Positions 1 to 35,259 of a DNA stretch of 35,259 nucleotides are shown here, piece after piece. The notes beneath the pieces were generated by a model. That model saw nothing but the letters and a program-made list of their open reading frames with translations. It made no database searches and was not told where the DNA came from. The number at the start of each line of letters is the position of its first letter. Within the stretch, counting starts at the first letter, position 1. Source of the DNA: an uncultured bacterium (GTDB lineage: Bacteria; Bacteroidota; Bacteroidia; Bacteroidales; CAIWKO01). The stretch is taken from positions 1 through 35,259 of the forward strand of contig CAIWVT010000347.1 of NCBI GenBank assembly GCA_903916135.1, given 5' to 3'. The position numbers and the translations under genes are program-made.

Positions 1-84
1 CGATTCAAAATAATTATATCATTATATCATTGTATCATTGAATAATTTCACATTAACAAAATTAACCATTTAACAAAAAAAACA

Positions 85-1155
85 ATGCCATCAAACAAAA
101 GATTAGGTTTTTTAGACCGTTATTTAACCCTGTGGATTTTCTTAGCTATGGCAATAGGTGTGTTGTCGGGATATTACTTTCCTGCCATAGCTGAATTCTG
201 GGAATCCTTGAAATCGTCGCCGGAGAGTACCACCAACATCCCGATTGCTATCGGATTGATCGTGATGATGTTTCCGCCTTTAGCCAAAGTGAAATACGAG
301 GAGTTGGGCGATGTGTTCCGCAATTATAAAGTATTGTCCTTGTCGTTAATCCAAAACTGGGTGATAGGTCCGGTGTTGATGTTTGCGTTGGCAATTGCCT
401 TCTTCAAACTGTTTCCGGGCGAAAACAACGCCAACCTACCTTATATGTATGGTATCATCATGATTGGCTTGGCGCGTTGCATCGCCATGGTGATAGTTTG
501 GAACGATTTGGCGAAAGGCGACACACAGTATGCTGCCGGTTTGGTGGCATTCAATTCCATCTTTCAGGTGTTGTTCTTTTCGGTGTATGCGTATATATTT
601 ATCGCTGTGTTGCCCGGTTGGTTTGGCATCCCGACGAATCATTCCGTAGAAAATATCACCATTATGCAGATTGCAAAAAGCGTTTTTATTTATCTGGGCA
701 TACCCTTTATCGCAGGTTTCCTGACTCGTTATGTGCTCATCCGTGTGAAAAGCAAGGAATGGTATCATACGAAATTTGTGCCGAAGATTAGTCCGCTGAC
801 ACTTATAGCTCTGTTGTTTACCATCATTGTGATGTTCTCGCTCAGAGGCGAAACCATCATCAAAATACCGCTTGATGTGGTGCTGATAGCTATCCCCCTA
901 CTCATCTATTTTGTTATTATGTTTTTTGCATCATTTTATATGAGCAAGAACGTGGGAGCCACTTACGGACAATCGGTTACCTTATCGTTTACGGCAGCAA
1001 GCAATAATTTTGAGTTAGCTATAGCTGTTGCGATAGCGATATTTGGGATGAATTCGGGCGAAGCTTTTGCGGCGGTGATAGGTCCTTTGGTGGAAGTGCC
1101 CGTGATGATTGCTTTGGTGAATGTGGCGTTTTGGTTTAAGAAGAAATATTTTTAA
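85..1155 (+). CDS. acr3: ACR3-family arsenite efflux permease
   Basis: 356-aa polytopic membrane protein. The N-terminus [20 protein letters not shown] and the overall length and topology are typical of Acr3-type arsenical resistance transporters. Confidence 0.9.
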
Positions 1156-1452
1156 TCAAGCTATAGGATTTTTATTGGTATTGAATTCCTCTTTCAATTC
1201 TCTAATCATATCTTCATGAGAAATAAAATTACCATTTTTTAAGTCGCTACTGATGTCTTCTATATGTTGGATGTATTGCCGCTGAGTCAAAGGTTTTCCT
1301 TGGATAGTGAGCGCAACAGCTTTCTGGTTCATACTGCTGAACAAGCGACGTAAAAAACTTTCCTTTTCAGTTTCTGATAAACTTAAAAAGGCTGAATAAA
1401 ATAATTCTCCGGTAAGTTTTGAATCATCGAATTTTATATTTTGTGTGCTCAT
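1156..1452 (-). CDS. hypothetical small helical protein (98 aa), antitoxin-like at best
   Basis: The ORF abuts the acr3 stop convergently. The C-terminal segment GKPLTQRQYIQHIEDISSDLKNGNFISHEDMIRELKE resembles small addiction-module/antitoxin-type proteins of Bacteroidota. No partner toxin is present. Confidence 0.4.
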   Translation of the reverse strand: MSTQNIKFDDSKLTGELFYSAFLSLSETEKESFLRRLFSSMNQKAVALTIQGKPLTQRQYIQHIEDISSDLKNGNFISHEDMIRELKEEFNTNKNPIA

Positions 1453-1676
1453 AGTATTAGGGTTTTGAAATTCTGTTTTTTATTTTTCTTACTGCAAAAT
1501 TAAATAAATTTTGTTCTGTAGTATTTTTTTTTATCAATAACATAATGACAGCATGGCAGAAATTTTATCATTATCAAGTAGTTTAAAAAAAACTGATGGG
1601 CTACATAGTATTATTAGACAAAAAAAACATATCTAAACTGTTCTGTATTTTATGGTTCTGATGCCGTAAGCGTTTG

Positions 1677-1997
1677 CTATTTATTCATTTTTTGGAGTTT
1701 CTTCTCCCTTTTGATTTGATATTGGGTGATTTCTTTGAAGAGAGGATTTTTTGATGTAAATCGCAAATGTGTTAAAGCACAAGCGATTATTTCCTTATTA
1801 TCCAGTGAAAAGACACATAATATTCCCGATATAAAATCAGTATTAAGAATATTGGTGATTGTCAATTCTGTATTTAAAGTAACTTCTTGCCCTTTTTTTC
1901 TACAAATTTGCGTCAATTTGCGCGTTGGTAAAGCAGTGAACGGGAGAATTTTCTTCAATTCTGCTGTCAGCTCATCATAGCCTTCTAGGTTTGACAT
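1677..1997 (-). CDS. hypothetical basic protein (106 aa)
   Basis: Its start lies 6 bp downstream of the stop of 2004..2318 on the same strand, so the two form a tight two-gene unit. No recognisable domain. Confidence 0.4.
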   Translation of the reverse strand: MSNLEGYDELTAELKKILPFTALPTRKLTQICRKKGQEVTLNTELTITNILNTDFISGILCVFSLDNKEIIACALTHLRFTSKNPLFKEITQYQIKREKKLQKMNK

Positions 1998-2003
1998 AAC
2001 GAT

Positions 2004-2318
2004 TTACTTTTTCATAAACTTCCGTTTCACATTCGGTATCAGCATCACGTTTTCTATGTTCTCTGAAATTTCAAGGAGTACGGTTCTGAATTTCGATTGA
2101 GTTGGACGGTTTTCATAAAAGATGGCATTAATCGTGTCGAGGAGTATATCTTCACACAACCAGTGGTTTATGAGTACTTTTGCTTCCCGCAGAAATGCAC
2201 CTTCATTGTTGCAGGAATATGCCAATGCTCCAAATTCTATGCTTAAATCGGGATGGAAGTTTTCGGAATGTCCGATGATTGCATTATAGGTTTCGTTTGA
2301 TAAATCGTCTAAATCCAT
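2004..2318 (-). CDS. hypothetical small acidic protein (104 aa), paralogue of 2511..2822
   Basis: Aligns without gaps to the 2511..2822 product. Shared segments include MD..DLS.ETYN.II, ENF..DL, FL.E, LI..W, F.EN.P, NIE and IP..KRKF, at roughly 45 percent identity by eye. Confidence 0.55.
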   Translation of the reverse strand: MDLDDLSNETYNAIIGHSENFHPDLSIEFGALAYSCNNEGAFLREAKVLINHWLCEDILLDTINAIFYENRPTQSKFRTVLLEISENIENVMLIPNVKRKFMKK

Positions 2319-2510
2319 GGCTTATAGGTTTTATAGGTACGTTGTTTCGGTCAGTTTTCTATTTTAATTTTGCTTATGAATATCTTCTTCCAAATTGGAA
2401 AATTTCTTACACATTAAATAAATAGTAATCGGTTGCAAAATTAAATATTTTTGACCAATAAATTGATTCATTCTATGAAAATATTTTTTCAAACAATGAA
2501 ATAAAAATCA

Positions 2511-2822
2511 TCATAAATCAAATTTCCGCTTTTCCATAGGTATATTTCTAATAGTTTCGATGTTCTTTACAATTTTGTCTAACGTCTTTTTGAAATCTTT
2601 TTTCGATGGAAGATTTTCAAAAAACAAATCTTCTATCAGATCTTCCAAATCGCCTTCTTCAAACCACTCTTTTATGAGCGTTCCACATTCGCCAAGAAAT
2701 TCATTATCGGTGTCGCAATCAATTGCCATAACTTTGAATTCATGAGCCAAATCGTGATTGAAATTTTCGGCACACCTAATTATTCCGTTATACGTTTCTT
2801 GTGATAAATCATTTGTATCCAT
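2511..2822 (-). CDS. hypothetical small acidic protein (103 aa), paralogue of 2004..2318
   Basis: Same length and colinear conservation with the 2004..2318 product. Acidic and helical, immunity-protein-like in size and charge only. Confidence 0.55.
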   Translation of the reverse strand: MDTNDLSQETYNGIIRCAENFNHDLAHEFKVMAIDCDTDNEFLGECGTLIKEWFEEGDLEDLIEDLFFENLPSKKDFKKTLDKIVKNIETIRNIPMEKRKFDL

Positions 2823-3198
2823 TGATTTATAGTTTTAAGGTTTAGTACATGTCGCGCATTTATCTTATATAAAATCAGTTATTTAGAAATTTTTCCTTTT
2901 TTTAAATAAAATATAATGCTATCAAAATTGTAAGCAAAAGTAAACAATTACTTTATCATATTTATAATTTTTATTCCTAAAATTCCTTAAAAATTTGTTG
3001 ATTGATAATTTTGAATCAGTTGCAATTTGTTGATTTCAATTTTTGATTATGCTACCATATCATTATAGTTGAAGCTCATTTTTTTGCTTCGATTTTGTCA
3101 ATATCATTGAGAAAAAATCGCGATGAGCAAATTTAAACTTCATAACTGATGTTTCGCAAAAGCCTATTTTCTTTACTTATTTTAATTGGTTTCCGGTT

Positions 3199-3315
3199 AA
3201 ATATATCGTCCATAACGAGACGTAAAAAACCGTGTGTTGAAATTTTTTACAAACAATAAATCTCTACGGAATAGTTGGTTTCAGCGTGCAAGATAGTCCC
3301 GTAGGGACATAATAT
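3199..3315. repeat. hairpin-rich ~117-bp repeat, copy 1
   Basis: Colinear with 3457..3572. Order of elements: aaatat.tcgtcc.taacg.gacgtaaaaaaccgt.tgttgaaatttt ... atc.ctacgg.ata ... tttcagc.tgcaagatagtcc.g.agggacataatat. Contains three short GC-clamped stems of the tccc/ggga type. Confidence 0.7.
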
Positions 3316-3456
3316 TTATAGAAAAATAAACCAACACACTATGTAAGTCCCGTAGGGACGTAATATAGCTGAAACTTAAGCCCCGTAAGGAATTGAAAGT
3401 GATGAAAACCATTTTTTTCAAGCAACAATGATTGTTTTTTCATTGTTATCCGTATA

Positions 3457-3572
3457 AATATTTCGTCCCTAACGGGACGTAAAAAACCGTATGTTGAAAT
3501 TTTCTATAAACATCAAATCCCTACGGGATAGAGAATTTCAGCTTGCAAGATAGTCCAGTTGGGACATAATAT
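3457..3572. repeat. hairpin-rich ~117-bp repeat, copy 2
   Basis: Direct repeat of 3199..3315. Also has a long-range stem, tgaaattttc paired with gagaatttca, enclosing the atccctacgggat hairpin. Confidence 0.7.
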
Positions 3573-3841
3573 CGATAGGAATATTGACCACCACGAGATC
3601 TAAGCTCAATCGTGGCGAAATAGTTCTAAAATATTCATTAATGAAGACATTCCACGTTGTTTAAAGAATTTTCCTCAAACACCACAATTCCCCAAAAAAT
3701 CCACATCCCTTCAATGAGTCGAAAATTCAGCAACGCATGGAACTATGCTTCTAAATGCTTCTAATCACCTTGTTTTCATTGGTTTATGATAAGATAAACC
3801 TTTAGAAAAATGTGTTTTCATCAAAAAAAATACTTACTATT

Positions 3842-4095
3842 GATGTAAAATGCATTTTTCATTGAATCTAGTTAACCAATATGGATGAAAAATACATTTT
3901 CCATTGAATCTAGTTAACCAATATGGATGATAAATACATTTTCCATTGAATCTAGTTAACTTGTTTTGATGAAAAATACATTTTCCATTGAATCTAGTTA
4001 ACCAATATGGATGAAAAATACATTTTTCATTGAATATAGTTATTTTTTTGGATGTAAACTAAATTTTCTATTGAAACTTAGTTCTATATATCAAT
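3842..4095. repeat. 42-bp tandem array (5 good copies plus 1 degenerate)
   Basis: The unit gatgaaaaatacattttccattgaatctagttaaccaatatg starts at 3842, 3884, 3926, 3968 and 4010, an exact 42-bp spacing. A decayed copy starts near 4051. Confidence 0.9.
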
Positions 4096-4267
4096 GCTAA
4101 CTCTATTTTTTTTATAAAATAAATATACATAAAAAAACGATTCAACTATTTCACTAAATAGGTGATTTAGAACATTCTTTGTCATCATATTTCTAAAATA
4201 AATTGCTTTCAAAACATCTATATTTTAAAAAAAATCAATGAATTTTAATAAATTTTCACTAAAAAGA

Positions 4268-4296
4268 TTGTTTAATTATAATTATGTGTATTTTTG
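4268..4296 (+). promoter_or_regulatory. putative Bacteroidota sigma-A promoter for the 4347 ORF
   Basis: TTG at 4268-4270, then 18 bp, then TATTTTTG (matches TAnnTTTG) at 4289-4296, about 50 bp upstream of the ATG. Confidence 0.3.
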
Positions 4297-4346
4297 TGCC
4301 AAAATAAATTTTTCATCGTAGTATTAATTAAAAAAATCGAAAGAAA

Positions 4347-5309
4347 ATGGCAGACAATTATGGCACACACATGGGTAAAAATCCCATAAAGGTATCAATG
4401 GATAGTTGCTTATCCAATGCAGTGGAAATATCACAATCCACCACCGACTCTTTGTTAGCCTACACAGGCAACGACGCAAGAGTGATAGCAGCAAAAAATT
4501 ATCATGTTCCGCTCAATGCCGTTCTGCAGTCGGAAGCTCCAAAGCAAGTTGCGTTCCTTGAAGCACAAAAAACAGCTACTAAACAAGTGAAATTGACGGT
4601 GGCAGATATGCAAATCAACCTGAAGAGTTGGACACGTCAGATTGATGCCGTATATAATGAAGGTACAGAAAAATATGACCTGCTTCTGATTGATGGTGCC
4701 ACAAGTTTTTATAAAGGCTCGCGCACCGACCGTAAAATCCGTGTGGATGCATTGATAGTTGCCATTGGTAGTGATCCACTTTTATCTGACCTGAAAATTC
4801 AAGTGCAGGCGTATTCAGATTTGTTGGCTGGCAAAACTGCTAAACAAAGCAGCGGCAAAACTGCCGTTAAAGACAATTCGGTTTTAGTGAAAAAAGCCGT
4901 TGACAATGCTTCTAAAGGATTATGGTTTGTTTATTGCAGTTTGATATTGGTGTTTATTGAAAATCCGGCTCAGGCGTTGGCATTTTTTCCTATGCGATTG
5001 ATATATAAGGCTGCCAACGAAAAACGTTATATAGTGATGATTTTAGAACATTGCATCAAAAAATTATGTATTCACTTGTTCAAAGCCGGCGAAACCATCA
5101 CGATGACCAATGATGGCACCGTTGATGTGCAAATCGGATTGGCGCTAAACGCAAAATCAACTGTGGTACTGTGGTATAATTTGCCCGCAGGACACACCGT
5201 AACGATTTCTCCGGCGCTGCTTGGCGATCTTTCCTACAAATTTGTGATGCTCAAAAATGAAGATTTAGAACTTAGAGGACATATCACCTTTGTTATTAAT
5301 GTGGCTTAA
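4347..5309 (+). CDS. hypothetical protein (320 aa), no recognisable family
   Basis: Long ORF with normal coding texture and no signal peptide. The N-terminal half looks helical and the C-terminal ~90 aa are beta-rich. Confidence 0.6.
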   Translation: MADNYGTHMGKNPIKVSMDSCLSNAVEISQSTTDSLLAYTGNDARVIAAKNYHVPLNAVLQSEAPKQVAFLEAQKTATKQVKLTVADMQINLKSWTRQIDAVYNEGTEKYDLLLIDGATSFYKGSRTDRKIRVDALIVAIGSDPLLSDLKIQVQAYSDLLAGKTAKQSSGKTAVKDNSVLVKKAVDNASKGLWFVYCSLILVFIENPAQALAFFPMRLIYKAANEKRYIVMILEHCIKKLCIHLFKAGETITMTNDGTVDVQIGLALNAKSTVVLWYNLPAGHTVTISPALLGDLSYKFVMLKNEDLELRGHITFVINVA

Positions 5310-5570
5310 GCTGAAAAATAGCTTAAAAATATCTCTCCTTTATATACTAATTTTGCCAAAAAATTGTTATTGATGCTATCAAATAACAATGCGAATTATT
5401 ATAATTTTTTTTTTAATTTTGTACACGATTTCATGCAGGCATTGATTTTTGCCAAGCATTTGATATTCATTATATAAAATGAAACAAAAGGTATGACTCA
5501 TCCGCAGGAAATTTGAAAAATAATTCAAAAATATTTCAATAATCAAAAAACTCCAAAAAAGTAACATCGT

Positions 5571-6650
5571 ATGAAAACAAAATTGATTTTATTTCTATTA
5601 AGCCTTCTAAGCATCGCCGTCAGTGCACAAAACAAAGCCATTTTGAAGTTCGACAACGTGGCACACGATTTCGGAAAAATAAAAGAAGAGGGCGGTAAAG
5701 TGATTGCAACCTACACATTTACAAACTTAGGCACCGACACCCTTCGGATTCAAGAAGCCAAACCATCGTGCGGCTGCATCAGTGCCGAATGGACCATGAC
5801 GCCCGTAGCACCCGGAAAAACCGGTTACGTTAAAGGGATATACAATCCCTATCACATGTCCGGCTCATTCGACAAATCAATTTGGGTGCACTCCAATGCC
5901 GCCATCCCCGACATCACACTTGCCATAAAAGGCGAAGTCATCCCCAAAATCAAAACCTTACAAGATTCATTTCCTATCGTGAACGGAAGCCTCAGAATGC
6001 CCGGCAAAGGATTCTATTTGCGCAACATACCCAACACCGAAATCAAAAAAGATTCTATGCTGCTCTATAATGCAGGCGATGCAACCCTAACTCTTTCGTT
6101 CAAAGACTATCCGACTTACGTTACCTGCGCAGCCAAACCTAATTCCATTGGTCCCAAACAACATGCGAAAATTTTGATAACCTACGACGCCTCCAAAAAA
6201 GGCGAATATGGCGTGGTTTCAGATACGCTAACCCTTGTTACAAATGATGCAACGATTCCCAACAAAAAAATTAACATCTCCGCAACCCTTATGGACGATT
6301 TCTCCAAATTGACTGCCGAACAAAGAGAAAATGCACCCAAAATTGTATTTATTTCTGATAATATTGACTTTGGTACGGCAAAATCGGGCGAAACAGTCAA
6401 AACCACATTCGAATTCACCAACAAAGGAAAAGATATGTTGATTATCCGCAAAGCAACACCCTATAGAACTGATTGTAAAGTAACTATCGAAGGTAGCGAC
6501 CATATCGCAGCGGATAAAACCGGAAAAATCACCATCGAATTCAACACTGCAAGCATCGTGGGAGATGAAAAAAGAACTGCGATGGTAACAACCAACGATC
6601 CAACACGTTCATTCCTCATACTGGTTATGAAAGGAAAAATTACTCAATAA
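5571..6650 (+). CDS. DUF1573 domain-containing secreted protein
   Basis: Signal peptide MKTKLILFLLSLLSIAVSAQ. Hallmark DUF1573 segment FDNVAHDFGKIKEEGGKVIATYTFTNLGTDTLRIQEAKPSCGC, with further Ig-like repeats of the same pattern (IDFGTAKSGETVKTTFEFTNKGKDMLII). Confidence 0.85.
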   Translation: MKTKLILFLLSLLSIAVSAQNKAILKFDNVAHDFGKIKEEGGKVIATYTFTNLGTDTLRIQEAKPSCGCISAEWTMTPVAPGKTGYVKGIYNPYHMSGSFDKSIWVHSNAAIPDITLAIKGEVIPKIKTLQDSFPIVNGSLRMPGKGFYLRNIPNTEIKKDSMLLYNAGDATLTLSFKDYPTYVTCAAKPNSIGPKQHAKILITYDASKKGEYGVVSDTLTLVTNDATIPNKKINISATLMDDFSKLTAEQRENAPKIVFISDNIDFGTAKSGETVKTTFEFTNKGKDMLIIRKATPYRTDCKVTIEGSDHIAADKTGKITIEFNTASIVGDEKRTAMVTTNDPTRSFLILVMKGKITQ

Positions 6651-6665
6651 CACATCCCACTAACT

Positions 6666-7760
6666 ATGTCGAAACTAAAGAAATACCTCCCCTGGAGCAT
6701 TAGGATATTCATATTCATTATGTTTATGGTATCGGGCATCGCCAAAATGTTTCCGATTTGGGCATTCGAAAAACAATTCGTGGATTTAGGTTTTGCTTCG
6801 TGGTGCAATGCCCCCTACTTCGCCCGACTCATCATTGCCTTAGAAATTGCCATTGGATTCGGAATCCTGCAGCCCCACTATATCAAAAAGATAGTGATTC
6901 CTGGCACCATTTTGCTTTTAGCCGCTTTTTGTGTTCATCTCACCATCGAAATGTTTGCACATGGTGCTATGACCGGAAATTGCGGTTGCTTCGGACAACT
7001 CATTCCCATGACACCTTTAGAAGCATTCATCAAAAATATCATCTGCATCGCCCTGCTGATTTATCTTTTCAGAAACGTGAACGACAAACCTAAAGGAGAA
7101 AACAAAATCATTTACCTCGTGGCTCTCTATTTAGCCTCTGCCCTATTTATGTTCGCTATCTTTACGTTTTGTCCATGCAAAAAAACAGAAGCAATTGTGC
7201 CTAACATAAATGTAAGCGATTCAATTAAAGAAACTTCTCTTAGGATTGATTCACCTTCGGTGGATAAGATAAAGCCTGCGAATCAAGATAATGCAGTCAA
7301 AAATAATGACTCCACGCTGGGAGCCGTAGTACCTGCTCCGGTCGAAAAAGGTCCTCCACCGATGAAATCACGCTATAGTTTTCTCACCAACTTTAGTAAT
7401 AAAACTGTCCATCTCGATGAAGGAAAGAAAATCCTATGTTTTTTCTCAGCCGGCTGCGATCATTGTCAGCACACCGCCAAACAATTACACGACTTAGCGA
7501 AGAAAATTCCCTTGCCTCCCGTTTATGTTATTTTTATGAATGAAGAAGTGGACAAAATTCCTGAATTTTTCACAATAGCTGAATGTAAATTCCCTTACAC
7601 AATTATGGAAGTTCCAGCCTTTTGGGACCTGTTGGGCAGCAATGCCGACACACCCGGAGTCGTCCTACTTTGGAATGGACACATCATTAAATTCTACGAA
7701 GGTTTAGAAGCAAACACATTCAATGTGGATGAATTTCAGAAATTATGCACAGCAAAATGA
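6666..7760 (+). CDS. MauE/DoxX-family membrane protein fused to a thioredoxin-like domain
   Basis: The N-terminal 4-5 TM segment (IRIFIFIMFMVSGIAKMFP...) is typical of MauE/DoxX. The C-terminal soluble domain has a CxxC motif (FFSAGCDHCQH). Pairing with a DUF1573 gene is a common arrangement. Confidence 0.75.
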   Translation: MSKLKKYLPWSIRIFIFIMFMVSGIAKMFPIWAFEKQFVDLGFASWCNAPYFARLIIALEIAIGFGILQPHYIKKIVIPGTILLLAAFCVHLTIEMFAHGAMTGNCGCFGQLIPMTPLEAFIKNIICIALLIYLFRNVNDKPKGENKIIYLVALYLASALFMFAIFTFCPCKKTEAIVPNINVSDSIKETSLRIDSPSVDKIKPANQDNAVKNNDSTLGAVVPAPVEKGPPPMKSRYSFLTNFSNKTVHLDEGKKILCFFSAGCDHCQHTAKQLHDLAKKIPLPPVYVIFMNEEVDKIPEFFTIAECKFPYTIMEVPAFWDLLGSNADTPGVVLLWNGHIIKFYEGLEANTFNVDEFQKLCTAK

Positions 7761-7868
7761 TTATTTTGTTGTATATTTGCAATGAATTATAAAATAATAA
7801 TCATCAGGAATTTTAAAAAAAAATCCATCGTGACTTATTGTTAATTCATTTACGAAATAAAACAAAAC

Positions 7869-9173
7869 ATGAAATCATTTGAAATAATCGGCGGAAAAAC
7901 CCTTCACGGAGAAATCGTACCACAAGGTGCAAAAAACGAAGCATTACAAGTAATTTGCGCCACGGTACTTTGCCCTGAACGAATAACAATCAGCAACGTC
8001 CCCAACATTCAAGACGTCAACAAACTCATCGAATTAGTTTCCGATTTAGGTGTTGATGTCATCAAACTATCCCACGATACCTATAGTTTTAAAGCAGATA
8101 ATATCCGTATGGATTATCTTGCTTCGCCTAAGTTTTTAGAACAAACTACTAGCCTTCGCGGTTCCGTGATGCTCATTGGACCTTTGTTAGCTCGTTTTGG
8201 CAAAGCCTATATGCCCAAGCCTGGGGGCGATAAAATCGGTCGCCGCCGCCTCGACACTCACCTTTTGGGTTTGCAAAACTTGGGTGCAAAGGTTGAATAC
8301 GACTATACCAACAACACCTATCAAATCATTGCCAACAAACTCATAGGTTGCGACATGTTGTTAGATGAAGCTTCCGTAACAGGAACGGCTAACATCGTGA
8401 TGGCTGCCGTGATGGCTGAAGGAACCACCACCATTCTTAACGCTGCTTCCGAACCTTATGTGGTGCAATTATGCAACATGCTCAACAATATGGGTGCTAA
8501 AATCAGCGGTGTTCGTTCCAACCTGCTCACCATCGAAGGCGTAACATCTTTGCATGGATGCGAACATCGTTTGTTGCCCGATATGATTGAAATTGGTAGT
8601 TTCATTGGCTTAGCTGCCATGACTCAGTCGAGCATCACCATCAAGGATTGTGGCTACAAACATCTTGGAATAGTTCCCGATGTCTTCAGAAAACTTGGAA
8701 TTATAATCGAGCGCATCGGCGACGACATCTTCATTCCTGCGCAAGAAGAATACGAGATAGAGAATTACATTGACGGTTCCATCTTAACCATATCCGACGC
8801 TCCTTGGCCCGGCTTCACCCCCGACCTTATCAGCGTTGCCCTTGTGGTTGCCACTCAGGCAAAAGGAAGCGTATTGATTCACCAAAAGATGTTCGAAAGC
8901 CGATTGTTTTTTGTAGATAAGCTCATTGATATGGGTGCCAAAATAATCCTCTGCGACCCCCATCGCGCTACAGTTATTGGGCTAAACCGCCAAAATCCCT
9001 TACGCGGCATCATCATGACTTCGCCCGACATACGTGCCGGAGTAGCTTTGCTCATTGCTGCACTCTCTGCCAATGGAAAAAGCACCATCAACAATATCGA
9101 ACAAATTGACCGTGGTTATCAAAACATTGACGAACGTTTGCGCAACCTTGGCGCAGAAATTATCCGTAAATAA
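7869..9173 (+). CDS. murA: UDP-N-acetylglucosamine 1-carboxyvinyltransferase
   Basis: 434 aa with N-terminus GGKTLHGEIVPQGAKNEALQVICA and active-site loop KPGGDKIGRRRLDTH. Full-length colinearity with MurA. Confidence 0.92.
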   Translation: MKSFEIIGGKTLHGEIVPQGAKNEALQVICATVLCPERITISNVPNIQDVNKLIELVSDLGVDVIKLSHDTYSFKADNIRMDYLASPKFLEQTTSLRGSVMLIGPLLARFGKAYMPKPGGDKIGRRRLDTHLLGLQNLGAKVEYDYTNNTYQIIANKLIGCDMLLDEASVTGTANIVMAAVMAEGTTTILNAASEPYVVQLCNMLNNMGAKISGVRSNLLTIEGVTSLHGCEHRLLPDMIEIGSFIGLAAMTQSSITIKDCGYKHLGIVPDVFRKLGIIIERIGDDIFIPAQEEYEIENYIDGSILTISDAPWPGFTPDLISVALVVATQAKGSVLIHQKMFESRLFFVDKLIDMGAKIILCDPHRATVIGLNRQNPLRGIIMTSPDIRAGVALLIAALSANGKSTINNIEQIDRGYQNIDERLRNLGAEIIRK

Positions 9174-9236
9174 GCTCGCATACACAATATTTTTCTACTT
9201 TTGTAGTATTATTTAGAGAAAATATAAATACTACAC

Positions 9237-10679
9237 ATGGAAAATAATGACATTCTCGACGAACTAACGCATGGCGAATACAAATACGGCTTCTTCACCG
9301 ATGTTGAAATGGATTCAGCCCCCAAAGGGCTAAATGAAGACATCATCCGCTTTATTTCTGCGAAGAAAAACGAACCCGAATTCATGCTCGAATTCCGTCT
9401 CAAAGCCTATCAAAAATGGCTCACCATGAAGATGCCCGACTGGGCACACCTCAACATTCCGCCCATTGATTATCAAGAAATAATCTTCTATGCTGCTCCA
9501 AAAAATACCAAAAAACTCGGCAGTCTCGATGAAGTGGACCCCGACTTACTCAAAACTTTCGAGAAACTTGGCATCCCCCTCAACGAACAGAAACTCATGT
9601 CGAGTGTTGCCGTTGATGCCGTCATTGATAGCATTTCTGTAAAAACTACCTATCAAAAGGTATTAGAAGATAAAGGTATCATATTTTGTTCCATCAGCGA
9701 AGCCGTCCAAAATCATCCCGACCTAATTAAAAAATACTTAGGCTCTGTGGTTCCTGTTGGCGACAATTATTTCGCTGCGCTTAATTCCGCTGTCTTCACC
9801 GACGGCTCCTTCTGCTACATCCCCAAAGGTACCCGTTGTCCCATCGAGCTTTCCACCTATTTCCGCATCAATGCAGCCAACACGGGGCAGTTCGAACGCA
9901 CTTTGCTCATTGCCGACGAAGGTGCTTACGTCAGTTACATGGAAGGCTGCACAGCTCCGCAGCGCGATGAAAATCAACTTCATGCCGCCGTAGTAGAAAT
10001 CATCGCACTCGAAGATGCAGAAGTCAAATACTCCACCGTTCAAAATTGGTACCCTGGCGATAAAAACGGCAAGGGCGGCATCTTTAATTTTGTAACCAAG
10101 CGTGGCATCTGCAAGGGCAATAGCTCAAAAATATCGTGGACACAAGTCGAAACTGGCTCTGCAATCACTTGGAAATATCCCAGTTGCATCCTCAAAGGCG
10201 ACAATTCCGTTGGCGAATTCTATTCCGTGGCTGTAACCAACAACCATCAACAAGCTGACACAGGCTCCAAAATGATACATCTTGGCAAAAACTCCAAATC
10301 CACCATCATCTCCAAAGGCATCTCTGCCGGCAAAAGCGACAACTCCTATCGTGGGCTTGTCAAAGTTGCCAAAGGTGCCACCAATGCCCGCAACTATTCC
10401 CAATGCGACTCCCTCCTGATGGGCAGCAAGTGCGGCGCACACACCTATCCCTACATCAAGGTGGACAACAAAACCGCCATTGTCGAGCACGAAGCCACAA
10501 CCTCCAAAATCTCCGACGACCAACTCTTCTACTGCAAACAACGTGGCATAGACCAAGAAAGCGCCATCAACCTCATCGTCAACGGCTATGCCAAAGAAGT
10601 CCTCAACAAACTCCCTATGGAATTCGCCGTCGAAGCCCAAAAACTACTATCCATCAGCCTCGAAGGAAGCGTCGGATAA
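9237..10679 (+). CDS. sufB: Fe-S cluster assembly scaffold protein SufB
   Basis: 480 aa with YKYGF, FRLKAY..W, and the typical C-terminal beta-helix region ending in the [20 protein letters not shown] motif. Confidence 0.92.
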
Positions 10680-10710
10680 AAGATAAACGTATTATCCAAT
10701 CCGCAACCTG

Positions 10711-10779
10711 AAAACTTTAAACTCTGAACTCCAAACTCTAAACCCTGAACTCAAAACTCTAAACTCTGAACTTGAAACC
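10711..10779. repeat. heptamer low-complexity tract
   Basis: Reads aaacttt aaactct gaactcc aaactct aaaccct gaactca aaactct aaactct gaacttg. About ten 7-bp words lie directly after the sufB stop. Confidence 0.8.
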
Positions 10780-10824
10780 TATTCATGCCATCAATCTATA
10801 ATTTTAAATCTAAAATAACAAGTC

Positions 10825-12162
10825 ATGGAACTAAATCCCTTAACCGCCGTTTCGCCTATAGATGGTCGCTATCATAAGGCAAGCGAAATATTATCTGATT
10901 ATTTTTCGGAGTATGCACTCATCAAAAAGCGTGTATATGTGGAAGCAGAGTATTTCATCGAATTGCATGTGGTGGTGCCTTATTTGAAGAGTTTGACGCA
11001 GGAAGATGTGCTGAAAATTCGCAACATTTATTTGGATTTCTCGATGGAAAATGCGCTCAAGGTGAAGGAGTTTGAGGCGGTAACCAATCATGATGTAAAA
11101 GCTGTGGAATATTTTCTGCGCGAGAAGTTTGATACGTTACAGTTGAGCGCATACAAAGAATATATTCATTTCGGGCTAACCTCGCAGGACATCAACAACA
11201 CCGCCATGCCATTGTTGATTAAAGAAGCGCAGATAAACGTACTGCTGCCGATGCTGAATATGCTTACGGATACTTTGAATTTGATGGCGCACGAGTGGAA
11301 ACATATCCCGATGTTAGCACGTACACACGGGCAACCCGCCTCGCCCACTTTGTTGGGCAAGGAGATACGGGTTTTTGTGGAACGTTTACAGAGTCAGATT
11401 CGTTATTTTGATGTGATAGCTTATGAAGGGAAGTTTGGGGGAGCCACCGGCAATTTCAATGCGCATTTTGTTGCGTTTCCGAACACGGATTGGCATGATT
11501 TCGGCAATGTTTTTCTGGATCGTTTGGGATTGAAACGGCAACAATGCACCACCCAAATTGAGCATTACGATAATTTGGCAGCCTATTTCGACACGCTGAA
11601 ACGGGTAAATACCATCTTCATAGATTTGTGTCGCGATGTGTGGACCTATGTTTCGATGGAATATTTTAAACAAAAGATTAAGAAAGATGAAGTAGGTTCG
11701 TCGGCTATGCCGCATAAGGTGAACCCAATAGATTTTGAAAATGCGGAAGGCAACTTCGGAATGGCAAATGCCATACTGGAACATTTGTCGGCAAAGCTGC
11801 CCATTTCGCGCCTGCAACGCGATTTGACGGATTCGACAGTAACACGCAACATAGGTGTGCCGATGGCGCATACGCTCATCGCACTGAAATCGCTGAAGCG
11901 TGGCTTAGATAAACTCATCATCAATGAAAGTAAAATTGCCGCCGACTTGGAACAAAACTGGGCGGTGGTTGCTGAAGCCATTCAAACTATCTTGCGTCGC
12001 GAAAACTATCCTGACCCCTACAACGCCCTGAAAACTTTGACACGAACGCATCAAAGTATCACTAAGGAAAGTATTAGAGAATTTATAGAAAATCTTGACG
12101 TAACAGATGATATTAAAAAGGAGTTGATGGCGATAAGTCCCAGGAGTTATGTGGGGAGGTGA
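10825..12162 (+). CDS. purB: adenylosuccinate lyase
   Basis: 445 aa with LTAVSPIDGRY at the N-terminus, the fumarate-lyase signature region GSSAMPHKVNP, and E. coli-type PurB length. Confidence 0.92.
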   Translation: MELNPLTAVSPIDGRYHKASEILSDYFSEYALIKKRVYVEAEYFIELHVVVPYLKSLTQEDVLKIRNIYLDFSMENALKVKEFEAVTNHDVKAVEYFLREKFDTLQLSAYKEYIHFGLTSQDINNTAMPLLIKEAQINVLLPMLNMLTDTLNLMAHEWKHIPMLARTHGQPASPTLLGKEIRVFVERLQSQIRYFDVIAYEGKFGGATGNFNAHFVAFPNTDWHDFGNVFLDRLGLKRQQCTTQIEHYDNLAAYFDTLKRVNTIFIDLCRDVWTYVSMEYFKQKIKKDEVGSSAMPHKVNPIDFENAEGNFGMANAILEHLSAKLPISRLQRDLTDSTVTRNIGVPMAHTLIALKSLKRGLDKLIINESKIAADLEQNWAVVAEAIQTILRRENYPDPYNALKTLTRTHQSITKESIREFIENLDVTDDIKKELMAISPRSYVGR

Positions 12163-12277
12163 AAGGAATTTATGATTGGTGATAGATGGTGCTTACTAAA
12201 TGGTCTACCGAAAAACATTTTTTCTATTAGCATTAAGCTATTTATAGCTATATTTGCACAAACAAATGCAAGGTAAT

Positions 12278-12409
12278 ATGAAAAATACTCGCAAAACGTG
12301 TGCACTAACACCAAAATATCAAAGTCCAAATCAGCTTATATTAGCTTGTTTTGAGACGCCATTTGAGAAAATGCTCAATCCGAAAAATCGTTGGATTCGT
12401 AATGCGTAA
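12278..12409 (+). pseudogene. N-terminal remnant (43 codons) of an IS5/DUF772-type transposase
   Basis: Translates to MKNTRKTCALTPKYQSPNQLILACFETPFEKMLNPKNRWIRNA*. The QL..F..PF...L.P.NRW segment is the conserved N-terminus of Bacteroidota IS5-like transposases. The reading frame ends immediately afterwards and no DDE domain follows. A TATATTTG box lies at 12249-12256. Confidence 0.5.
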
Positions 12410-12506
12410 TTCGTAGTTTGCCATTCGTAATGCGTAGGGGAATCAACCATACAATGGAATATCATTATAAATGAGTATTTTAACTCCATTAAATTATTTT
12501 TTTTCC

Positions 12507-12735
12507 TTGCAAACCTTATGACAGATTACGTCTAATTTTAAAAAATCAAGCAAGGTTTGTTAACAGATTAGGTCTGATTTTTTAAAATCATGCAGGGTTT
12601 GTTAACAGATTAGGTCTGATTTTTTAAAATCATGCAGGGTTTGTTAACAGATTAGGTCTGATTTTTTAAAATCATGCAAGGTTTGTCAACAGATTACGTC
12701 TGATTTTTTAAAATCACGCAAGGTTTGTCAAACAT
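12507..12735. repeat. 42-bp tandem array (4 good copies plus degenerate ends)
   Basis: The unit gcagggtttgttaacagattaggtctgattttttaaaatcat starts at 12549, 12591, 12633 and 12675, with a partial copy at 12717. The copies at 12591 and 12633 are identical. A degenerate copy starts near 12509. Confidence 0.9.
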
Positions 12736-13057
12736 CCAAATTGGATATTTTACATTTATTGTATGTTTGAATGTTGATAAAATATGCTTTTTAAGTATAT
12801 TTCTACATCAACATAATGGAATATCTTTCTCATAAAAAATAAACATAGATGAGGATTTAAACCTATACATATTTCAAAGAAATAAAACAATTGTATATCA
12901 ATGTGTTATATCTTTCTATAAAAATAAAATCCACCCAATTCAACGGTTCAGAAGTTTTTCGCTCCATAGCTCCTCTTCTCTATGCAAATAAAATAAATTT
13001 TTGGATTTGGAGCCGTATGCGTCCTGCAAACTTTAAGTACTCCAAACTTTAGGCACT

Positions 13058-14998
13058 TCACACTTCCTCTTTATACATATTTCGGTAGCGAACCGCATTG
13101 TCCAATGCATCCATGATCTCGCGTGTGAAACCCGCAGGCTGTTGCTCGGGAAATTCTGCTGTGGTTTCTGCGGTTGTGGCTATCACCTTGGGCATCGCTC
13201 GGTCGCAAATGTCGCGAATATGCTCTCTGTGGAAGTCGTCCATGCCTTCAAAGGTATCGCCAAAGCGGTCGCTGAAGTCGAGCATAGCGGCAACGATAGT
13301 TTTATAGATGATTTCTTTCTTGGGCGTATGACTGCGCACATGTTTGTAGGCTTCCGCCACCAAATGTTTGCCATTTTCGCGAATTTTCTCCGAAACGGGG
13401 ATGTCGCACGAATCCACTTTCACCTTTGTGGGATTGTCGCGCTCCCATTGTGCCATTTCGCGCGCCACTTTTGCATCATAAGCAGAGCGCTTACAATCAA
13501 TAATGAAAAAAGTGTACATATATACTATCTTCGGCATCAGAAACCCCAACTTTTTTTTATCGGTAGCGCGCAATATCTTAAAGAAAGTCTGCCGATCTTT
13601 CTTAGGGATTTTAAACATGAAGTACATAAACATACTTCCCATCATTTTTCGCATCGCCCAAAAGGAAGAAAACCCGGGAGGCTTAGCCATGGGAGTGTAA
13701 TTGATACCTTTTATATAGCCCAACGCACGTTCGAGAAACTTTTCATGCACATAAATCTTATCCCAATAGTCAGCCAACCCCTCAAACAGTTCGATGCGCG
13801 ACATATTTTTTGGAATTATATTGGTGATGATATCCATTTTGTCGCTCGCTTCCTCATGCTCGGTGGTCACCAGACGTCCTTGCCGTTTATAGTCATACCA
13901 CATCTTCGTGCCCGGAGGCGCTGCCAAAGTATGACATATATGGAAGATGATGTTTGCCTCTTGCACGAAATTCGCGGTCTTGTCGAACACCGTTTCGTCG
14001 TCAGAATCTGCGCCAATAATCATGTGAACCAACACCGCCATGCCATAGGACTGAATTTTCTTAATAGCCGCAGTTGCCGACACACCGATATTTTGCTTTT
14101 TGTTCATATCCTTCAGCGAATCATCGTTCACCGATTCAATTCCTATCATCAAGTTATAAAAATTGGCATCGGCTAACAGCTCCAACAGCTCATCGTCCTC
14201 TGCCACCGTGATATCCAATTGGGTAAAGAAGCCCATCGGCACTTTAAACGAGTTGTTTAACACAATTAACTGCCGCAAGAGATCTTTCACATACTTCCTA
14301 TCTCCCGCAAAATTATCATCTGCAATGAAAACCATCATCACTTTCAAATCATTCAACCTACGGATTTCTTCCAACACCTGTTCTATTGATTTGCTGCGCG
14401 GTTTTCGACCGTAAGTATAGATAACATCGCAAAAACTGCAGTCAAATGGACATCCGCGCGTGGTCTGAACCGAAACGGAATTGTAAGCGCAAATATCTTT
14501 CGCTATCAAATCCCAACGGGGGGGCGGAGTTTTGGTCATGTCGGGCTTCGAAACGTTTTTATACACCCGCTGATATGTGCCCGTCTTGTAATCCTCCAAA
14601 AATCTGCCCCAAGTGTCTTCCGCTTCGCCATGAAAAACCACATCAATGTCTTCCTTATTTTTATAGATGAGCGTCTCGACACCGATGCCGCCCACCACTA
14701 ATAATGATTTCGGACAAAATTTCTTACACAACTGTGCTATCTTCAAACTTCGTTGCAGTTGATTAGAAGTGATGCTCACCCCGATGATATCGTAGTCGGT
14801 CTCGGGCAAAAAATCATCCACCGGACCTTTCATGTATTCATCATGGAGCGTAACTTCGTGTTCCCGCGGAGTCAATGCTGCCACCGTGGCGATTGCATGA
14901 GGTGCCGTGAATGCTTTGGCAAACAGATAAGGAATTTGGCGAATAATCAAATTATCAATTTCGTCGGGCGAGCCGGGACTTATGAGGAGTATTTTCAT
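13058..14998 (-). CDS. B12-binding-domain radical SAM protein (class B, DUF4070-type C-terminus)
   Basis: 646 aa. The N-terminal Rossmann-like segment (MKILLISPG..., LLVVGGIG) is followed by the radical-SAM cluster motif TTRGCPFDCSFCDV and a long C-terminal extension. Confidence 0.85.
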   Translation of the reverse strand: MKILLISPGSPDEIDNLIIRQIPYLFAKAFTAPHAIATVAALTPREHEVTLHDEYMKGPVDDFLPETDYDIIGVSITSNQLQRSLKIAQLCKKFCPKSLLVVGGIGVETLIYKNKEDIDVVFHGEAEDTWGRFLEDYKTGTYQRVYKNVSKPDMTKTPPPRWDLIAKDICAYNSVSVQTTRGCPFDCSFCDVIYTYGRKPRSKSIEQVLEEIRRLNDLKVMMVFIADDNFAGDRKYVKDLLRQLIVLNNSFKVPMGFFTQLDITVAEDDELLELLADANFYNLMIGIESVNDDSLKDMNKKQNIGVSATAAIKKIQSYGMAVLVHMIIGADSDDETVFDKTANFVQEANIIFHICHTLAAPPGTKMWYDYKRQGRLVTTEHEEASDKMDIITNIIPKNMSRIELFEGLADYWDKIYVHEKFLERALGYIKGINYTPMAKPPGFSSFWAMRKMMGSMFMYFMFKIPKKDRQTFFKILRATDKKKLGFLMPKIVYMYTFFIIDCKRSAYDAKVAREMAQWERDNPTKVKVDSCDIPVSEKIRENGKHLVAEAYKHVRSHTPKKEIIYKTIVAAMLDFSDRFGDTFEGMDDFHREHIRDICDRAMPKVIATTAETTAEFPEQQPAGFTREIMDALDNAVRYRNMYKEEV

Positions 14999-15014
14999 TT
15001 TATGGAGTAAGAAA

Positions 15015-16115
15015 TTAATTGGTAACAGCTTCTATAAAGCTGAAAGGGGTTGCATTTTCAATAACACGTCGGAAGGCAAATCCCGCCTCAGTCAAAAGTT
15101 TCGTAAATTCTTCAAGCGTTCTTTCCTTCCCGCCTGAAGTTCCAATAAGCATTTGCAAGTCTATAAATTTCCCAAACGAAGGTTTATTATTTGGTTTGAT
15201 AATGGTCTCAATCAATAGCAATTTGCTATGAGGAAGCATGGCTGCACGAATCTTTTGAAGAATTTCTGCGGATGTTGAGTCATCCCAATCGTGCAGTATG
15301 TTTTTCAAGATATAAAGATCACCGTTTGGTGGTATGGATGCGAAAAAACTTCCTTCAACGATGCTACAACGATCATCAACTCCATTTTGTTTTAAGAGAT
15401 TCAGTGCATCGCCCACCACATGTGCCTGGTCGAACAAAATAGCCTCTGTAGCGGGGAATTTTTCCAATATCTGCGCCAACAAATGTCCCTGCCCCCCACC
15501 GATATCAATGATTTTTTTATAGTTGCAGAAGTTATAAGCATTCAAAAATATGCTTCCCGACAATTCTGCGGTCTCCGTCATAGCTTTGTTGAAGATGTTA
15601 TTTTTTTCGGGATGCTTTTCCAGATACTCGAAGGGCTCCATTCCGAATTTATGGGTGATGGCATTCTCGCCGGTCTTCACACAATTCAATAAATCGCCCA
15701 CCAAATCCCAATTGTTCACGCCCACATGATGCATCACGAAGTACTTCACCGAATCTTCCTTTGTTTGGATGGCTTTCGAGAGCTTCGTGTTTGTGAAATG
15801 TTTATCCGAAAGTTCTTTATAGATACCTTCTCCTGCCAAGGTACGCATCATGCGATACAAGGCGTCTTCATTGCATTCCGCGAGGGCTGCTAATTGGGAA
15901 ATCGGCAGGGGTTTTTCCTCCAAATAGTCCGAAATATTTAATTGGGCTGCAACTTCAATGGACTTCGCTTTCCAAATGGCGGAAGCTTCTTCCAACATAA
16001 CAAAATTTGCGGGCAACATTCCTTTTGTAATCTTTACCAAGAAATTGCGCAAGCCCATCGTGGCTTTAATCACAAATAATGGGGGTAGTTTCTTATGTTT
16101 CGCTTTGTCGGGCAT
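15015..16115 (-). CDS. SAM-dependent O-methyltransferase, Methyltransf_2 (COMT/CrtF/BchU-like) family
   Basis: Motifs IIDIGGGQGHLLAQILEKFP, ILFDQAHVV and YILKNILHDWDD, plus an N-terminal winged-helix dimerisation region. The ORF-track start at 16190 runs into the divergent eamA promoter, so the Met at 16115 (MPDKAKHKK) is preferred. The Met at 16058 is also possible. Confidence 0.8.
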   Translation of the reverse strand: MPDKAKHKKLPPLFVIKATMGLRNFLVKITKGMLPANFVMLEEASAIWKAKSIEVAAQLNISDYLEEKPLPISQLAALAECNEDALYRMMRTLAGEGIYKELSDKHFTNTKLSKAIQTKEDSVKYFVMHHVGVNNWDLVGDLLNCVKTGENAITHKFGMEPFEYLEKHPEKNNIFNKAMTETAELSGSIFLNAYNFCNYKKIIDIGGGQGHLLAQILEKFPATEAILFDQAHVVGDALNLLKQNGVDDRCSIVEGSFFASIPPNGDLYILKNILHDWDDSTSAEILQKIRAAMLPHSKLLLIETIIKPNNKPSFGKFIDLQMLIGTSGGKERTLEEFTKLLTEAGFAFRRVIENATPFSFIEAVTN

Positions 16116-16229
16116 GAAGTTTTTCTGCAAAAATACGAATAGTTTATTAGATATCGGATGTACCCAAGATGTTTTTCTGCAATCCGCCAACGAAGGGCAT
16201 CAAATATTTCATTACTTTTGCGCACCTAT

Positions 16230-17132
16230 ATGAAAACAAATAAGGCATTCACATATCTATTGCTCACCCTCGCCATGGTGTTTTGGAGTTTCTCCTACCT
16301 ATGGACACAAACGGTGTTTAAGTACCTCAACCCACTGTCCACGGTGTTCATCCGCTTGGTGATTGCGTCCTTGTTTCTTGTCACTTTGTCATTAATCTTG
16401 GGGAAACTGCAACGCATCAAGCGCAAAGACTTCCACATGTTTCTTTTGTTGGCATTCTTCGAACCTTTGATTTATTATTTGGGCGAAAGTTATGGATTGA
16501 AATATGTTGCGCCAACGGTTGCGGCAATAATCATCTCTACCATACCTTTGTTTGTGCCCTTTGCCATGTTTTTCTTAGCCAAAGAGCCTATCAAATCGGG
16601 AACTTTCTTCGGAATCTTCATTGCCTTTTTGGGAGTATTGATGGTTGTGCTGAATAAAGACTTAAGTTTTGCCGCATCTCCTTTAGGTTTGATGTTTTTG
16701 ATGATAGCCGTGGCAAGTGTTATGGGGTATAGTTATATTTTACAGATGCTTGGCAAGAAATATAATGCCTACACCATCATTTCCATGCAGAACGTAATCG
16801 GAATCTTTTATTTTTTGCCATTAGTTTTACTGTTTGATATGGATATCTTATTCACGGTTCATATAAATTCGGAGTTAGTGTGGAACATCGTGTTGTTGTC
16901 TATATTTGCTTCGGCAATGGCATTCTTTCTATTCACGATTGGCACACAAAAGATAGGTGTTACGAAAGCATCCATATTCACTTACCTGATTCCCATCTTC
17001 ACCGCAACACTTTCTTACTTTATGGGACGCGAAACTTTCACTCCCTTGAAAATAGGCGGCATTTTTGTGGTGATTTTAGGTTTATCGCTATCGCAATTGC
17101 GGCTAAAAAAGTATTTTTCGAGGGACCGTTAG
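16230..17132 (+). CDS. EamA/DMT-superfamily transporter
   Basis: About 300 aa and 10 TM helices in two EamA-like halves. Start moved to the ATG at 16230 (MKTNKAFTYLLLTLAMVFWSFSY). A TACTTTTG box lies at 16213-16220. Confidence 0.8.
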   Translation: MKTNKAFTYLLLTLAMVFWSFSYLWTQTVFKYLNPLSTVFIRLVIASLFLVTLSLILGKLQRIKRKDFHMFLLLAFFEPLIYYLGESYGLKYVAPTVAAIIISTIPLFVPFAMFFLAKEPIKSGTFFGIFIAFLGVLMVVLNKDLSFAASPLGLMFLMIAVASVMGYSYILQMLGKKYNAYTIISMQNVIGIFYFLPLVLLFDMDILFTVHINSELVWNIVLLSIFASAMAFFLFTIGTQKIGVTKASIFTYLIPIFTATLSYFMGRETFTPLKIGGIFVVILGLSLSQLRLKKYFSRDR

Positions 17133-17403
17133 ACGAGTTTGTGCTTTTTATGTGATTTTAGGAGCTATTTGTGGATAAATCATTGATGATGATTCATTTG
17201 ATAAGATAGGTAGTAAGCGAAGGATCGGTTGCCAAATGCTAAGTCGAGGTATCCGAAGACGATATTCGCGTATCCGATTACGATTTGCAGATATAGACTA
17301 ATTGAAGATGAAGAAATTTTTATTTAAAAAAAAATGTTGTGGAATCAAATTATTCGTATCTTTACATTTATTTTCAAAAGTATTAATTTAAAAATCTAAT
17401 TTT

Positions 17404-17793
17404 ATGAATTGTAAGAAATGTGGAGTAGGAAATGAAGCGAATGCTTCGGTATGTGTGAATTGCGGAAGCGATTTGCAAGGGCAACATCAGGAATGTTGTG
17501 GTAATACAAAGTATTCTGATAGTGTGATTATTGGAATCGGCATCTTTTTGATGTTTTCGAAATTGTTTTGGATGGTTTTCTCAAAAATGAGTTCGGAGAA
17601 TTGGCATACATTGCAGTATGTAAGTCATTTCTTCGGTCTAATTTGGGCGGCTATACCATTGCTGCTTGCTTTTGTTGTGAAAAACAAAGTGTGGAAGATA
17701 ATTTTAATCGTTAGCGGCGGACTTTACGCTCTGCTGAGTTTGATTGATATCTACAGGGAACTGATGAATTCTTTTGTTCGTTTCAATTTTTAA
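17404..17793 (+). CDS. zinc-ribbon domain membrane protein
   Basis: The N-terminus has CKKCG ... CVNCG, a CxxC-x-CxxC zinc ribbon, followed by three predicted TM helices. Confidence 0.65.
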   Translation: MNCKKCGVGNEANASVCVNCGSDLQGQHQECCGNTKYSDSVIIGIGIFLMFSKLFWMVFSKMSSENWHTLQYVSHFFGLIWAAIPLLLAFVVKNKVWKIILIVSGGLYALLSLIDIYRELMNSFVRFNF

Positions 17794-17882
17794 TAAACCC
17801 CTTACGAGGAGGTTCAAGCCATTGTAAGCCTATCAATATTATAAATATGCAACTTGCTAATAATAAGGTGTGAATTTCTCAA

Positions 17883-18271
17883 TATAGCGGTTAAATAGTG
17901 AAATATAAAAGGTAACACACCAGTAAAAACGGGCAATTAGCTTCATATAGAGATTAACAAACTCTCTATAGACATGAATTTGTCCTCTATAGAGATTAAC
18001 GACCTCTTTATAGACATAAATTTGTCCTCTATAGAGATTAACGACCTCTTTATAGACATAGATTTGTCCTCTATAGAGATTAATGAGTCCTCTATAGAGA
18101 TTAACGACCTCTCTATAGCGGGCAATGAACCAATGATAGCGGGTAATGAGCTCTCTATAGCGGGCAACATCCTCTCTATAGCGGGCAAATAGGTTTATAT
18201 AGCGGGTAATTCATCAAATATAGCGGGCAACAAGCCATATATAGCGGGTAACGCACTACCACTATGTTTCC
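17883..18271. repeat. 21-bp tandem array A (18 in-register units) plus terminal unique 11 nt
   Basis: TATAG anchors fall at 17883 + 21n without a single slip. There are 3 degenerate units, then 8 units of type tataga[g/c]at..., then 7 units of type tatagcggg[c/t]aa.... The array ends in cgcactaccactatgtttcc. Confidence 0.93.
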
Positions 18272-18347
18272 AACAGTTTGTTACCAACGAATGATGTCCT
18301 AATCCAAAATCTCAAATCGTAAATAAGGAGTTACTATCTACATTTTT

Positions 18348-18379
18348 TTGTTTACGTATTGATATTATTAGTAATTTTG
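18348..18379 (+). promoter_or_regulatory. putative promoter for rarA
   Basis: TTG at 18348-18350, then 21 bp, then TAATTTTG (matches TAnnTTTG) at 18372-18379, 17 bp before the ATG. Confidence 0.3.
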
Positions 18380-18395
18380 GGCTTTAATTTGAGAT

Positions 18396-19670
18396 ATGAT
18401 ACGAAACGAACCTTTGGCGGAACAGATGAGACCTGCGAGTTTTGATGACTATATTGGTCAGCAGCATTTGATTGGACGGGAGGCGGTGCTGCGGAAGGCG
18501 ATTGAGGGGGGGACGCTGCCGTCGATGATTTTGTGGGGACCGCCGGGGGTGGGTAAGACGACGTTGGCGTTTATTGTTTCGCGGATGTTGGACCGCCCGT
18601 TTTATACGCTGAGCGCGGTGAATTCGGGGGTGAAGGACGTGAGGGCTGTGATTGAACAGGCGACGGCAGGACGGGAGAAGACGATTTTGTTTATTGATGA
18701 GATTCATCGGTTTAATAAAGGTCAGCAGGATTCGCTGCTGAGCGCGGTGGAGAAAGGGGTGATTACGCTGATAGGGGCGACAACTGAGAATCCGTCGTTT
18801 GAGGTGATTTCGCCGCTGTTGTCGCGCTGCCAAGTGTATATTTTGAAGAACCTGGATGAGGGGGAGCTGCTGAGGATTTTGGGGAAGGCGCAAGGGATTT
18901 TGGAGCAGGAGTTGGGACGCAAGATTGCGGTTGAGGAGAGCGAGGCGTTGATACGAGTGAGCGGCGGGGATGCGAGGAAGTTGTTGAATGCGTTTGAGTT
19001 GGTGGTGGATTCGCAACGGGGGGCTGAGGGGGAGATACGTATAGGGAATGGGTTGGTGATGGATGTGATTCAGCAGAATTTGGCGTTGTATGATAAGTTG
19101 GGGGAGCAGCATTATGATATTATTTCGGCGTTTATAAAGTCGATGCGGGGAAGCGACCCGAATGGGGCGGTGTATTGGTTGGCAAGGATGGTGGACGGGG
19201 GTGAGGATCCGAAGTTTATAGCGAGAAGGATGCTGATTTTGGCGTCGGAGGATATAGGGAACGCGAACCCCAATGCGCTGCTGTTGGCGACGAATTGTTT
19301 TCAGGCGGTGCAGATGATTGGATACCCGGAGTGTGAGTTGATTTTGTCGCAGACGGCGATTTATTTGGCGAGTTCGCCCAAGAGTAATGCGTCGCTGATG
19401 GCGATAAAAAATGCGCACGCGCAGATTAAGCAGAGCGGGAATTTGGCGGTGCCGTTGGCGCTGCGGAATTCACCGACGAAGTTGATGAAGGAGATAGGCT
19501 ACGGCAAGGCGTATAAGTATGCGCATGATTATGAGGATAATTTTGTGGCAGAGGAGTTTTTGCCGAAGGAAATAGCGGGGACGAAGTTTTATGAGCCTCA
19601 AGGGAATGCAAGGGAGAAGGAGTTGCGGGAGTTTTTGAAGAAGAGATGGGGGGGGAAGTATGGGTATTGA
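18396..19670 (+). CDS. rarA: replication-associated recombination protein A (AAA+ ATPase)
   Basis: 424 aa with LAEQMRPASFDDYIGQQHL, Walker A GPPGVGKTT, Walker B ILFIDEIHRFNK, and the C-terminal MgsA domain (ALYWLARM-like VYWLARMVDGGEDP). Confidence 0.92.
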   Translation: MIRNEPLAEQMRPASFDDYIGQQHLIGREAVLRKAIEGGTLPSMILWGPPGVGKTTLAFIVSRMLDRPFYTLSAVNSGVKDVRAVIEQATAGREKTILFIDEIHRFNKGQQDSLLSAVEKGVITLIGATTENPSFEVISPLLSRCQVYILKNLDEGELLRILGKAQGILEQELGRKIAVEESEALIRVSGGDARKLLNAFELVVDSQRGAEGEIRIGNGLVMDVIQQNLALYDKLGEQHYDIISAFIKSMRGSDPNGAVYWLARMVDGGEDPKFIARRMLILASEDIGNANPNALLLATNCFQAVQMIGYPECELILSQTAIYLASSPKSNASLMAIKNAHAQIKQSGNLAVPLALRNSPTKLMKEIGYGKAYKYAHDYEDNFVAEEFLPKEIAGTKFYEPQGNAREKELREFLKKRWGGKYGY

Positions 19671-19750
19671 GTTTTTTAGTTCGGAGTTCGGAGTTTAGAG
19701 TTCCGGAACACTACGAATTACGAATTTGCGAATTACTAATTACGCATTTT
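19671..19750. repeat. 7-8-bp low-complexity tract
   Basis: Reads ttagttcggagttcggagtttagagttccgg, then acgaattacgaatttgcgaattactaattacgcatt, immediately after the rarA stop. Confidence 0.75.
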
Positions 19751-19811
19751 ACAGTGTCAGGAAATAAGTTGAATGGTTTATTGAGTTGGGAATTAAATAT
19801 GAAAAGAGCGC

Positions 19812-19839
19812 TTGATATTATTTTCTTTGTGTATCTTTG
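19812..19839 (+). promoter_or_regulatory. putative promoter for the 19871 operon
   Basis: TTG at 19812-19814, then 17 bp, then TATCTTTG (matches TAnnTTTG) at 19832-19839. Confidence 0.3.
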
Positions 19840-19870
19840 TGGTCTTAATGGTTAAAAATTTTATGTTTCT

Positions 19871-21460
19871 ATGTGTTTAAGTGGTAAAATAAGGTGGTTT
19901 GTGTTGGCGGTGATTTTGGTTTTTGTTGTGGGAGGCTGCAAGAAAAAGGTGAGTCCGAGTTGGGATGTGGCGGTGTATGCTCCTTTGTTGGTGGCTGATT
20001 TGGGTTTTAATGATATAGTGCCTGATTCGCTGTTGGAGATGAACCCCGATAATTCGTTGAACTTGGTGTATAAGTATCAGTTTTATAATTTCTCGTTGGA
20101 TTCGTTGGTGAATTTTCCGGATACTATCTCACATAAGTATTTGCCACCCTTGGGCGGAGTGGTGTTGCATCCGGGACAGATATTTTTTAATTTTACGGAG
20201 AATTCAGTGCTGAATATTCCGAATGCAGATGTGGCGCAAGTGGATTTTCATAAGGGGTTTTTGGTGTTGGAGGTTTTTGCTACGATTACACAGCCATCAT
20301 ACGTTACCTATAAAATACCATACGCGCGGAAAAATGGGGTTGCTTTTCAGGTGACGGAGTTGATTCCGGCAGCACCTGTGGGAGGCACGACGCATGTGGA
20401 ACGGTTGGTGGATTTGTCGGGTTATAGTTTGGATATGAGAGGACCTACACACGTTAGTTCGAACATTTTGACGAATCAAACGATAGCGCAATTGGACGCG
20501 AATGCGGATACGGTTACGATGACGAATGCAGATATTTTTAATTTTAATGTGCGGTTCGAGGATTTGTCGTTTGCATACGCGAAAGGGTATTTCGGTAGTC
20601 AATATACGGTTTTTGGACCTGACACTACGAAGATTGATATGTTTAATAACATCGTGGCGGGTTCGTTTAATTTGGAGAGTGCAAAACTGACCTTGTCGGT
20701 GGAGAATGGCTTTGGGATAGATGCAAGGGTGATGTTTAATAGTATTGCCACGACGAATTCGCAGACGGGTTTAACAACAGCACTTTCGGACCCAATAATT
20801 GGACAGACGATAAATATATCGAGGGCTACGGAGACGTTTAATCCGCTGCAACCTGTGAATCCATCGGTGTATAATTTTGAAATGAATAGCTCTAATATAC
20901 CACAAATTATAGAGAATATGCCTGACAAGATTTCGTATAAAATGCAGGTGACTACGAATCCGTTGGGGAATGTTTCGGCAGGGAACGATTTCATTTATTA
21001 TGGAAATTATTTGAATGCTTCGCTGAATTTGGAGATTCCGTTGTCGTTTATAGCGAACGATTTGACCTTGTCGGAAGATGTGGTGTTAGATTTGGGAACG
21101 TATAACGATAATCCGTCGTCGGGGAAGTTGAAGTTGATTGTGGATAATGGGTTTCCGTTTAGTGCCGATGTGCAGATATATATGTTGGATGCTAATAATC
21201 AAATCAGTGATTCGCTGTTTGTGCCGACTTTGATAGATGCGCCGATGTTAGATGCGGATTATAAAGTGATAAGTCCAAAGCGTTCGGAATTGGAAGTGTG
21301 GTTGTCAGAGAGTAAATATTTGGCATTGTTCAGCACGAAAAAAGTTAGGGTAAAGGCGCGTTTCAACACGGCAGGCGTAAGCAATTTCGTTAAAATCTAT
21401 AGCTATTATAGGCTTAAGTTGAAAGTTACCGGGGATTTTAATTATTTGGTGGAGATGTAG
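19871..21460 (+). CDS. hypothetical lipoprotein (529 aa)
   Basis: Lipoprotein signal with a lipobox-like VVGGC. Beta-rich throughout. The stop lies 5 bp before the next gene. Confidence 0.7.
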   Translation: MCLSGKIRWFVLAVILVFVVGGCKKKVSPSWDVAVYAPLLVADLGFNDIVPDSLLEMNPDNSLNLVYKYQFYNFSLDSLVNFPDTISHKYLPPLGGVVLHPGQIFFNFTENSVLNIPNADVAQVDFHKGFLVLEVFATITQPSYVTYKIPYARKNGVAFQVTELIPAAPVGGTTHVERLVDLSGYSLDMRGPTHVSSNILTNQTIAQLDANADTVTMTNADIFNFNVRFEDLSFAYAKGYFGSQYTVFGPDTTKIDMFNNIVAGSFNLESAKLTLSVENGFGIDARVMFNSIATTNSQTGLTTALSDPIIGQTINISRATETFNPLQPVNPSVYNFEMNSSNIPQIIENMPDKISYKMQVTTNPLGNVSAGNDFIYYGNYLNASLNLEIPLSFIANDLTLSEDVVLDLGTYNDNPSSGKLKLIVDNGFPFSADVQIYMLDANNQISDSLFVPTLIDAPMLDADYKVISPKRSELEVWLSESKYLALFSTKKVRVKARFNTAGVSNFVKIYSYYRLKLKVTGDFNYLVEM

Positions 21461-21465
21461 ATTGT

Positions 21466-22791
21466 ATGAAGAAGCGTTTCATCAAATACACACTCCTATC
21501 CATAAGTTTGCTCATCGCAGAACTTATTGGGACGCCTGCCTTTGGGCAGTATAAATTTACGTATTGTCCCTTAGGAACCTCAGCACCTATGGTGGCTTCG
21601 GAGCATGAAAGCTATCAGGCGATAGATTATCAAAAGATTTATCTTGACTTGACATCCGAGTTATATATGAATTCTAATGGGTTGACGAATCAGTTTGTGA
21701 GCAAGTTCTATTATGGAAGTTTTTTGGATACGCCACTCAAGACACAGAATTGGAATAGGCTTAACGGTCAACATAATCTGCTTGGCTATTTCTTTAACAG
21801 CAGTTTGCGCCTTAATGTTCCTGCAAAAAAGAACGGGTTTAGTTATTATGCTGCATACGAAAACCATAATATGATGGAAGTGAAATTCCATGAAGACTTT
21901 TTTCATCTCATCTTCTTTGGAAATAGAGATTTGGCGGGGCAGTCGGCAACATTCGACAAGCAATCGTTCAAAACGATGAGCTATCAACAATTCAAAGTGG
22001 GTGTGGTAAAAACGTGGTTTAAACAATCGAAAGTTCAGGTTTTTTCTGCAGGATTGGGTTTTAATAATGGTCAGAGTTTGATGGAGTATTCTATTCCGTC
22101 AGCTTCTTTTTTCACACAGGAGAATGCGGAATATCTTTCCTTAGATATGAATGTGAATATGCGACGTTCGGATACTGTTAGGACAAAATTTGGTGCGGAA
22201 AATGGTGCAGGAATGTGTTTGGATTTGTCATTTTATCAACGCAATCCAAAAAGTTCGATTGAAGTTAAAGTGGAAGACCTTGGGTTTATACGTTGGAATA
22301 ACCATTCTCAACAGTATAAAAAGGATACTTTGGTATATTTTGAAGGTATTGAAATTAAAGATATCTTCGATTTGAATTCGGCTACCAACACAGGACTCAC
22401 GCAGGACAGCATCATGAATGAGTTTGCTTTTGGCGATCAATCTGCTTTCACCGAAATGATTCCGATGAGAGCTTCGGTGAATTATACGCATTATTTCTTC
22501 AATAACAGATTGTCGCTGTCGCTGACTTTGATTCATTATCATTTTTTACATTTCAATCCTTTGATTCGATTTGTTCCTACGTATGTCATTTCTATAAAGA
22601 AGTCGAGTATCTGTATCGCACCCAATTTTGAGTACGGGGGTTATGGCAAATTTAATTGTGGGCTTGGTATTTCGGCATCTGTAAAACAGAAATTCTATAT
22701 AGAATTGAGCACGGCTTTCATCAACTCCTATTTGGATGCTAAGAAAGCAGCGGGTTTGGGTGGATTTGTTTCTATAATTAAAACTTTGTAA
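21466..22791 (+). CDS. hypothetical secreted, probably outer-membrane beta-rich protein (441 aa)
   Basis: Signal peptide MKKRFIKYTLLSISLLIAELIGTPAFGQ. Alternating aromatic/polar strand-like segments run to the C-terminus. Tightly coupled to both neighbouring genes. Confidence 0.65.
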   Translation: MKKRFIKYTLLSISLLIAELIGTPAFGQYKFTYCPLGTSAPMVASEHESYQAIDYQKIYLDLTSELYMNSNGLTNQFVSKFYYGSFLDTPLKTQNWNRLNGQHNLLGYFFNSSLRLNVPAKKNGFSYYAAYENHNMMEVKFHEDFFHLIFFGNRDLAGQSATFDKQSFKTMSYQQFKVGVVKTWFKQSKVQVFSAGLGFNNGQSLMEYSIPSASFFTQENAEYLSLDMNVNMRRSDTVRTKFGAENGAGMCLDLSFYQRNPKSSIEVKVEDLGFIRWNNHSQQYKKDTLVYFEGIEIKDIFDLNSATNTGLTQDSIMNEFAFGDQSAFTEMIPMRASVNYTHYFFNNRLSLSLTLIHYHFLHFNPLIRFVPTYVISIKKSSICIAPNFEYGGYGKFNCGLGISASVKQKFYIELSTAFINSYLDAKKAAGLGGFVSIIKTL

Positions 22792-22792
22792 G

Positions 22793-24280
22793 ATGAAAAA
22801 GTCATTACTCTTTTCTTTTTTAACTTTATGTAGTTTAATGTGTCTGCAATATACTATAAAGGCGCAATCTGTAAAGTTTAATCACACCTATGGCAGCATG
22901 GCTTATAACTTCGGCAAACGCATAATTGAAACCAGCGATCGCGGATTTTATATGATGGGTAATGTTAGTGCTGTTTCGGGCAATACCAACATCAGTATCA
23001 TCAAAACCGATTCCTTGGGAATCATTCTATCCGAAAAAATTATTGGTGATGCTTCTCTTTACTGGGCAAACGACTTTATTCGAACTTCCGACAAGGGATA
23101 TCTTATTAGCGGTTTCACCAACAAACATCCAGAAAATGGCTACGACATGTTGTTGATAAAGACAGATTCTAACATCAATATTGAATGGGAGCGCTACTAT
23201 GGTGGCAGCGATTGGGATATTGCGAATGCAGTTGTCGAAACTAAAGACAACGCCTACCTAATGGTGGGGCAAACCTATTCCTATGGTGCTGCAAATGGAA
23301 ATATCTATATTGTCAAAACCAATTATCTTGGTGATACGCTATGGACGCGAACTTTCGGTGGCGATAGTGCAGATTATGCCATGTCTGCTGACGTTCTTTT
23401 TGATAGCACGTATCTCATAGGAGCAACCACCAAGAGTTTTGGATTTGGAGATTATGATGCTTATGTTATCAACCTCAATAAAAACGGAGATACAATATGG
23501 ACAAAAAATTACGGGCAAGACAAAGAAGACATTATTTACTCAATAAAGCAATCCCCCGACTCGGGTTTTGTATTTGTCGGTTCCACCACAAGTTATAATG
23601 CTATTGGGCTTGAAACTTGGTTGATGAAGTTTGATAAAAACCGTAATTATATTTGGAAATTGCCCGAATTCTGGGATATTAAAAATGGCGATCAACTTGC
23701 ATACAATATTAATTTTACCGATTCTGCACATTTTTTGATTACCGGTTATACAACAGCCCTTAATGGCTCTAAAGATTTATCTTTGATTATCATGAGGGAT
23801 TTTGCAAATTTTAAATTCAGCATTACATCCAGTTCATTATTTGATGACGCTGGTTATCAGGCAATACAAACTGCCGATAAAGGCTTTGCTATCGTTGGTT
23901 ATACCGAAGGGTTTGGAACAGCTTTATCCAACTTTTTTGTCGTCAAGATAGGAAATGATTGCAGCTATTCAACTACGTATGAACATATCCTTGATGTTGA
24001 AGAACCTCCGATTGTATCAGAAAATGATTTATTTGGTATTTACCCTAATATCTCTGAAGGGAAATATAATATCAATCTTAAAGAAAGCAACAGCAAGCAA
24101 AACTATGATATTTCGGTTATTAATGTTGTCGGGCAGGAAATATTCAGAGGCAAGTGGGAAACTTCCTTAGGCGACATTTATAAAATAGACATATCAAATG
24201 CTGCTGATGGGATGTATTTCGTTACCGTTGCATCATTCGAAATAAAAAGCAGTTTTATGCTTGTTAAGAGCAGCAAATAA
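22793..24280 (+). CDS. secreted repeat (beta-propeller-like) protein with T9SS C-terminal sorting domain
   Basis: Signal peptide present. At least 6 repeats of the pattern D.GY...G.T.S.G (SDRGFYMMGN, SDKGYLISGFT, KDNAYLMVGQTYSYG, DSTYLIGATTKSFG, DSGFVFVGSTTSY, DKGFAIVGYTEGFG). The C-terminal ~80 aa IYPNISEGKYNINL...VINVVGQEI...IDISNAADGMYFVTV match the type A Por secretion tail pattern. Confidence 0.8.
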   Translation: MKKSLLFSFLTLCSLMCLQYTIKAQSVKFNHTYGSMAYNFGKRIIETSDRGFYMMGNVSAVSGNTNISIIKTDSLGIILSEKIIGDASLYWANDFIRTSDKGYLISGFTNKHPENGYDMLLIKTDSNINIEWERYYGGSDWDIANAVVETKDNAYLMVGQTYSYGAANGNIYIVKTNYLGDTLWTRTFGGDSADYAMSADVLFDSTYLIGATTKSFGFGDYDAYVINLNKNGDTIWTKNYGQDKEDIIYSIKQSPDSGFVFVGSTTSYNAIGLETWLMKFDKNRNYIWKLPEFWDIKNGDQLAYNINFTDSAHFLITGYTTALNGSKDLSLIIMRDFANFKFSITSSSLFDDAGYQAIQTADKGFAIVGYTEGFGTALSNFFVVKIGNDCSYSTTYEHILDVEEPPIVSENDLFGIYPNISEGKYNINLKESNSKQNYDISVINVVGQEIFRGKWETSLGDIYKIDISNAADGMYFVTVASFEIKSSFMLVKSSK

Positions 24281-24315
24281 TTCGTTTTTATATATAATTT
24301 CGATAAATTTTTTAA

Positions 24316-25605
24316 GTGAAAAAAAACAAATTCATAACAATATTTGTGTGGCTATTGATAACTGCACTTTTCATTTTTCTAACATTAAACAAACATTCGC
24401 GTTCTGGAATATTTAATTATCATAGCGAAATTTGGGCTGATAAAGCCGGATATTATGTCTATCTCCCATTGACTTTCATCTATCATTTTGATGCAAGCTC
24501 TTTTCCCGATTCTATTACTGACAAAATTGGTGGTGGTTTTATAATTGACACCATCAACAATGTCGTCAAAACAAAATGCAATTATGGTGTAGCATTATTG
24601 CAGGCTCCTTTTTTTCTTATTGTTCATTTTATAGCAAAACCCCTTGGCTATCCCGATAATGGATTCTCTATGCCATATAACCGCTCCATTGATTTTGCTG
24701 CTGTATTCTACTTAGTAATGGGGTTGTTTTTTCTGTGGAAATATCTAAACAAACGTTTTAGTAAAAAGTTAAGTTTCTTTGCACTATTCTTTTTAATCGC
24801 TGCTACCAACCTGTATTATTATGCAATTGACGAAACAGGAATGTCGCACATTTATTCCTTTGCAATTTTTGCAACATTAATATGGTTGATTGATTTTTTT
24901 GACTTAAAAAAGCAAACGCACCTACTTTTATTATCACTGTTATTTGCCTTATTAATAGTCGTGCGACCTATTAATATAATTTTTATTTTGTTCCTAATCC
25001 TTCTCCAAAAAGACAAACTAAAACTTTGGCTTTCTGATTTCAAAAAAATTAAACCTCAAAAAACTATTATTGTATTACTACCGGCAATGCTAATAATTTC
25101 CTTACAGTTCTTCTATTGGAAATATGCATCAGGAAATTATTTCTCATACTCTTATAAAGGAGAATCTTTTACCAACCTATTTAATCCTCAGATATTCAAG
25201 GTGTGGTTTTCCACACAAAACGGACTATTTATCTACACTCCAATTTGGTTATTTATAATAATAGGTATAGGTAAGATGATTTTTGACAAACAAAAGAACG
25301 GCTGGATGTATCTATCGCTCTTTTTTGTTTTAAGTTACATAATTGCTTCTTGGTGGAGTTGGTCAATGGGATGCGGTTTCGGAAACCGCGCTTATGTTGA
25401 ATACCTAACGATTTTCATCACACCTGCCATCTTCTTATGGAAAAAAATAGCTACTTCTAAAATACTTTCATATAGTATCATTTGCCTATTTGTGTTATGT
25501 GCAATTTATAACCTTCAACTAACGTATGCTTGGGATGGTTGTTGGTATGGAGGTATATGGGATTGGCAGCTTTTGTGGCAAAAGTTTTTATCAACTTTCA
25601 ATTAG
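24316..25605 (+). CDS. polytopic membrane protein, possibly GT-C (ArnT/PMT-like) glycosyltransferase
   Basis: GTG start, 429 aa, at least 10 hydrophobic helices with aromatic-rich loops. The functional call rests on topology and composition only. Confidence 0.5.
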   Translation: MKKNKFITIFVWLLITALFIFLTLNKHSRSGIFNYHSEIWADKAGYYVYLPLTFIYHFDASSFPDSITDKIGGGFIIDTINNVVKTKCNYGVALLQAPFFLIVHFIAKPLGYPDNGFSMPYNRSIDFAAVFYLVMGLFFLWKYLNKRFSKKLSFFALFFLIAATNLYYYAIDETGMSHIYSFAIFATLIWLIDFFDLKKQTHLLLLSLLFALLIVVRPINIIFILFLILLQKDKLKLWLSDFKKIKPQKTIIVLLPAMLIISLQFFYWKYASGNYFSYSYKGESFTNLFNPQIFKVWFSTQNGLFIYTPIWLFIIIGIGKMIFDKQKNGWMYLSLFFVLSYIIASWWSWSMGCGFGNRAYVEYLTIFITPAIFLWKKIATSKILSYSIICLFVLCAIYNLQLTYAWDGCWYGGIWDWQLLWQKFLSTFN

Positions 25606-25623
25606 CAATTTGAATAATCCATC

Positions 25624-26262
25624 CTATTCCTTCCCCTTATACACCCTCTCCCCTGCCAAAATCTCCACCGCCAAATGATTCTCCGCAGGCGGAATCGGAC
25701 ACGAATACTTCGGATTATGATAACAGCACGATGGATTAAAAGCCTTATTAAAATCTATAACCAACTCATCGCCCACCGGAATCTTCAACTCCAAAAACCT
25801 TCCACCTCCATACGTCTGTTTGCCGTTTGTCAAATCCTTAAATGGCAAAAACAAATCATCCTTATACTGCGCATCGTTTATAAGTTTCATATATTGATAC
25901 ACATTCAACTTACACACCTTGCCGTTCAACCAAAAAGTCGCCTCCCCATACTTCCTATACGTGCCCGTATTGCCCTTTGAACGTGGCATTTCAAAAGGCA
26001 CTTCGTTTGGCGTCAGCACTAATTTCGCCACCACCCGATATTTCAACTTTATCTTAAAAAAAGCTATCTTCTTAAACGTCTTCAAACCTTCTTTCGTCAA
26101 CGGACTCTCCGCGCTATCAGCAAACTCCTTATTCATATCGGTTCTATAACTCTCATTATCCTTCACAATTTCCTTCTTCACACTTTGACCAAAAACACAA
26201 TAGCCATTTGCACCAAAAATCATAAGAACAAATGCCAACAACACATAATAAATATACCTCAT
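25624..26262 (-). CDS. DUF1684 domain-containing protein
   Basis: Signal peptide plus the hallmark C-terminal region TNGKQTYGGGRFLEL...IDFNKAFNPSCCYHNPKYSCPIPPAENHLAVEILAGE. Confidence 0.85.
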   Translation of the reverse strand: MRYIYYVLLAFVLMIFGANGYCVFGQSVKKEIVKDNESYRTDMNKEFADSAESPLTKEGLKTFKKIAFFKIKLKYRVVAKLVLTPNEVPFEMPRSKGNTGTYRKYGEATFWLNGKVCKLNVYQYMKLINDAQYKDDLFLPFKDLTNGKQTYGGGRFLELKIPVGDELVIDFNKAFNPSCCYHNPKYSCPIPPAENHLAVEILAGERVYKGKE

Positions 26263-26371
26263 AATCTATTTTTTTTCAAAAATACACAATATTCTCATAC
26301 CAAACATTATTTTCTATCAAATAATTATTCAAGAAATCGTACTTTTGTAAAATCTTGAACATTCAACATAG

Positions 26372-27400
26372 ATGAAACCAACTTCCAACTCTAAAAATAG
26401 CAACCAATATCTTTCATCCGCCTATGCATTCATCAAACGTTTCGGGCTTGATGGATTCATCCTTGCACTGATGAGCATGATTCTGCTCGCATATTTCTTT
26501 CCTCACCTTGGCTCCAAAGATTCCCCTGTACCCCTCTCTGCCATTGCCAACTACGGCGTTTCGCTCATATTCTTCTTCTACGGATTGCGCCTCAGTCCAC
26601 AAAAGCTCCTTGCGGGCATCGCCAATTGGCGCTTACATTTGCTTATCCACAGTGCCACCTTTCTCGTCTTTCCCCTTTTGGTCATCGCGGCGCGCTTGCT
26701 CATCGGCAACGTCATCAACGACCTCATTTGGCTCGGAATTTTCTTCCTCGCATGTCTCCCTTCCACGGTCTCATCCTCCGTCGTCATGGTCTCAATTGCG
26801 CGCGGCAACATTCCGGCAGCCATCTTCAACGCCAGCATCTCCACGCTAATCGGAGTATTCATCACCCCGCTTTGGATGGGCATCTTCATGAACTCCTCCA
26901 CCCAATCGCTCGACCTCCTCCCCATCATACTCAAACTAACTCTTCAGGTGCTCCTACCCGTCATCCTTGGCATCCTACTACATTCCAAATGTGGCGCATT
27001 TGCCGAACGCCACCGCAAACAACTACGCTATTTCGACCAATCCATCATCCTACTCATTGTCTTCACCGCCTTTTGCGAATCCTTTGCCCAGCGCATGTTT
27101 CAGGGCTATTCCCTGCTCTTTCTCATCCTCTTGGGAGTCGCCTTATGCGTGCTGTTCTATCTGGTCTATGGCATCATATACCTCACCTCCAAACTCCTCA
27201 AATTTAACCGCGAAGACAAAATCACAGCCATGTTTTGCGGCTCCAAAAAATCCCTTGTCCACGGCACCGTCATGTCCAAAATCCTCTTCGCCCACAGCCC
27301 CTATATCGGCATCATCCTGCTGCCCATCATGATGTATCACGCCCTGCAGCTCATTATGGTCTCCATCATCGCACAAAGGATGGCGAGGAGGAAGGTATGA
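26372..27400 (+). CDS. bile acid:sodium symporter (BASS/YfeH-like) family transporter
   Basis: 342 aa, about 9-10 TM helices. The LDGFILALMSMILLAYFFPHLG start and CLPSTVSSSVVM motif are typical of the YfeH/BASS group. Confidence 0.8.
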   Translation: MKPTSNSKNSNQYLSSAYAFIKRFGLDGFILALMSMILLAYFFPHLGSKDSPVPLSAIANYGVSLIFFFYGLRLSPQKLLAGIANWRLHLLIHSATFLVFPLLVIAARLLIGNVINDLIWLGIFFLACLPSTVSSSVVMVSIARGNIPAAIFNASISTLIGVFITPLWMGIFMNSSTQSLDLLPIILKLTLQVLLPVILGILLHSKCGAFAERHRKQLRYFDQSIILLIVFTAFCESFAQRMFQGYSLLFLILLGVALCVLFYLVYGIIYLTSKLLKFNREDKITAMFCGSKKSLVHGTVMSKILFAHSPYIGIILLPIMMYHALQLIMVSIIAQRMARRKV

Positions 27401-27491
27401 AGTACTTAAAGTGCCTAAAGTACTTCAAGTATTTAATGTACTTAGTGAATTGTGATGGGTTATTTTAGAATGTTATTTATAGCAAAGCTCG

Positions 27492-27763
27492 GGAAACATA
27501 GTGGTAGTGCGTTACCCGCTAAAAAGAGGAAGTTGCCCGCTAAAAAAAGGAAGTTGCCCGCTACAGAGAGGAAGTTGCCCGCTACAGAGAGGAAGTTGCC
27601 CGCTACATAAACCTATTTGCCCGCTACAGAGAGGAAGTTGCCCGCTAAAAATAGCAAATTGCCCGCTACAGTGAGGAGGTTGCCCGCTACAGAGAGCTAA
27701 TTACCCGCTGTCAATTGCTTGTTGCCCGCTAAAGAGAGGAAGTTGCCTGATGTTGTGATTATA
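27492..27763. repeat. 21-bp tandem array B (11 good units plus 1 degenerate), an inverted copy of the CGGGCAA part of array A
   Basis: Units tt[g/a]cccgcta + 11 nt start at 27512 + 21n. The array is preceded by ggaaacatagtggtagtgcg. Positions 27492-27521 are the exact reverse complement of 18242-18271. Confidence 0.93.
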
Positions 27764-27852
27764 ATGGAGTGAGTTTGTATCTTATATCTGATGCTATGCA
27801 AAAGTCCGAAGGACTGAAATTATTGTAGAAAATTATTAAGATAGACCTATAT

Positions 27853-27949
27853 AAAATCCCGAAGGGATGAAATTATAATGTCACCCATTCTGGGTTTTAT
27901 CATTATCTGAATTCTGTGTTCTATAATATTATCATCCCTTCGGGATTTT
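27853..27949. repeat. inverted-repeat pair built on tccc-gaa-ggga hairpins
   Basis: The sequence aaaatcccgaagggatgaaattataat (27853-27879) pairs with ataatattatcatcccttcgggatttt (about 27924-27949) as an imperfect inverted repeat about 45 bp apart. A related agtccgaaggactgaaattat lies at 27803-27823. Confidence 0.7.
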
Positions 27950-27970
27950 AGCATAATGTGTAACATCAGT

Positions 27971-28329
27971 TATAAAGAGATGAAAAAGCTCTCTATAGAC
28001 ATGAATGAGCTCTCTATAGAAATGAATTTGTTCTCTATAGACATGAATGAGCTCTCTATAGAGATGAATTTGTCCTTTATAGACATGAATGAGCTCTCTA
28101 TAGAGATGAATTTGCCCTCTTTAGACATTAATGAGCTCTCTATAGAGATGAATTTGTTCTCTATAGACATTAATGAGCTCTCTATAGAGATTAATATGTT
28201 CTCTATAGAGATGAATGAGCCATTTATAGACATTAATGAGCTATTTATAGAGATGAATTTGCAATTTATAGAGATGAATTTGTCATTTATAGAGATGAAT
28301 TTGTCCTCTATAGCGTTCTATAAATTCTC
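27971..28329. repeat. 21-bp tandem array C (16 in-register units plus 1 offset partial unit)
   Basis: TATAG anchors fall at 27994 + 21n up to 28309. Units alternate between tatagaCatgaatGAGCTCtc and tatagaGatgaatTTGTyCtc, giving a 42-bp super-period. The core ctctatagag is a 10-bp palindrome. Confidence 0.93.
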
Positions 28330-28540
28330 CAAACAGCCTATTGACCACTTTACAGCCAAAAACATGCTTTTTTATATATTTTATGCTCAATAATTAGTAT
28401 TTATAGCTTAAAACTTAATATTTAAACCTTAAAACTTGATATTTTAGGTCACAAATCACCAACTTTAGGAAATGGATAGGAAATTCTTAGTGCCTCTTAG
28501 TGCTCTTAGTGCCTCAGTGGTTTCTTTTATAAATCAAAAA

Positions 28541-29422
28541 TCAACAAATCAACCGCAACGAACTCGGCACAACCTTCACTTCAAGCTCTTTGCCCAAGTC
28601 AATTTCGTCGCCATCTATGTGGGCGATGTTGTTTTTTTGTTGGATGATGCGCGCGTCGGTGGTTTTGAAGATGCGGATGAAGGGTGTTTTGTGGGCTAAA
28701 CCCACGAAGATAAACGGAATCACGAAAGCGGCATAATAGATAAGCGGTTTGCGGATGATACATAGGTTGAGCAAGCCGTCGTCTATGATGGAAGTGGGCG
28801 AAATGCGCGTGTTGAAGCCAAATTGGTCTGAGTTTGCCACGCATATCATAAAGGATTTTGTTTTGATGATGCGTTCGTTCACATAAATCTTGAAACGCTT
28901 GGGGTTGTAGCGAATATATTCCATGAAAGCTATCTTGGCATAAGACCAAAAGCCGCGCGTTTTGACCTGCGAGAAGCGTTCGGCGACATAAGCATCGAAG
29001 CCCACGCCTGCAATACTGACAAAGACGCGCCCGTTGATGGTGCCCGTGTCTATGGTTTTCACCTGATAGCGATTGATGAGCAGCAAAGCCTTGCGCACAT
29101 TGAGGGAAATCTTCATGAAACGCGCCAAACCATTGCCGGAACCTGCGGGAATGATGCCCATGGCGGTTTGGGTGTGAAGCAAAGCCTGCGCGACCTCGTT
29201 GACGGTGCCATCGCCGCCCACGGCAATGACGGCAGCGTAGCCCATCTGAGCCGCCTCACGACTCAACTCAATGGCATGAGCCTTGGCTTGGGTGTAGCAG
29301 ATTTCGTAATCGAAGGCAGCCTTGTCCAAATGGGTTTCGATGCGGCGCTCGACAATCTTTTGCTTGCCAATGCCCGATTTGGGATTGATGATGAAGCGTA
29401 TTTTGCGGGGCGGGTTACTCAT
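28541..29422 (-). CDS. YegS/BmrU-type diacylglycerol-kinase-family lipid kinase
   Basis: Contains KIRFIINPKSG, AVGGDGTVNEV and IIPAGSGNGLAR. The true start is the Met at 29422 (MSNPPRKIRF), which overlaps the upstream stop by 8 bp (ATGAGTAA). The longer ORF-track N-terminus is an out-of-frame overlap with the LtaS gene. Confidence 0.85.
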   Translation of the reverse strand: MSNPPRKIRFIINPKSGIGKQKIVERRIETHLDKAAFDYEICYTQAKAHAIELSREAAQMGYAAVIAVGGDGTVNEVAQALLHTQTAMGIIPAGSGNGLARFMKISLNVRKALLLINRYQVKTIDTGTINGRVFVSIAGVGFDAYVAERFSQVKTRGFWSYAKIAFMEYIRYNPKRFKIYVNERIIKTKSFMICVANSDQFGFNTRISPTSIIDDGLLNLCIIRKPLIYYAAFVIPFIFVGLAHKTPFIRIFKTTDARIIQQKNNIAHIDGDEIDLGKELEVKVVPSSLRLIC

Positions 29423-30911
29423 GGGTGTCGCTGAGTTTGTTTTGGAGCATGCGTTGGTTGTAGGCTTGGATGAGCGCTTTGGTAAACTGCTCCAATTCGT
29501 GCGCCTTGGCGACATTGGATAGGAGGAGATTGTTTTGAAGGAGGCGGTCGTTGGTGATGTCATACAAGGCGGTGGCTTTTTCGCCATTGAATTGGAGCAC
29601 ATAGCCGTCTTTGATGAGTTGATAGGAGCTGTTGAGATAGCTGATGGCAAAATGGGGCGCAGCGGAGTCGAAAACACTGCTTCCGAAGGCTACATATTTA
29701 TCTTTATAGTGAACAAAATCGAGCAGGGAAGGCAATATGTCGGCTTGTTGGGTGATGGTTTTGTTGATGCCTTGCATTTGGGGGTTGTTGTGCATATAAT
29801 AAATGATGGGAATGGCGTAGGTGCCCAAATTATTTTGATAATAGGAGTTGTAAGCCAAGGAAGAATGGTCGGCAGTGATGACAAATAGGGTGGAATCGAA
29901 CCATGGAAGGTGTTCGCAGGTGTGGAAAAACTCCTTCAAGGCGTGGTCGGTGTAGCCAATGCTCTCGTGAATCTCTAAAGTTCCTTTGGGGAATTGGTTT
30001 TTATACTTAGGCGGGATGGTGTAGGGATGATGGGACGACAATGTGAAGATGGTGGAGAAGAAAGGTGGTTTGGTTTTGGTCATAGTGTTGGCGGCATATT
30101 GAAGAAACTCCTCGTCGTAGATACCCCATTTGCCATCAAAATCTTTATCATTGTTGTATTCGTTTTTGCCATAGTAGGCATCGAAGCCTGCCATCTTGGC
30201 ATAAGCATCGAAGTTCATGGTTCCGTTTTTTCCGCCGTGATAAAAGGCAGAGGTGTAGCCTTCATGTTTCAAAACAAGCGGTAAGGAATTGACTTTGTTG
30301 CCCGAAAACATGGAAGTGATGTAGGCATCGTTCATCAAAGAAGGCAAACCTGAAGCGACGGAAGGGATGCCTTCGATGGAACGTTTTCCATTGGAGAAAG
30401 CATGCTCCATAACCATACTATGTTGGATTAAAGAATCGAGAAAGGGGGTGTAGCCTTTATAGTTGCCATTGCCAATATCGTGATTGAGGGAGCCGATATA
30501 TTCGCGGGAAAGGCTTTCGACAATAATAATAATGATGTTGAGATGGCGGAAGCTTTCGCCTGAAGAAACATTGTTTTGAACGATAGGGTTGAAGATGTTG
30601 CGTGCTTTGACATTCGAAAAATATTTTCTGTCATCTAAGCTTTTCATCTCGATGGTACTGAAGATGGAGAAAGGCGTGTTTACAAGCAGGGGAGCGTTTT
30701 GCGGATTGGTGTATTCGCCAGCATTAATCATACTCAGCGGTCGCAAACGGAATCCACCACGAGCGATAAAAAGCGAAGAACCCATAATTAAAATAAACCA
30801 TAAGAGGCTCAAAAGAAAATGCTTCACGGTTTTGATTTGCGTATGCTTTACTTGTTTTGTTTTTCTATAGAGAAATACCATGGAGACAATAAAAGCTGCG
30901 GCAATTACCAC
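29415..30911 (-). CDS. LTA-synthase/sulfatase-family protein, catalytic part (fragment of an interrupted gene)
   Basis: Alkaline-phosphatase-superfamily motifs are present (IIIIVESLSREY, SNGKRSIEGIPS, TADHS). In frame with 30927..31355 across a single TAA. Confidence 0.8.
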   Translation of the reverse strand: MVIAAAFIVSMVFLYRKTKQVKHTQIKTVKHFLLSLLWFILIMGSSLFIARGGFRLRPLSMINAGEYTNPQNAPLLVNTPFSIFSTIEMKSLDDRKYFSNVKARNIFNPIVQNNVSSGESFRHLNIIIIIVESLSREYIGSLNHDIGNGNYKGYTPFLDSLIQHSMVMEHAFSNGKRSIEGIPSVASGLPSLMNDAYITSMFSGNKVNSLPLVLKHEGYTSAFYHGGKNGTMNFDAYAKMAGFDAYYGKNEYNNDKDFDGKWGIYDEEFLQYAANTMTKTKPPFFSTIFTLSSHHPYTIPPKYKNQFPKGTLEIHESIGYTDHALKEFFHTCEHLPWFDSTLFVITADHSSLAYNSYYQNNLGTYAIPIIYYMHNNPQMQGINKTITQQADILPSLLDFVHYKDKYVAFGSSVFDSAAPHFAISYLNSSYQLIKDGYVLQFNGEKATALYDITNDRLLQNNLLLSNVAKAHELEQFTKALIQAYNQRMLQNKLSDTHE

Positions 30912-30926
30912 AACATACCAATAGTC

Positions 30927-31355
30927 TTATAAATAATTCCAAAACAAGGATTGTAAGTCATCGCCAATGATGGAGCCTTTGATGACATCAAAGGTGGTTC
31001 GGCGGAAGATGAATCGAAAGAAGACCAAATCAACGCAGTTGAAGATGATGCCGATAGTGTTAGTTACATAAAACACTATTTCTGCCACTAATTGATACCA
31101 TCTTTTCTCTCTGAAATTAATCGGAAGGGTTTGCATTATGATGAACAATGCGTTGATATATATAATTGCGGAAGCGTCGAAGAGCAAACCGAAAAATAAT
31201 ATCTTACACAAATCAACGCCAGTGATGGCTCCAAAGGTTCCTATATTCAGAAAATAAAACAGTAAGCGCAGGACAGTGTAAAGGAACATTACTATGCCAA
31301 GCCTTTTTAATAAAGTGCTATAAATTGTATTTGTGATTCGAAATCGTTGCATCAT
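30927..31355 (-). CDS. LTA-synthase-family N-terminal membrane domain (fragment of an interrupted gene)
   Basis: 142 aa with 4-5 TM helices, as found at the N-terminus of ~640-aa LtaS-family proteins. Ends at the TAA at 30927-30929, and the same frame continues DYWYVVVIAAAF.... Confidence 0.7.
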   Translation of the reverse strand: MMQRFRITNTIYSTLLKRLGIVMFLYTVLRLLFYFLNIGTFGAITGVDLCKILFFGLLFDASAIIYINALFIIMQTLPINFREKRWYQLVAEIVFYVTNTIGIIFNCVDLVFFRFIFRRTTFDVIKGSIIGDDLQSLFWNYL

Positions 31356-31419
31356 TGTGCAAAAATAATGAATATCGCTTTATTAATAAGAAAAAAAAAT
31401 ACTTTATGCTGGATTTGAA

Positions 31420-31737
31420 TTAAAAAATTGAGACAATAACTTTACGTTTCACTTCAGTTGCGATGTTTCCGGCTTTGTCTTTTACGTTGTATGTAATATA
31501 ATAGGTGTCTATGGTGTGTATGTCCACAGGATTTACGACAACGATATTACTACTAATATCGCCATCGGTTTCGTCCATGGCAGTTGCACCAGCATCAATA
31601 TAAATGGAATCTTTTTCAGAATTAAAGGTTTGAAGTCCTTTTAATGTTAAAGTGGGTGCGGTTTTGTCGGAGGAAGTTTTTTTACAGGAAAAGAAAATGA
31701 CGGGTATCAACAAAATAATAAAAATGAGTTTTTTCAT
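31420..31737 (-). CDS. small lipoprotein consisting of one DUF5011-type Ig-like domain
   Basis: Signal with lipobox (IFFSCKK) plus PTLTLKG...YIDAGATAMDETDGDIS...TYYITYNVKDKAGNIA...RKVIV. Confidence 0.75.
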   Translation of the reverse strand: MKKLIFIILLIPVIFFSCKKTSSDKTAPTLTLKGLQTFNSEKDSIYIDAGATAMDETDGDISSNIVVVNPVDIHTIDTYYITYNVKDKAGNIATEVKRKVIVSIF

Positions 31738-31770
31738 GGCGAATAAAATTTATTTTTACAAATTAAAATA

Positions 31771-32430
31771 TCACAGGTTAAGCTTTTTATAGGTTGTAAT
31801 TCCACTGCTGACCGTTCCTGGGGGAATGGAGTCGGTGTAGTTAATTTCGAAAACCAAAGTGTCGCTGATGATTTTTACAGAACCTAAGCCTGAATAGAAA
31901 TGAGTTTGTACCGGGCTTCCAGTATCAACGCTTTGTTTGGGTACATTTACGGTATCGTGTCGGATATCGGCATAAACGACAGCGTTATTGGCAGTGGCGT
32001 AGCCTACGTACCATATTCGATTGTTCAATGTTGTGGATGTGGCAAGGGTGGATTGAAAATATGATGTGTTGATGCCTAAAACGGTTTTGCCTGAATAGTT
32101 TCCTGCATATTGGTCTGCATCGTTGCGAACAATAACGGTGCGGGTGGCATCAGTTTGATTGCCTATAGCGTCAATGGCTGTGTAAATCACATAATAAGTT
32201 CCTGCAAAATTTACGTCAACACTATCTTTAGTCGTTACAGCAAGGGTGCCATCATGCTCATCAAAGGCTTCGGCTCCCAAATCAGTATAAGTGCCGTTGA
32301 GTTGAACCAATACGGTTGCCTCTCCCTTTAAAGTAATGATGGGAGCAGAAGTATCTTTTTTCTTACAAGAAAAAAAAACCAAGGAAGCGAAGAGAAAAAT
32401 TATTAAGGATGATTTGATAGACATAGTCAA
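31771..32430 (-). CDS. lipoprotein: DUF5011-type Ig-like domain plus conserved ~110-aa C-terminal domain
   Basis: Lipobox FFSCKK. Contains PIITLKG..YTDLGAEAFDEHDG..GTYYVIYTAIDAIGN..RTVIV. The C-terminal domain is shared with the 33250 and 34045 products. Confidence 0.8.
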   Translation of the reverse strand: MTMSIKSSLIIFLFASLVFFSCKKKDTSAPIITLKGEATVLVQLNGTYTDLGAEAFDEHDGTLAVTTKDSVDVNFAGTYYVIYTAIDAIGNQTDATRTVIVRNDADQYAGNYSGKTVLGINTSYFQSTLATSTTLNNRIWYVGYATANNAVVYADIRHDTVNVPKQSVDTGSPVQTHFYSGLGSVKIISDTLVFEINYTDSIPPGTVSSGITTYKKLNL

Positions 32431-32667
32431 TTGGTTAATTGAGTTAATTAGTTGATTAGTTGATTAGTTGATTTGTTGATTAAGTTAATTGAGTTGATCC
32501 CGACACTGAGTGTACGGGACAGGTTGAGTTAATTGAGTTAATTAGTTAATTAGTTAATTAGTTGATTAAGTTAATTGAGTTGATCCCGACACTGCTTGTA
32601 CGGGACAGGTTGAGTTAATTGAGTTGAATGAGTTGATCGCGACATTGCGTGTATGGGACAGGTTGTT
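32431..32667. repeat. three copies of a 33-nt hairpin module embedded in a 7-8-bp microsatellite
   Basis: The module ttgatcccgacactg..tgtacgggacaggttg occurs at 32494-32526 and 32580-32612, with a diverged copy at 32633-32665. The flanks are agttgatt / agttaatt / gagttaatt words. Confidence 0.85.
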
Positions 32668-33219
32668 TTAATTGGTTAAGTGGGTATCTGTGTTAGAGTT
32701 TTCTTGTTTGTTTCGTTCAATCCAATTAGTAATGCGCTTACTGTTGGTTATCAATATATATGCAATCACAGTTTTAGCAAAATAGAAAATCAGCCACCCT
32801 ATCGTTGGGCTTTCGCTGAAAATACTTTTTTGTTGATAAAAAATAAATATCTGTCGGCAAAGCTCGGGCAAACTATCAATAAAGAGGATGCCACCTACGA
32901 CGATGATAGCAATTTGCACTACTGTTGACATTTGAATATTAATTTCAAGTTTCTCTTCTCTGAAATGTTTATCAAGAGCTAATATATCAATTAGCCAATT
33001 AGTTTTGAAAAGAAATAGCCACAATCCAATCAGTACAATCGTTAAGGCAAATATAATAACTCCGATTGCAATCAACATATTGGGCGAATCGTACCTACTA
33101 AATGAGTTTGCAACCATGAAAGCCGAGCCCATTGCTTGTGGAACCAAAATTAAAGCACTAATAAGAATATTAATTCCTAAAATCTTTATAATAATTATCC
33201 ATAAACTTCTTGGAGTCAT
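32668..33219 (-). CDS. hypothetical membrane protein (183 aa, ~5 TM)
   Basis: Hydrophobic helices throughout. No recognisable family. Confidence 0.6.
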   Translation of the reverse strand: MTPRSLWIIIIKILGINILISALILVPQAMGSAFMVANSFSRYDSPNMLIAIGVIIFALTIVLIGLWLFLFKTNWLIDILALDKHFREEKLEINIQMSTVVQIAIIVVGGILFIDSLPELCRQIFIFYQQKSIFSESPTIGWLIFYFAKTVIAYILITNSKRITNWIERNKQENSNTDTHLTN

Positions 33220-33249
33220 ATATCTTAAAATAATAATTTTTGTTACTTA

Positions 33250-33891
33250 CTAATTACGAATATAATCTCCATGTGCCGAATAAACCAAAGAGGAATCAGC
33301 AATTGTGTAATTGATAGTAAAGACAGAATCGGAAGCAAAACTACCAGCACCCGAGAAGGTTCTGCTGTGCGAAGGAATTCCACACGAAATTGTTTGTTGG
33401 GGAATTGTAATAGTTGTTCCTGCAATAGTTCCATAGACAGTTGCATTTTCGTAGGTTCCAAAACGTTTAAAATTGATGACGTTCGTTGTATCTATACGAA
33501 CGGAGAGTGTATCTATATAGGTAGCATCGTATGTACTGATAATATAATTTTTGACAGTAAAAAACCCGCTTACATAAGGTGCGGCGTTCACAATGACGGT
33601 GCGCATGACCGATGAAGCATTTTTAGCTCCATCCAATGCTGAGTAGGTGATGACACTTTTGCCTGCAGAATACATATTAACGCTTCCAGAGGTAGTATAG
33701 GTAAGAGTGCCGTCGAAATCGTCAATAACAGTAGCACCCGGGTCAGTATAAATCGCTTGACTTGCAAAGGTAACGATATCAGGGTTGGAACCTTGAAGCG
33801 TGATAACAGGTGGCGTTGTGTCGTTCTTTTTACAAGAGATAAAAAATACAATAATAGAAATGAACGTGAGATAGGCAATTTTTTTCATCAT
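33250..33891 (-). CDS. lipoprotein: DUF5011-type Ig-like domain plus conserved C-terminal domain
   Basis: Start preferred at MMKKIAYLTFISIIVFFISCKK; the ORF track extends to 33915. Contains PVITLQG..YTDPGATVIDDFDG..ITYSALDGAKN..RTVIV, and the C-terminal motif ITIPQQTISCGIPSHSRTFSGAGS. Confidence 0.8.
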   Translation of the reverse strand: MMKKIAYLTFISIIVFFISCKKNDTTPPVITLQGSNPDIVTFASQAIYTDPGATVIDDFDGTLTYTTSGSVNMYSAGKSVITYSALDGAKNASSVMRTVIVNAAPYVSGFFTVKNYIISTYDATYIDTLSVRIDTTNVINFKRFGTYENATVYGTIAGTTITIPQQTISCGIPSHSRTFSGAGSFASDSVFTINYTIADSSLVYSAHGDYIRN

Positions 33892-34001
33892 AAGGTTGTT
33901 TGAATTAGGCTTCAAATGTAAGAATAATTATTGAGAAAACTGAAAACTATGTAAAATATTGTATTTTGTATGGTTTAAAACGAAGTATTATGGCAAAAAA
34001 A

Positions 34002-34032
34002 AGGCAGCCTTTTTGGAAGCTGCCTCTTTTTT
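34002..34032 (-). terminator. Rho-independent terminator (usable on both strands) after the 34045 gene
   Basis: The stem aggcagc / gctgcct (34002-34008 / 34019-34025) is flanked by an A-run upstream and a T-run downstream. Confidence 0.6.
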
Positions 34033-34044
34033 AATAAAATTATT

Positions 34045-34710
34045 CTATTGTTTTGTGAAAACATCTACACCAGTGTAAGTGTTATCAGAAACTTCAGTAA
34101 GATTAACTGTAATAACTTTTGTAGTAGTATTTACAGGACCACTGCCAGTAAATGTGCGAACCATTGCAGGGCTACCACAAGTAAATGATTGTTGAGGTAA
34201 ATTGCAAGAAGTCATTGCAGTATTCAAATCAATGTAAGGGGAACAACCTGTATAGTAAGCAAATCTACTAAAAATTAGACGATAATTTGTTGTAGAAGAA
34301 GCAGTGATAGTTTCAGTCCAAGCAAAATGCCATGTTCCGCTAATACCATCATCTGTTGCGCTAAAAGTTCCAGCCAATACTTTTGCATCATTAGCTACAG
34401 TAACAGTTCTGGTAGCAGTACCTTTGTTGCCATCAGCATCAGTAGCTGAATAGGTGTAAACGTAATCGCCAGCTAAATCTTTATTAAAAGCTGGTACTAC
34501 TGTTACATCAATGCTTGTAATTACAGTACCTTTGCTATCTTTTGCAGTAGCACCCGGATCGGTAAAAGCTGCATTTAAAGAAGAAGTCATAGTAGCATTG
34601 CCAACTAAAGTAACGGTTGGTGGCGTTGAGTTTGTTTTTGTACAACTTGAAATTGTACATAAGCCAGCGATTAACACAATCGAAGCAAATACTAAAGAAA
34701 TTTTTTTCAT
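34045..34710 (-). CDS. lipoprotein: DUF5011-type Ig-like domain plus conserved C-terminal domain
   Basis: Start moved to MKKISLVFASIVLIAGLCTISSC (ATG at 34710). Contains PTVTLVG..FTDPGATAKDSKG..YVYTYSATDADGN..RTVTV, and the C-terminal motif CNLPQQSFTCGSPAMVRTFTGSG. Confidence 0.8.
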   Translation of the reverse strand: MKKISLVFASIVLIAGLCTISSCTKTNSTPPTVTLVGNATMTSSLNAAFTDPGATAKDSKGTVITSIDVTVVPAFNKDLAGDYVYTYSATDADGNKGTATRTVTVANDAKVLAGTFSATDDGISGTWHFAWTETITASSTTNYRLIFSRFAYYTGCSPYIDLNTAMTSCNLPQQSFTCGSPAMVRTFTGSGPVNTTTKVITVNLTEVSDNTYTGVDVFTKQ

Positions 34711-34820
34711 GTTTGTTTTTTGTTTTAAGTTTGTAAAATAATAGTAAAAGATTTTCTTTTTAATTTTTTGCAAAAGTAAACAAAAAAGTGATAGAAAAAT
34801 ATTTTTTGAAAAAAAAAAAC

Positions 34821-34850
34821 TTGCATATAAAAAATAAAGTATTACTTTTG
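34821..34850 (+). promoter_or_regulatory. putative promoter for the 34882 gene
   Basis: TTG at 34821-34823, then 19 bp, then TACTTTTG (matches TAnnTTTG) at 34843-34850. Confidence 0.35.
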
Positions 34851-34881
34851 CAAACCAAAACCTTAAAAAAAGTTAAAAAAA

Positions 34882-35145
34882 ATGAAAAAAGTATTTACAT
34901 TAATCGTAGCTGCCAGCATGGTATCTTTAGTTGCTTGTGGACCAAGTGCTGAAGAAATAGCTAAAAAAGAAAAAGCTAAACAAGATTCTATTGCTTTAGC
35001 ACAAAAAGAACAAGCAACACAAGATTCTATTGCAGCAGTAGCTAAAGCTCAAGAAGAAGCAGTAGCAGCAGCAGCAAAGGCAAAAGAAGATTCAATTGCA
35101 GCAGCAGCAGCAAAAAAAGGCGGCAAAAAAGGCGGCAAAAAATAA
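34882..35145 (+). CDS. small Ala/Lys-rich lipoprotein (87 aa)
   Basis: Signal plus lipobox (SLVAC). Low-complexity helical body with three QDSIA/EDSIA repeats and a KKGGKKGGKK tail. Confidence 0.6.
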   Translation: MKKVFTLIVAASMVSLVACGPSAEEIAKKEKAKQDSIALAQKEQATQDSIAAVAKAQEEAVAAAAKAKEDSIAAAAAKKGGKKGGKK

Positions 35146-35165
35146 TTGATTTGTTTTAATCAAGC

Positions 35166-35194
35166 AAAAGGCGGATATTTCCGCCTTTTTTTTA
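35166..35194 (+). terminator. Rho-independent terminator
   Basis: Reads aaaaggcgga-tatt-tccgcc followed by a run of 8-9 T, about 20 bp after the stop. Confidence 0.8.
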
Positions 35195-35259
35195 TTCTCT
35201 GAATTTGTCGCATAAATAACTGAATTATATGTTTTTGACATTTTCATCATTCCTATTAA

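Follow-up and report, generated by a model that had tools for sequence, protein, structure and literature searches.

Iteron arrays occupy theta-type plasmid origins and control loci (P1 incC/incA, F ori2/incC, R6K), where asymmetric sites of ~10-20 bp recur head-to-tail every 21-22 bp, or about two helical turns, in 4-9 or more copies. A replicon often carries two arrays, partial inverted copies of the site adjoin the array, and DNA unwinding and synthesis begin there. At rolling-circle double-strand origins and conjugative oriT, e.g. the 'bind' direct repeats and 'nic' hairpin of pMV158 and the nic sites of relaxases, a polar, strand-specific process displaces or re-makes the strand running 3' from the start. 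The strand asymmetry of vertebrate mitochondrial DNA is graded according to how long the DNA stays single-stranded in strand-displacement replication. Fork traps (Tus-Ter, RTP-Ter) and the barrier/terminator arrays of eukaryotic rDNA (Sal boxes) are polar protein-binding sites; Ter sites are single sites, not arrays, and Sal box arrays lie downstream of genes. Paired sponge sRNAs are also known. Interspersed intergenic repeats include the BOX elements of Streptococcus pneumoniae (boxA-boxBn-boxC; PMC3049150, PMC3184786). A genome holds ~100 or more BOX copies, whose ends are complementary and fold.

Set against these systems, the arrays in the 35,259-nucleotide stretch of DNA analysed here (the window) resemble BOX in their fixed ends, variable internal tandem units, intergenic position and strain-variable copy number, but differ in their ~2 detectable copies, lack of terminal complementarity, short conserved core with free spacers and link to composition gradients. 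With iterons they share a short asymmetric head-to-tail core, the 21-bp period and a partial inverted core copy. Unlike iterons, they are chromosomal, lie beside unrelated housekeeping genes with no adjacent rep gene, run to 7-22 units, have no DnaA-box cluster and find no match in 72,556 plasmids, and their activity is deduced from composition alone. The rolling-circle/oriT likeness consists of direct repeats beside unique sequence with an inverted repeat, and of a polarity that matches the gradients of the window's clade; however, the surroundings lack a Rep or relaxase gene, gradients diverge to either side of several arrays, and the arrays of bin-7433 misfit the polarity. As in vertebrate mitochondria, the 4-fold G-vs-C skew reaches ~0.8-0.9, is graded with distance from the start site, and is accompanied by A->G dominance at 2-fold sites on the exposed strand, but here T is depleted too, GC3 rises to 0.85, and the gradient spans only 3-5 kb of a bacterial chromosome. 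Like fork traps and Sal boxes, these putative protein-binding sites are polar and stand in two opposed orientations, yet their skew is origin-like (- then +) rather than terminus-like.

From correlative evidence at a handful of loci, we tentatively favour the reading that the arrays are iteron-like loading sites and the starting points of a polar, strand-specific DNA transaction. The cores would load a putative DNA-binding protein encoded elsewhere (the window itself encodes no such protein and no Rep, relaxase or nickase), and the transaction, perhaps unwinding with strand displacement or DNA synthesis primed at a nick or origin-like site, would repeatedly run outward for a few kb. Over evolutionary time, the strand running away from the array (5'->3') would gain G and lose C at unconstrained sites. 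The enclosed block would lie between two sites pointing at each other, and the tracts would thus meet in its middle.

Anatomy of the arrays

Each array is a copy of a modular repeat specific to the clade, comprising an outer degenerate unit, n core/spacer units in conserved order and, at one end, a special last unit (a T-variant core plus CGCACTACCACTATGTTTCC). The core of 10-12 nt, (TA)TAGCGGGCAA, is phased head-to-tail at 21 bp, exactly two helical turns. TAGCGGGYAA was matched 23 times against 2.8 expected, with seven cores on the + strand of the left array (18116, 18137 ... 18242) and 11 on the - strand of the right (27512 ... 27722, one with 1 mismatch), all at exact 21-bp spacing; a degenerate twelfth right unit (TTGCCTGATG) stands at 27743. 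These counts agree with the facing arrays of 7 and 11-12 units described in an earlier note on this DNA, and the exact 30-nt inverted match that it placed at their inner ends is real: the 30-mer TAGCGGGTAACGCACTACCACTATGTTTCC occurs exactly twice, once on each strand (Table 1), where chance predicts no copy. The sharp stop at the inner edges is likewise borne out, with only 18/60 identities past the 30-mer. Inverted similarity between the two sides covers stretches of 107 nt (80%) and 51 nt (86%); blastn aligns 147 nt with 79% identity.

Outward of the left cores, further units continue in the 21-bp register of the CGGGCAA units, the T-type pair TAGAGATTAA/TAGACATGAA alternating to give a 42-bp super-period. 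The right T-type array shares the TATAGAGA/TATAGACA unit type, finishes with a vestigial TATAGCG unit and is tentatively a third, rightward-pointing copy of the composite. These outer arrays form the strongest left-right match (215 nt, 79%, plus/plus by blastn), and they bracket the block with direct repeats that keep the 21-bp frame and are as strong as the inverted ones. The outward extension on the left and the 16-unit direct array had been missed earlier, as had more arrays; additional 21/42-bp arrays occur in the window beyond those flanking the block.

Table 1. Positions of the repeat units, the genes between them and the right-hand flank.
Feature	Position	Strand	Description
Outer left composite array, degenerate part	17885-17947	+	3 C-type units TAGCGGTTAA, TAAAAGGTAA, AAACGGGCAA
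Outer left composite array, T-type part	17948-18115	+	8 units TAGAGATTAA / TAGACATGAA
Left C-type units	18116-18241	+	n=6, TAGCGGGYAA + 11-nt spacer, exact 21-bp period
Left terminal unit	18242-18271	+	exact 30-mer TAGCGGGTAA-CGCACTACCACTATGTTTCC
Bacteroidetes-type promoter-like motif, rarA	18347-18379	+	TTTG-N21-TAATTTTG, consensus match only
rarA, 529-aa protein, DUF5723	18396-22791	+	Pfam and composition
T9SS-tail protein, 429-aa protein, DUF1684 (- strand), SBF-like transporter	22793-27400		Pfam and composition
Right terminal unit	27492-27521	-	exact 30-mer
Right C-type array	27512-27752	-	11 C-type units and outer degenerate unit (rc CATCAGGCAA)
Hairpin-rich spacer	27780-27960		~85-90% conserved beside array in L011 and L021
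Right T-type array	27976-28320	+	16 units CTCTATAGAGATGAA / CTCTATAGACATGAA, direct to left T-type units
DAGK-like kinase, sulfatase	28541-31000	-	Pfam and composition

Array sites were also found in bin-6511 (L011, L003), the Kiruna bin (L021), bin-7433 (L023, L010) and metagenome contigs (L024, L025). The terminal unit, which contains a partial inverted core copy (CGGGTAAC..N13..GTTTCC), is conserved in L003, L011, L021, L024, L025 and L038, and the spacer-type order of the right array is that of L003, L021, L011 and L024. Within the window's clade, 21-bp spacing holds for 6/6 to 12/12 successive cores per array, and core positions carry 1.4-2.0 bits versus 0.5-1.1 bits in the spacers. The bin-7433 arrays have the same core and period, different spacers, and their own terminal sequence common to both copies. 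Read by eye, the array is non-coding because the conserved ATAGGTTTATG unit stops a frame (GCG GGC AA.) otherwise open through the units of the window's clade, and the bin-7433 units carry a TGA in the corresponding frame. The rarA promoter-like motif lies 76 bp inward of the left 30-mer, and the hairpin-rich spacer holds a ~100-nt hairpin at 27852-27950 with terminator-like stems on both strands.

Distribution and synteny

The module has a low-copy, multi-locus distribution in a few uncultured lake Bacteroidota, each genome having ~2 detectable sites, which occupy unrelated intergenic positions, mostly downstream of gene 3' ends. Copy number changes at strain level: the L025 array is exactly 126 bp (6 units) longer than that of the window.

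The rarA..SBF block is an ordinary ancestral syntenic gene block. The order rarA-529aa-DUF5723-T9SS-...-DUF1684-SBF is the same in relatives L032-L034 (76% identity), where arrays are absent from both ends, and a closer relative (L029/L030) has no array after SBF. The gene after SBF varies, being DAGK in the window, ASL in bin-6511 and HpcH in the L029 genome, and the hairpin flank lies beside SBF in the window and L011 and beside LysM in L021. A Zn-ribbon protein is carried by five contigs, four of which have the order Zn-ribbon-array-rarA...SBF (one shown, three listed as similar), the fifth (L037, 1.8 kb) being too short for orientation. The left junction is kept in L025 and the right in L027.

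The earlier note suggested that the block might be an inversion substrate or lie between the ends of a non-autonomous element. Either reading, i.e. programmed or RecA-mediated inversion at the facing arrays or a mobile element carrying the block, would account for the exact inverted match at the inner edges and ~150 nt at ~80% inverted similarity, and the shuffled flanks fit rare array-by-array recombination in evolution. Both are nevertheless highly improbable: a single orientation appears in all available assemblies (at least five public assemblies of this species), the block is syntenic in array-less relatives, the outer TATAGAGA arrays are direct repeats, and visual inspection revealed no TIR or TSD. 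Among the sizeable ORFs of the window, Pfam recognised no integrase, invertase or transposase, as the note had also observed in and beside the block, and the inward gradients and sign flip inside the conserved operon (below) imply that the present orientation is old. Nor is the facing pair conserved in other array-bearing genomes, where arrays stand singly after FAD oxidoreductase, LysM, porin and S41 peptidase genes; these single copies at unrelated intergenic loci go part of the way towards the generic dispersed satellite that the note had named as its refutation. Its third suggestion, paired protein-loading or boundary sites, gains indirect support from skew gradients that run from both arrays and meet at the block midpoint.

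Strand-specific composition gradients

Genes adjacent to the arrays show extreme strand-specific composition at 4-fold sites. Over the left zone of the block (rarA to DUF5723) the + strand is G-rich and C-poor, with skews of +0.89 in rarA, +0.81 in the 529-aa gene and +0.39 in DUF5723, and GC3 falls from ~0.85 to ~0.4 away from the left array. Over the right zone it is C-rich and G-poor (T9SS -0.46, 429-aa gene -0.20, DUF1684 -0.67, SBF -0.66), the sign being equal for + and - strand genes, and GC3 climbs to ~0.78 toward the right array. Beyond the right arrays, + strand G is 0.55-0.72 at 4-fold sites and GC3 0.77-0.85 (DAGK +0.45, sulfatase +0.70), decaying rightwards. The skew fades over 3-5 kb, with the G-rich strand running 5'->3' away from the array. 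Cumulative G-C over 1126 4-fold sites turns at 22,864, the point halfway between the two 30-mers being 22,881.5; the flip also coincides with the gene boundary at 22,792.

In L003, the FAD oxidoreductase (a - gene, +0.96) and UvrD (a + gene, +0.87) share one sign, so the skew is a property of the strand and not a codon preference. In L038 it decays over 9 kb, from FAD oxidoreductase (-0.99) through MerR (-0.77), FtsX (-0.45), NamZ (-0.24) and TPR (-0.07) to PMT_2 (+0.06), a series that leaves out a HEPN/NTP_transf_2 pair between the first two genes (+0.33, -0.20; n4 ~30-40). Array-less orthologues lack the effect. The 4-fold sites of rarA are 0.80 G and 0.05 C, against 0.17 and 0.16 in an array-less orthologue, and the skew is absent from the rarA block of L032, which has no adjacent array. 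An array-adjacent FAD oxidoreductase has 0.72 C and 0.00 G; its counterpart in L039, with no adjacent array, has GC3 0.28 and skew -0.11. For LysM/guaA the effect is absent in L043, without an adjacent array, when compared against L021. Every array of the window's clade with a readable coding flank adjoins a peak of GC3 and skew. Some 70 control genes from other phyla had |skew| <= 0.55, without link to their TAGCGGGCAA repeats, the single exception (+0.73) lying in a GC3 0.17 ORF of the viral contig L036.

These comparisons bear on whether the arrays form an interspersed minisatellite, selfish or neutral (BOX-like, A-Bn-C), that spreads or persists in permissive intergenic DNA, with an independent cause of skew and a co-location that is fortuitous or reflects a shared preference, e.g. 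slippage in frequently single-stranded DNA. The modular ends, variable internal unit number, strain-to-strain variation, array loss after SBF in a close relative and preference for gene 3' ends all suit such a repeat, as do two skew features without an array: the marked change of sign at 10.7 kb (SufB -0.77, ASL +0.25), which has no 21-bp core array, and L043 at 2.2-8.3 kb. We consider it unlikely, however, given that the 10-nt core and 21-bp period are kept where spacers and terminal sequences diverged, that detectable copies are so few and without visible TIR or TSD, that three orthologue comparisons and every readable array tie the peak to array presence, and that the flip falls at the inter-array midpoint.

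The DNA of the arrays is AT-rich and without skew, as are the sequences directly flanking it. GC enrichment is confined to codon third positions, spacers within the domains sharing the skew sign only, and selection or gene conversion must therefore act besides mutation. Since T is depleted and GC3 reaches 0.85, deamination alone is insufficient for the pattern. The arrays could instead act as barriers with bound protein or as fragile sites, causing fork stalling or DNA breakage, and so be hotspots of recombination and rearrangement rather than start sites, with repeated flank resection and repair synthesis, or GC-biased conversion, yielding the GC3 peaks and skew. The decay length is close to conversion-tract scales, synteny is broken exactly at the arrays (DAGK/ASL/HpcH after SBF), flank combinations are shuffled among genomes, and the identity of the window's two 30-mers, where the bin-6511 copies differ (ACTGGG vs ACTATG), suggests gene conversion between copies. 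This account seems to us somewhat unlikely: canonical 5' resection from a break in the array exposes the strand running towards it, so that skew caused by ssDNA damage would have the opposite sign, and the model requires a G-biased repair polymerase instead. Ordinary GC-biased conversion would give no G-vs-C asymmetry, and CGGGCAA outside the arrays is not Chi-like in over-representation (11 observed vs 5-10 expected).

The G-rich strand would also be the non-template strand of outward transcription, if the arrays were strong outward promoters whose R-loops expose that strand, or were transcribed as a repeat-rich non-coding RNA acting as a protein sponge. The array and its conserved hairpin/terminator-like region are kept together in three genomes, and the copy number, about two in each genome, is reminiscent of paired sponge sRNAs. 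Either form of transcription is very unlikely, as the G-rich strand in L003 is the template strand of the adjacent FAD oxidoreductase gene, so that antisense transcription would have to extend over >4 kb, the units by themselves show no potential to form hairpins, and a motif search of 27380-28560 found no Bacteroidetes-type promoter. Rfam returned no family at gathering score, and a relaxed-threshold scan of two intergenic regions gave only far sub-threshold matches of eukaryotic miRNA/snoRNA type.

Several observations count against the loading-site reading, among them the array-less flip at 10.7 kb, the gene boundary beside the flip within the block and the unskewed array DNA. Polarity is broken on the terminal side of the bin-7433 arrays, where a negative skew would be expected for the porin but +0.59 is observed, and the S41 peptidase gives 0.02. 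Outside the left array, the Zn-ribbon gene is + skewed too, and L029/L030 retain the skew though the array after SBF is gone, which we read as a fossil.

Strand skew around the arrays

Genes around the 21-bp arrays have a strong GC skew at their 4-fold degenerate sites (+ strand reading), and this skew follows the position of the arrays (see the table). In rarA these sites are G 0.80, C 0.05, A 0.08 and T 0.07, against A 0.33, C 0.16, G 0.17 and T 0.34 in the orthologue of a relative that lacks the arrays; the A/G ratio at 2-fold purine sites is 11/68 versus 63/18 in that orthologue, and first and second codon positions are shifted too. GC3 drops with distance: it is 0.78-0.92 in the first 1.2 kb beside the left array and 0.32-0.5 at 3.3-4.5 kb, and going away from the right array it declines from 0.90 to 0.22-0.38. 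The polarity in the window's clade obeys one rule: the strand running 5'->3' away from an array is G-rich and C-poor. Within the rarA-SBF block, the cumulative G-C curve (1126 4-fold sites) turns at 22,864, with a bootstrap 95% interval of 22,395-22,972; the midpoint of the two 30-mers that end the facing arrays is 22,881.5. As this flip at ~22.8 kb lies within a conserved operon, inversion does not explain it, and a mosaic of inversions in a globally skewed genome was rejected on the same flip, the graded GC3 and the presence of neutral stretches.

Skewed neighbors are also found at other array loci. In L003, a contig of AlinenLipids_bin-6511, skew is -0.93 on one side of the array and on the other +0.96 in a - strand FAD oxidoreductase gene and +0.87 in a + strand UvrD gene. 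Genes on both strands of one domain share the same sign, so the skew belongs to the strand and does not reflect codon preference. The FAD oxidoreductase of L038, from a related assembly, has 4-fold sites of C 0.72 and G 0.00, and its skew decays over ~9 kb, a trend from which two small toxin-antitoxin-like ORFs depart. In L011, also of bin-6511, the array separates SBF (-0.62) from ASL (+0.45), and in the Kiruna contig L021 the LysM gene and guaA reach +0.73 and +0.41. The effect is missing from three orthologue sets that have no array beside them: the rarA block of the relative L032, the FAD oxidoreductase of L039 (GC3 0.28, skew -0.11), and LysM and guaA of L043 (GCA_037128515.1), with GC3 0.28 and 0.34. 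Across ~70 control genes from other phyla |skew| is at most 0.55, except in a low-GC3 viral-contig ORF (+0.73). If the arrays were a purely selfish satellite, their association with the gradients would have to be fortuitous. A literature search returned the motif only as primers and found no account of such arrays or of such local skew; what PMC9836097 calls 'extreme GC skew' amounts to about +/-0.03.

Other observations complicate this pattern. Both the arrays and the DNA immediately beside them are AT-rich and show no skew, and spacers within the domains retain the skew sign (+0.37, -0.57, +0.46) without GC enrichment; strand-specific depletion thus occurs everywhere, and the GC rise is limited to third codon positions. 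Since T is depleted along with A and C, deamination of an exposed strand alone would be insufficient. In Bacteroidales bin-7433 the gradients lie only on the outer side of the arrays, and its contig L010 has no flip. Skew persists in the relatives L029/L030 after array loss, where the new right-hand neighbor has GC3 0.23. The window also holds a second strong skew domain, in which + strand C at 4-fold sites rises from 0.27 to 0.60 toward the SufB 3' end, and skew flips to G-rich in the adjacent ASL at 10.7 kb. No 21-bp core array was found at this flip; since ASL sits just outside an array in bin-6511, the flip is probably the fossil of a place that once adjoined an array. Polarized recent substitutions in SBF (window, L011, L029) number 9 and 12 events, too few to inform. 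The array-less L043 itself contains one moderate skew domain across + and - genes, flanking an 850-bp intergenic region where there is only a 2.3-copy 21-bp repeat.

Features of the window and related contigs, with GC skew at 4-fold sites read on the + strand
Feature	Position	Skew	Remark
Zn-ribbon		+0.75	
rarA		+0.89	
hyp529		+0.81	
DUF5723		+0.39	
T9SS		-0.46	
hyp429		-0.20	
DUF1684		-0.67	- strand gene
SBF		-0.66	arrays lie between SBF and DAGK
DAGK		+0.45	
Sulfatase		+0.70	
Two ORFs	31420-31737, 31771-32430	~+0.8	
30-mer, left	18242-18271		+ strand
30-mer, right	27492-27521		- strand
TAGCGGGYAA cores, left	18116...18242		7 cores
TAGCGGGYAA cores, right	27512...27722		11 cores
TAGAGATTAA/TAGACATGAA-type array	27976-28320		16 units, direct relative to left array
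Second skew domain	5571-12162		
Post-stop short repeats	27400-27444, 28485-28515, 13027-13065, 10705-10775		window
Post-stop short repeats	L011 ~1540-1600; L010 2405-2450; L023 6400-6450		relatives
42-bp tandem arrays	3838-4083, 12521-12752		5-6 copies
Hairpin-rich segment	27780-27960; L011 1985-2110; L021 120-300		~180 nt
Complex repeats	32424-32680		8/17/44/86 bp
L038 contig end	11600-11740		in or just past array
L043 skew domain	2222-8335	-0.50, -0.67, -0.52	+ and - genes

Array anatomy and distribution

The repeat geometry described in the earlier note is borne out. The exact 30-mer occurs twice, in opposite orientations, neighboring TAGCGGGYAA cores of both facing arrays are exactly 21 bp apart, similarity ends sharply at the inner edges (18/60 identities beyond), and a Pfam search of the window yields no recombinase or transposase. 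TAGCGGGYAA has 23 matches in the window against 2.8 expected, and the inverted left-right similarity spans 107 nt at 80% (147 nt at 79% in a second comparison). That description overlooked an outward, in-register extension of the left array by eight TAGAGATTAA/TAGACATGAA units and three degenerate units, the 16-unit array of this type beyond SBF, and further 21/42-bp arrays. The strongest left-right match is that between the 16-unit array and the left array (215 nt, 79%, plus/plus), and the block is thus bracketed by direct repeats besides inverted ones.

All window-clade copies, aligned in register, are built alike, with CATCRGGCAA as the degenerate outer unit, then n units and a terminal unit. 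Internal units comprise TAGCGGGCAA and an 11-nt spacer, with a constant spacer order (catgcaattga, ttagctctttg, cctcctctctg, ttagctatttt, cttcctctctg, ataggtttatg, cttcctctctg..., cttcctctttt), and the last unit has a T-variant core followed by CGCACTACCAYTRKGTTTC. The terminal unit contains a partial inverted core, CGGGTAAC N13 GTTTCCCG, with AGCCCGCCA instead in L003, L021 and the metagenome contig L024; the two ends of the element are not complementary to each other. Information content is 1.4-2.0 bits per position in the core and 0.5-1.1 bits in the spacers, with the caveat that the units had been chosen by <=1 mismatch to the core. TCTATAGC appears to resemble the R388 nic region (GTCT|ATAGC).

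When 185,579 species genomes were scanned for pairs of cores spaced by 21 bp, arrays turned up in three uncultured lake Bacteroidota: AlinenLipids_bin-6511 (L011, L003), Kiruna_bin-04925 (L021) and Bacteroidales bin-7433 (L023, L010), with loci per genome being lower bounds as these MAGs are fragmented. A metagenome scan with the terminal 20-mer added copies in L024 and L025. The bin-7433 arrays retain the core and period with different spacers, and their two copies share a ~45-nt terminal sequence of their own. In the window the arrays adjoin rarA 5' and SBF 3'; at other loci the adjoining genes are unrelated (FAD oxidoreductase, LysM protein, S41 peptidase, porin, thioredoxin). The array of the strain in L025 exceeds that in the window by exactly 126 bp, or 6 units. 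The two window 30-mers are identical and those of bin-6511 differ (ACTGGG vs ACTATG), which suggests gene conversion between copies.

The genome scan also returned 21-bp tandem or paired repeats containing TAGCGGGCAA in unrelated bacteria (L001, L005, L012, L015, L016, L019, L020), with 10 perfect copies in Parendozoicomonas, and a viral scan returned such repeats in L035, where repeat pairs lie within a 101-bp triple repeat, and L036. None of these other-phyla and viral repeats has a skew gradient, and we judged them unrelated and coincidental.

Conservation of the rarA-SBF block

The earlier note asked whether the arrays bound an invertible segment or a non-autonomous element, and neither mobility nor visible inversion of the block is supported. 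A 76% relative without arrays at either end (L032-L034) keeps the order rarA-529aa-DUF5723-T9SS-...-DUF1684-SBF, as does the genome of L029/L030, which lacks the array after SBF and whose SBF shares 93% identity with the bin-6511 protein. Five contigs encode the Zn-ribbon protein; the arrangement Zn-ribbon-array-rarA...SBF recurs in four of them, and L037 (1.8 kb) is too short to show it. L025 retains the left junction and L027 the right one; the same junctions are seen in all assemblies spanning one (the window, four like contigs, L025 and L027), these being consensus assemblies from which rare isoforms may escape. Mobilization is contradicted by a block that is ancestral and syntenic without arrays and by the direct outer arrays; Pfam detected no recombinase domain within or next to the block, and no target-site duplication was seen by eye at five compared junction types. 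Nor is the facing pair around this block kept in relatives, which have either the block with no arrays or arrays elsewhere. The facing arrangement in the window's species is incidental, yet informative, because two tracts converge mid-block.

The gene beyond the array after SBF varies between genomes (DAGK, ASL or HpcH) and flank combinations are shuffled among them; over evolutionary time the arrays thus behave as rearrangement breakpoints. A break-and-repair hotspot at the arrays is a serious rival to their reading as start sites. Contigs of related assemblies stop inside or just past arrays (L038, L024, L025), so the arrays repeatedly interrupt the assembly of these MAGs.

Comparison with known elements

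Each family considered falls short on a defining feature: a rep gene, recombinase, TIR/TSD, high copy number and RNA family are all absent. As far as sequence allows, they resemble iterons in being helically phased direct repeats with a 10-nt core at exact 21-bp spacing. Unlike iteron origins, they have no adjacent rep gene, as judged by Pfam on the window ORFs and on array neighbors in L003, L010, L011, L021 and L023, and the same searches found no HUH Rep or relaxase. The window has 16 DnaA-box matches versus 11.6 expected, with no cluster and none within the arrays, whose flanks are AT-rich; oriC was set aside for want of a cluster. The arrays share with BOX elements an A-Bn-C modular build (outer CATCRGGCAA, n units, terminal unit), but not the high dispersed copy number, with two loci in bin-6511, two in bin-7433 and one in the Kiruna bin as lower bounds.

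Further candidates were rejected. A transposon or MITE is contradicted by the ancestral block, direct outer arrays, non-complementary ends and lack of a visible TSD, and a CRISPR or guide-RNA array by 11-nt spacers of few types common to loci and genomes, with no cas-like domains found. Against a Chi-like signal, CGGGCAA occurs 11 times outside arrays versus 5-10 expected (Markov models), without strand bias. ARAGORN finds no tRNA in the window that could leave a fragment or att site; in Rfam nothing matches at gathering score, and the matches at relaxed thresholds are at chance level. For a plasmid or phage origin, the plasmid collection gave no match, and viral and other-phyla matches are the unrelated 21-bp repeats without skew. 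A coding heptad repeat (21 bp = 7 codons) is excluded by stops in the shared frame of the conserved ATAGGTTTATG unit and of bin-7433 units. Open frames cross some arrays and differ between copies; on both grounds the arrays are non-coding. Exact-protein look-ups for RarA and DAGK returned no match.

Possible mechanism

A conserved asymmetric core on one helix face, free spacers and a special end unit together look like an array of protein-binding sites. We tentatively favor a reading of the arrays as iteron-like loading or start sites. The earlier suggestion of protein-loading sites has indirect support. The gradient geometry fits any process that starts at an array and treats the outward-running strand differently. 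That strand could serve as lagging-strand template at an origin, be displaced or re-made during nick-primed synthesis (rolling-circle or oriT-like), or be the non-template strand when transcription runs outward. Outward transcription from the arrays is disfavored: it would require antisense transcription through whole genes, and no promoter motif driving the arrays was found, the Bacteroidetes -33/-7 motif occurring at rarA only and a sigma-70 scan giving no more than chance.

Extending the start-site reading, it is possible, though less likely than not, that chromosomal iteron-like arrays in this uncultured Bacteroidota clade start a recurrent, short-range (3-5 kb), strand-specific DNA transaction that rewrites the synonymous sites of their neighbors to ~80% G on one strand. 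The transaction might consist of strand displacement primed at a nick or an origin, of local replication that aborts, or of Hfr-like mobilization by a factor encoded elsewhere, and would be mutagenic or conversion-biased enough to rewrite synonymous sites of housekeeping neighbors. The arrays would then represent a novel type of cis element, one whose evolutionary footprint can be seen in the sequence. We see a real, if less than even, chance that arrays and gradients together constitute a new kind of element. If the relationship is causal, a defined cis element imposes a steep, polar, kb-scale mutation or conversion bias on ordinary chromosomal genes; it would offer a sequence-readable marker for the start of a strand-specific DNA process in uncultured bacteria, account for local codon-usage anomalies otherwise mistaken for horizontal transfer or expression-linked codon bias, and imply a DNA-binding or initiating protein. 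On a modest reading, the arrays still show where these MAGs have been rearranged and where their contigs break.

Neighboring repeats and hairpins

Tandem repeats of 9-16 nt (AGTRCYTAAAG, AAACTCTGAACTC) start directly after the stop codons of several genes in the window and its relatives; those after SBF carry in-frame TAA/TAG/TGA every few codons. They may act as a signal at gene 3' ends or as spare stop codons, particular to this clade. Two unrelated 42-bp tandem arrays occupy long AT-rich intergenic regions, each unit containing an imperfect palindrome (ATGAAAAATACATTTTCCAT; GATTTTTTAAAATC); they are not centers of divergent skew, and nothing comparable was found in the examined stretches of L011 and L032. 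A hairpin-rich segment (AAGTCCGAAGGACT, ATCCCGAAGGGAT and a ~100-nt hairpin) has no Rfam family match; three genomes carry it next to the array with 85-90% conservation, including cases in which the opposite flank is different. Finally, complex repeats (TTGAGTTAA-type) interleaved with a GC-rich hairpin (CCCGACACTGAGTGTACGGG) sit between genes for small Ig-like surface proteins.

Follow-up and report, generated by a model that had tools for sequence, protein, structure and literature searches.

The DNA analysed here (the window, a stretch of 35,259 nucleotides) carries at 17883-18271 a tandem array, termed array A, which lies between a 129-aa ORF for a Zn-ribbon membrane protein upstream and rarA/mgsA downstream. 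Both of the unit types found in array A are also present at a second locus, 27492-28306, which was overlooked in the earlier note on this sequence. A block of genes running from rarA to an SBF transporter gene separates the two loci, and two further arrays in the window have a 42-bp period and a different sequence. The features are listed below by coordinates and strand.

17883..17945, plus strand: array A, three decayed units that are type-2-like and read TATAGCGGTTAA, TATAAAAGGTAA and AAAAACGGGCAA in the register table
17946..18113, plus strand: array A, type-1 block of 8 units, equal to four 42-bp dimers
18114..18260, plus strand: array A, type-2 block of 7 units, each consisting of TATAGCGGG[C/T]AA and a 9-nt spacer
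18246..18271, plus strand: end signature GGGTAACGCACTACCACTATGTTTCC, which closes every clade-1 copy and marks a sharp array end
18371..27400, no strand: rarA-to-SBF gene block of 9 kb, bracketed by the inverted type-2 arrays A and B1
27492..27733, minus strand: array B1, 11 type-2 units with an end signature as in array A
27750..27975, minus strand: leader module of ~225 bp, part of the canonical element and absent from array A
27971..28306, plus strand: array B2, 16 type-1 units (TCTATAGA[G/C]ATGAAT...), oriented like the type-1 block of array A
3838..4083, no strand: unrelated array with a 42-bp period and 5.8 units, at which a contig of the same species (L163) breaks
12521..12752, no strand: unrelated array with a 42-bp period and 5 units, at the ASL/rSAM synteny junction

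Slicing array A in 21-bp steps reproduces the register described in the earlier note, with 18 units starting at 17883+21n and zero indels. All of the TATAG words between 17700 and 18400 (15/15) fall in phase 0, and the remaining 3 units of the array begin with TATAA, AAAAA, and GATAG. The composition given there (3 decayed, 8 type-1, and 7 type-2 units) also holds, and the array is detected independently by TRF with periods of 21, 42, and 63. Type-1 units follow the pattern TATAGA[G/C]AT[T/G/A]AA and share the core (C)TCTATAGA[G/C]AT.AA, within which lies the palindrome CTCTATAGAG; this palindrome is perfect, as had been claimed, and occurs as an exact copy in 4 of the 8 type-1 units. The type-1 block forms a 42-bp higher-order repeat (identity of 0.69 at a lag of 42 versus 0.59 at a lag of 21), and the order of the type-2 units partially matches the canonical order of other copies (e.g., ...CAACATCCTCTC followed by CAAATAGGTTTA). 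Counting differences from the unit consensus for both types bears out the claim that conservation is concentrated in the first ~12 nt, since type-1 units show 7 differences in the first 12 positions versus 25 in the last 9, and type-2 units show 4 versus 30. When up to 2 mismatches are allowed, the unit 12-mers occur 27 and 46 times in the whole window, compared with 4.1 and 3.1 times in shuffles. Another same-species assembly, L147 (99.9% identical), contains array A at equal length and without gaps. Pfam scans of 30 ORFs in the window agree with the claim that no rep, par, or regulator gene lies nearby, and a promoter scan recovered no more sigma-70-type matches than expected by chance. A candidate Bacteroidetes-type rarA promoter (TTTG, 21 nt, TAATTTTG) was spotted by eye within 18272-18395, downstream of array A and outside the array.

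At the second locus, array B1 is inverted relative to array A, with its signature pointing towards the SBF transporter gene at that gene's 3' end, and array A and the minus strand of 27492-27521 share 30 identical bases at the end signature. B1 is 93-94% identical to copies in related genomes (L004 and L022) and 85% identical to its positional orthologue (L012). In the leader module, AAATCCCGAAGGGATGA...TCATCCCTTCGGGATTT forms a long hairpin and a short one precedes a run of T (AGTCCTTCGGACTTTTG), and the module is 81-88% identical in L004, L012, and L022 despite different flanks. Terminator-like matches and cUUCGg-type hairpins are both present in the leader, and a search of the leader against Rfam returned sub-threshold matches to generic long hairpins and nothing more. 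Array B2 matches the type-1 sequence of array A at 34 of 42 positions and is followed by decayed TATAGC-type units as far as ~28444.

The earlier note regarded array A as two different cores joined in phase, a view that is contradicted by the identity of the two unit types at 15 of 21 positions (p<0.001). Type 1 is instead a diverged type-2 unit whose core became palindromic and which multiplied as 42-bp dimers in older arrays. Amplification of type 1 inside older arrays explains why the two types are in phase, and the perfect register therefore results mainly from growth by whole units. A single type-1 dimer precedes the type-2 array in one related copy (L067). As a single strand, the 42-nt type-1 dimer can form a 10-bp hairpin, and regular hairpins are predicted for the type-1 dimers and for the array at 12521-12752 (z of -3.5 to -3.9 versus shuffled-unit arrays). 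Type-2 arrays show no single-strand folding beyond chance (z of 0 to +1.9), which favours duplex DNA or a linear motif as the form in which they are recognised.

Array A is one non-coding copy of a dispersed, polar repeat family, whose hosts are a few uncultured freshwater Bacteroidales. Beyond the window, the family extends to at least four related MAGs; members with different flanks are L004 and L012 (bin-6511), L022 (a Kiruna bin), and L067, and members of a second clade are L024, L011, and L081. The window, bin-6511, and bin-7433 showed two loci each, every one of them intergenic, and the genes adjoining the family copies are unrelated housekeeping genes. The arrays of the family contain up to 22 units each. 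The four aligned copies share an arrangement of leader, array, and end signature in which unit order is conserved, and because the same order of unit variants recurs across loci and genomes, the arrays must be copies of one another. The shared end signature (GGGTAACGCACTACCAYT..GTTTC) contains a stretch of 20-29 identical bases between the window and L004, L012, L022, and L067, and clade-2 arrays close with a related signature (GGGYAACGCGTCTRYCAAGCCTTTC). The polarity consists of a 5' end that decays (also at other loci) and a 3' end that is sharp at the conserved signature. The greater similarity of B1 to the paralogous copies L004 and L022 than to its positional orthologue L012 suggests exchange or spread between copies. 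A search of the literature for this 21-bp family found no description, and a looser metagenome pattern yielded, among the matches listed, mostly chance matches or unrelated 21-bp and 7-bp arrays. Two candidates for membership from a genome scan (L021, Parendozoicomonas, and L018) were judged to be chance matches.

The core of the type-2 unit is TAGYGGGYAA, or in its fuller form TAG[C/T]GGG[C/T]AA[C], a GC-rich and near-invariant stretch of 10-12 bp. Homologous units of different copies differ at 12 of 650 core sites (1.8%) and at 142 of 799 spacer sites (17.8%), meaning that the core changes ~10-fold more slowly than the spacers; four-fold-degenerate sites in the flanking genes of the same genomes are 58-62% identical (~40% differ). 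Over 119 units, the information content is ~2 bits per position in the core and 0-0.9 bits in the spacers, and the spacing in clade 1 is 21 bp in every interval (60/60). The end signature and the core have been kept across two clades whose spacers have fully diverged. The layout proposed in the earlier note, a conserved core with a variable spacer and strict two-turn spacing, is upheld, and these comparisons point to a core under strong site-specific constraint, as in reiterated recognition sites. Homogenisation within arrays could account for part of the low core divergence, although conversion tracts should also homogenise the spacers. In a wedge model, whose outcome we do not count as informative, the arrays are more curved than shuffled sequence but no more curved than arrays of random 21-mers, and the array at 3838-4083 is not bent.

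The 9-kb rarA-SBF block is inverted in orientation relative to the DAGK-sulfatase-Ig block (28547-35097) when compared with four relatives (L149, L153, L155, and the P0010 contig), as judged from gene orders and tblastx blocks. The end signatures of both of the inverted type-2 arrays face the rarA-SBF block, and a separate, independent 31-kb contig from this species has both block junctions too. Gene orders and tblastx blocks do not place the crossover point of the inversion, and the gene order to the left of array A requires more rearrangements than the inversion alone. GC skew across the window, tried as a means of dating the inversion, mainly follows individual genes. Same-species contigs end at arrays, and in practical terms the arrays break short-read assemblies of the lineage and cause spurious gene calls. 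Family copies appear to sit where the chromosome has been rearranged.

Arrays of other sequence with a 21/42-bp period recur in this lineage. The array at 12521-12752 has no similarity to the TATAG units and contains one unit fewer (a 42-bp offset) in the same-species assembly L147, and at the same place upstream of rarA an 80% relative carries an unrelated array that again has a 21/42-bp period. Each of these arrays, like the TATAG family and the array at 3838-4083, has a conserved core and a variable spacer, and such an array lies at every synteny junction visible in this analysis. It is conceivable, although improbable in our view, that the 21/42-bp period is a rule of the lineage rather than of one family and reflects a dedicated array-building or array-binding system. 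That system could be a filament-forming or DNA-wrapping protein family, or recombination machinery that nucleates on phased sites, and it would organise or rearrange the chromosome. If real, such a system would be for bacteria what satellite or centromere-like chromatin, or programmed rearrangement sites, are elsewhere, and if the period holds in complete genomes, this would point to a constraint on bacterial tandem DNA set by geometry and not by sequence. We know of no precedent for a geometry-dependent constraint on bacterial tandem DNA.

While the 21-bp period is divisible by 3 and would allow a protein with 7-residue repeats (7 codons per unit), and while ORFs extend over the arrays at 17974-18192 (72 aa) and 27956-28393 (145 aa) and a public pipeline annotated genes there, with models of 72 aa and 137 aa, the sequence argues strongly against coding. 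Array A has at least three stops in each of the six frames, the 72-aa ORF ends within the array, and type-2 copies have stops in nearly every frame and do not keep an open frame among them. Variation is largely confined to the 9-nt block with no 3-nt periodicity, the arrays have no Pfam match, and the 72-aa ORF has zero homologues among 5.8 billion proteins, although low-complexity matches may have been filtered from this search. A protein-coding heptad repeat was ruled out by the stops and the lack of a Pfam match or homologue, leaving this reading with almost no probability. A known structured RNA family was ruled out as well, as Rfam 15 produced zero matches at the gathering score in the window and none that was real at an E-value threshold around both loci, where all matches were sub-threshold and to generic hairpins. 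The earlier note called the layout typical of iteron, centromere, or operator arrays. In favour of an array that belongs to a replicon or partition system (e.g., in an integrated plasmid or phage remnant) are the confirmed 21-bp period and core pattern, since plasmid iterons and ParR-type centromeres are built of tandem 21-22-bp direct repeats around a conserved core. That reading is nevertheless largely refuted, and we consider it very unlikely, because the family of the array is scattered over several genomes beside unrelated housekeeping genes. There are multiple copies per chromosome in unrelated intergenic regions, and the surroundings of the arrays are housekeeping synteny conserved in relatives. 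Pfam scans revealed no rep, par, integrase, or phage genes within the 35-kb window and no ParA, ParB, or ParR domains in the window or beside other family copies. A blastn search against 72,556 plasmids and 50,697 phages gave no match, and pattern scans of viral contigs gave chance or coding matches only (a 101-bp repeat and a giant-virus coding repeat). The core contains AGCGG, which we take to resemble AddAB-type Chi sites. A genome-wide word (Chi or uptake sequence) was rejected on the counts of AGCGG outside the arrays in the window (17 and 17, versus 18.9 and 17.4 expected), and five extra matches to CGGGCAAC in the window all lie within genes.

That the repeat family exists, is dispersed and non-coding, has a constrained core, and has copies at the ends of the inversion is, taken on its own, highly probable. 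The best explanation as a whole, a lineage-restricted modular tandem-repeat element together with an inferred protein-binding step, has about an even chance of being correct. According to this explanation, the core would be a recognition site, reiterated in TAGCGGGCAA multimers, for a sequence-specific DNA-binding protein encoded elsewhere, and the two-turn spacing would place every site on one face of the helix, so that cooperative binding of the protein in the form of a phased oligomer would be possible. Type-1 units lack the GC core and should therefore not be bound by that protein. Arrays would grow and shrink by unequal exchange or slippage in register with the unit, with phase-breaking indels being removed, and the dispersed copies would serve as substrates for homologous recombination, which would account for both the inversion and the sequence exchange between copies. 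A role in local chromosome organisation, or as a transcriptional roadblock or intergenic insulator, would be likelier than one in replication or partition.

The family can also be read as selfish or neutral satellite-like DNA, that is, a non-autonomous interspersed element (MITE- or BOX-like) with no host function. Such an element would have been spread by recombination, or by a transposase or recombinase whose gene lies elsewhere, slippage would have expanded its arrays, and the 21-bp period would derive from the founder unit. Consistent with this, the dispersed copies adjoin unrelated genes, the long hairpin of the leader is MITE-like, and the same locus in close relatives has the array present, absent, or of different sequence. 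Copies across species and loci are 93-94% identical, compared with ~60% at four-fold sites, and their identity ignores positional orthology; this copy identity could mean recent selfish spread and in that respect speaks against the best explanation. Assemblies of the same species differ by one unit in one 42-bp array, and the mosaic of modules is as in BOX and NIME elements (PMC3049150). However, neutral DNA is not expected to show a 10-fold constraint on the core or 0 indels in 60 intervals, and the end signature and core are conserved across two clades despite fully diverged spacers. The aligned boundaries of the copies revealed no terminal inverted repeats and no consistent target-site duplication, and the window contains no transposase or candidate IS partner. 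Since a selfish element might need the core for its mobilisation, these observations weaken the selfish reading, which we regard as somewhat unlikely. Another possibility is that the arrays act at the RNA level, being carried in transcripts mainly as 3' UTR sequence of the upstream, convergent gene in the manner of REP/BIME elements and functioning as a stabiliser, a roadblock, a terminator, or a multi-copy linear-motif sponge for an RNA-binding protein or small RNA. Five of the 6 independent loci have the array directly 3' of a gene end in one consistent relative orientation, with the end signature facing the 3' end of the convergent gene, but this bias is not significant (7/64, ~0.11), and array A itself lies upstream of rarA and hence outside any 3' UTR. 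There is no terminator between the SBF stop codon and B1, and a hairpin with a T run lies beyond B1 in that direction; cUUCGg-type hairpins in the leader and regular hairpins in the type-1 dimers and the 12521-12752 array would also suit an RNA. The conserved part of the family, the type-2 arrays, is nonetheless no more structured than chance, the arrays have no Rfam family, and an RNA would have no obvious use for a strict 21-bp spacing, making a role at the RNA level improbable.

To our knowledge, the interspersed elements that invite comparison (REP/BIME, BOX, STAR, and NIME) come from a few cultured model groups, and most of them have no proven function. REP/REPIN-RAYT systems consist of palindromic 20-40-bp units in inverted pairs together with a single-copy RAYT gene; in the present family, the type-2 units are non-palindromic and it is the type-1 dimers that are hairpin-capable. 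Repeats of plasmid and phage iterons measure ~17-22 bp at about two-turn spacing. Plasmid iterons (e.g., those of R6K, P1, F, and pSC101) and ParR-type centromeres (parC) are tandem direct repeats of ~20-22 bp with a recognition core, are the classic substrate for cooperative protein binding on one face of the DNA, and adjoin their own rep or par gene once or twice per replicon. The present family resembles them in having tandem direct repeats at about two helical turns with a conserved core, and differs in its chromosomal housekeeping context, its many dispersed copies, and the lack of a rep or par gene. The layout of repeat and variable spacer with one degenerate and one defined end is also reminiscent of CRISPR, but a 12-nt 'repeat' and a 9-nt 'spacer' stand against CRISPR repeats of ~23-50 bp with unique spacers of similar length, and the spacers here are interrelated and keep their order from copy to copy. 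CRISPR membership of array A was ruled out on the short repeat and spacer and the related spacers, and neither the 35-kb window nor the sequence flanking other copies contains cas genes.

Heptamer direct repeats of TAACTGA, known from Beggiatoaceae, Cyanobacteria, and a few Bacteroidetes, usually lie immediately 5' of start codons (PMC4679880). Like the present family, they are abundant, lineage-restricted, intergenic tandem repeats with no evident mechanism of spread that have been proposed as factor-binding sites, but they consist of 7-nt units without spacers, in contrast to composite 21-mers that mostly follow the 3' ends of genes. There is a resemblance to STAR and BOX elements, but the family is a member of neither. 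STAR elements of Staphylococcus aureus are interspersed intergenic direct repeats with a 14-mer core, T(G/A/T)TGTTG(G/T)GGCCC(C/A), and spacers of at least 40 bp (PMC3532100). Shared with STAR are a short GC-rich core that alternates with spacers against an AT-rich genomic background, numerous intergenic loci in each genome, a signature at one end of the array, and local expansion and contraction with conserved sequence. The core here (TAGYGGGYAA, 10-12 bp, with a spacer of 9-10 bp and a strict 21-bp period) has no sequence similarity to that of STAR and is found in a different phylum, and STAR spacers are locus-specific, whereas whole arrays including their spacers are common to loci and species in the present family. 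BOX elements of Streptococcus have the structure boxA-boxB(n)-boxC, with a boxB of 45 bp, and form a stem-loop with terminal inverted repeats (PMC3049150). The present family is likewise, as in BOX, BIME, and NIME, an intergenic modular element with a unique 5' module, variable tandem internal modules, and a defined 3' module, and as in BOX there are spurious ORFs and a copy number that differs between copies; unlike BOX, its units are 21 bp, its type-2 units do not fold, and its aligned ends showed no terminal inverted repeat or consistent target duplication. Set against these elements, the family offers three clear signals (a two-helical-turn register, a 10-fold constraint on the core, and copies bracketing an inverted 9-kb block), and thereby a testable case for phased arrays of putative protein-recognition sites that may also drive genome rearrangement.

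Array A is one copy of a non-coding repeat family whose phased and polar arrays are dispersed, and both unit types of array A (two versions of a 21-bp TATAG-family unit) are found again at 27492-28306. The repeats concerned, in the window and in related contigs, are as follows.

Tandem repeats of the window and of related contigs
3838-4083: array, 42-bp period, 5.8 units, unit TATGGATGAAAAATACATTTTCCATTGAATCTAGTTAACCAA, in the AT-rich 1.5-kb gap before the ORF at 4347
12521-12752: array, 42-bp period, unit ACAGATTAGGTCTGATTTTTTAAAATCATGCAGGGTTTGTTA, internal palindrome GATTTTTTAAAATC, at the synteny junction where the ASL and radical-SAM genes converge
17883-18260: array A, three decayed, type-2-like units (TATAGCGGTTAA, TATAAAAGGTAA, AAAAACGGGCAA), eight type-1 units (TATAGA[G/C]AT.AA) and seven type-2 units (TATAGCGGG[C/T]AA)
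27492-27733, minus strand: array B1, 11 type-2 units, closing with a 30-nt signature, GGGTAACGCACTACCACTATGTTTCC, identical to that of array A
27750-27975, minus strand: leader of ~225 bp, hairpin-rich, after the 11 type-2 units
27971-28306, plus strand: array B2, 16 type-1 units
27400-27444, 13027-13065 and 28485-28515; ~1560-1620 in contig L012: 9-10-nt tandem motifs
9411-9842 in contig L149 (also L150-L152): array, 21/42/104-bp periods, ~20 units, core GTGCGAACCNTTTCC, ~160 bp upstream of rarA

Slicing the sequence 17400-18900 at 17883+21n recovers every detail that the earlier note had observed, namely the perfect 21-bp register over 18 units, the succession of three decayed, eight type-1 and seven type-2 units, and the concentration of variation in the last 9 positions (consensus mismatches 25 versus 7 elsewhere in type 1, and 30 versus 4 in type 2). 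All 15 TATAG words within 17700-18400 lie at phase 0, TRF returns periods of 21/42/63, both unit 12-mers are 7- to 15-fold above shuffle expectation, and the array is equally long in L147, which comes from an independent assembly of this species (99.9% identity). The same note's description of two different cores has to be revised, since the two unit types agree at 15 of 21 positions (p<0.001 versus shuffles), have TATAG, AAC and CCTCTC in common, differ mainly in CGGGC versus AGATT, and are thus one unit. Type 1 is therefore a diverged unit: it gained the palindrome CTCTATAGAG, and its amplification within an older array proceeded in 42-bp dimers. Amplification by whole units produces just such a perfect phase across the type switch. 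The type-1 blocks of array A and B2 are both flanked by decayed type-2-like units.

The contig that forms the window is chromosomal and derives from an uncultured Bacteroidales of boreal-lake metagenomes. It encodes T9SS sorting domains as well as DUF5723 and DUF1573, and the closest named homologues of its RarA come from Bacteroidales MAGs. Array A is flanked by a 129-aa Zn-ribbon membrane ORF and rarA/mgsA; the absence of rep, par and regulator genes near it was confirmed over 35 kb, and integrase and cas genes are likewise absent from the window. A candidate Bacteroidetes-type rarA promoter lies downstream, somewhere in 18272-18395 (TTTG, 21 nt, TAATTTTG, ~22 nt before the ATG), and would place array A upstream of the promoter, not within it. 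A coding or RNA identity, which would have counted against a protein-binding array, was looked for; the region is non-coding (each frame of array A is broken by at least three stops, nearly every frame of the type-2 copies contains stops, and there are no homologues), and no known RNA family was matched in Rfam. Plasmid and phage collections hold no related sequence, and the core is not a genome-wide word, being unenriched outside the arrays.

A search for TAGCGGGYAA-N11-TAGCGGGYAA in one genome per species, together with a metagenome scan, yielded true clade-1 relatives in at least four MAG contigs (L004, L012 and L022, and L067 through the metagenome scan) and a second clade in at least three (L024, L011 and L081; unit AAATATAG[C/T]GGGCAATTnnnn). 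Alignment of four clade-1 copies defines a modular element (leader, type-2 array and end signature) with dissimilar flanks and a common order of unit variants (...CAACAWGCAATTGA, GTAATTAGCTCT, CAACCTCCTC, CAATTWGCTAT, CAACTTCCTCTC, CAAATAGGTTTA, (CAACTTCCTC)n, GTAACGCAC...). The adjoining genes are unrelated housekeeping genes (amine oxidase, LysM protein, GMP synthase, tricorn protease, porin, D-Ala-D-Ala dipeptidase). Array A and L067 have a leaderless layout with type-1 units immediately before type 2, as one dimer in L067 versus four in array A. At 27848-27950 (minus-strand element orientation) the leader carries an inverted repeat of ~100 bp (AAATCCCGAAGGGATGA...TCATCCCTTCGGGATTT), MITE-like in appearance and enclosing a small ACCCAGAATGGGT hairpin; it gave only sub-threshold Rfam matches, to miRNA precursors, and in L012 its 5' arm is replaced by 21-bp units.

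Gene order around the arrays was compared with that in L149 (80% RarA identity) and in L153, L155 and the P0010 contig (~75-77%). All four relatives have Ig-like genes(+), sulfatase(+), DAGK(+), a T9SS-sorted protein and rarA(+) onwards. The window is collinear with them from rarA to SBF (18371-27400), and its segment that runs from DAGK to the Ig-like genes (28547-35097) has the orientation opposite to theirs and follows SBF. One inversion of the 9-kb rarA-SBF block, with arrays A and B as its ends, explains the window order, and further events are needed for the gene order left of array A. The type-2 arrays of A and B are inverted copies whose end signatures point toward the block. A second, independent 31-kb contig from this species contains both junctions, and A and B1 share no identical stretch longer than 30 bp, which makes an assembly artefact unlikely. 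Recombination between the inverted copies would be the simplest mechanism. In bin-6511 (L004 and L012) the order is SBF, a family element, then ASL, and each of the four synteny junctions that the window shows (SufB|ASL, ASL|rSAM, Zn-ribbon|rarA, SBF|DAGK) is occupied by a tandem array.

Arrays of unrelated sequence within the lineage have the same period. The array at 12521-12752 has exactly one unit fewer in L147 (4168-4336), and that of L149, without detected similarity to TATAG units, matches the window's pre-rarA array in position; the ~75% relatives have no array upstream of rarA. Same-species contigs (L163) end at the 3838-4083 array, and a pipeline predicted an 84-aa ORF on the L149 array. 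Unrelated loci totalling 820 kb contain 33 arrays of 100 bp or longer; three have a minimal period of 63 bp and none has one of 21 or 42 bp, which, with a small comparison sample and a partly biased collection, is only suggestive of a period distinctive of the lineage.

Other repeats also occur in the window. The 9-10-nt motifs (AAGTACTTA/AAGTGCCTA, GCACTAAGA) stand immediately past the stop codon of each of three genes (SBF, radical-SAM and DAGK), and the motif past SBF also follows SBF in bin-6511; an ATGA overlap past SBF opens a 23-codon ORF (MKYLKCLKYFKYLMYLVNCDGLF). The region 25624-27400 has extreme GC skew (-0.46 in DUF1684, minus; -0.33 in the SBF-like transporter, plus), many long overlapping ORFs on both strands, and 50% GC in SBF versus 39% in the window. 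The 145-bp SufB-ASL spacer, another junction with gene order unlike that of relatives, contains a heptamer array at 10711-10772 (AAACTCT, 8.7 copies, 21-bp higher-order period). In a complex array at 32424-32680, 8-9-nt TTGAGTTAA/TAGTTAAT motifs are interleaved with a ~44-53-bp hairpin module (CCCGACACTGAGTGTACGGGACAGG), which recurs in L067 (374-411, 92% identical) and is therefore another dispersed element; the reverse complement of the short motif, TTAACTCAA, resembles TAACTGA heptamer repeats (PMC4679880). A 33-bp (11-codon) repeat at 35011-35145, in a small ORF beside the Ig-like gene cluster, is kept in relatives (L149 915-1010 and 1413-1542, L155 1990-2106) and, in contrast to the intergenic arrays, is probably truly protein-coding.

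Across 119 units of nine arrays, the core TAG[C/T]GGG[C/T]AA holds ~2 bits per position and the spacer 0-0.9 bits. All 60 clade-1 intervals are 21 bp long, and five of the 49 clade-2 intervals are 20 bp. Homologous units of different copies differ at 12 of 650 core sites versus 142 of 799 spacer sites. B1 is 93-94% identical to paralogous copies in L004 and L022 (a Kiruna bin) and 85% identical to its positional orthologue in L012, versus 58-62% identity at four-fold-degenerate sites of the flanking SBF and ASL genes (window versus bin-6511). These comparisons indicate that the core is under strong site-specific selection and that whole copies were exchanged or spread after the species split. 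The core would then be a reiterated recognition site for a putative DNA-binding protein encoded elsewhere, binding cooperatively on one helical face; arrays would change through unit-register exchange, and dispersed copies would recombine with each other. A rival explanation is selfish satellite-like or MITE-like DNA without host function. Another is an RNA-level 3'-UTR element, as the end signature points to the 3' end of a convergent gene in five of six loci, a tendency that is not significant; when folded as single strands, type-1 dimers form regular 10-bp hairpins and type-2 arrays show no structure beyond chance.

The literature searched holds no description of the TATAG family. Its architecture resembles that of plasmid iterons, but with neither the rep gene on a replicon that defines iterons nor the par gene that centromeres require in the 35 kb, the iteron or centromere reading of the earlier note is not sustained. 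In its way of working the family resembles STAR elements (PMC3532100) as well as BOX and other mosaic elements (PMC3049150), yet it does not have the STAR sequence consensus, and its aligned boundaries show no terminal inverted repeats like those of BOX.

Follow-up and report, generated by a model that had tools for sequence, protein, structure and literature searches.

Array C, an intergenic tandem array of 21-bp units, is best explained as an orphaned upstream multi-site DNA element with a period of two helical turns, which would derive from an array of one particular gene family; from the sequence comparisons we put the probability of this reading at about 0.55. The array lies in the window, by which we mean the whole stretch of 35,259 nucleotides analysed here, the longest contig of a 4.59-Mb MAG (679 contigs, 38% GC, 4.7% contamination) that is assigned to Bacteroidales by its proteins. 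Its units have one-to-one counterparts in other lineages and combine a conserved core with a variable spacer. Arrays related to it stand upstream of the members of a single protein family, hereafter the partner family, and array C itself lacks such a neighbour. The features on which the argument rests are collected in Table 1.

Table 1. Coordinates of array C, its parts and the other features of the window.
Feature	Position	Strand	Description
Complete gene and array module	3838..5309	+	42-bp array 3838-4083, 263 bp upstream of gene 4347-5309
Array A-left	17946..18113	+	8 TATAGA units, alpha subfamily; relic CGGGCAA-like leader unit at 17925
Array A-right	18114..18260	+	7 CGGGCAA-type units in the same register as A-left; tail common to array B and contig C451
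Array B	27511..27747	-	11 CGGGCAA-type units and tail; head faces the head of array C
MITE-like dispersed hairpin element	27785..27972	.	~190 bp; abuts the head of array C
Array C	27973..28329	+	17 in-register 21-bp units; TATAGA family, beta subfamily; non-coding
Higher-order zone of array C	27994..28203	+	five 42-bp dimers of type 1 (TATAGACATGAATGAGCTCTC) and type 2 (TATAGAGATGAATTTGTyCTC)
Five 3' units of array C	28204..28308	+	individual identities, one-to-one in G004 and L153 (20-21 of 21 bases)
Terminal degenerate unit of array C	28309..28329	+	TATAGCGTTCTATAAATTCTC; kept in G004, G017, L151 and L153
Tail flank of array C	28330..28434	+	accompanies the array; CAAACAGCCTATTGACC and an AT-rich mini-repeat of 21 bp (28380-28444)

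Anatomy of array C

We numbered the units of array C from a unit 0 that starts at 27994, the others following at 27994+21n. The 16 in-register units of the original prediction were all recovered, the register being kept without any indel, and a further degenerate unit was found ahead of them at 27973. TRF described the array at a period of 21 (15.5 copies, 78% matches, score 326) as well as at a period of 42 (7.7 copies, 86% matches, score 405). A strict alternation of two unit types had also been predicted. It holds for units 0-9 (27994-28203), where unit identity reaches 0.93 at lag 2 against 0.76 at lag 1 and where both types carry a few point variants. The last six units break it: a hybrid (unit 10, G at position 7 with GAGCC) is followed by a type-1 unit (unit 11), by three consecutive type-2 units (units 12-14) and by the degenerate tail (unit 15), which resembles a relic CGGGCAA-type unit. 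With all 17 units included, the excess at lag 2 is modest, as it was reached in 789 of 20,000 shuffles of the unit order.

A perfect 12-bp palindrome (TCTCTATAGAGA) arises wherever type 1 is followed by type 2, and only an 8-bp palindrome (TCTATAGA) where type 2 is followed by type 1; strong and weak dyads therefore alternate every 42 bp. The 42-bp super-period may be regarded as a higher-order repeat, in which one dimer (strong, then weak palindrome junction) would have spread over the ten gene-proximal units by in-register conversion or unequal exchange, with the number of units remaining constant. Single-stranded array C folds strongly (z = -6.15), a property in keeping with slippage or conversion, and one that an RNA role would fit as well. 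The Rfam and tRNA scans of the whole window were empty. A 145-aa ORF crosses the array (27956-28393) and had no Pfam match, and the variable positions of the unit make up one block (7, 10, 14-19) instead of a three-base, codon-like pattern (66 units from five arrays). Judged by these two properties of the sequence, array C is non-coding. No pairing inverted repeat was found at its ends, where the sole candidate was a weak AT-rich match of 26 nt (73%).

Conserved core and unit-level orthology

Three copies of the TATAGA family are assembled in this genome, namely A-left (8 units), array C (17 units) and an array on contig C213 (8555-8848, 14 units). Among 40 relatives searched, such arrays were present in two (G004 and G017, both of the same genus), and four metagenome contigs also carried them. 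The family is divided into an alpha subfamily (A-left, C213, L150, L152), with ATTAACGACCTCTC units and a CAATTAG leader unit, and a beta subfamily (array C, G004, G017, L151, L153), which is marked by the tail unit TATAGCGTTCT, the flank CAAACAGCCTATTGACC and the AT-rich 21-bp mini-repeat. Across 66 units from five arrays, information content was 1.2-2.0 bits at unit positions 20, 1-6, 8-9 and 11-13, approximately 1 bit at positions 19 and 21, and below 1 bit at positions 7, 10 and 14-18. The aligned units thus show a 15-bp core that is conserved and centred on the palindrome, and a 6-bp spacer that varies, across subfamilies and species. Solitary, operator-like copies of the core elsewhere in the genome were considered and rejected: outside the arrays there was no copy of CTCTATAGAG, and the 15-bp core had only 13 matches with two or fewer mismatches (raw count).

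The closest relatives of array C are the array of the sister species G004 (82% over 447 bp, ungapped) and one on a metagenome contig (86.5% over 444 bp). Array C and the arrays of G004 and L153 align without gaps, at 16 units each. Units 7-15 match at 17-21 of 21 bases across the three, units 12-14 being nearly identical, and the flanking genes of these array-bearing lineages differ by 7-15%. Since the units keep their identity across diverged lineages, array C is no hypervariable VNTR. This genome shows the dimer pattern most sharply; L153 shows it in part, and G004 and G017 lack it. A parallel at the strain level is provided by C213 and L150, between which one unit is replaced by the unit two places away and the length is the same.

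A partner gene family with arrays upstream

In G004, G017 and L153, the beta-type array is located between homologues of the partner gene, which this genome carries on contigs C213 and C510, and of a gene on contig C390. It lies 250-390 bp upstream of the start of the C213/C510 homologue and reads away from it. On C213 itself, the member of the same family has an alpha-type array 197 bp upstream. Each of the more remote homologues, at 52-63% identity, is preceded by a 21-bp array at a distance of 210-330 bp. Those of the homologues at 61% and 55% identity are of the TATAGCGGG(C/T)AA type (TATAGCGGGCAA and GATAGCGGGTAAT), like A-right and B, and read away from the gene; one of the two ends in a GGGCAACGC tail resembling the tail of A-right and B. 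A further two homologues are preceded by 21-bp arrays of other kinds. For one homologue, an IS element replaces the upstream region. Paralogues of the partner gene on C588 and C203 carry arrays of their own. The C203 array (L163, 711-1065), upstream of its paralogue, has 84% matches at period 42 and 64% at period 21, and this two-type super-period means that dimer alternation recurs in the gene-linked class.

We call an array gene-linked when a paralogous orphan gene, encoding a helical domain with or without a beta-sandwich, lies about 70-400 bp downstream of it and each paralogue has a unit sequence of its own. Such a gene is found at the arrays of G004, G017, L153 and C213 and at those of the homologues in other species. 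Array C has none: no member of the partner family is encoded in the window, down to E = 1, and array C is hence an orphan. Contigs C510 (at its start) and C390 (at its end) both stop at contig ends that face the beta-array gap, so a second beta-type copy with its partner gene may be unassembled there. With a MAG contamination of 4.7%, C213 and C510 could stem from two strains.

The partner proteins (~320 aa) combine an all-helical domain of ~225 aa with a transthyretin-like beta-sandwich. A profile from ten close homologues recovered 854 representative proteins, of which 362 at E <= 1e-10, and the part common to the 854 is the N-terminal ~225 aa, found alone or with the C-terminal beta-sandwich. 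An AlphaFold model from 16 sequences (pLDDT 84) predicted residues 5-235 to be all-helical and to be followed by the transthyretin-like sandwich; a single-sequence model was of no use (pLDDT 34). Structural or sequence relatives were found for the beta-sandwich only. The helical domain had no match in Pfam, PHROGs, NCBIfam, PDB sequences or Foldseek (PDB and BFVD) and is, as modelled, a new domain. Searches of the partner protein revealed no DNA-binding fold and no ParB or RHH match.

Arrays A, B and C as a probable single lineage

Several claims of the original prediction about the arrays of the window were borne out. Array C reads in the same direction as the TATAGAGAT half of array A, and array B is inverted, being the reverse complement of the CGGGCAA half of A. 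A period of 42 bp had been noted at two other arrays, and TRF finds it at 3838-4083 and 12521-12752. The A and B/C loci are also not a simple inverted duplication, as A-left is an alpha array whose closest relative is that of C213 (85.5% over 173 bp) and array C is a beta array with other kin.

The step from there to a modular assembly of unrelated array types did not survive. TATAGA and CGGGCAA units have a common frame, consisting of TATAG, five bases, AA and then a terminal CTC. Relic CGGGCAA-like units flank the TATAGA runs in arrays A, C, C213 and G004, as leader units in A, C213 and G004 and as the TATAGCG tail in the beta arrays. Moreover, homologues within a single gene family are preceded by arrays of either type. 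The shared frame, the relic flanks and the common gene family point to turnover inside one lineage, followed by dispersal by rearrangement. The comparison of A with C that had been proposed as a refutation gave a divided answer: 15 of 21 unit positions are common, which goes far beyond the palindrome, and none of the flanking sequence is. The CGGGCAA-type copies assembled in this genome are A-right, B and the end of C451, and the terminal unit and flank of B are also present in the other two. Overall, arrays A, B and C look like one evolving lineage and not like unrelated modules assembled together. Their anatomy suggests that a newer TATAGA variant would have expanded inside an older CGGGCAA array, that array A would be a half-replaced stage, and that copies would later have been scattered by rearrangement.

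The locus around array C

Array C is bounded by the 3' ends of two genes, one for an SBF-type transporter and one for a DAGK-type (YegS-type) kinase. The 1140-bp gap between the two genes is identical in an independent assembly from another ENA sample (L154), which is 99.925% identical to the window contig over 8 kb; the contig is therefore not a chimera at array C. A third record has the same gene order and gap length. The 225 bp separating B from C are mostly a separate, dispersed MITE-like repeat. The MITE-like element has ~15 copies at 70-90% identity, is partly self-complementary and contains terminator-like hairpins on both strands; several of its copies lie 50-300 bp from unrelated 21-bp arrays (C331, C552, C268, C258, C661). 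Short dispersed repeats were observed at 27400-27444 (AAGTACTTA-type 9-mers, which also adjoin the array in metagenome contig L151) and at 28485-28515 (CTTAGTGCC-type 9-10-mers, with many copies genome-wide). No DNA-binding gene was found adjoining arrays A, B, C, C213 or C451.

The outgroups G006, G013 and G017 share the order sulfatase, DAGK, array, rarA ... SBF ... g10825. Relative to these three, the rearrangements of this genome fall exactly on array A and the B/C gap. The rearranged gaps of the window (10680-10824, 17794-18395 and 27401-28540) all hold tandem repeats, and in G006 and G013 the gap upstream of rarA holds a 21-bp array too, with unrelated units. In the sister species G004, the 3' flank of DAGK carries a different 21-bp array (ATCCATTTCTGAGGGCCGTCA), and sequence homology ends approximately 10 bp beyond the stop codon.

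An extreme third-position G/T skew in this part of the window belongs to the flanks of A-right and B (18396-27400), the push towards G and T being on the strand whose 5'->3' direction leads away from the array. The GC3 skew of rarA is +0.81 versus approximately 0 in the outgroups, with 61% G and 6% C versus about 26% and 27%. The same skew is present in DUF1684 and SBF of G004, and the rarA and SBF flanks examined in that genome contain no TATAGA or CGGGCAA array. As G004 is skewed without these arrays, the skew process is not tied to them. In place of the arrays, the region upstream of rarA in G004 (L149 = G004:C93, reverse-complement 2480-2840) has 60-bp repeats in which C makes up 2%. The idea that array C has a skew gradient of its own was rejected, since no gradient starts at the array on its right side. 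Over the whole genome, GC skew in the 1.5-kb flanks rose by more than 0.2 from left to right three times as often at arrays as at other gaps (19% vs 6%).

Genome-wide survey of arrays and linked genes

TRF returned 432 rows at a period of 21 bp for the whole genome, with 34 and 32 rows at 20 and 22 bp. There were 161 rows at 42 bp (16 at 41 bp, 25 at 43 bp), 63 at 63 bp and 37 at 84 bp. After overlapping rows were merged, at least 279 arrays of 100 bp or more had a period of 21 bp or a multiple of it, and merged arrays of any length numbered 439 on 273 contigs. The 279 arrays grouped into 181 sequence families, of which 124 were single-copy; 95% of their bases are non-coding, with genes called crudely as longest ORFs, and 85 arrays touch contig ends. 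Arrays longer than approximately 400 bp are beyond the length of short-read assembly. Array C belongs to this class of non-coding, intergenic arrays with a period of 21 bp or a multiple.

Inverted-repeat arms of at least 5 bp were present in 24% of the units, compared with 9% of shuffled units. Convergent and divergent gaps hold arrays at about twice the share that these gaps have among all intergenic gaps. The variable positions across all arrays cluster weakly (12.7% of arrays at p<0.05). A heptamer origin of the 21-mers was rejected because shift-7 self-similarity (0.259) was not above that of other shifts. We also rejected the idea that 42-bp arrays in general are decayed 21-bp dimers (similarity of 0.29 at shift 21 vs ~0.275 at other shifts, in 58 arrays with a 42-bp period only); array C is an exception to this lack of a 21-bp sub-period. 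As for the relatives, G013 had about six arrays in 120 kb, G010 none in 47 kb, and G006 a single array of at least 100 bp in the 91 kb sampled, plus two next to rarA. None were seen in a second genus of this family (140 kb covered) or in a second family (86 kb covered). The sequence sampled suggests that the trait is patchy within the genus.

Thirteen paralogue clusters were enriched beside arrays, with 58 of their 81 proteins array-adjacent against a baseline of 9.5%; in the best cluster, nine of the 11 members were (p = 3e-8). Expansion with HMMs raised the set to 105 proteins, 69 of them array-adjacent, and the array was upstream of the start in 56 of the 69 (median 153 bp). Enriched families thus have 56 arrays upstream versus 13 downstream, compared with 189 versus 164 for all array neighbours. 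Within these families, each paralogue has a different unit sequence, and only about a quarter of the arrays (69/279) adjoin an enriched-family gene. The window itself contains a complete module, whose gene belongs to an 11-member paralogue family. All seven array-adjacent members of that family have an upstream array of 42-bp, not 21-bp, period; the period therefore follows the protein family. In a small AraC-type family, four of the five genes have an array just past their 3' ends. At C52:12644-14469 and C75:15375-17241, an AraC-type HTH gene, a 21-bp array and a family gene occur in this order, with different units. We did not find the pairing of a gene with a 21-bp array described in the literature searched, in which the nearest relative was BrickBuilt.

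Origin of array C and alternative explanations

Under the preferred reading, array C would descend from an array that normally lies 200-400 bp upstream of a partner-gene start codon, with its first unit facing the gene and its degenerate tail pointing away. A rearrangement in this genome would have parted it from that gene and placed it head-to-head with the orphan array B, between convergent housekeeping genes and with a MITE-like element in between. The conserved core would be the putative binding site of a dimeric, sequence-specific protein, and its repetition on one face of the helix would create a cooperative multi-site element with a regulatory or marking role for the gene next to it. 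The putative binder could be the partner protein itself or another factor. An orphan such as array C may be an inert relic or may be bound in trans. Against this explanation, plain co-inheritance with fast drift would give the same differences between the arrays of paralogues. The absence of a DNA-binding fold from the search results for the partner protein, the low share of arrays that adjoin an enriched-family gene, the small number of core matches outside the arrays and the weak clustering of variable positions across all arrays also count against it.

A functionless minisatellite, neutral or selfish, is an unlikely but serious competitor. It would spread by slippage, unequal exchange and ectopic recombination and persist where it is harmless, and its association with gene families would come from co-duplication with the gene or from a tolerance of long gaps upstream. 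Much of the survey agrees with this, including ~180 unrelated unit families with 124 single-copy, orthologous sites that hold different arrays in close relatives, arrays at synteny breakpoints and the existence of orphan copies; the strong single-strand folding of array C favours slippage. However, slippage leaves unexplained why the periods are 21, 42, 63 and 84 and not 10, 11, 20 or 22, why 16 units correspond one-to-one across three lineages, why a 15-bp core is kept across subfamilies and species beside a free 6-bp spacer, and why the enriched families have a 56-to-13 upstream bias when the overall ratio is 189 to 164. Strict 21n periods in unrelated sequences could also mean that only the period is selected, the arrays serving as a sequence-independent structural element whose in-plane bends produce a curved or stiff segment that pins supercoils or insulates. 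The roughly twofold over-representation of convergent and divergent gaps among array sites fits this idea, as does a wedge model (with assumed parameter values), in which the end-to-end/contour ratio was 0.56 (array C) and 0.65 (typical array) versus 0.82 (ordinary 357-bp tiles of the window). Real and shuffled units have the same bend, though (16.2 vs 16.1 degrees per unit, p = 0.43), which gives no support to selection for intrinsic unit bend. The conservation of the TATAGA core and the link to particular gene families also go unexplained, and a purely structural role is improbable.

It is very unlikely that the array acts as RNA, as a string of hairpins in a 3' extension of the DAGK gene (or in a 5' leader in the complete modules). 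Neighbouring palindromes can indeed pair in the single strand, and the terminator-like hairpins are in the MITE beyond the array, with none between genes and arrays. But there is no Rfam family match, the palindrome is symmetric, as in a DNA site for a dimer, and in the complete modules a Bacteroidota-type -7 box was recognised by eye between array and gene, so that the array would lie upstream of the promoter. Iterons or a partition centromere of a plasmid or other integrated replicon are hardly credible here, despite the resemblance of ~20-bp direct repeats with a palindromic core to iterons and to parC/sopC sites, and despite a GC skew that switches from minus to plus at the B/C gap. The neighbours are a transporter and a lipid kinase, Pfam scans of ten genes around A, B and C found neither rep nor par, the genes on either side are chromosomal and keep their synteny in four relatives, and the genome has at least 279 arrays. 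Just as remote is an assembly artefact, for which a fragmented MAG with 679 contigs and 4.7% contamination might speak, or a coding role of the 145-aa open frame that spans the array: the independent assembly is identical, related arrays are found in several other genomes and metagenomes, and the ORF has neither a protein-family match nor codon-like variation.

Comparison with known repeat systems

BrickBuilt of Porphyromonas gingivalis is a single family with a 23-nt unit and 19 copies; it is spacer-less, multi-copy and always intergenic, with small inverted-repeat ends, distinct leader and tail subunits and reported promoter activity (Klein et al. 2015, PMC4596501). The arrays described here resemble it in their Bacteroidales host, in their spacer-less, intergenic tandem units of ~20 bp, and in being multi-copy. 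A conserved tail unit with its flank and relic leader units are present as well and may correspond to its leader and tail subunits. The promoter activity of BrickBuilt makes a regulatory role plausible. Unlike BrickBuilt, the present arrays have a period of exactly 21 bp or a multiple, comprise ~180 unrelated families and are associated with particular gene families; no terminal inverted repeats were found, and the TATAGA family has only three assembled copies.

Other systems offer partial parallels. In F sopC-SopB (43-bp repeats), R1 parC-ParR and plasmid iterons-Rep, the sites adjoin the gene of their binder. Like these, our arrays are evenly spaced, partly palindromic sites near a candidate cognate gene, and the site differs for each paralogue. 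In contrast to them, they are chromosomal, number hundreds per genome and include orphans, and the partner protein has no recognised DNA-binding fold; no parA/parB-type, parM/parR or Rep gene was present among the scanned neighbours of A, B and C. The direct half-sites araI1-araI2 of the AraC family are ~21 bp apart, centre to centre. The likeness lies in asymmetric sites placed every two helical turns upstream of a promoter and in the small AraC-type genes that adjoin four arrays of this genome; the difference lies in the number of sites (two to four in AraC systems versus 8-17 here) and in the TATAGA arrays having no adjoining AraC-family gene. In eukaryotic satellites such as alpha-satellite, diverged monomers are homogenised as multimers. 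Array C is similar in its homogenised dimers, with older degenerate variants at the edges, but it measures hundreds of base pairs and not megabases, belongs to a prokaryote and keeps its unit number between species. As to CRISPR, the units of array C abut without spacers, and no cas gene was found among the scanned neighbours.

Implications

Extending the preferred reading further is speculative and on balance doubtful. The 225-aa helical domain and the other array-linked families might form a large, unrecognised group of sequence-specific DNA-binding proteins, in which each paralogue would read a private lattice with a period of two turns and the unit type would co-evolve with it (CGGGCAA to TATAGAGAT). 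The orphan arrays A, B and C might then be bound in trans as landmarks or sinks, and would not be dead relics.

Long non-coding repeats are generally regarded as scarce in bacterial genomes. Against that expectation, 1.6% of this genome consists of arrays under a strict length rule of two helical turns. Because they break short-read assemblies and mark rearrangement points, they matter for MAG quality and for synteny analyses. One array lineage is now tied to a specific, testable gene family, and its unit number and sequence core are kept between species. What was an unexplained length ruler thereby becomes a concrete hypothesis, in which the array would be an upstream multi-site element with a cognate factor.
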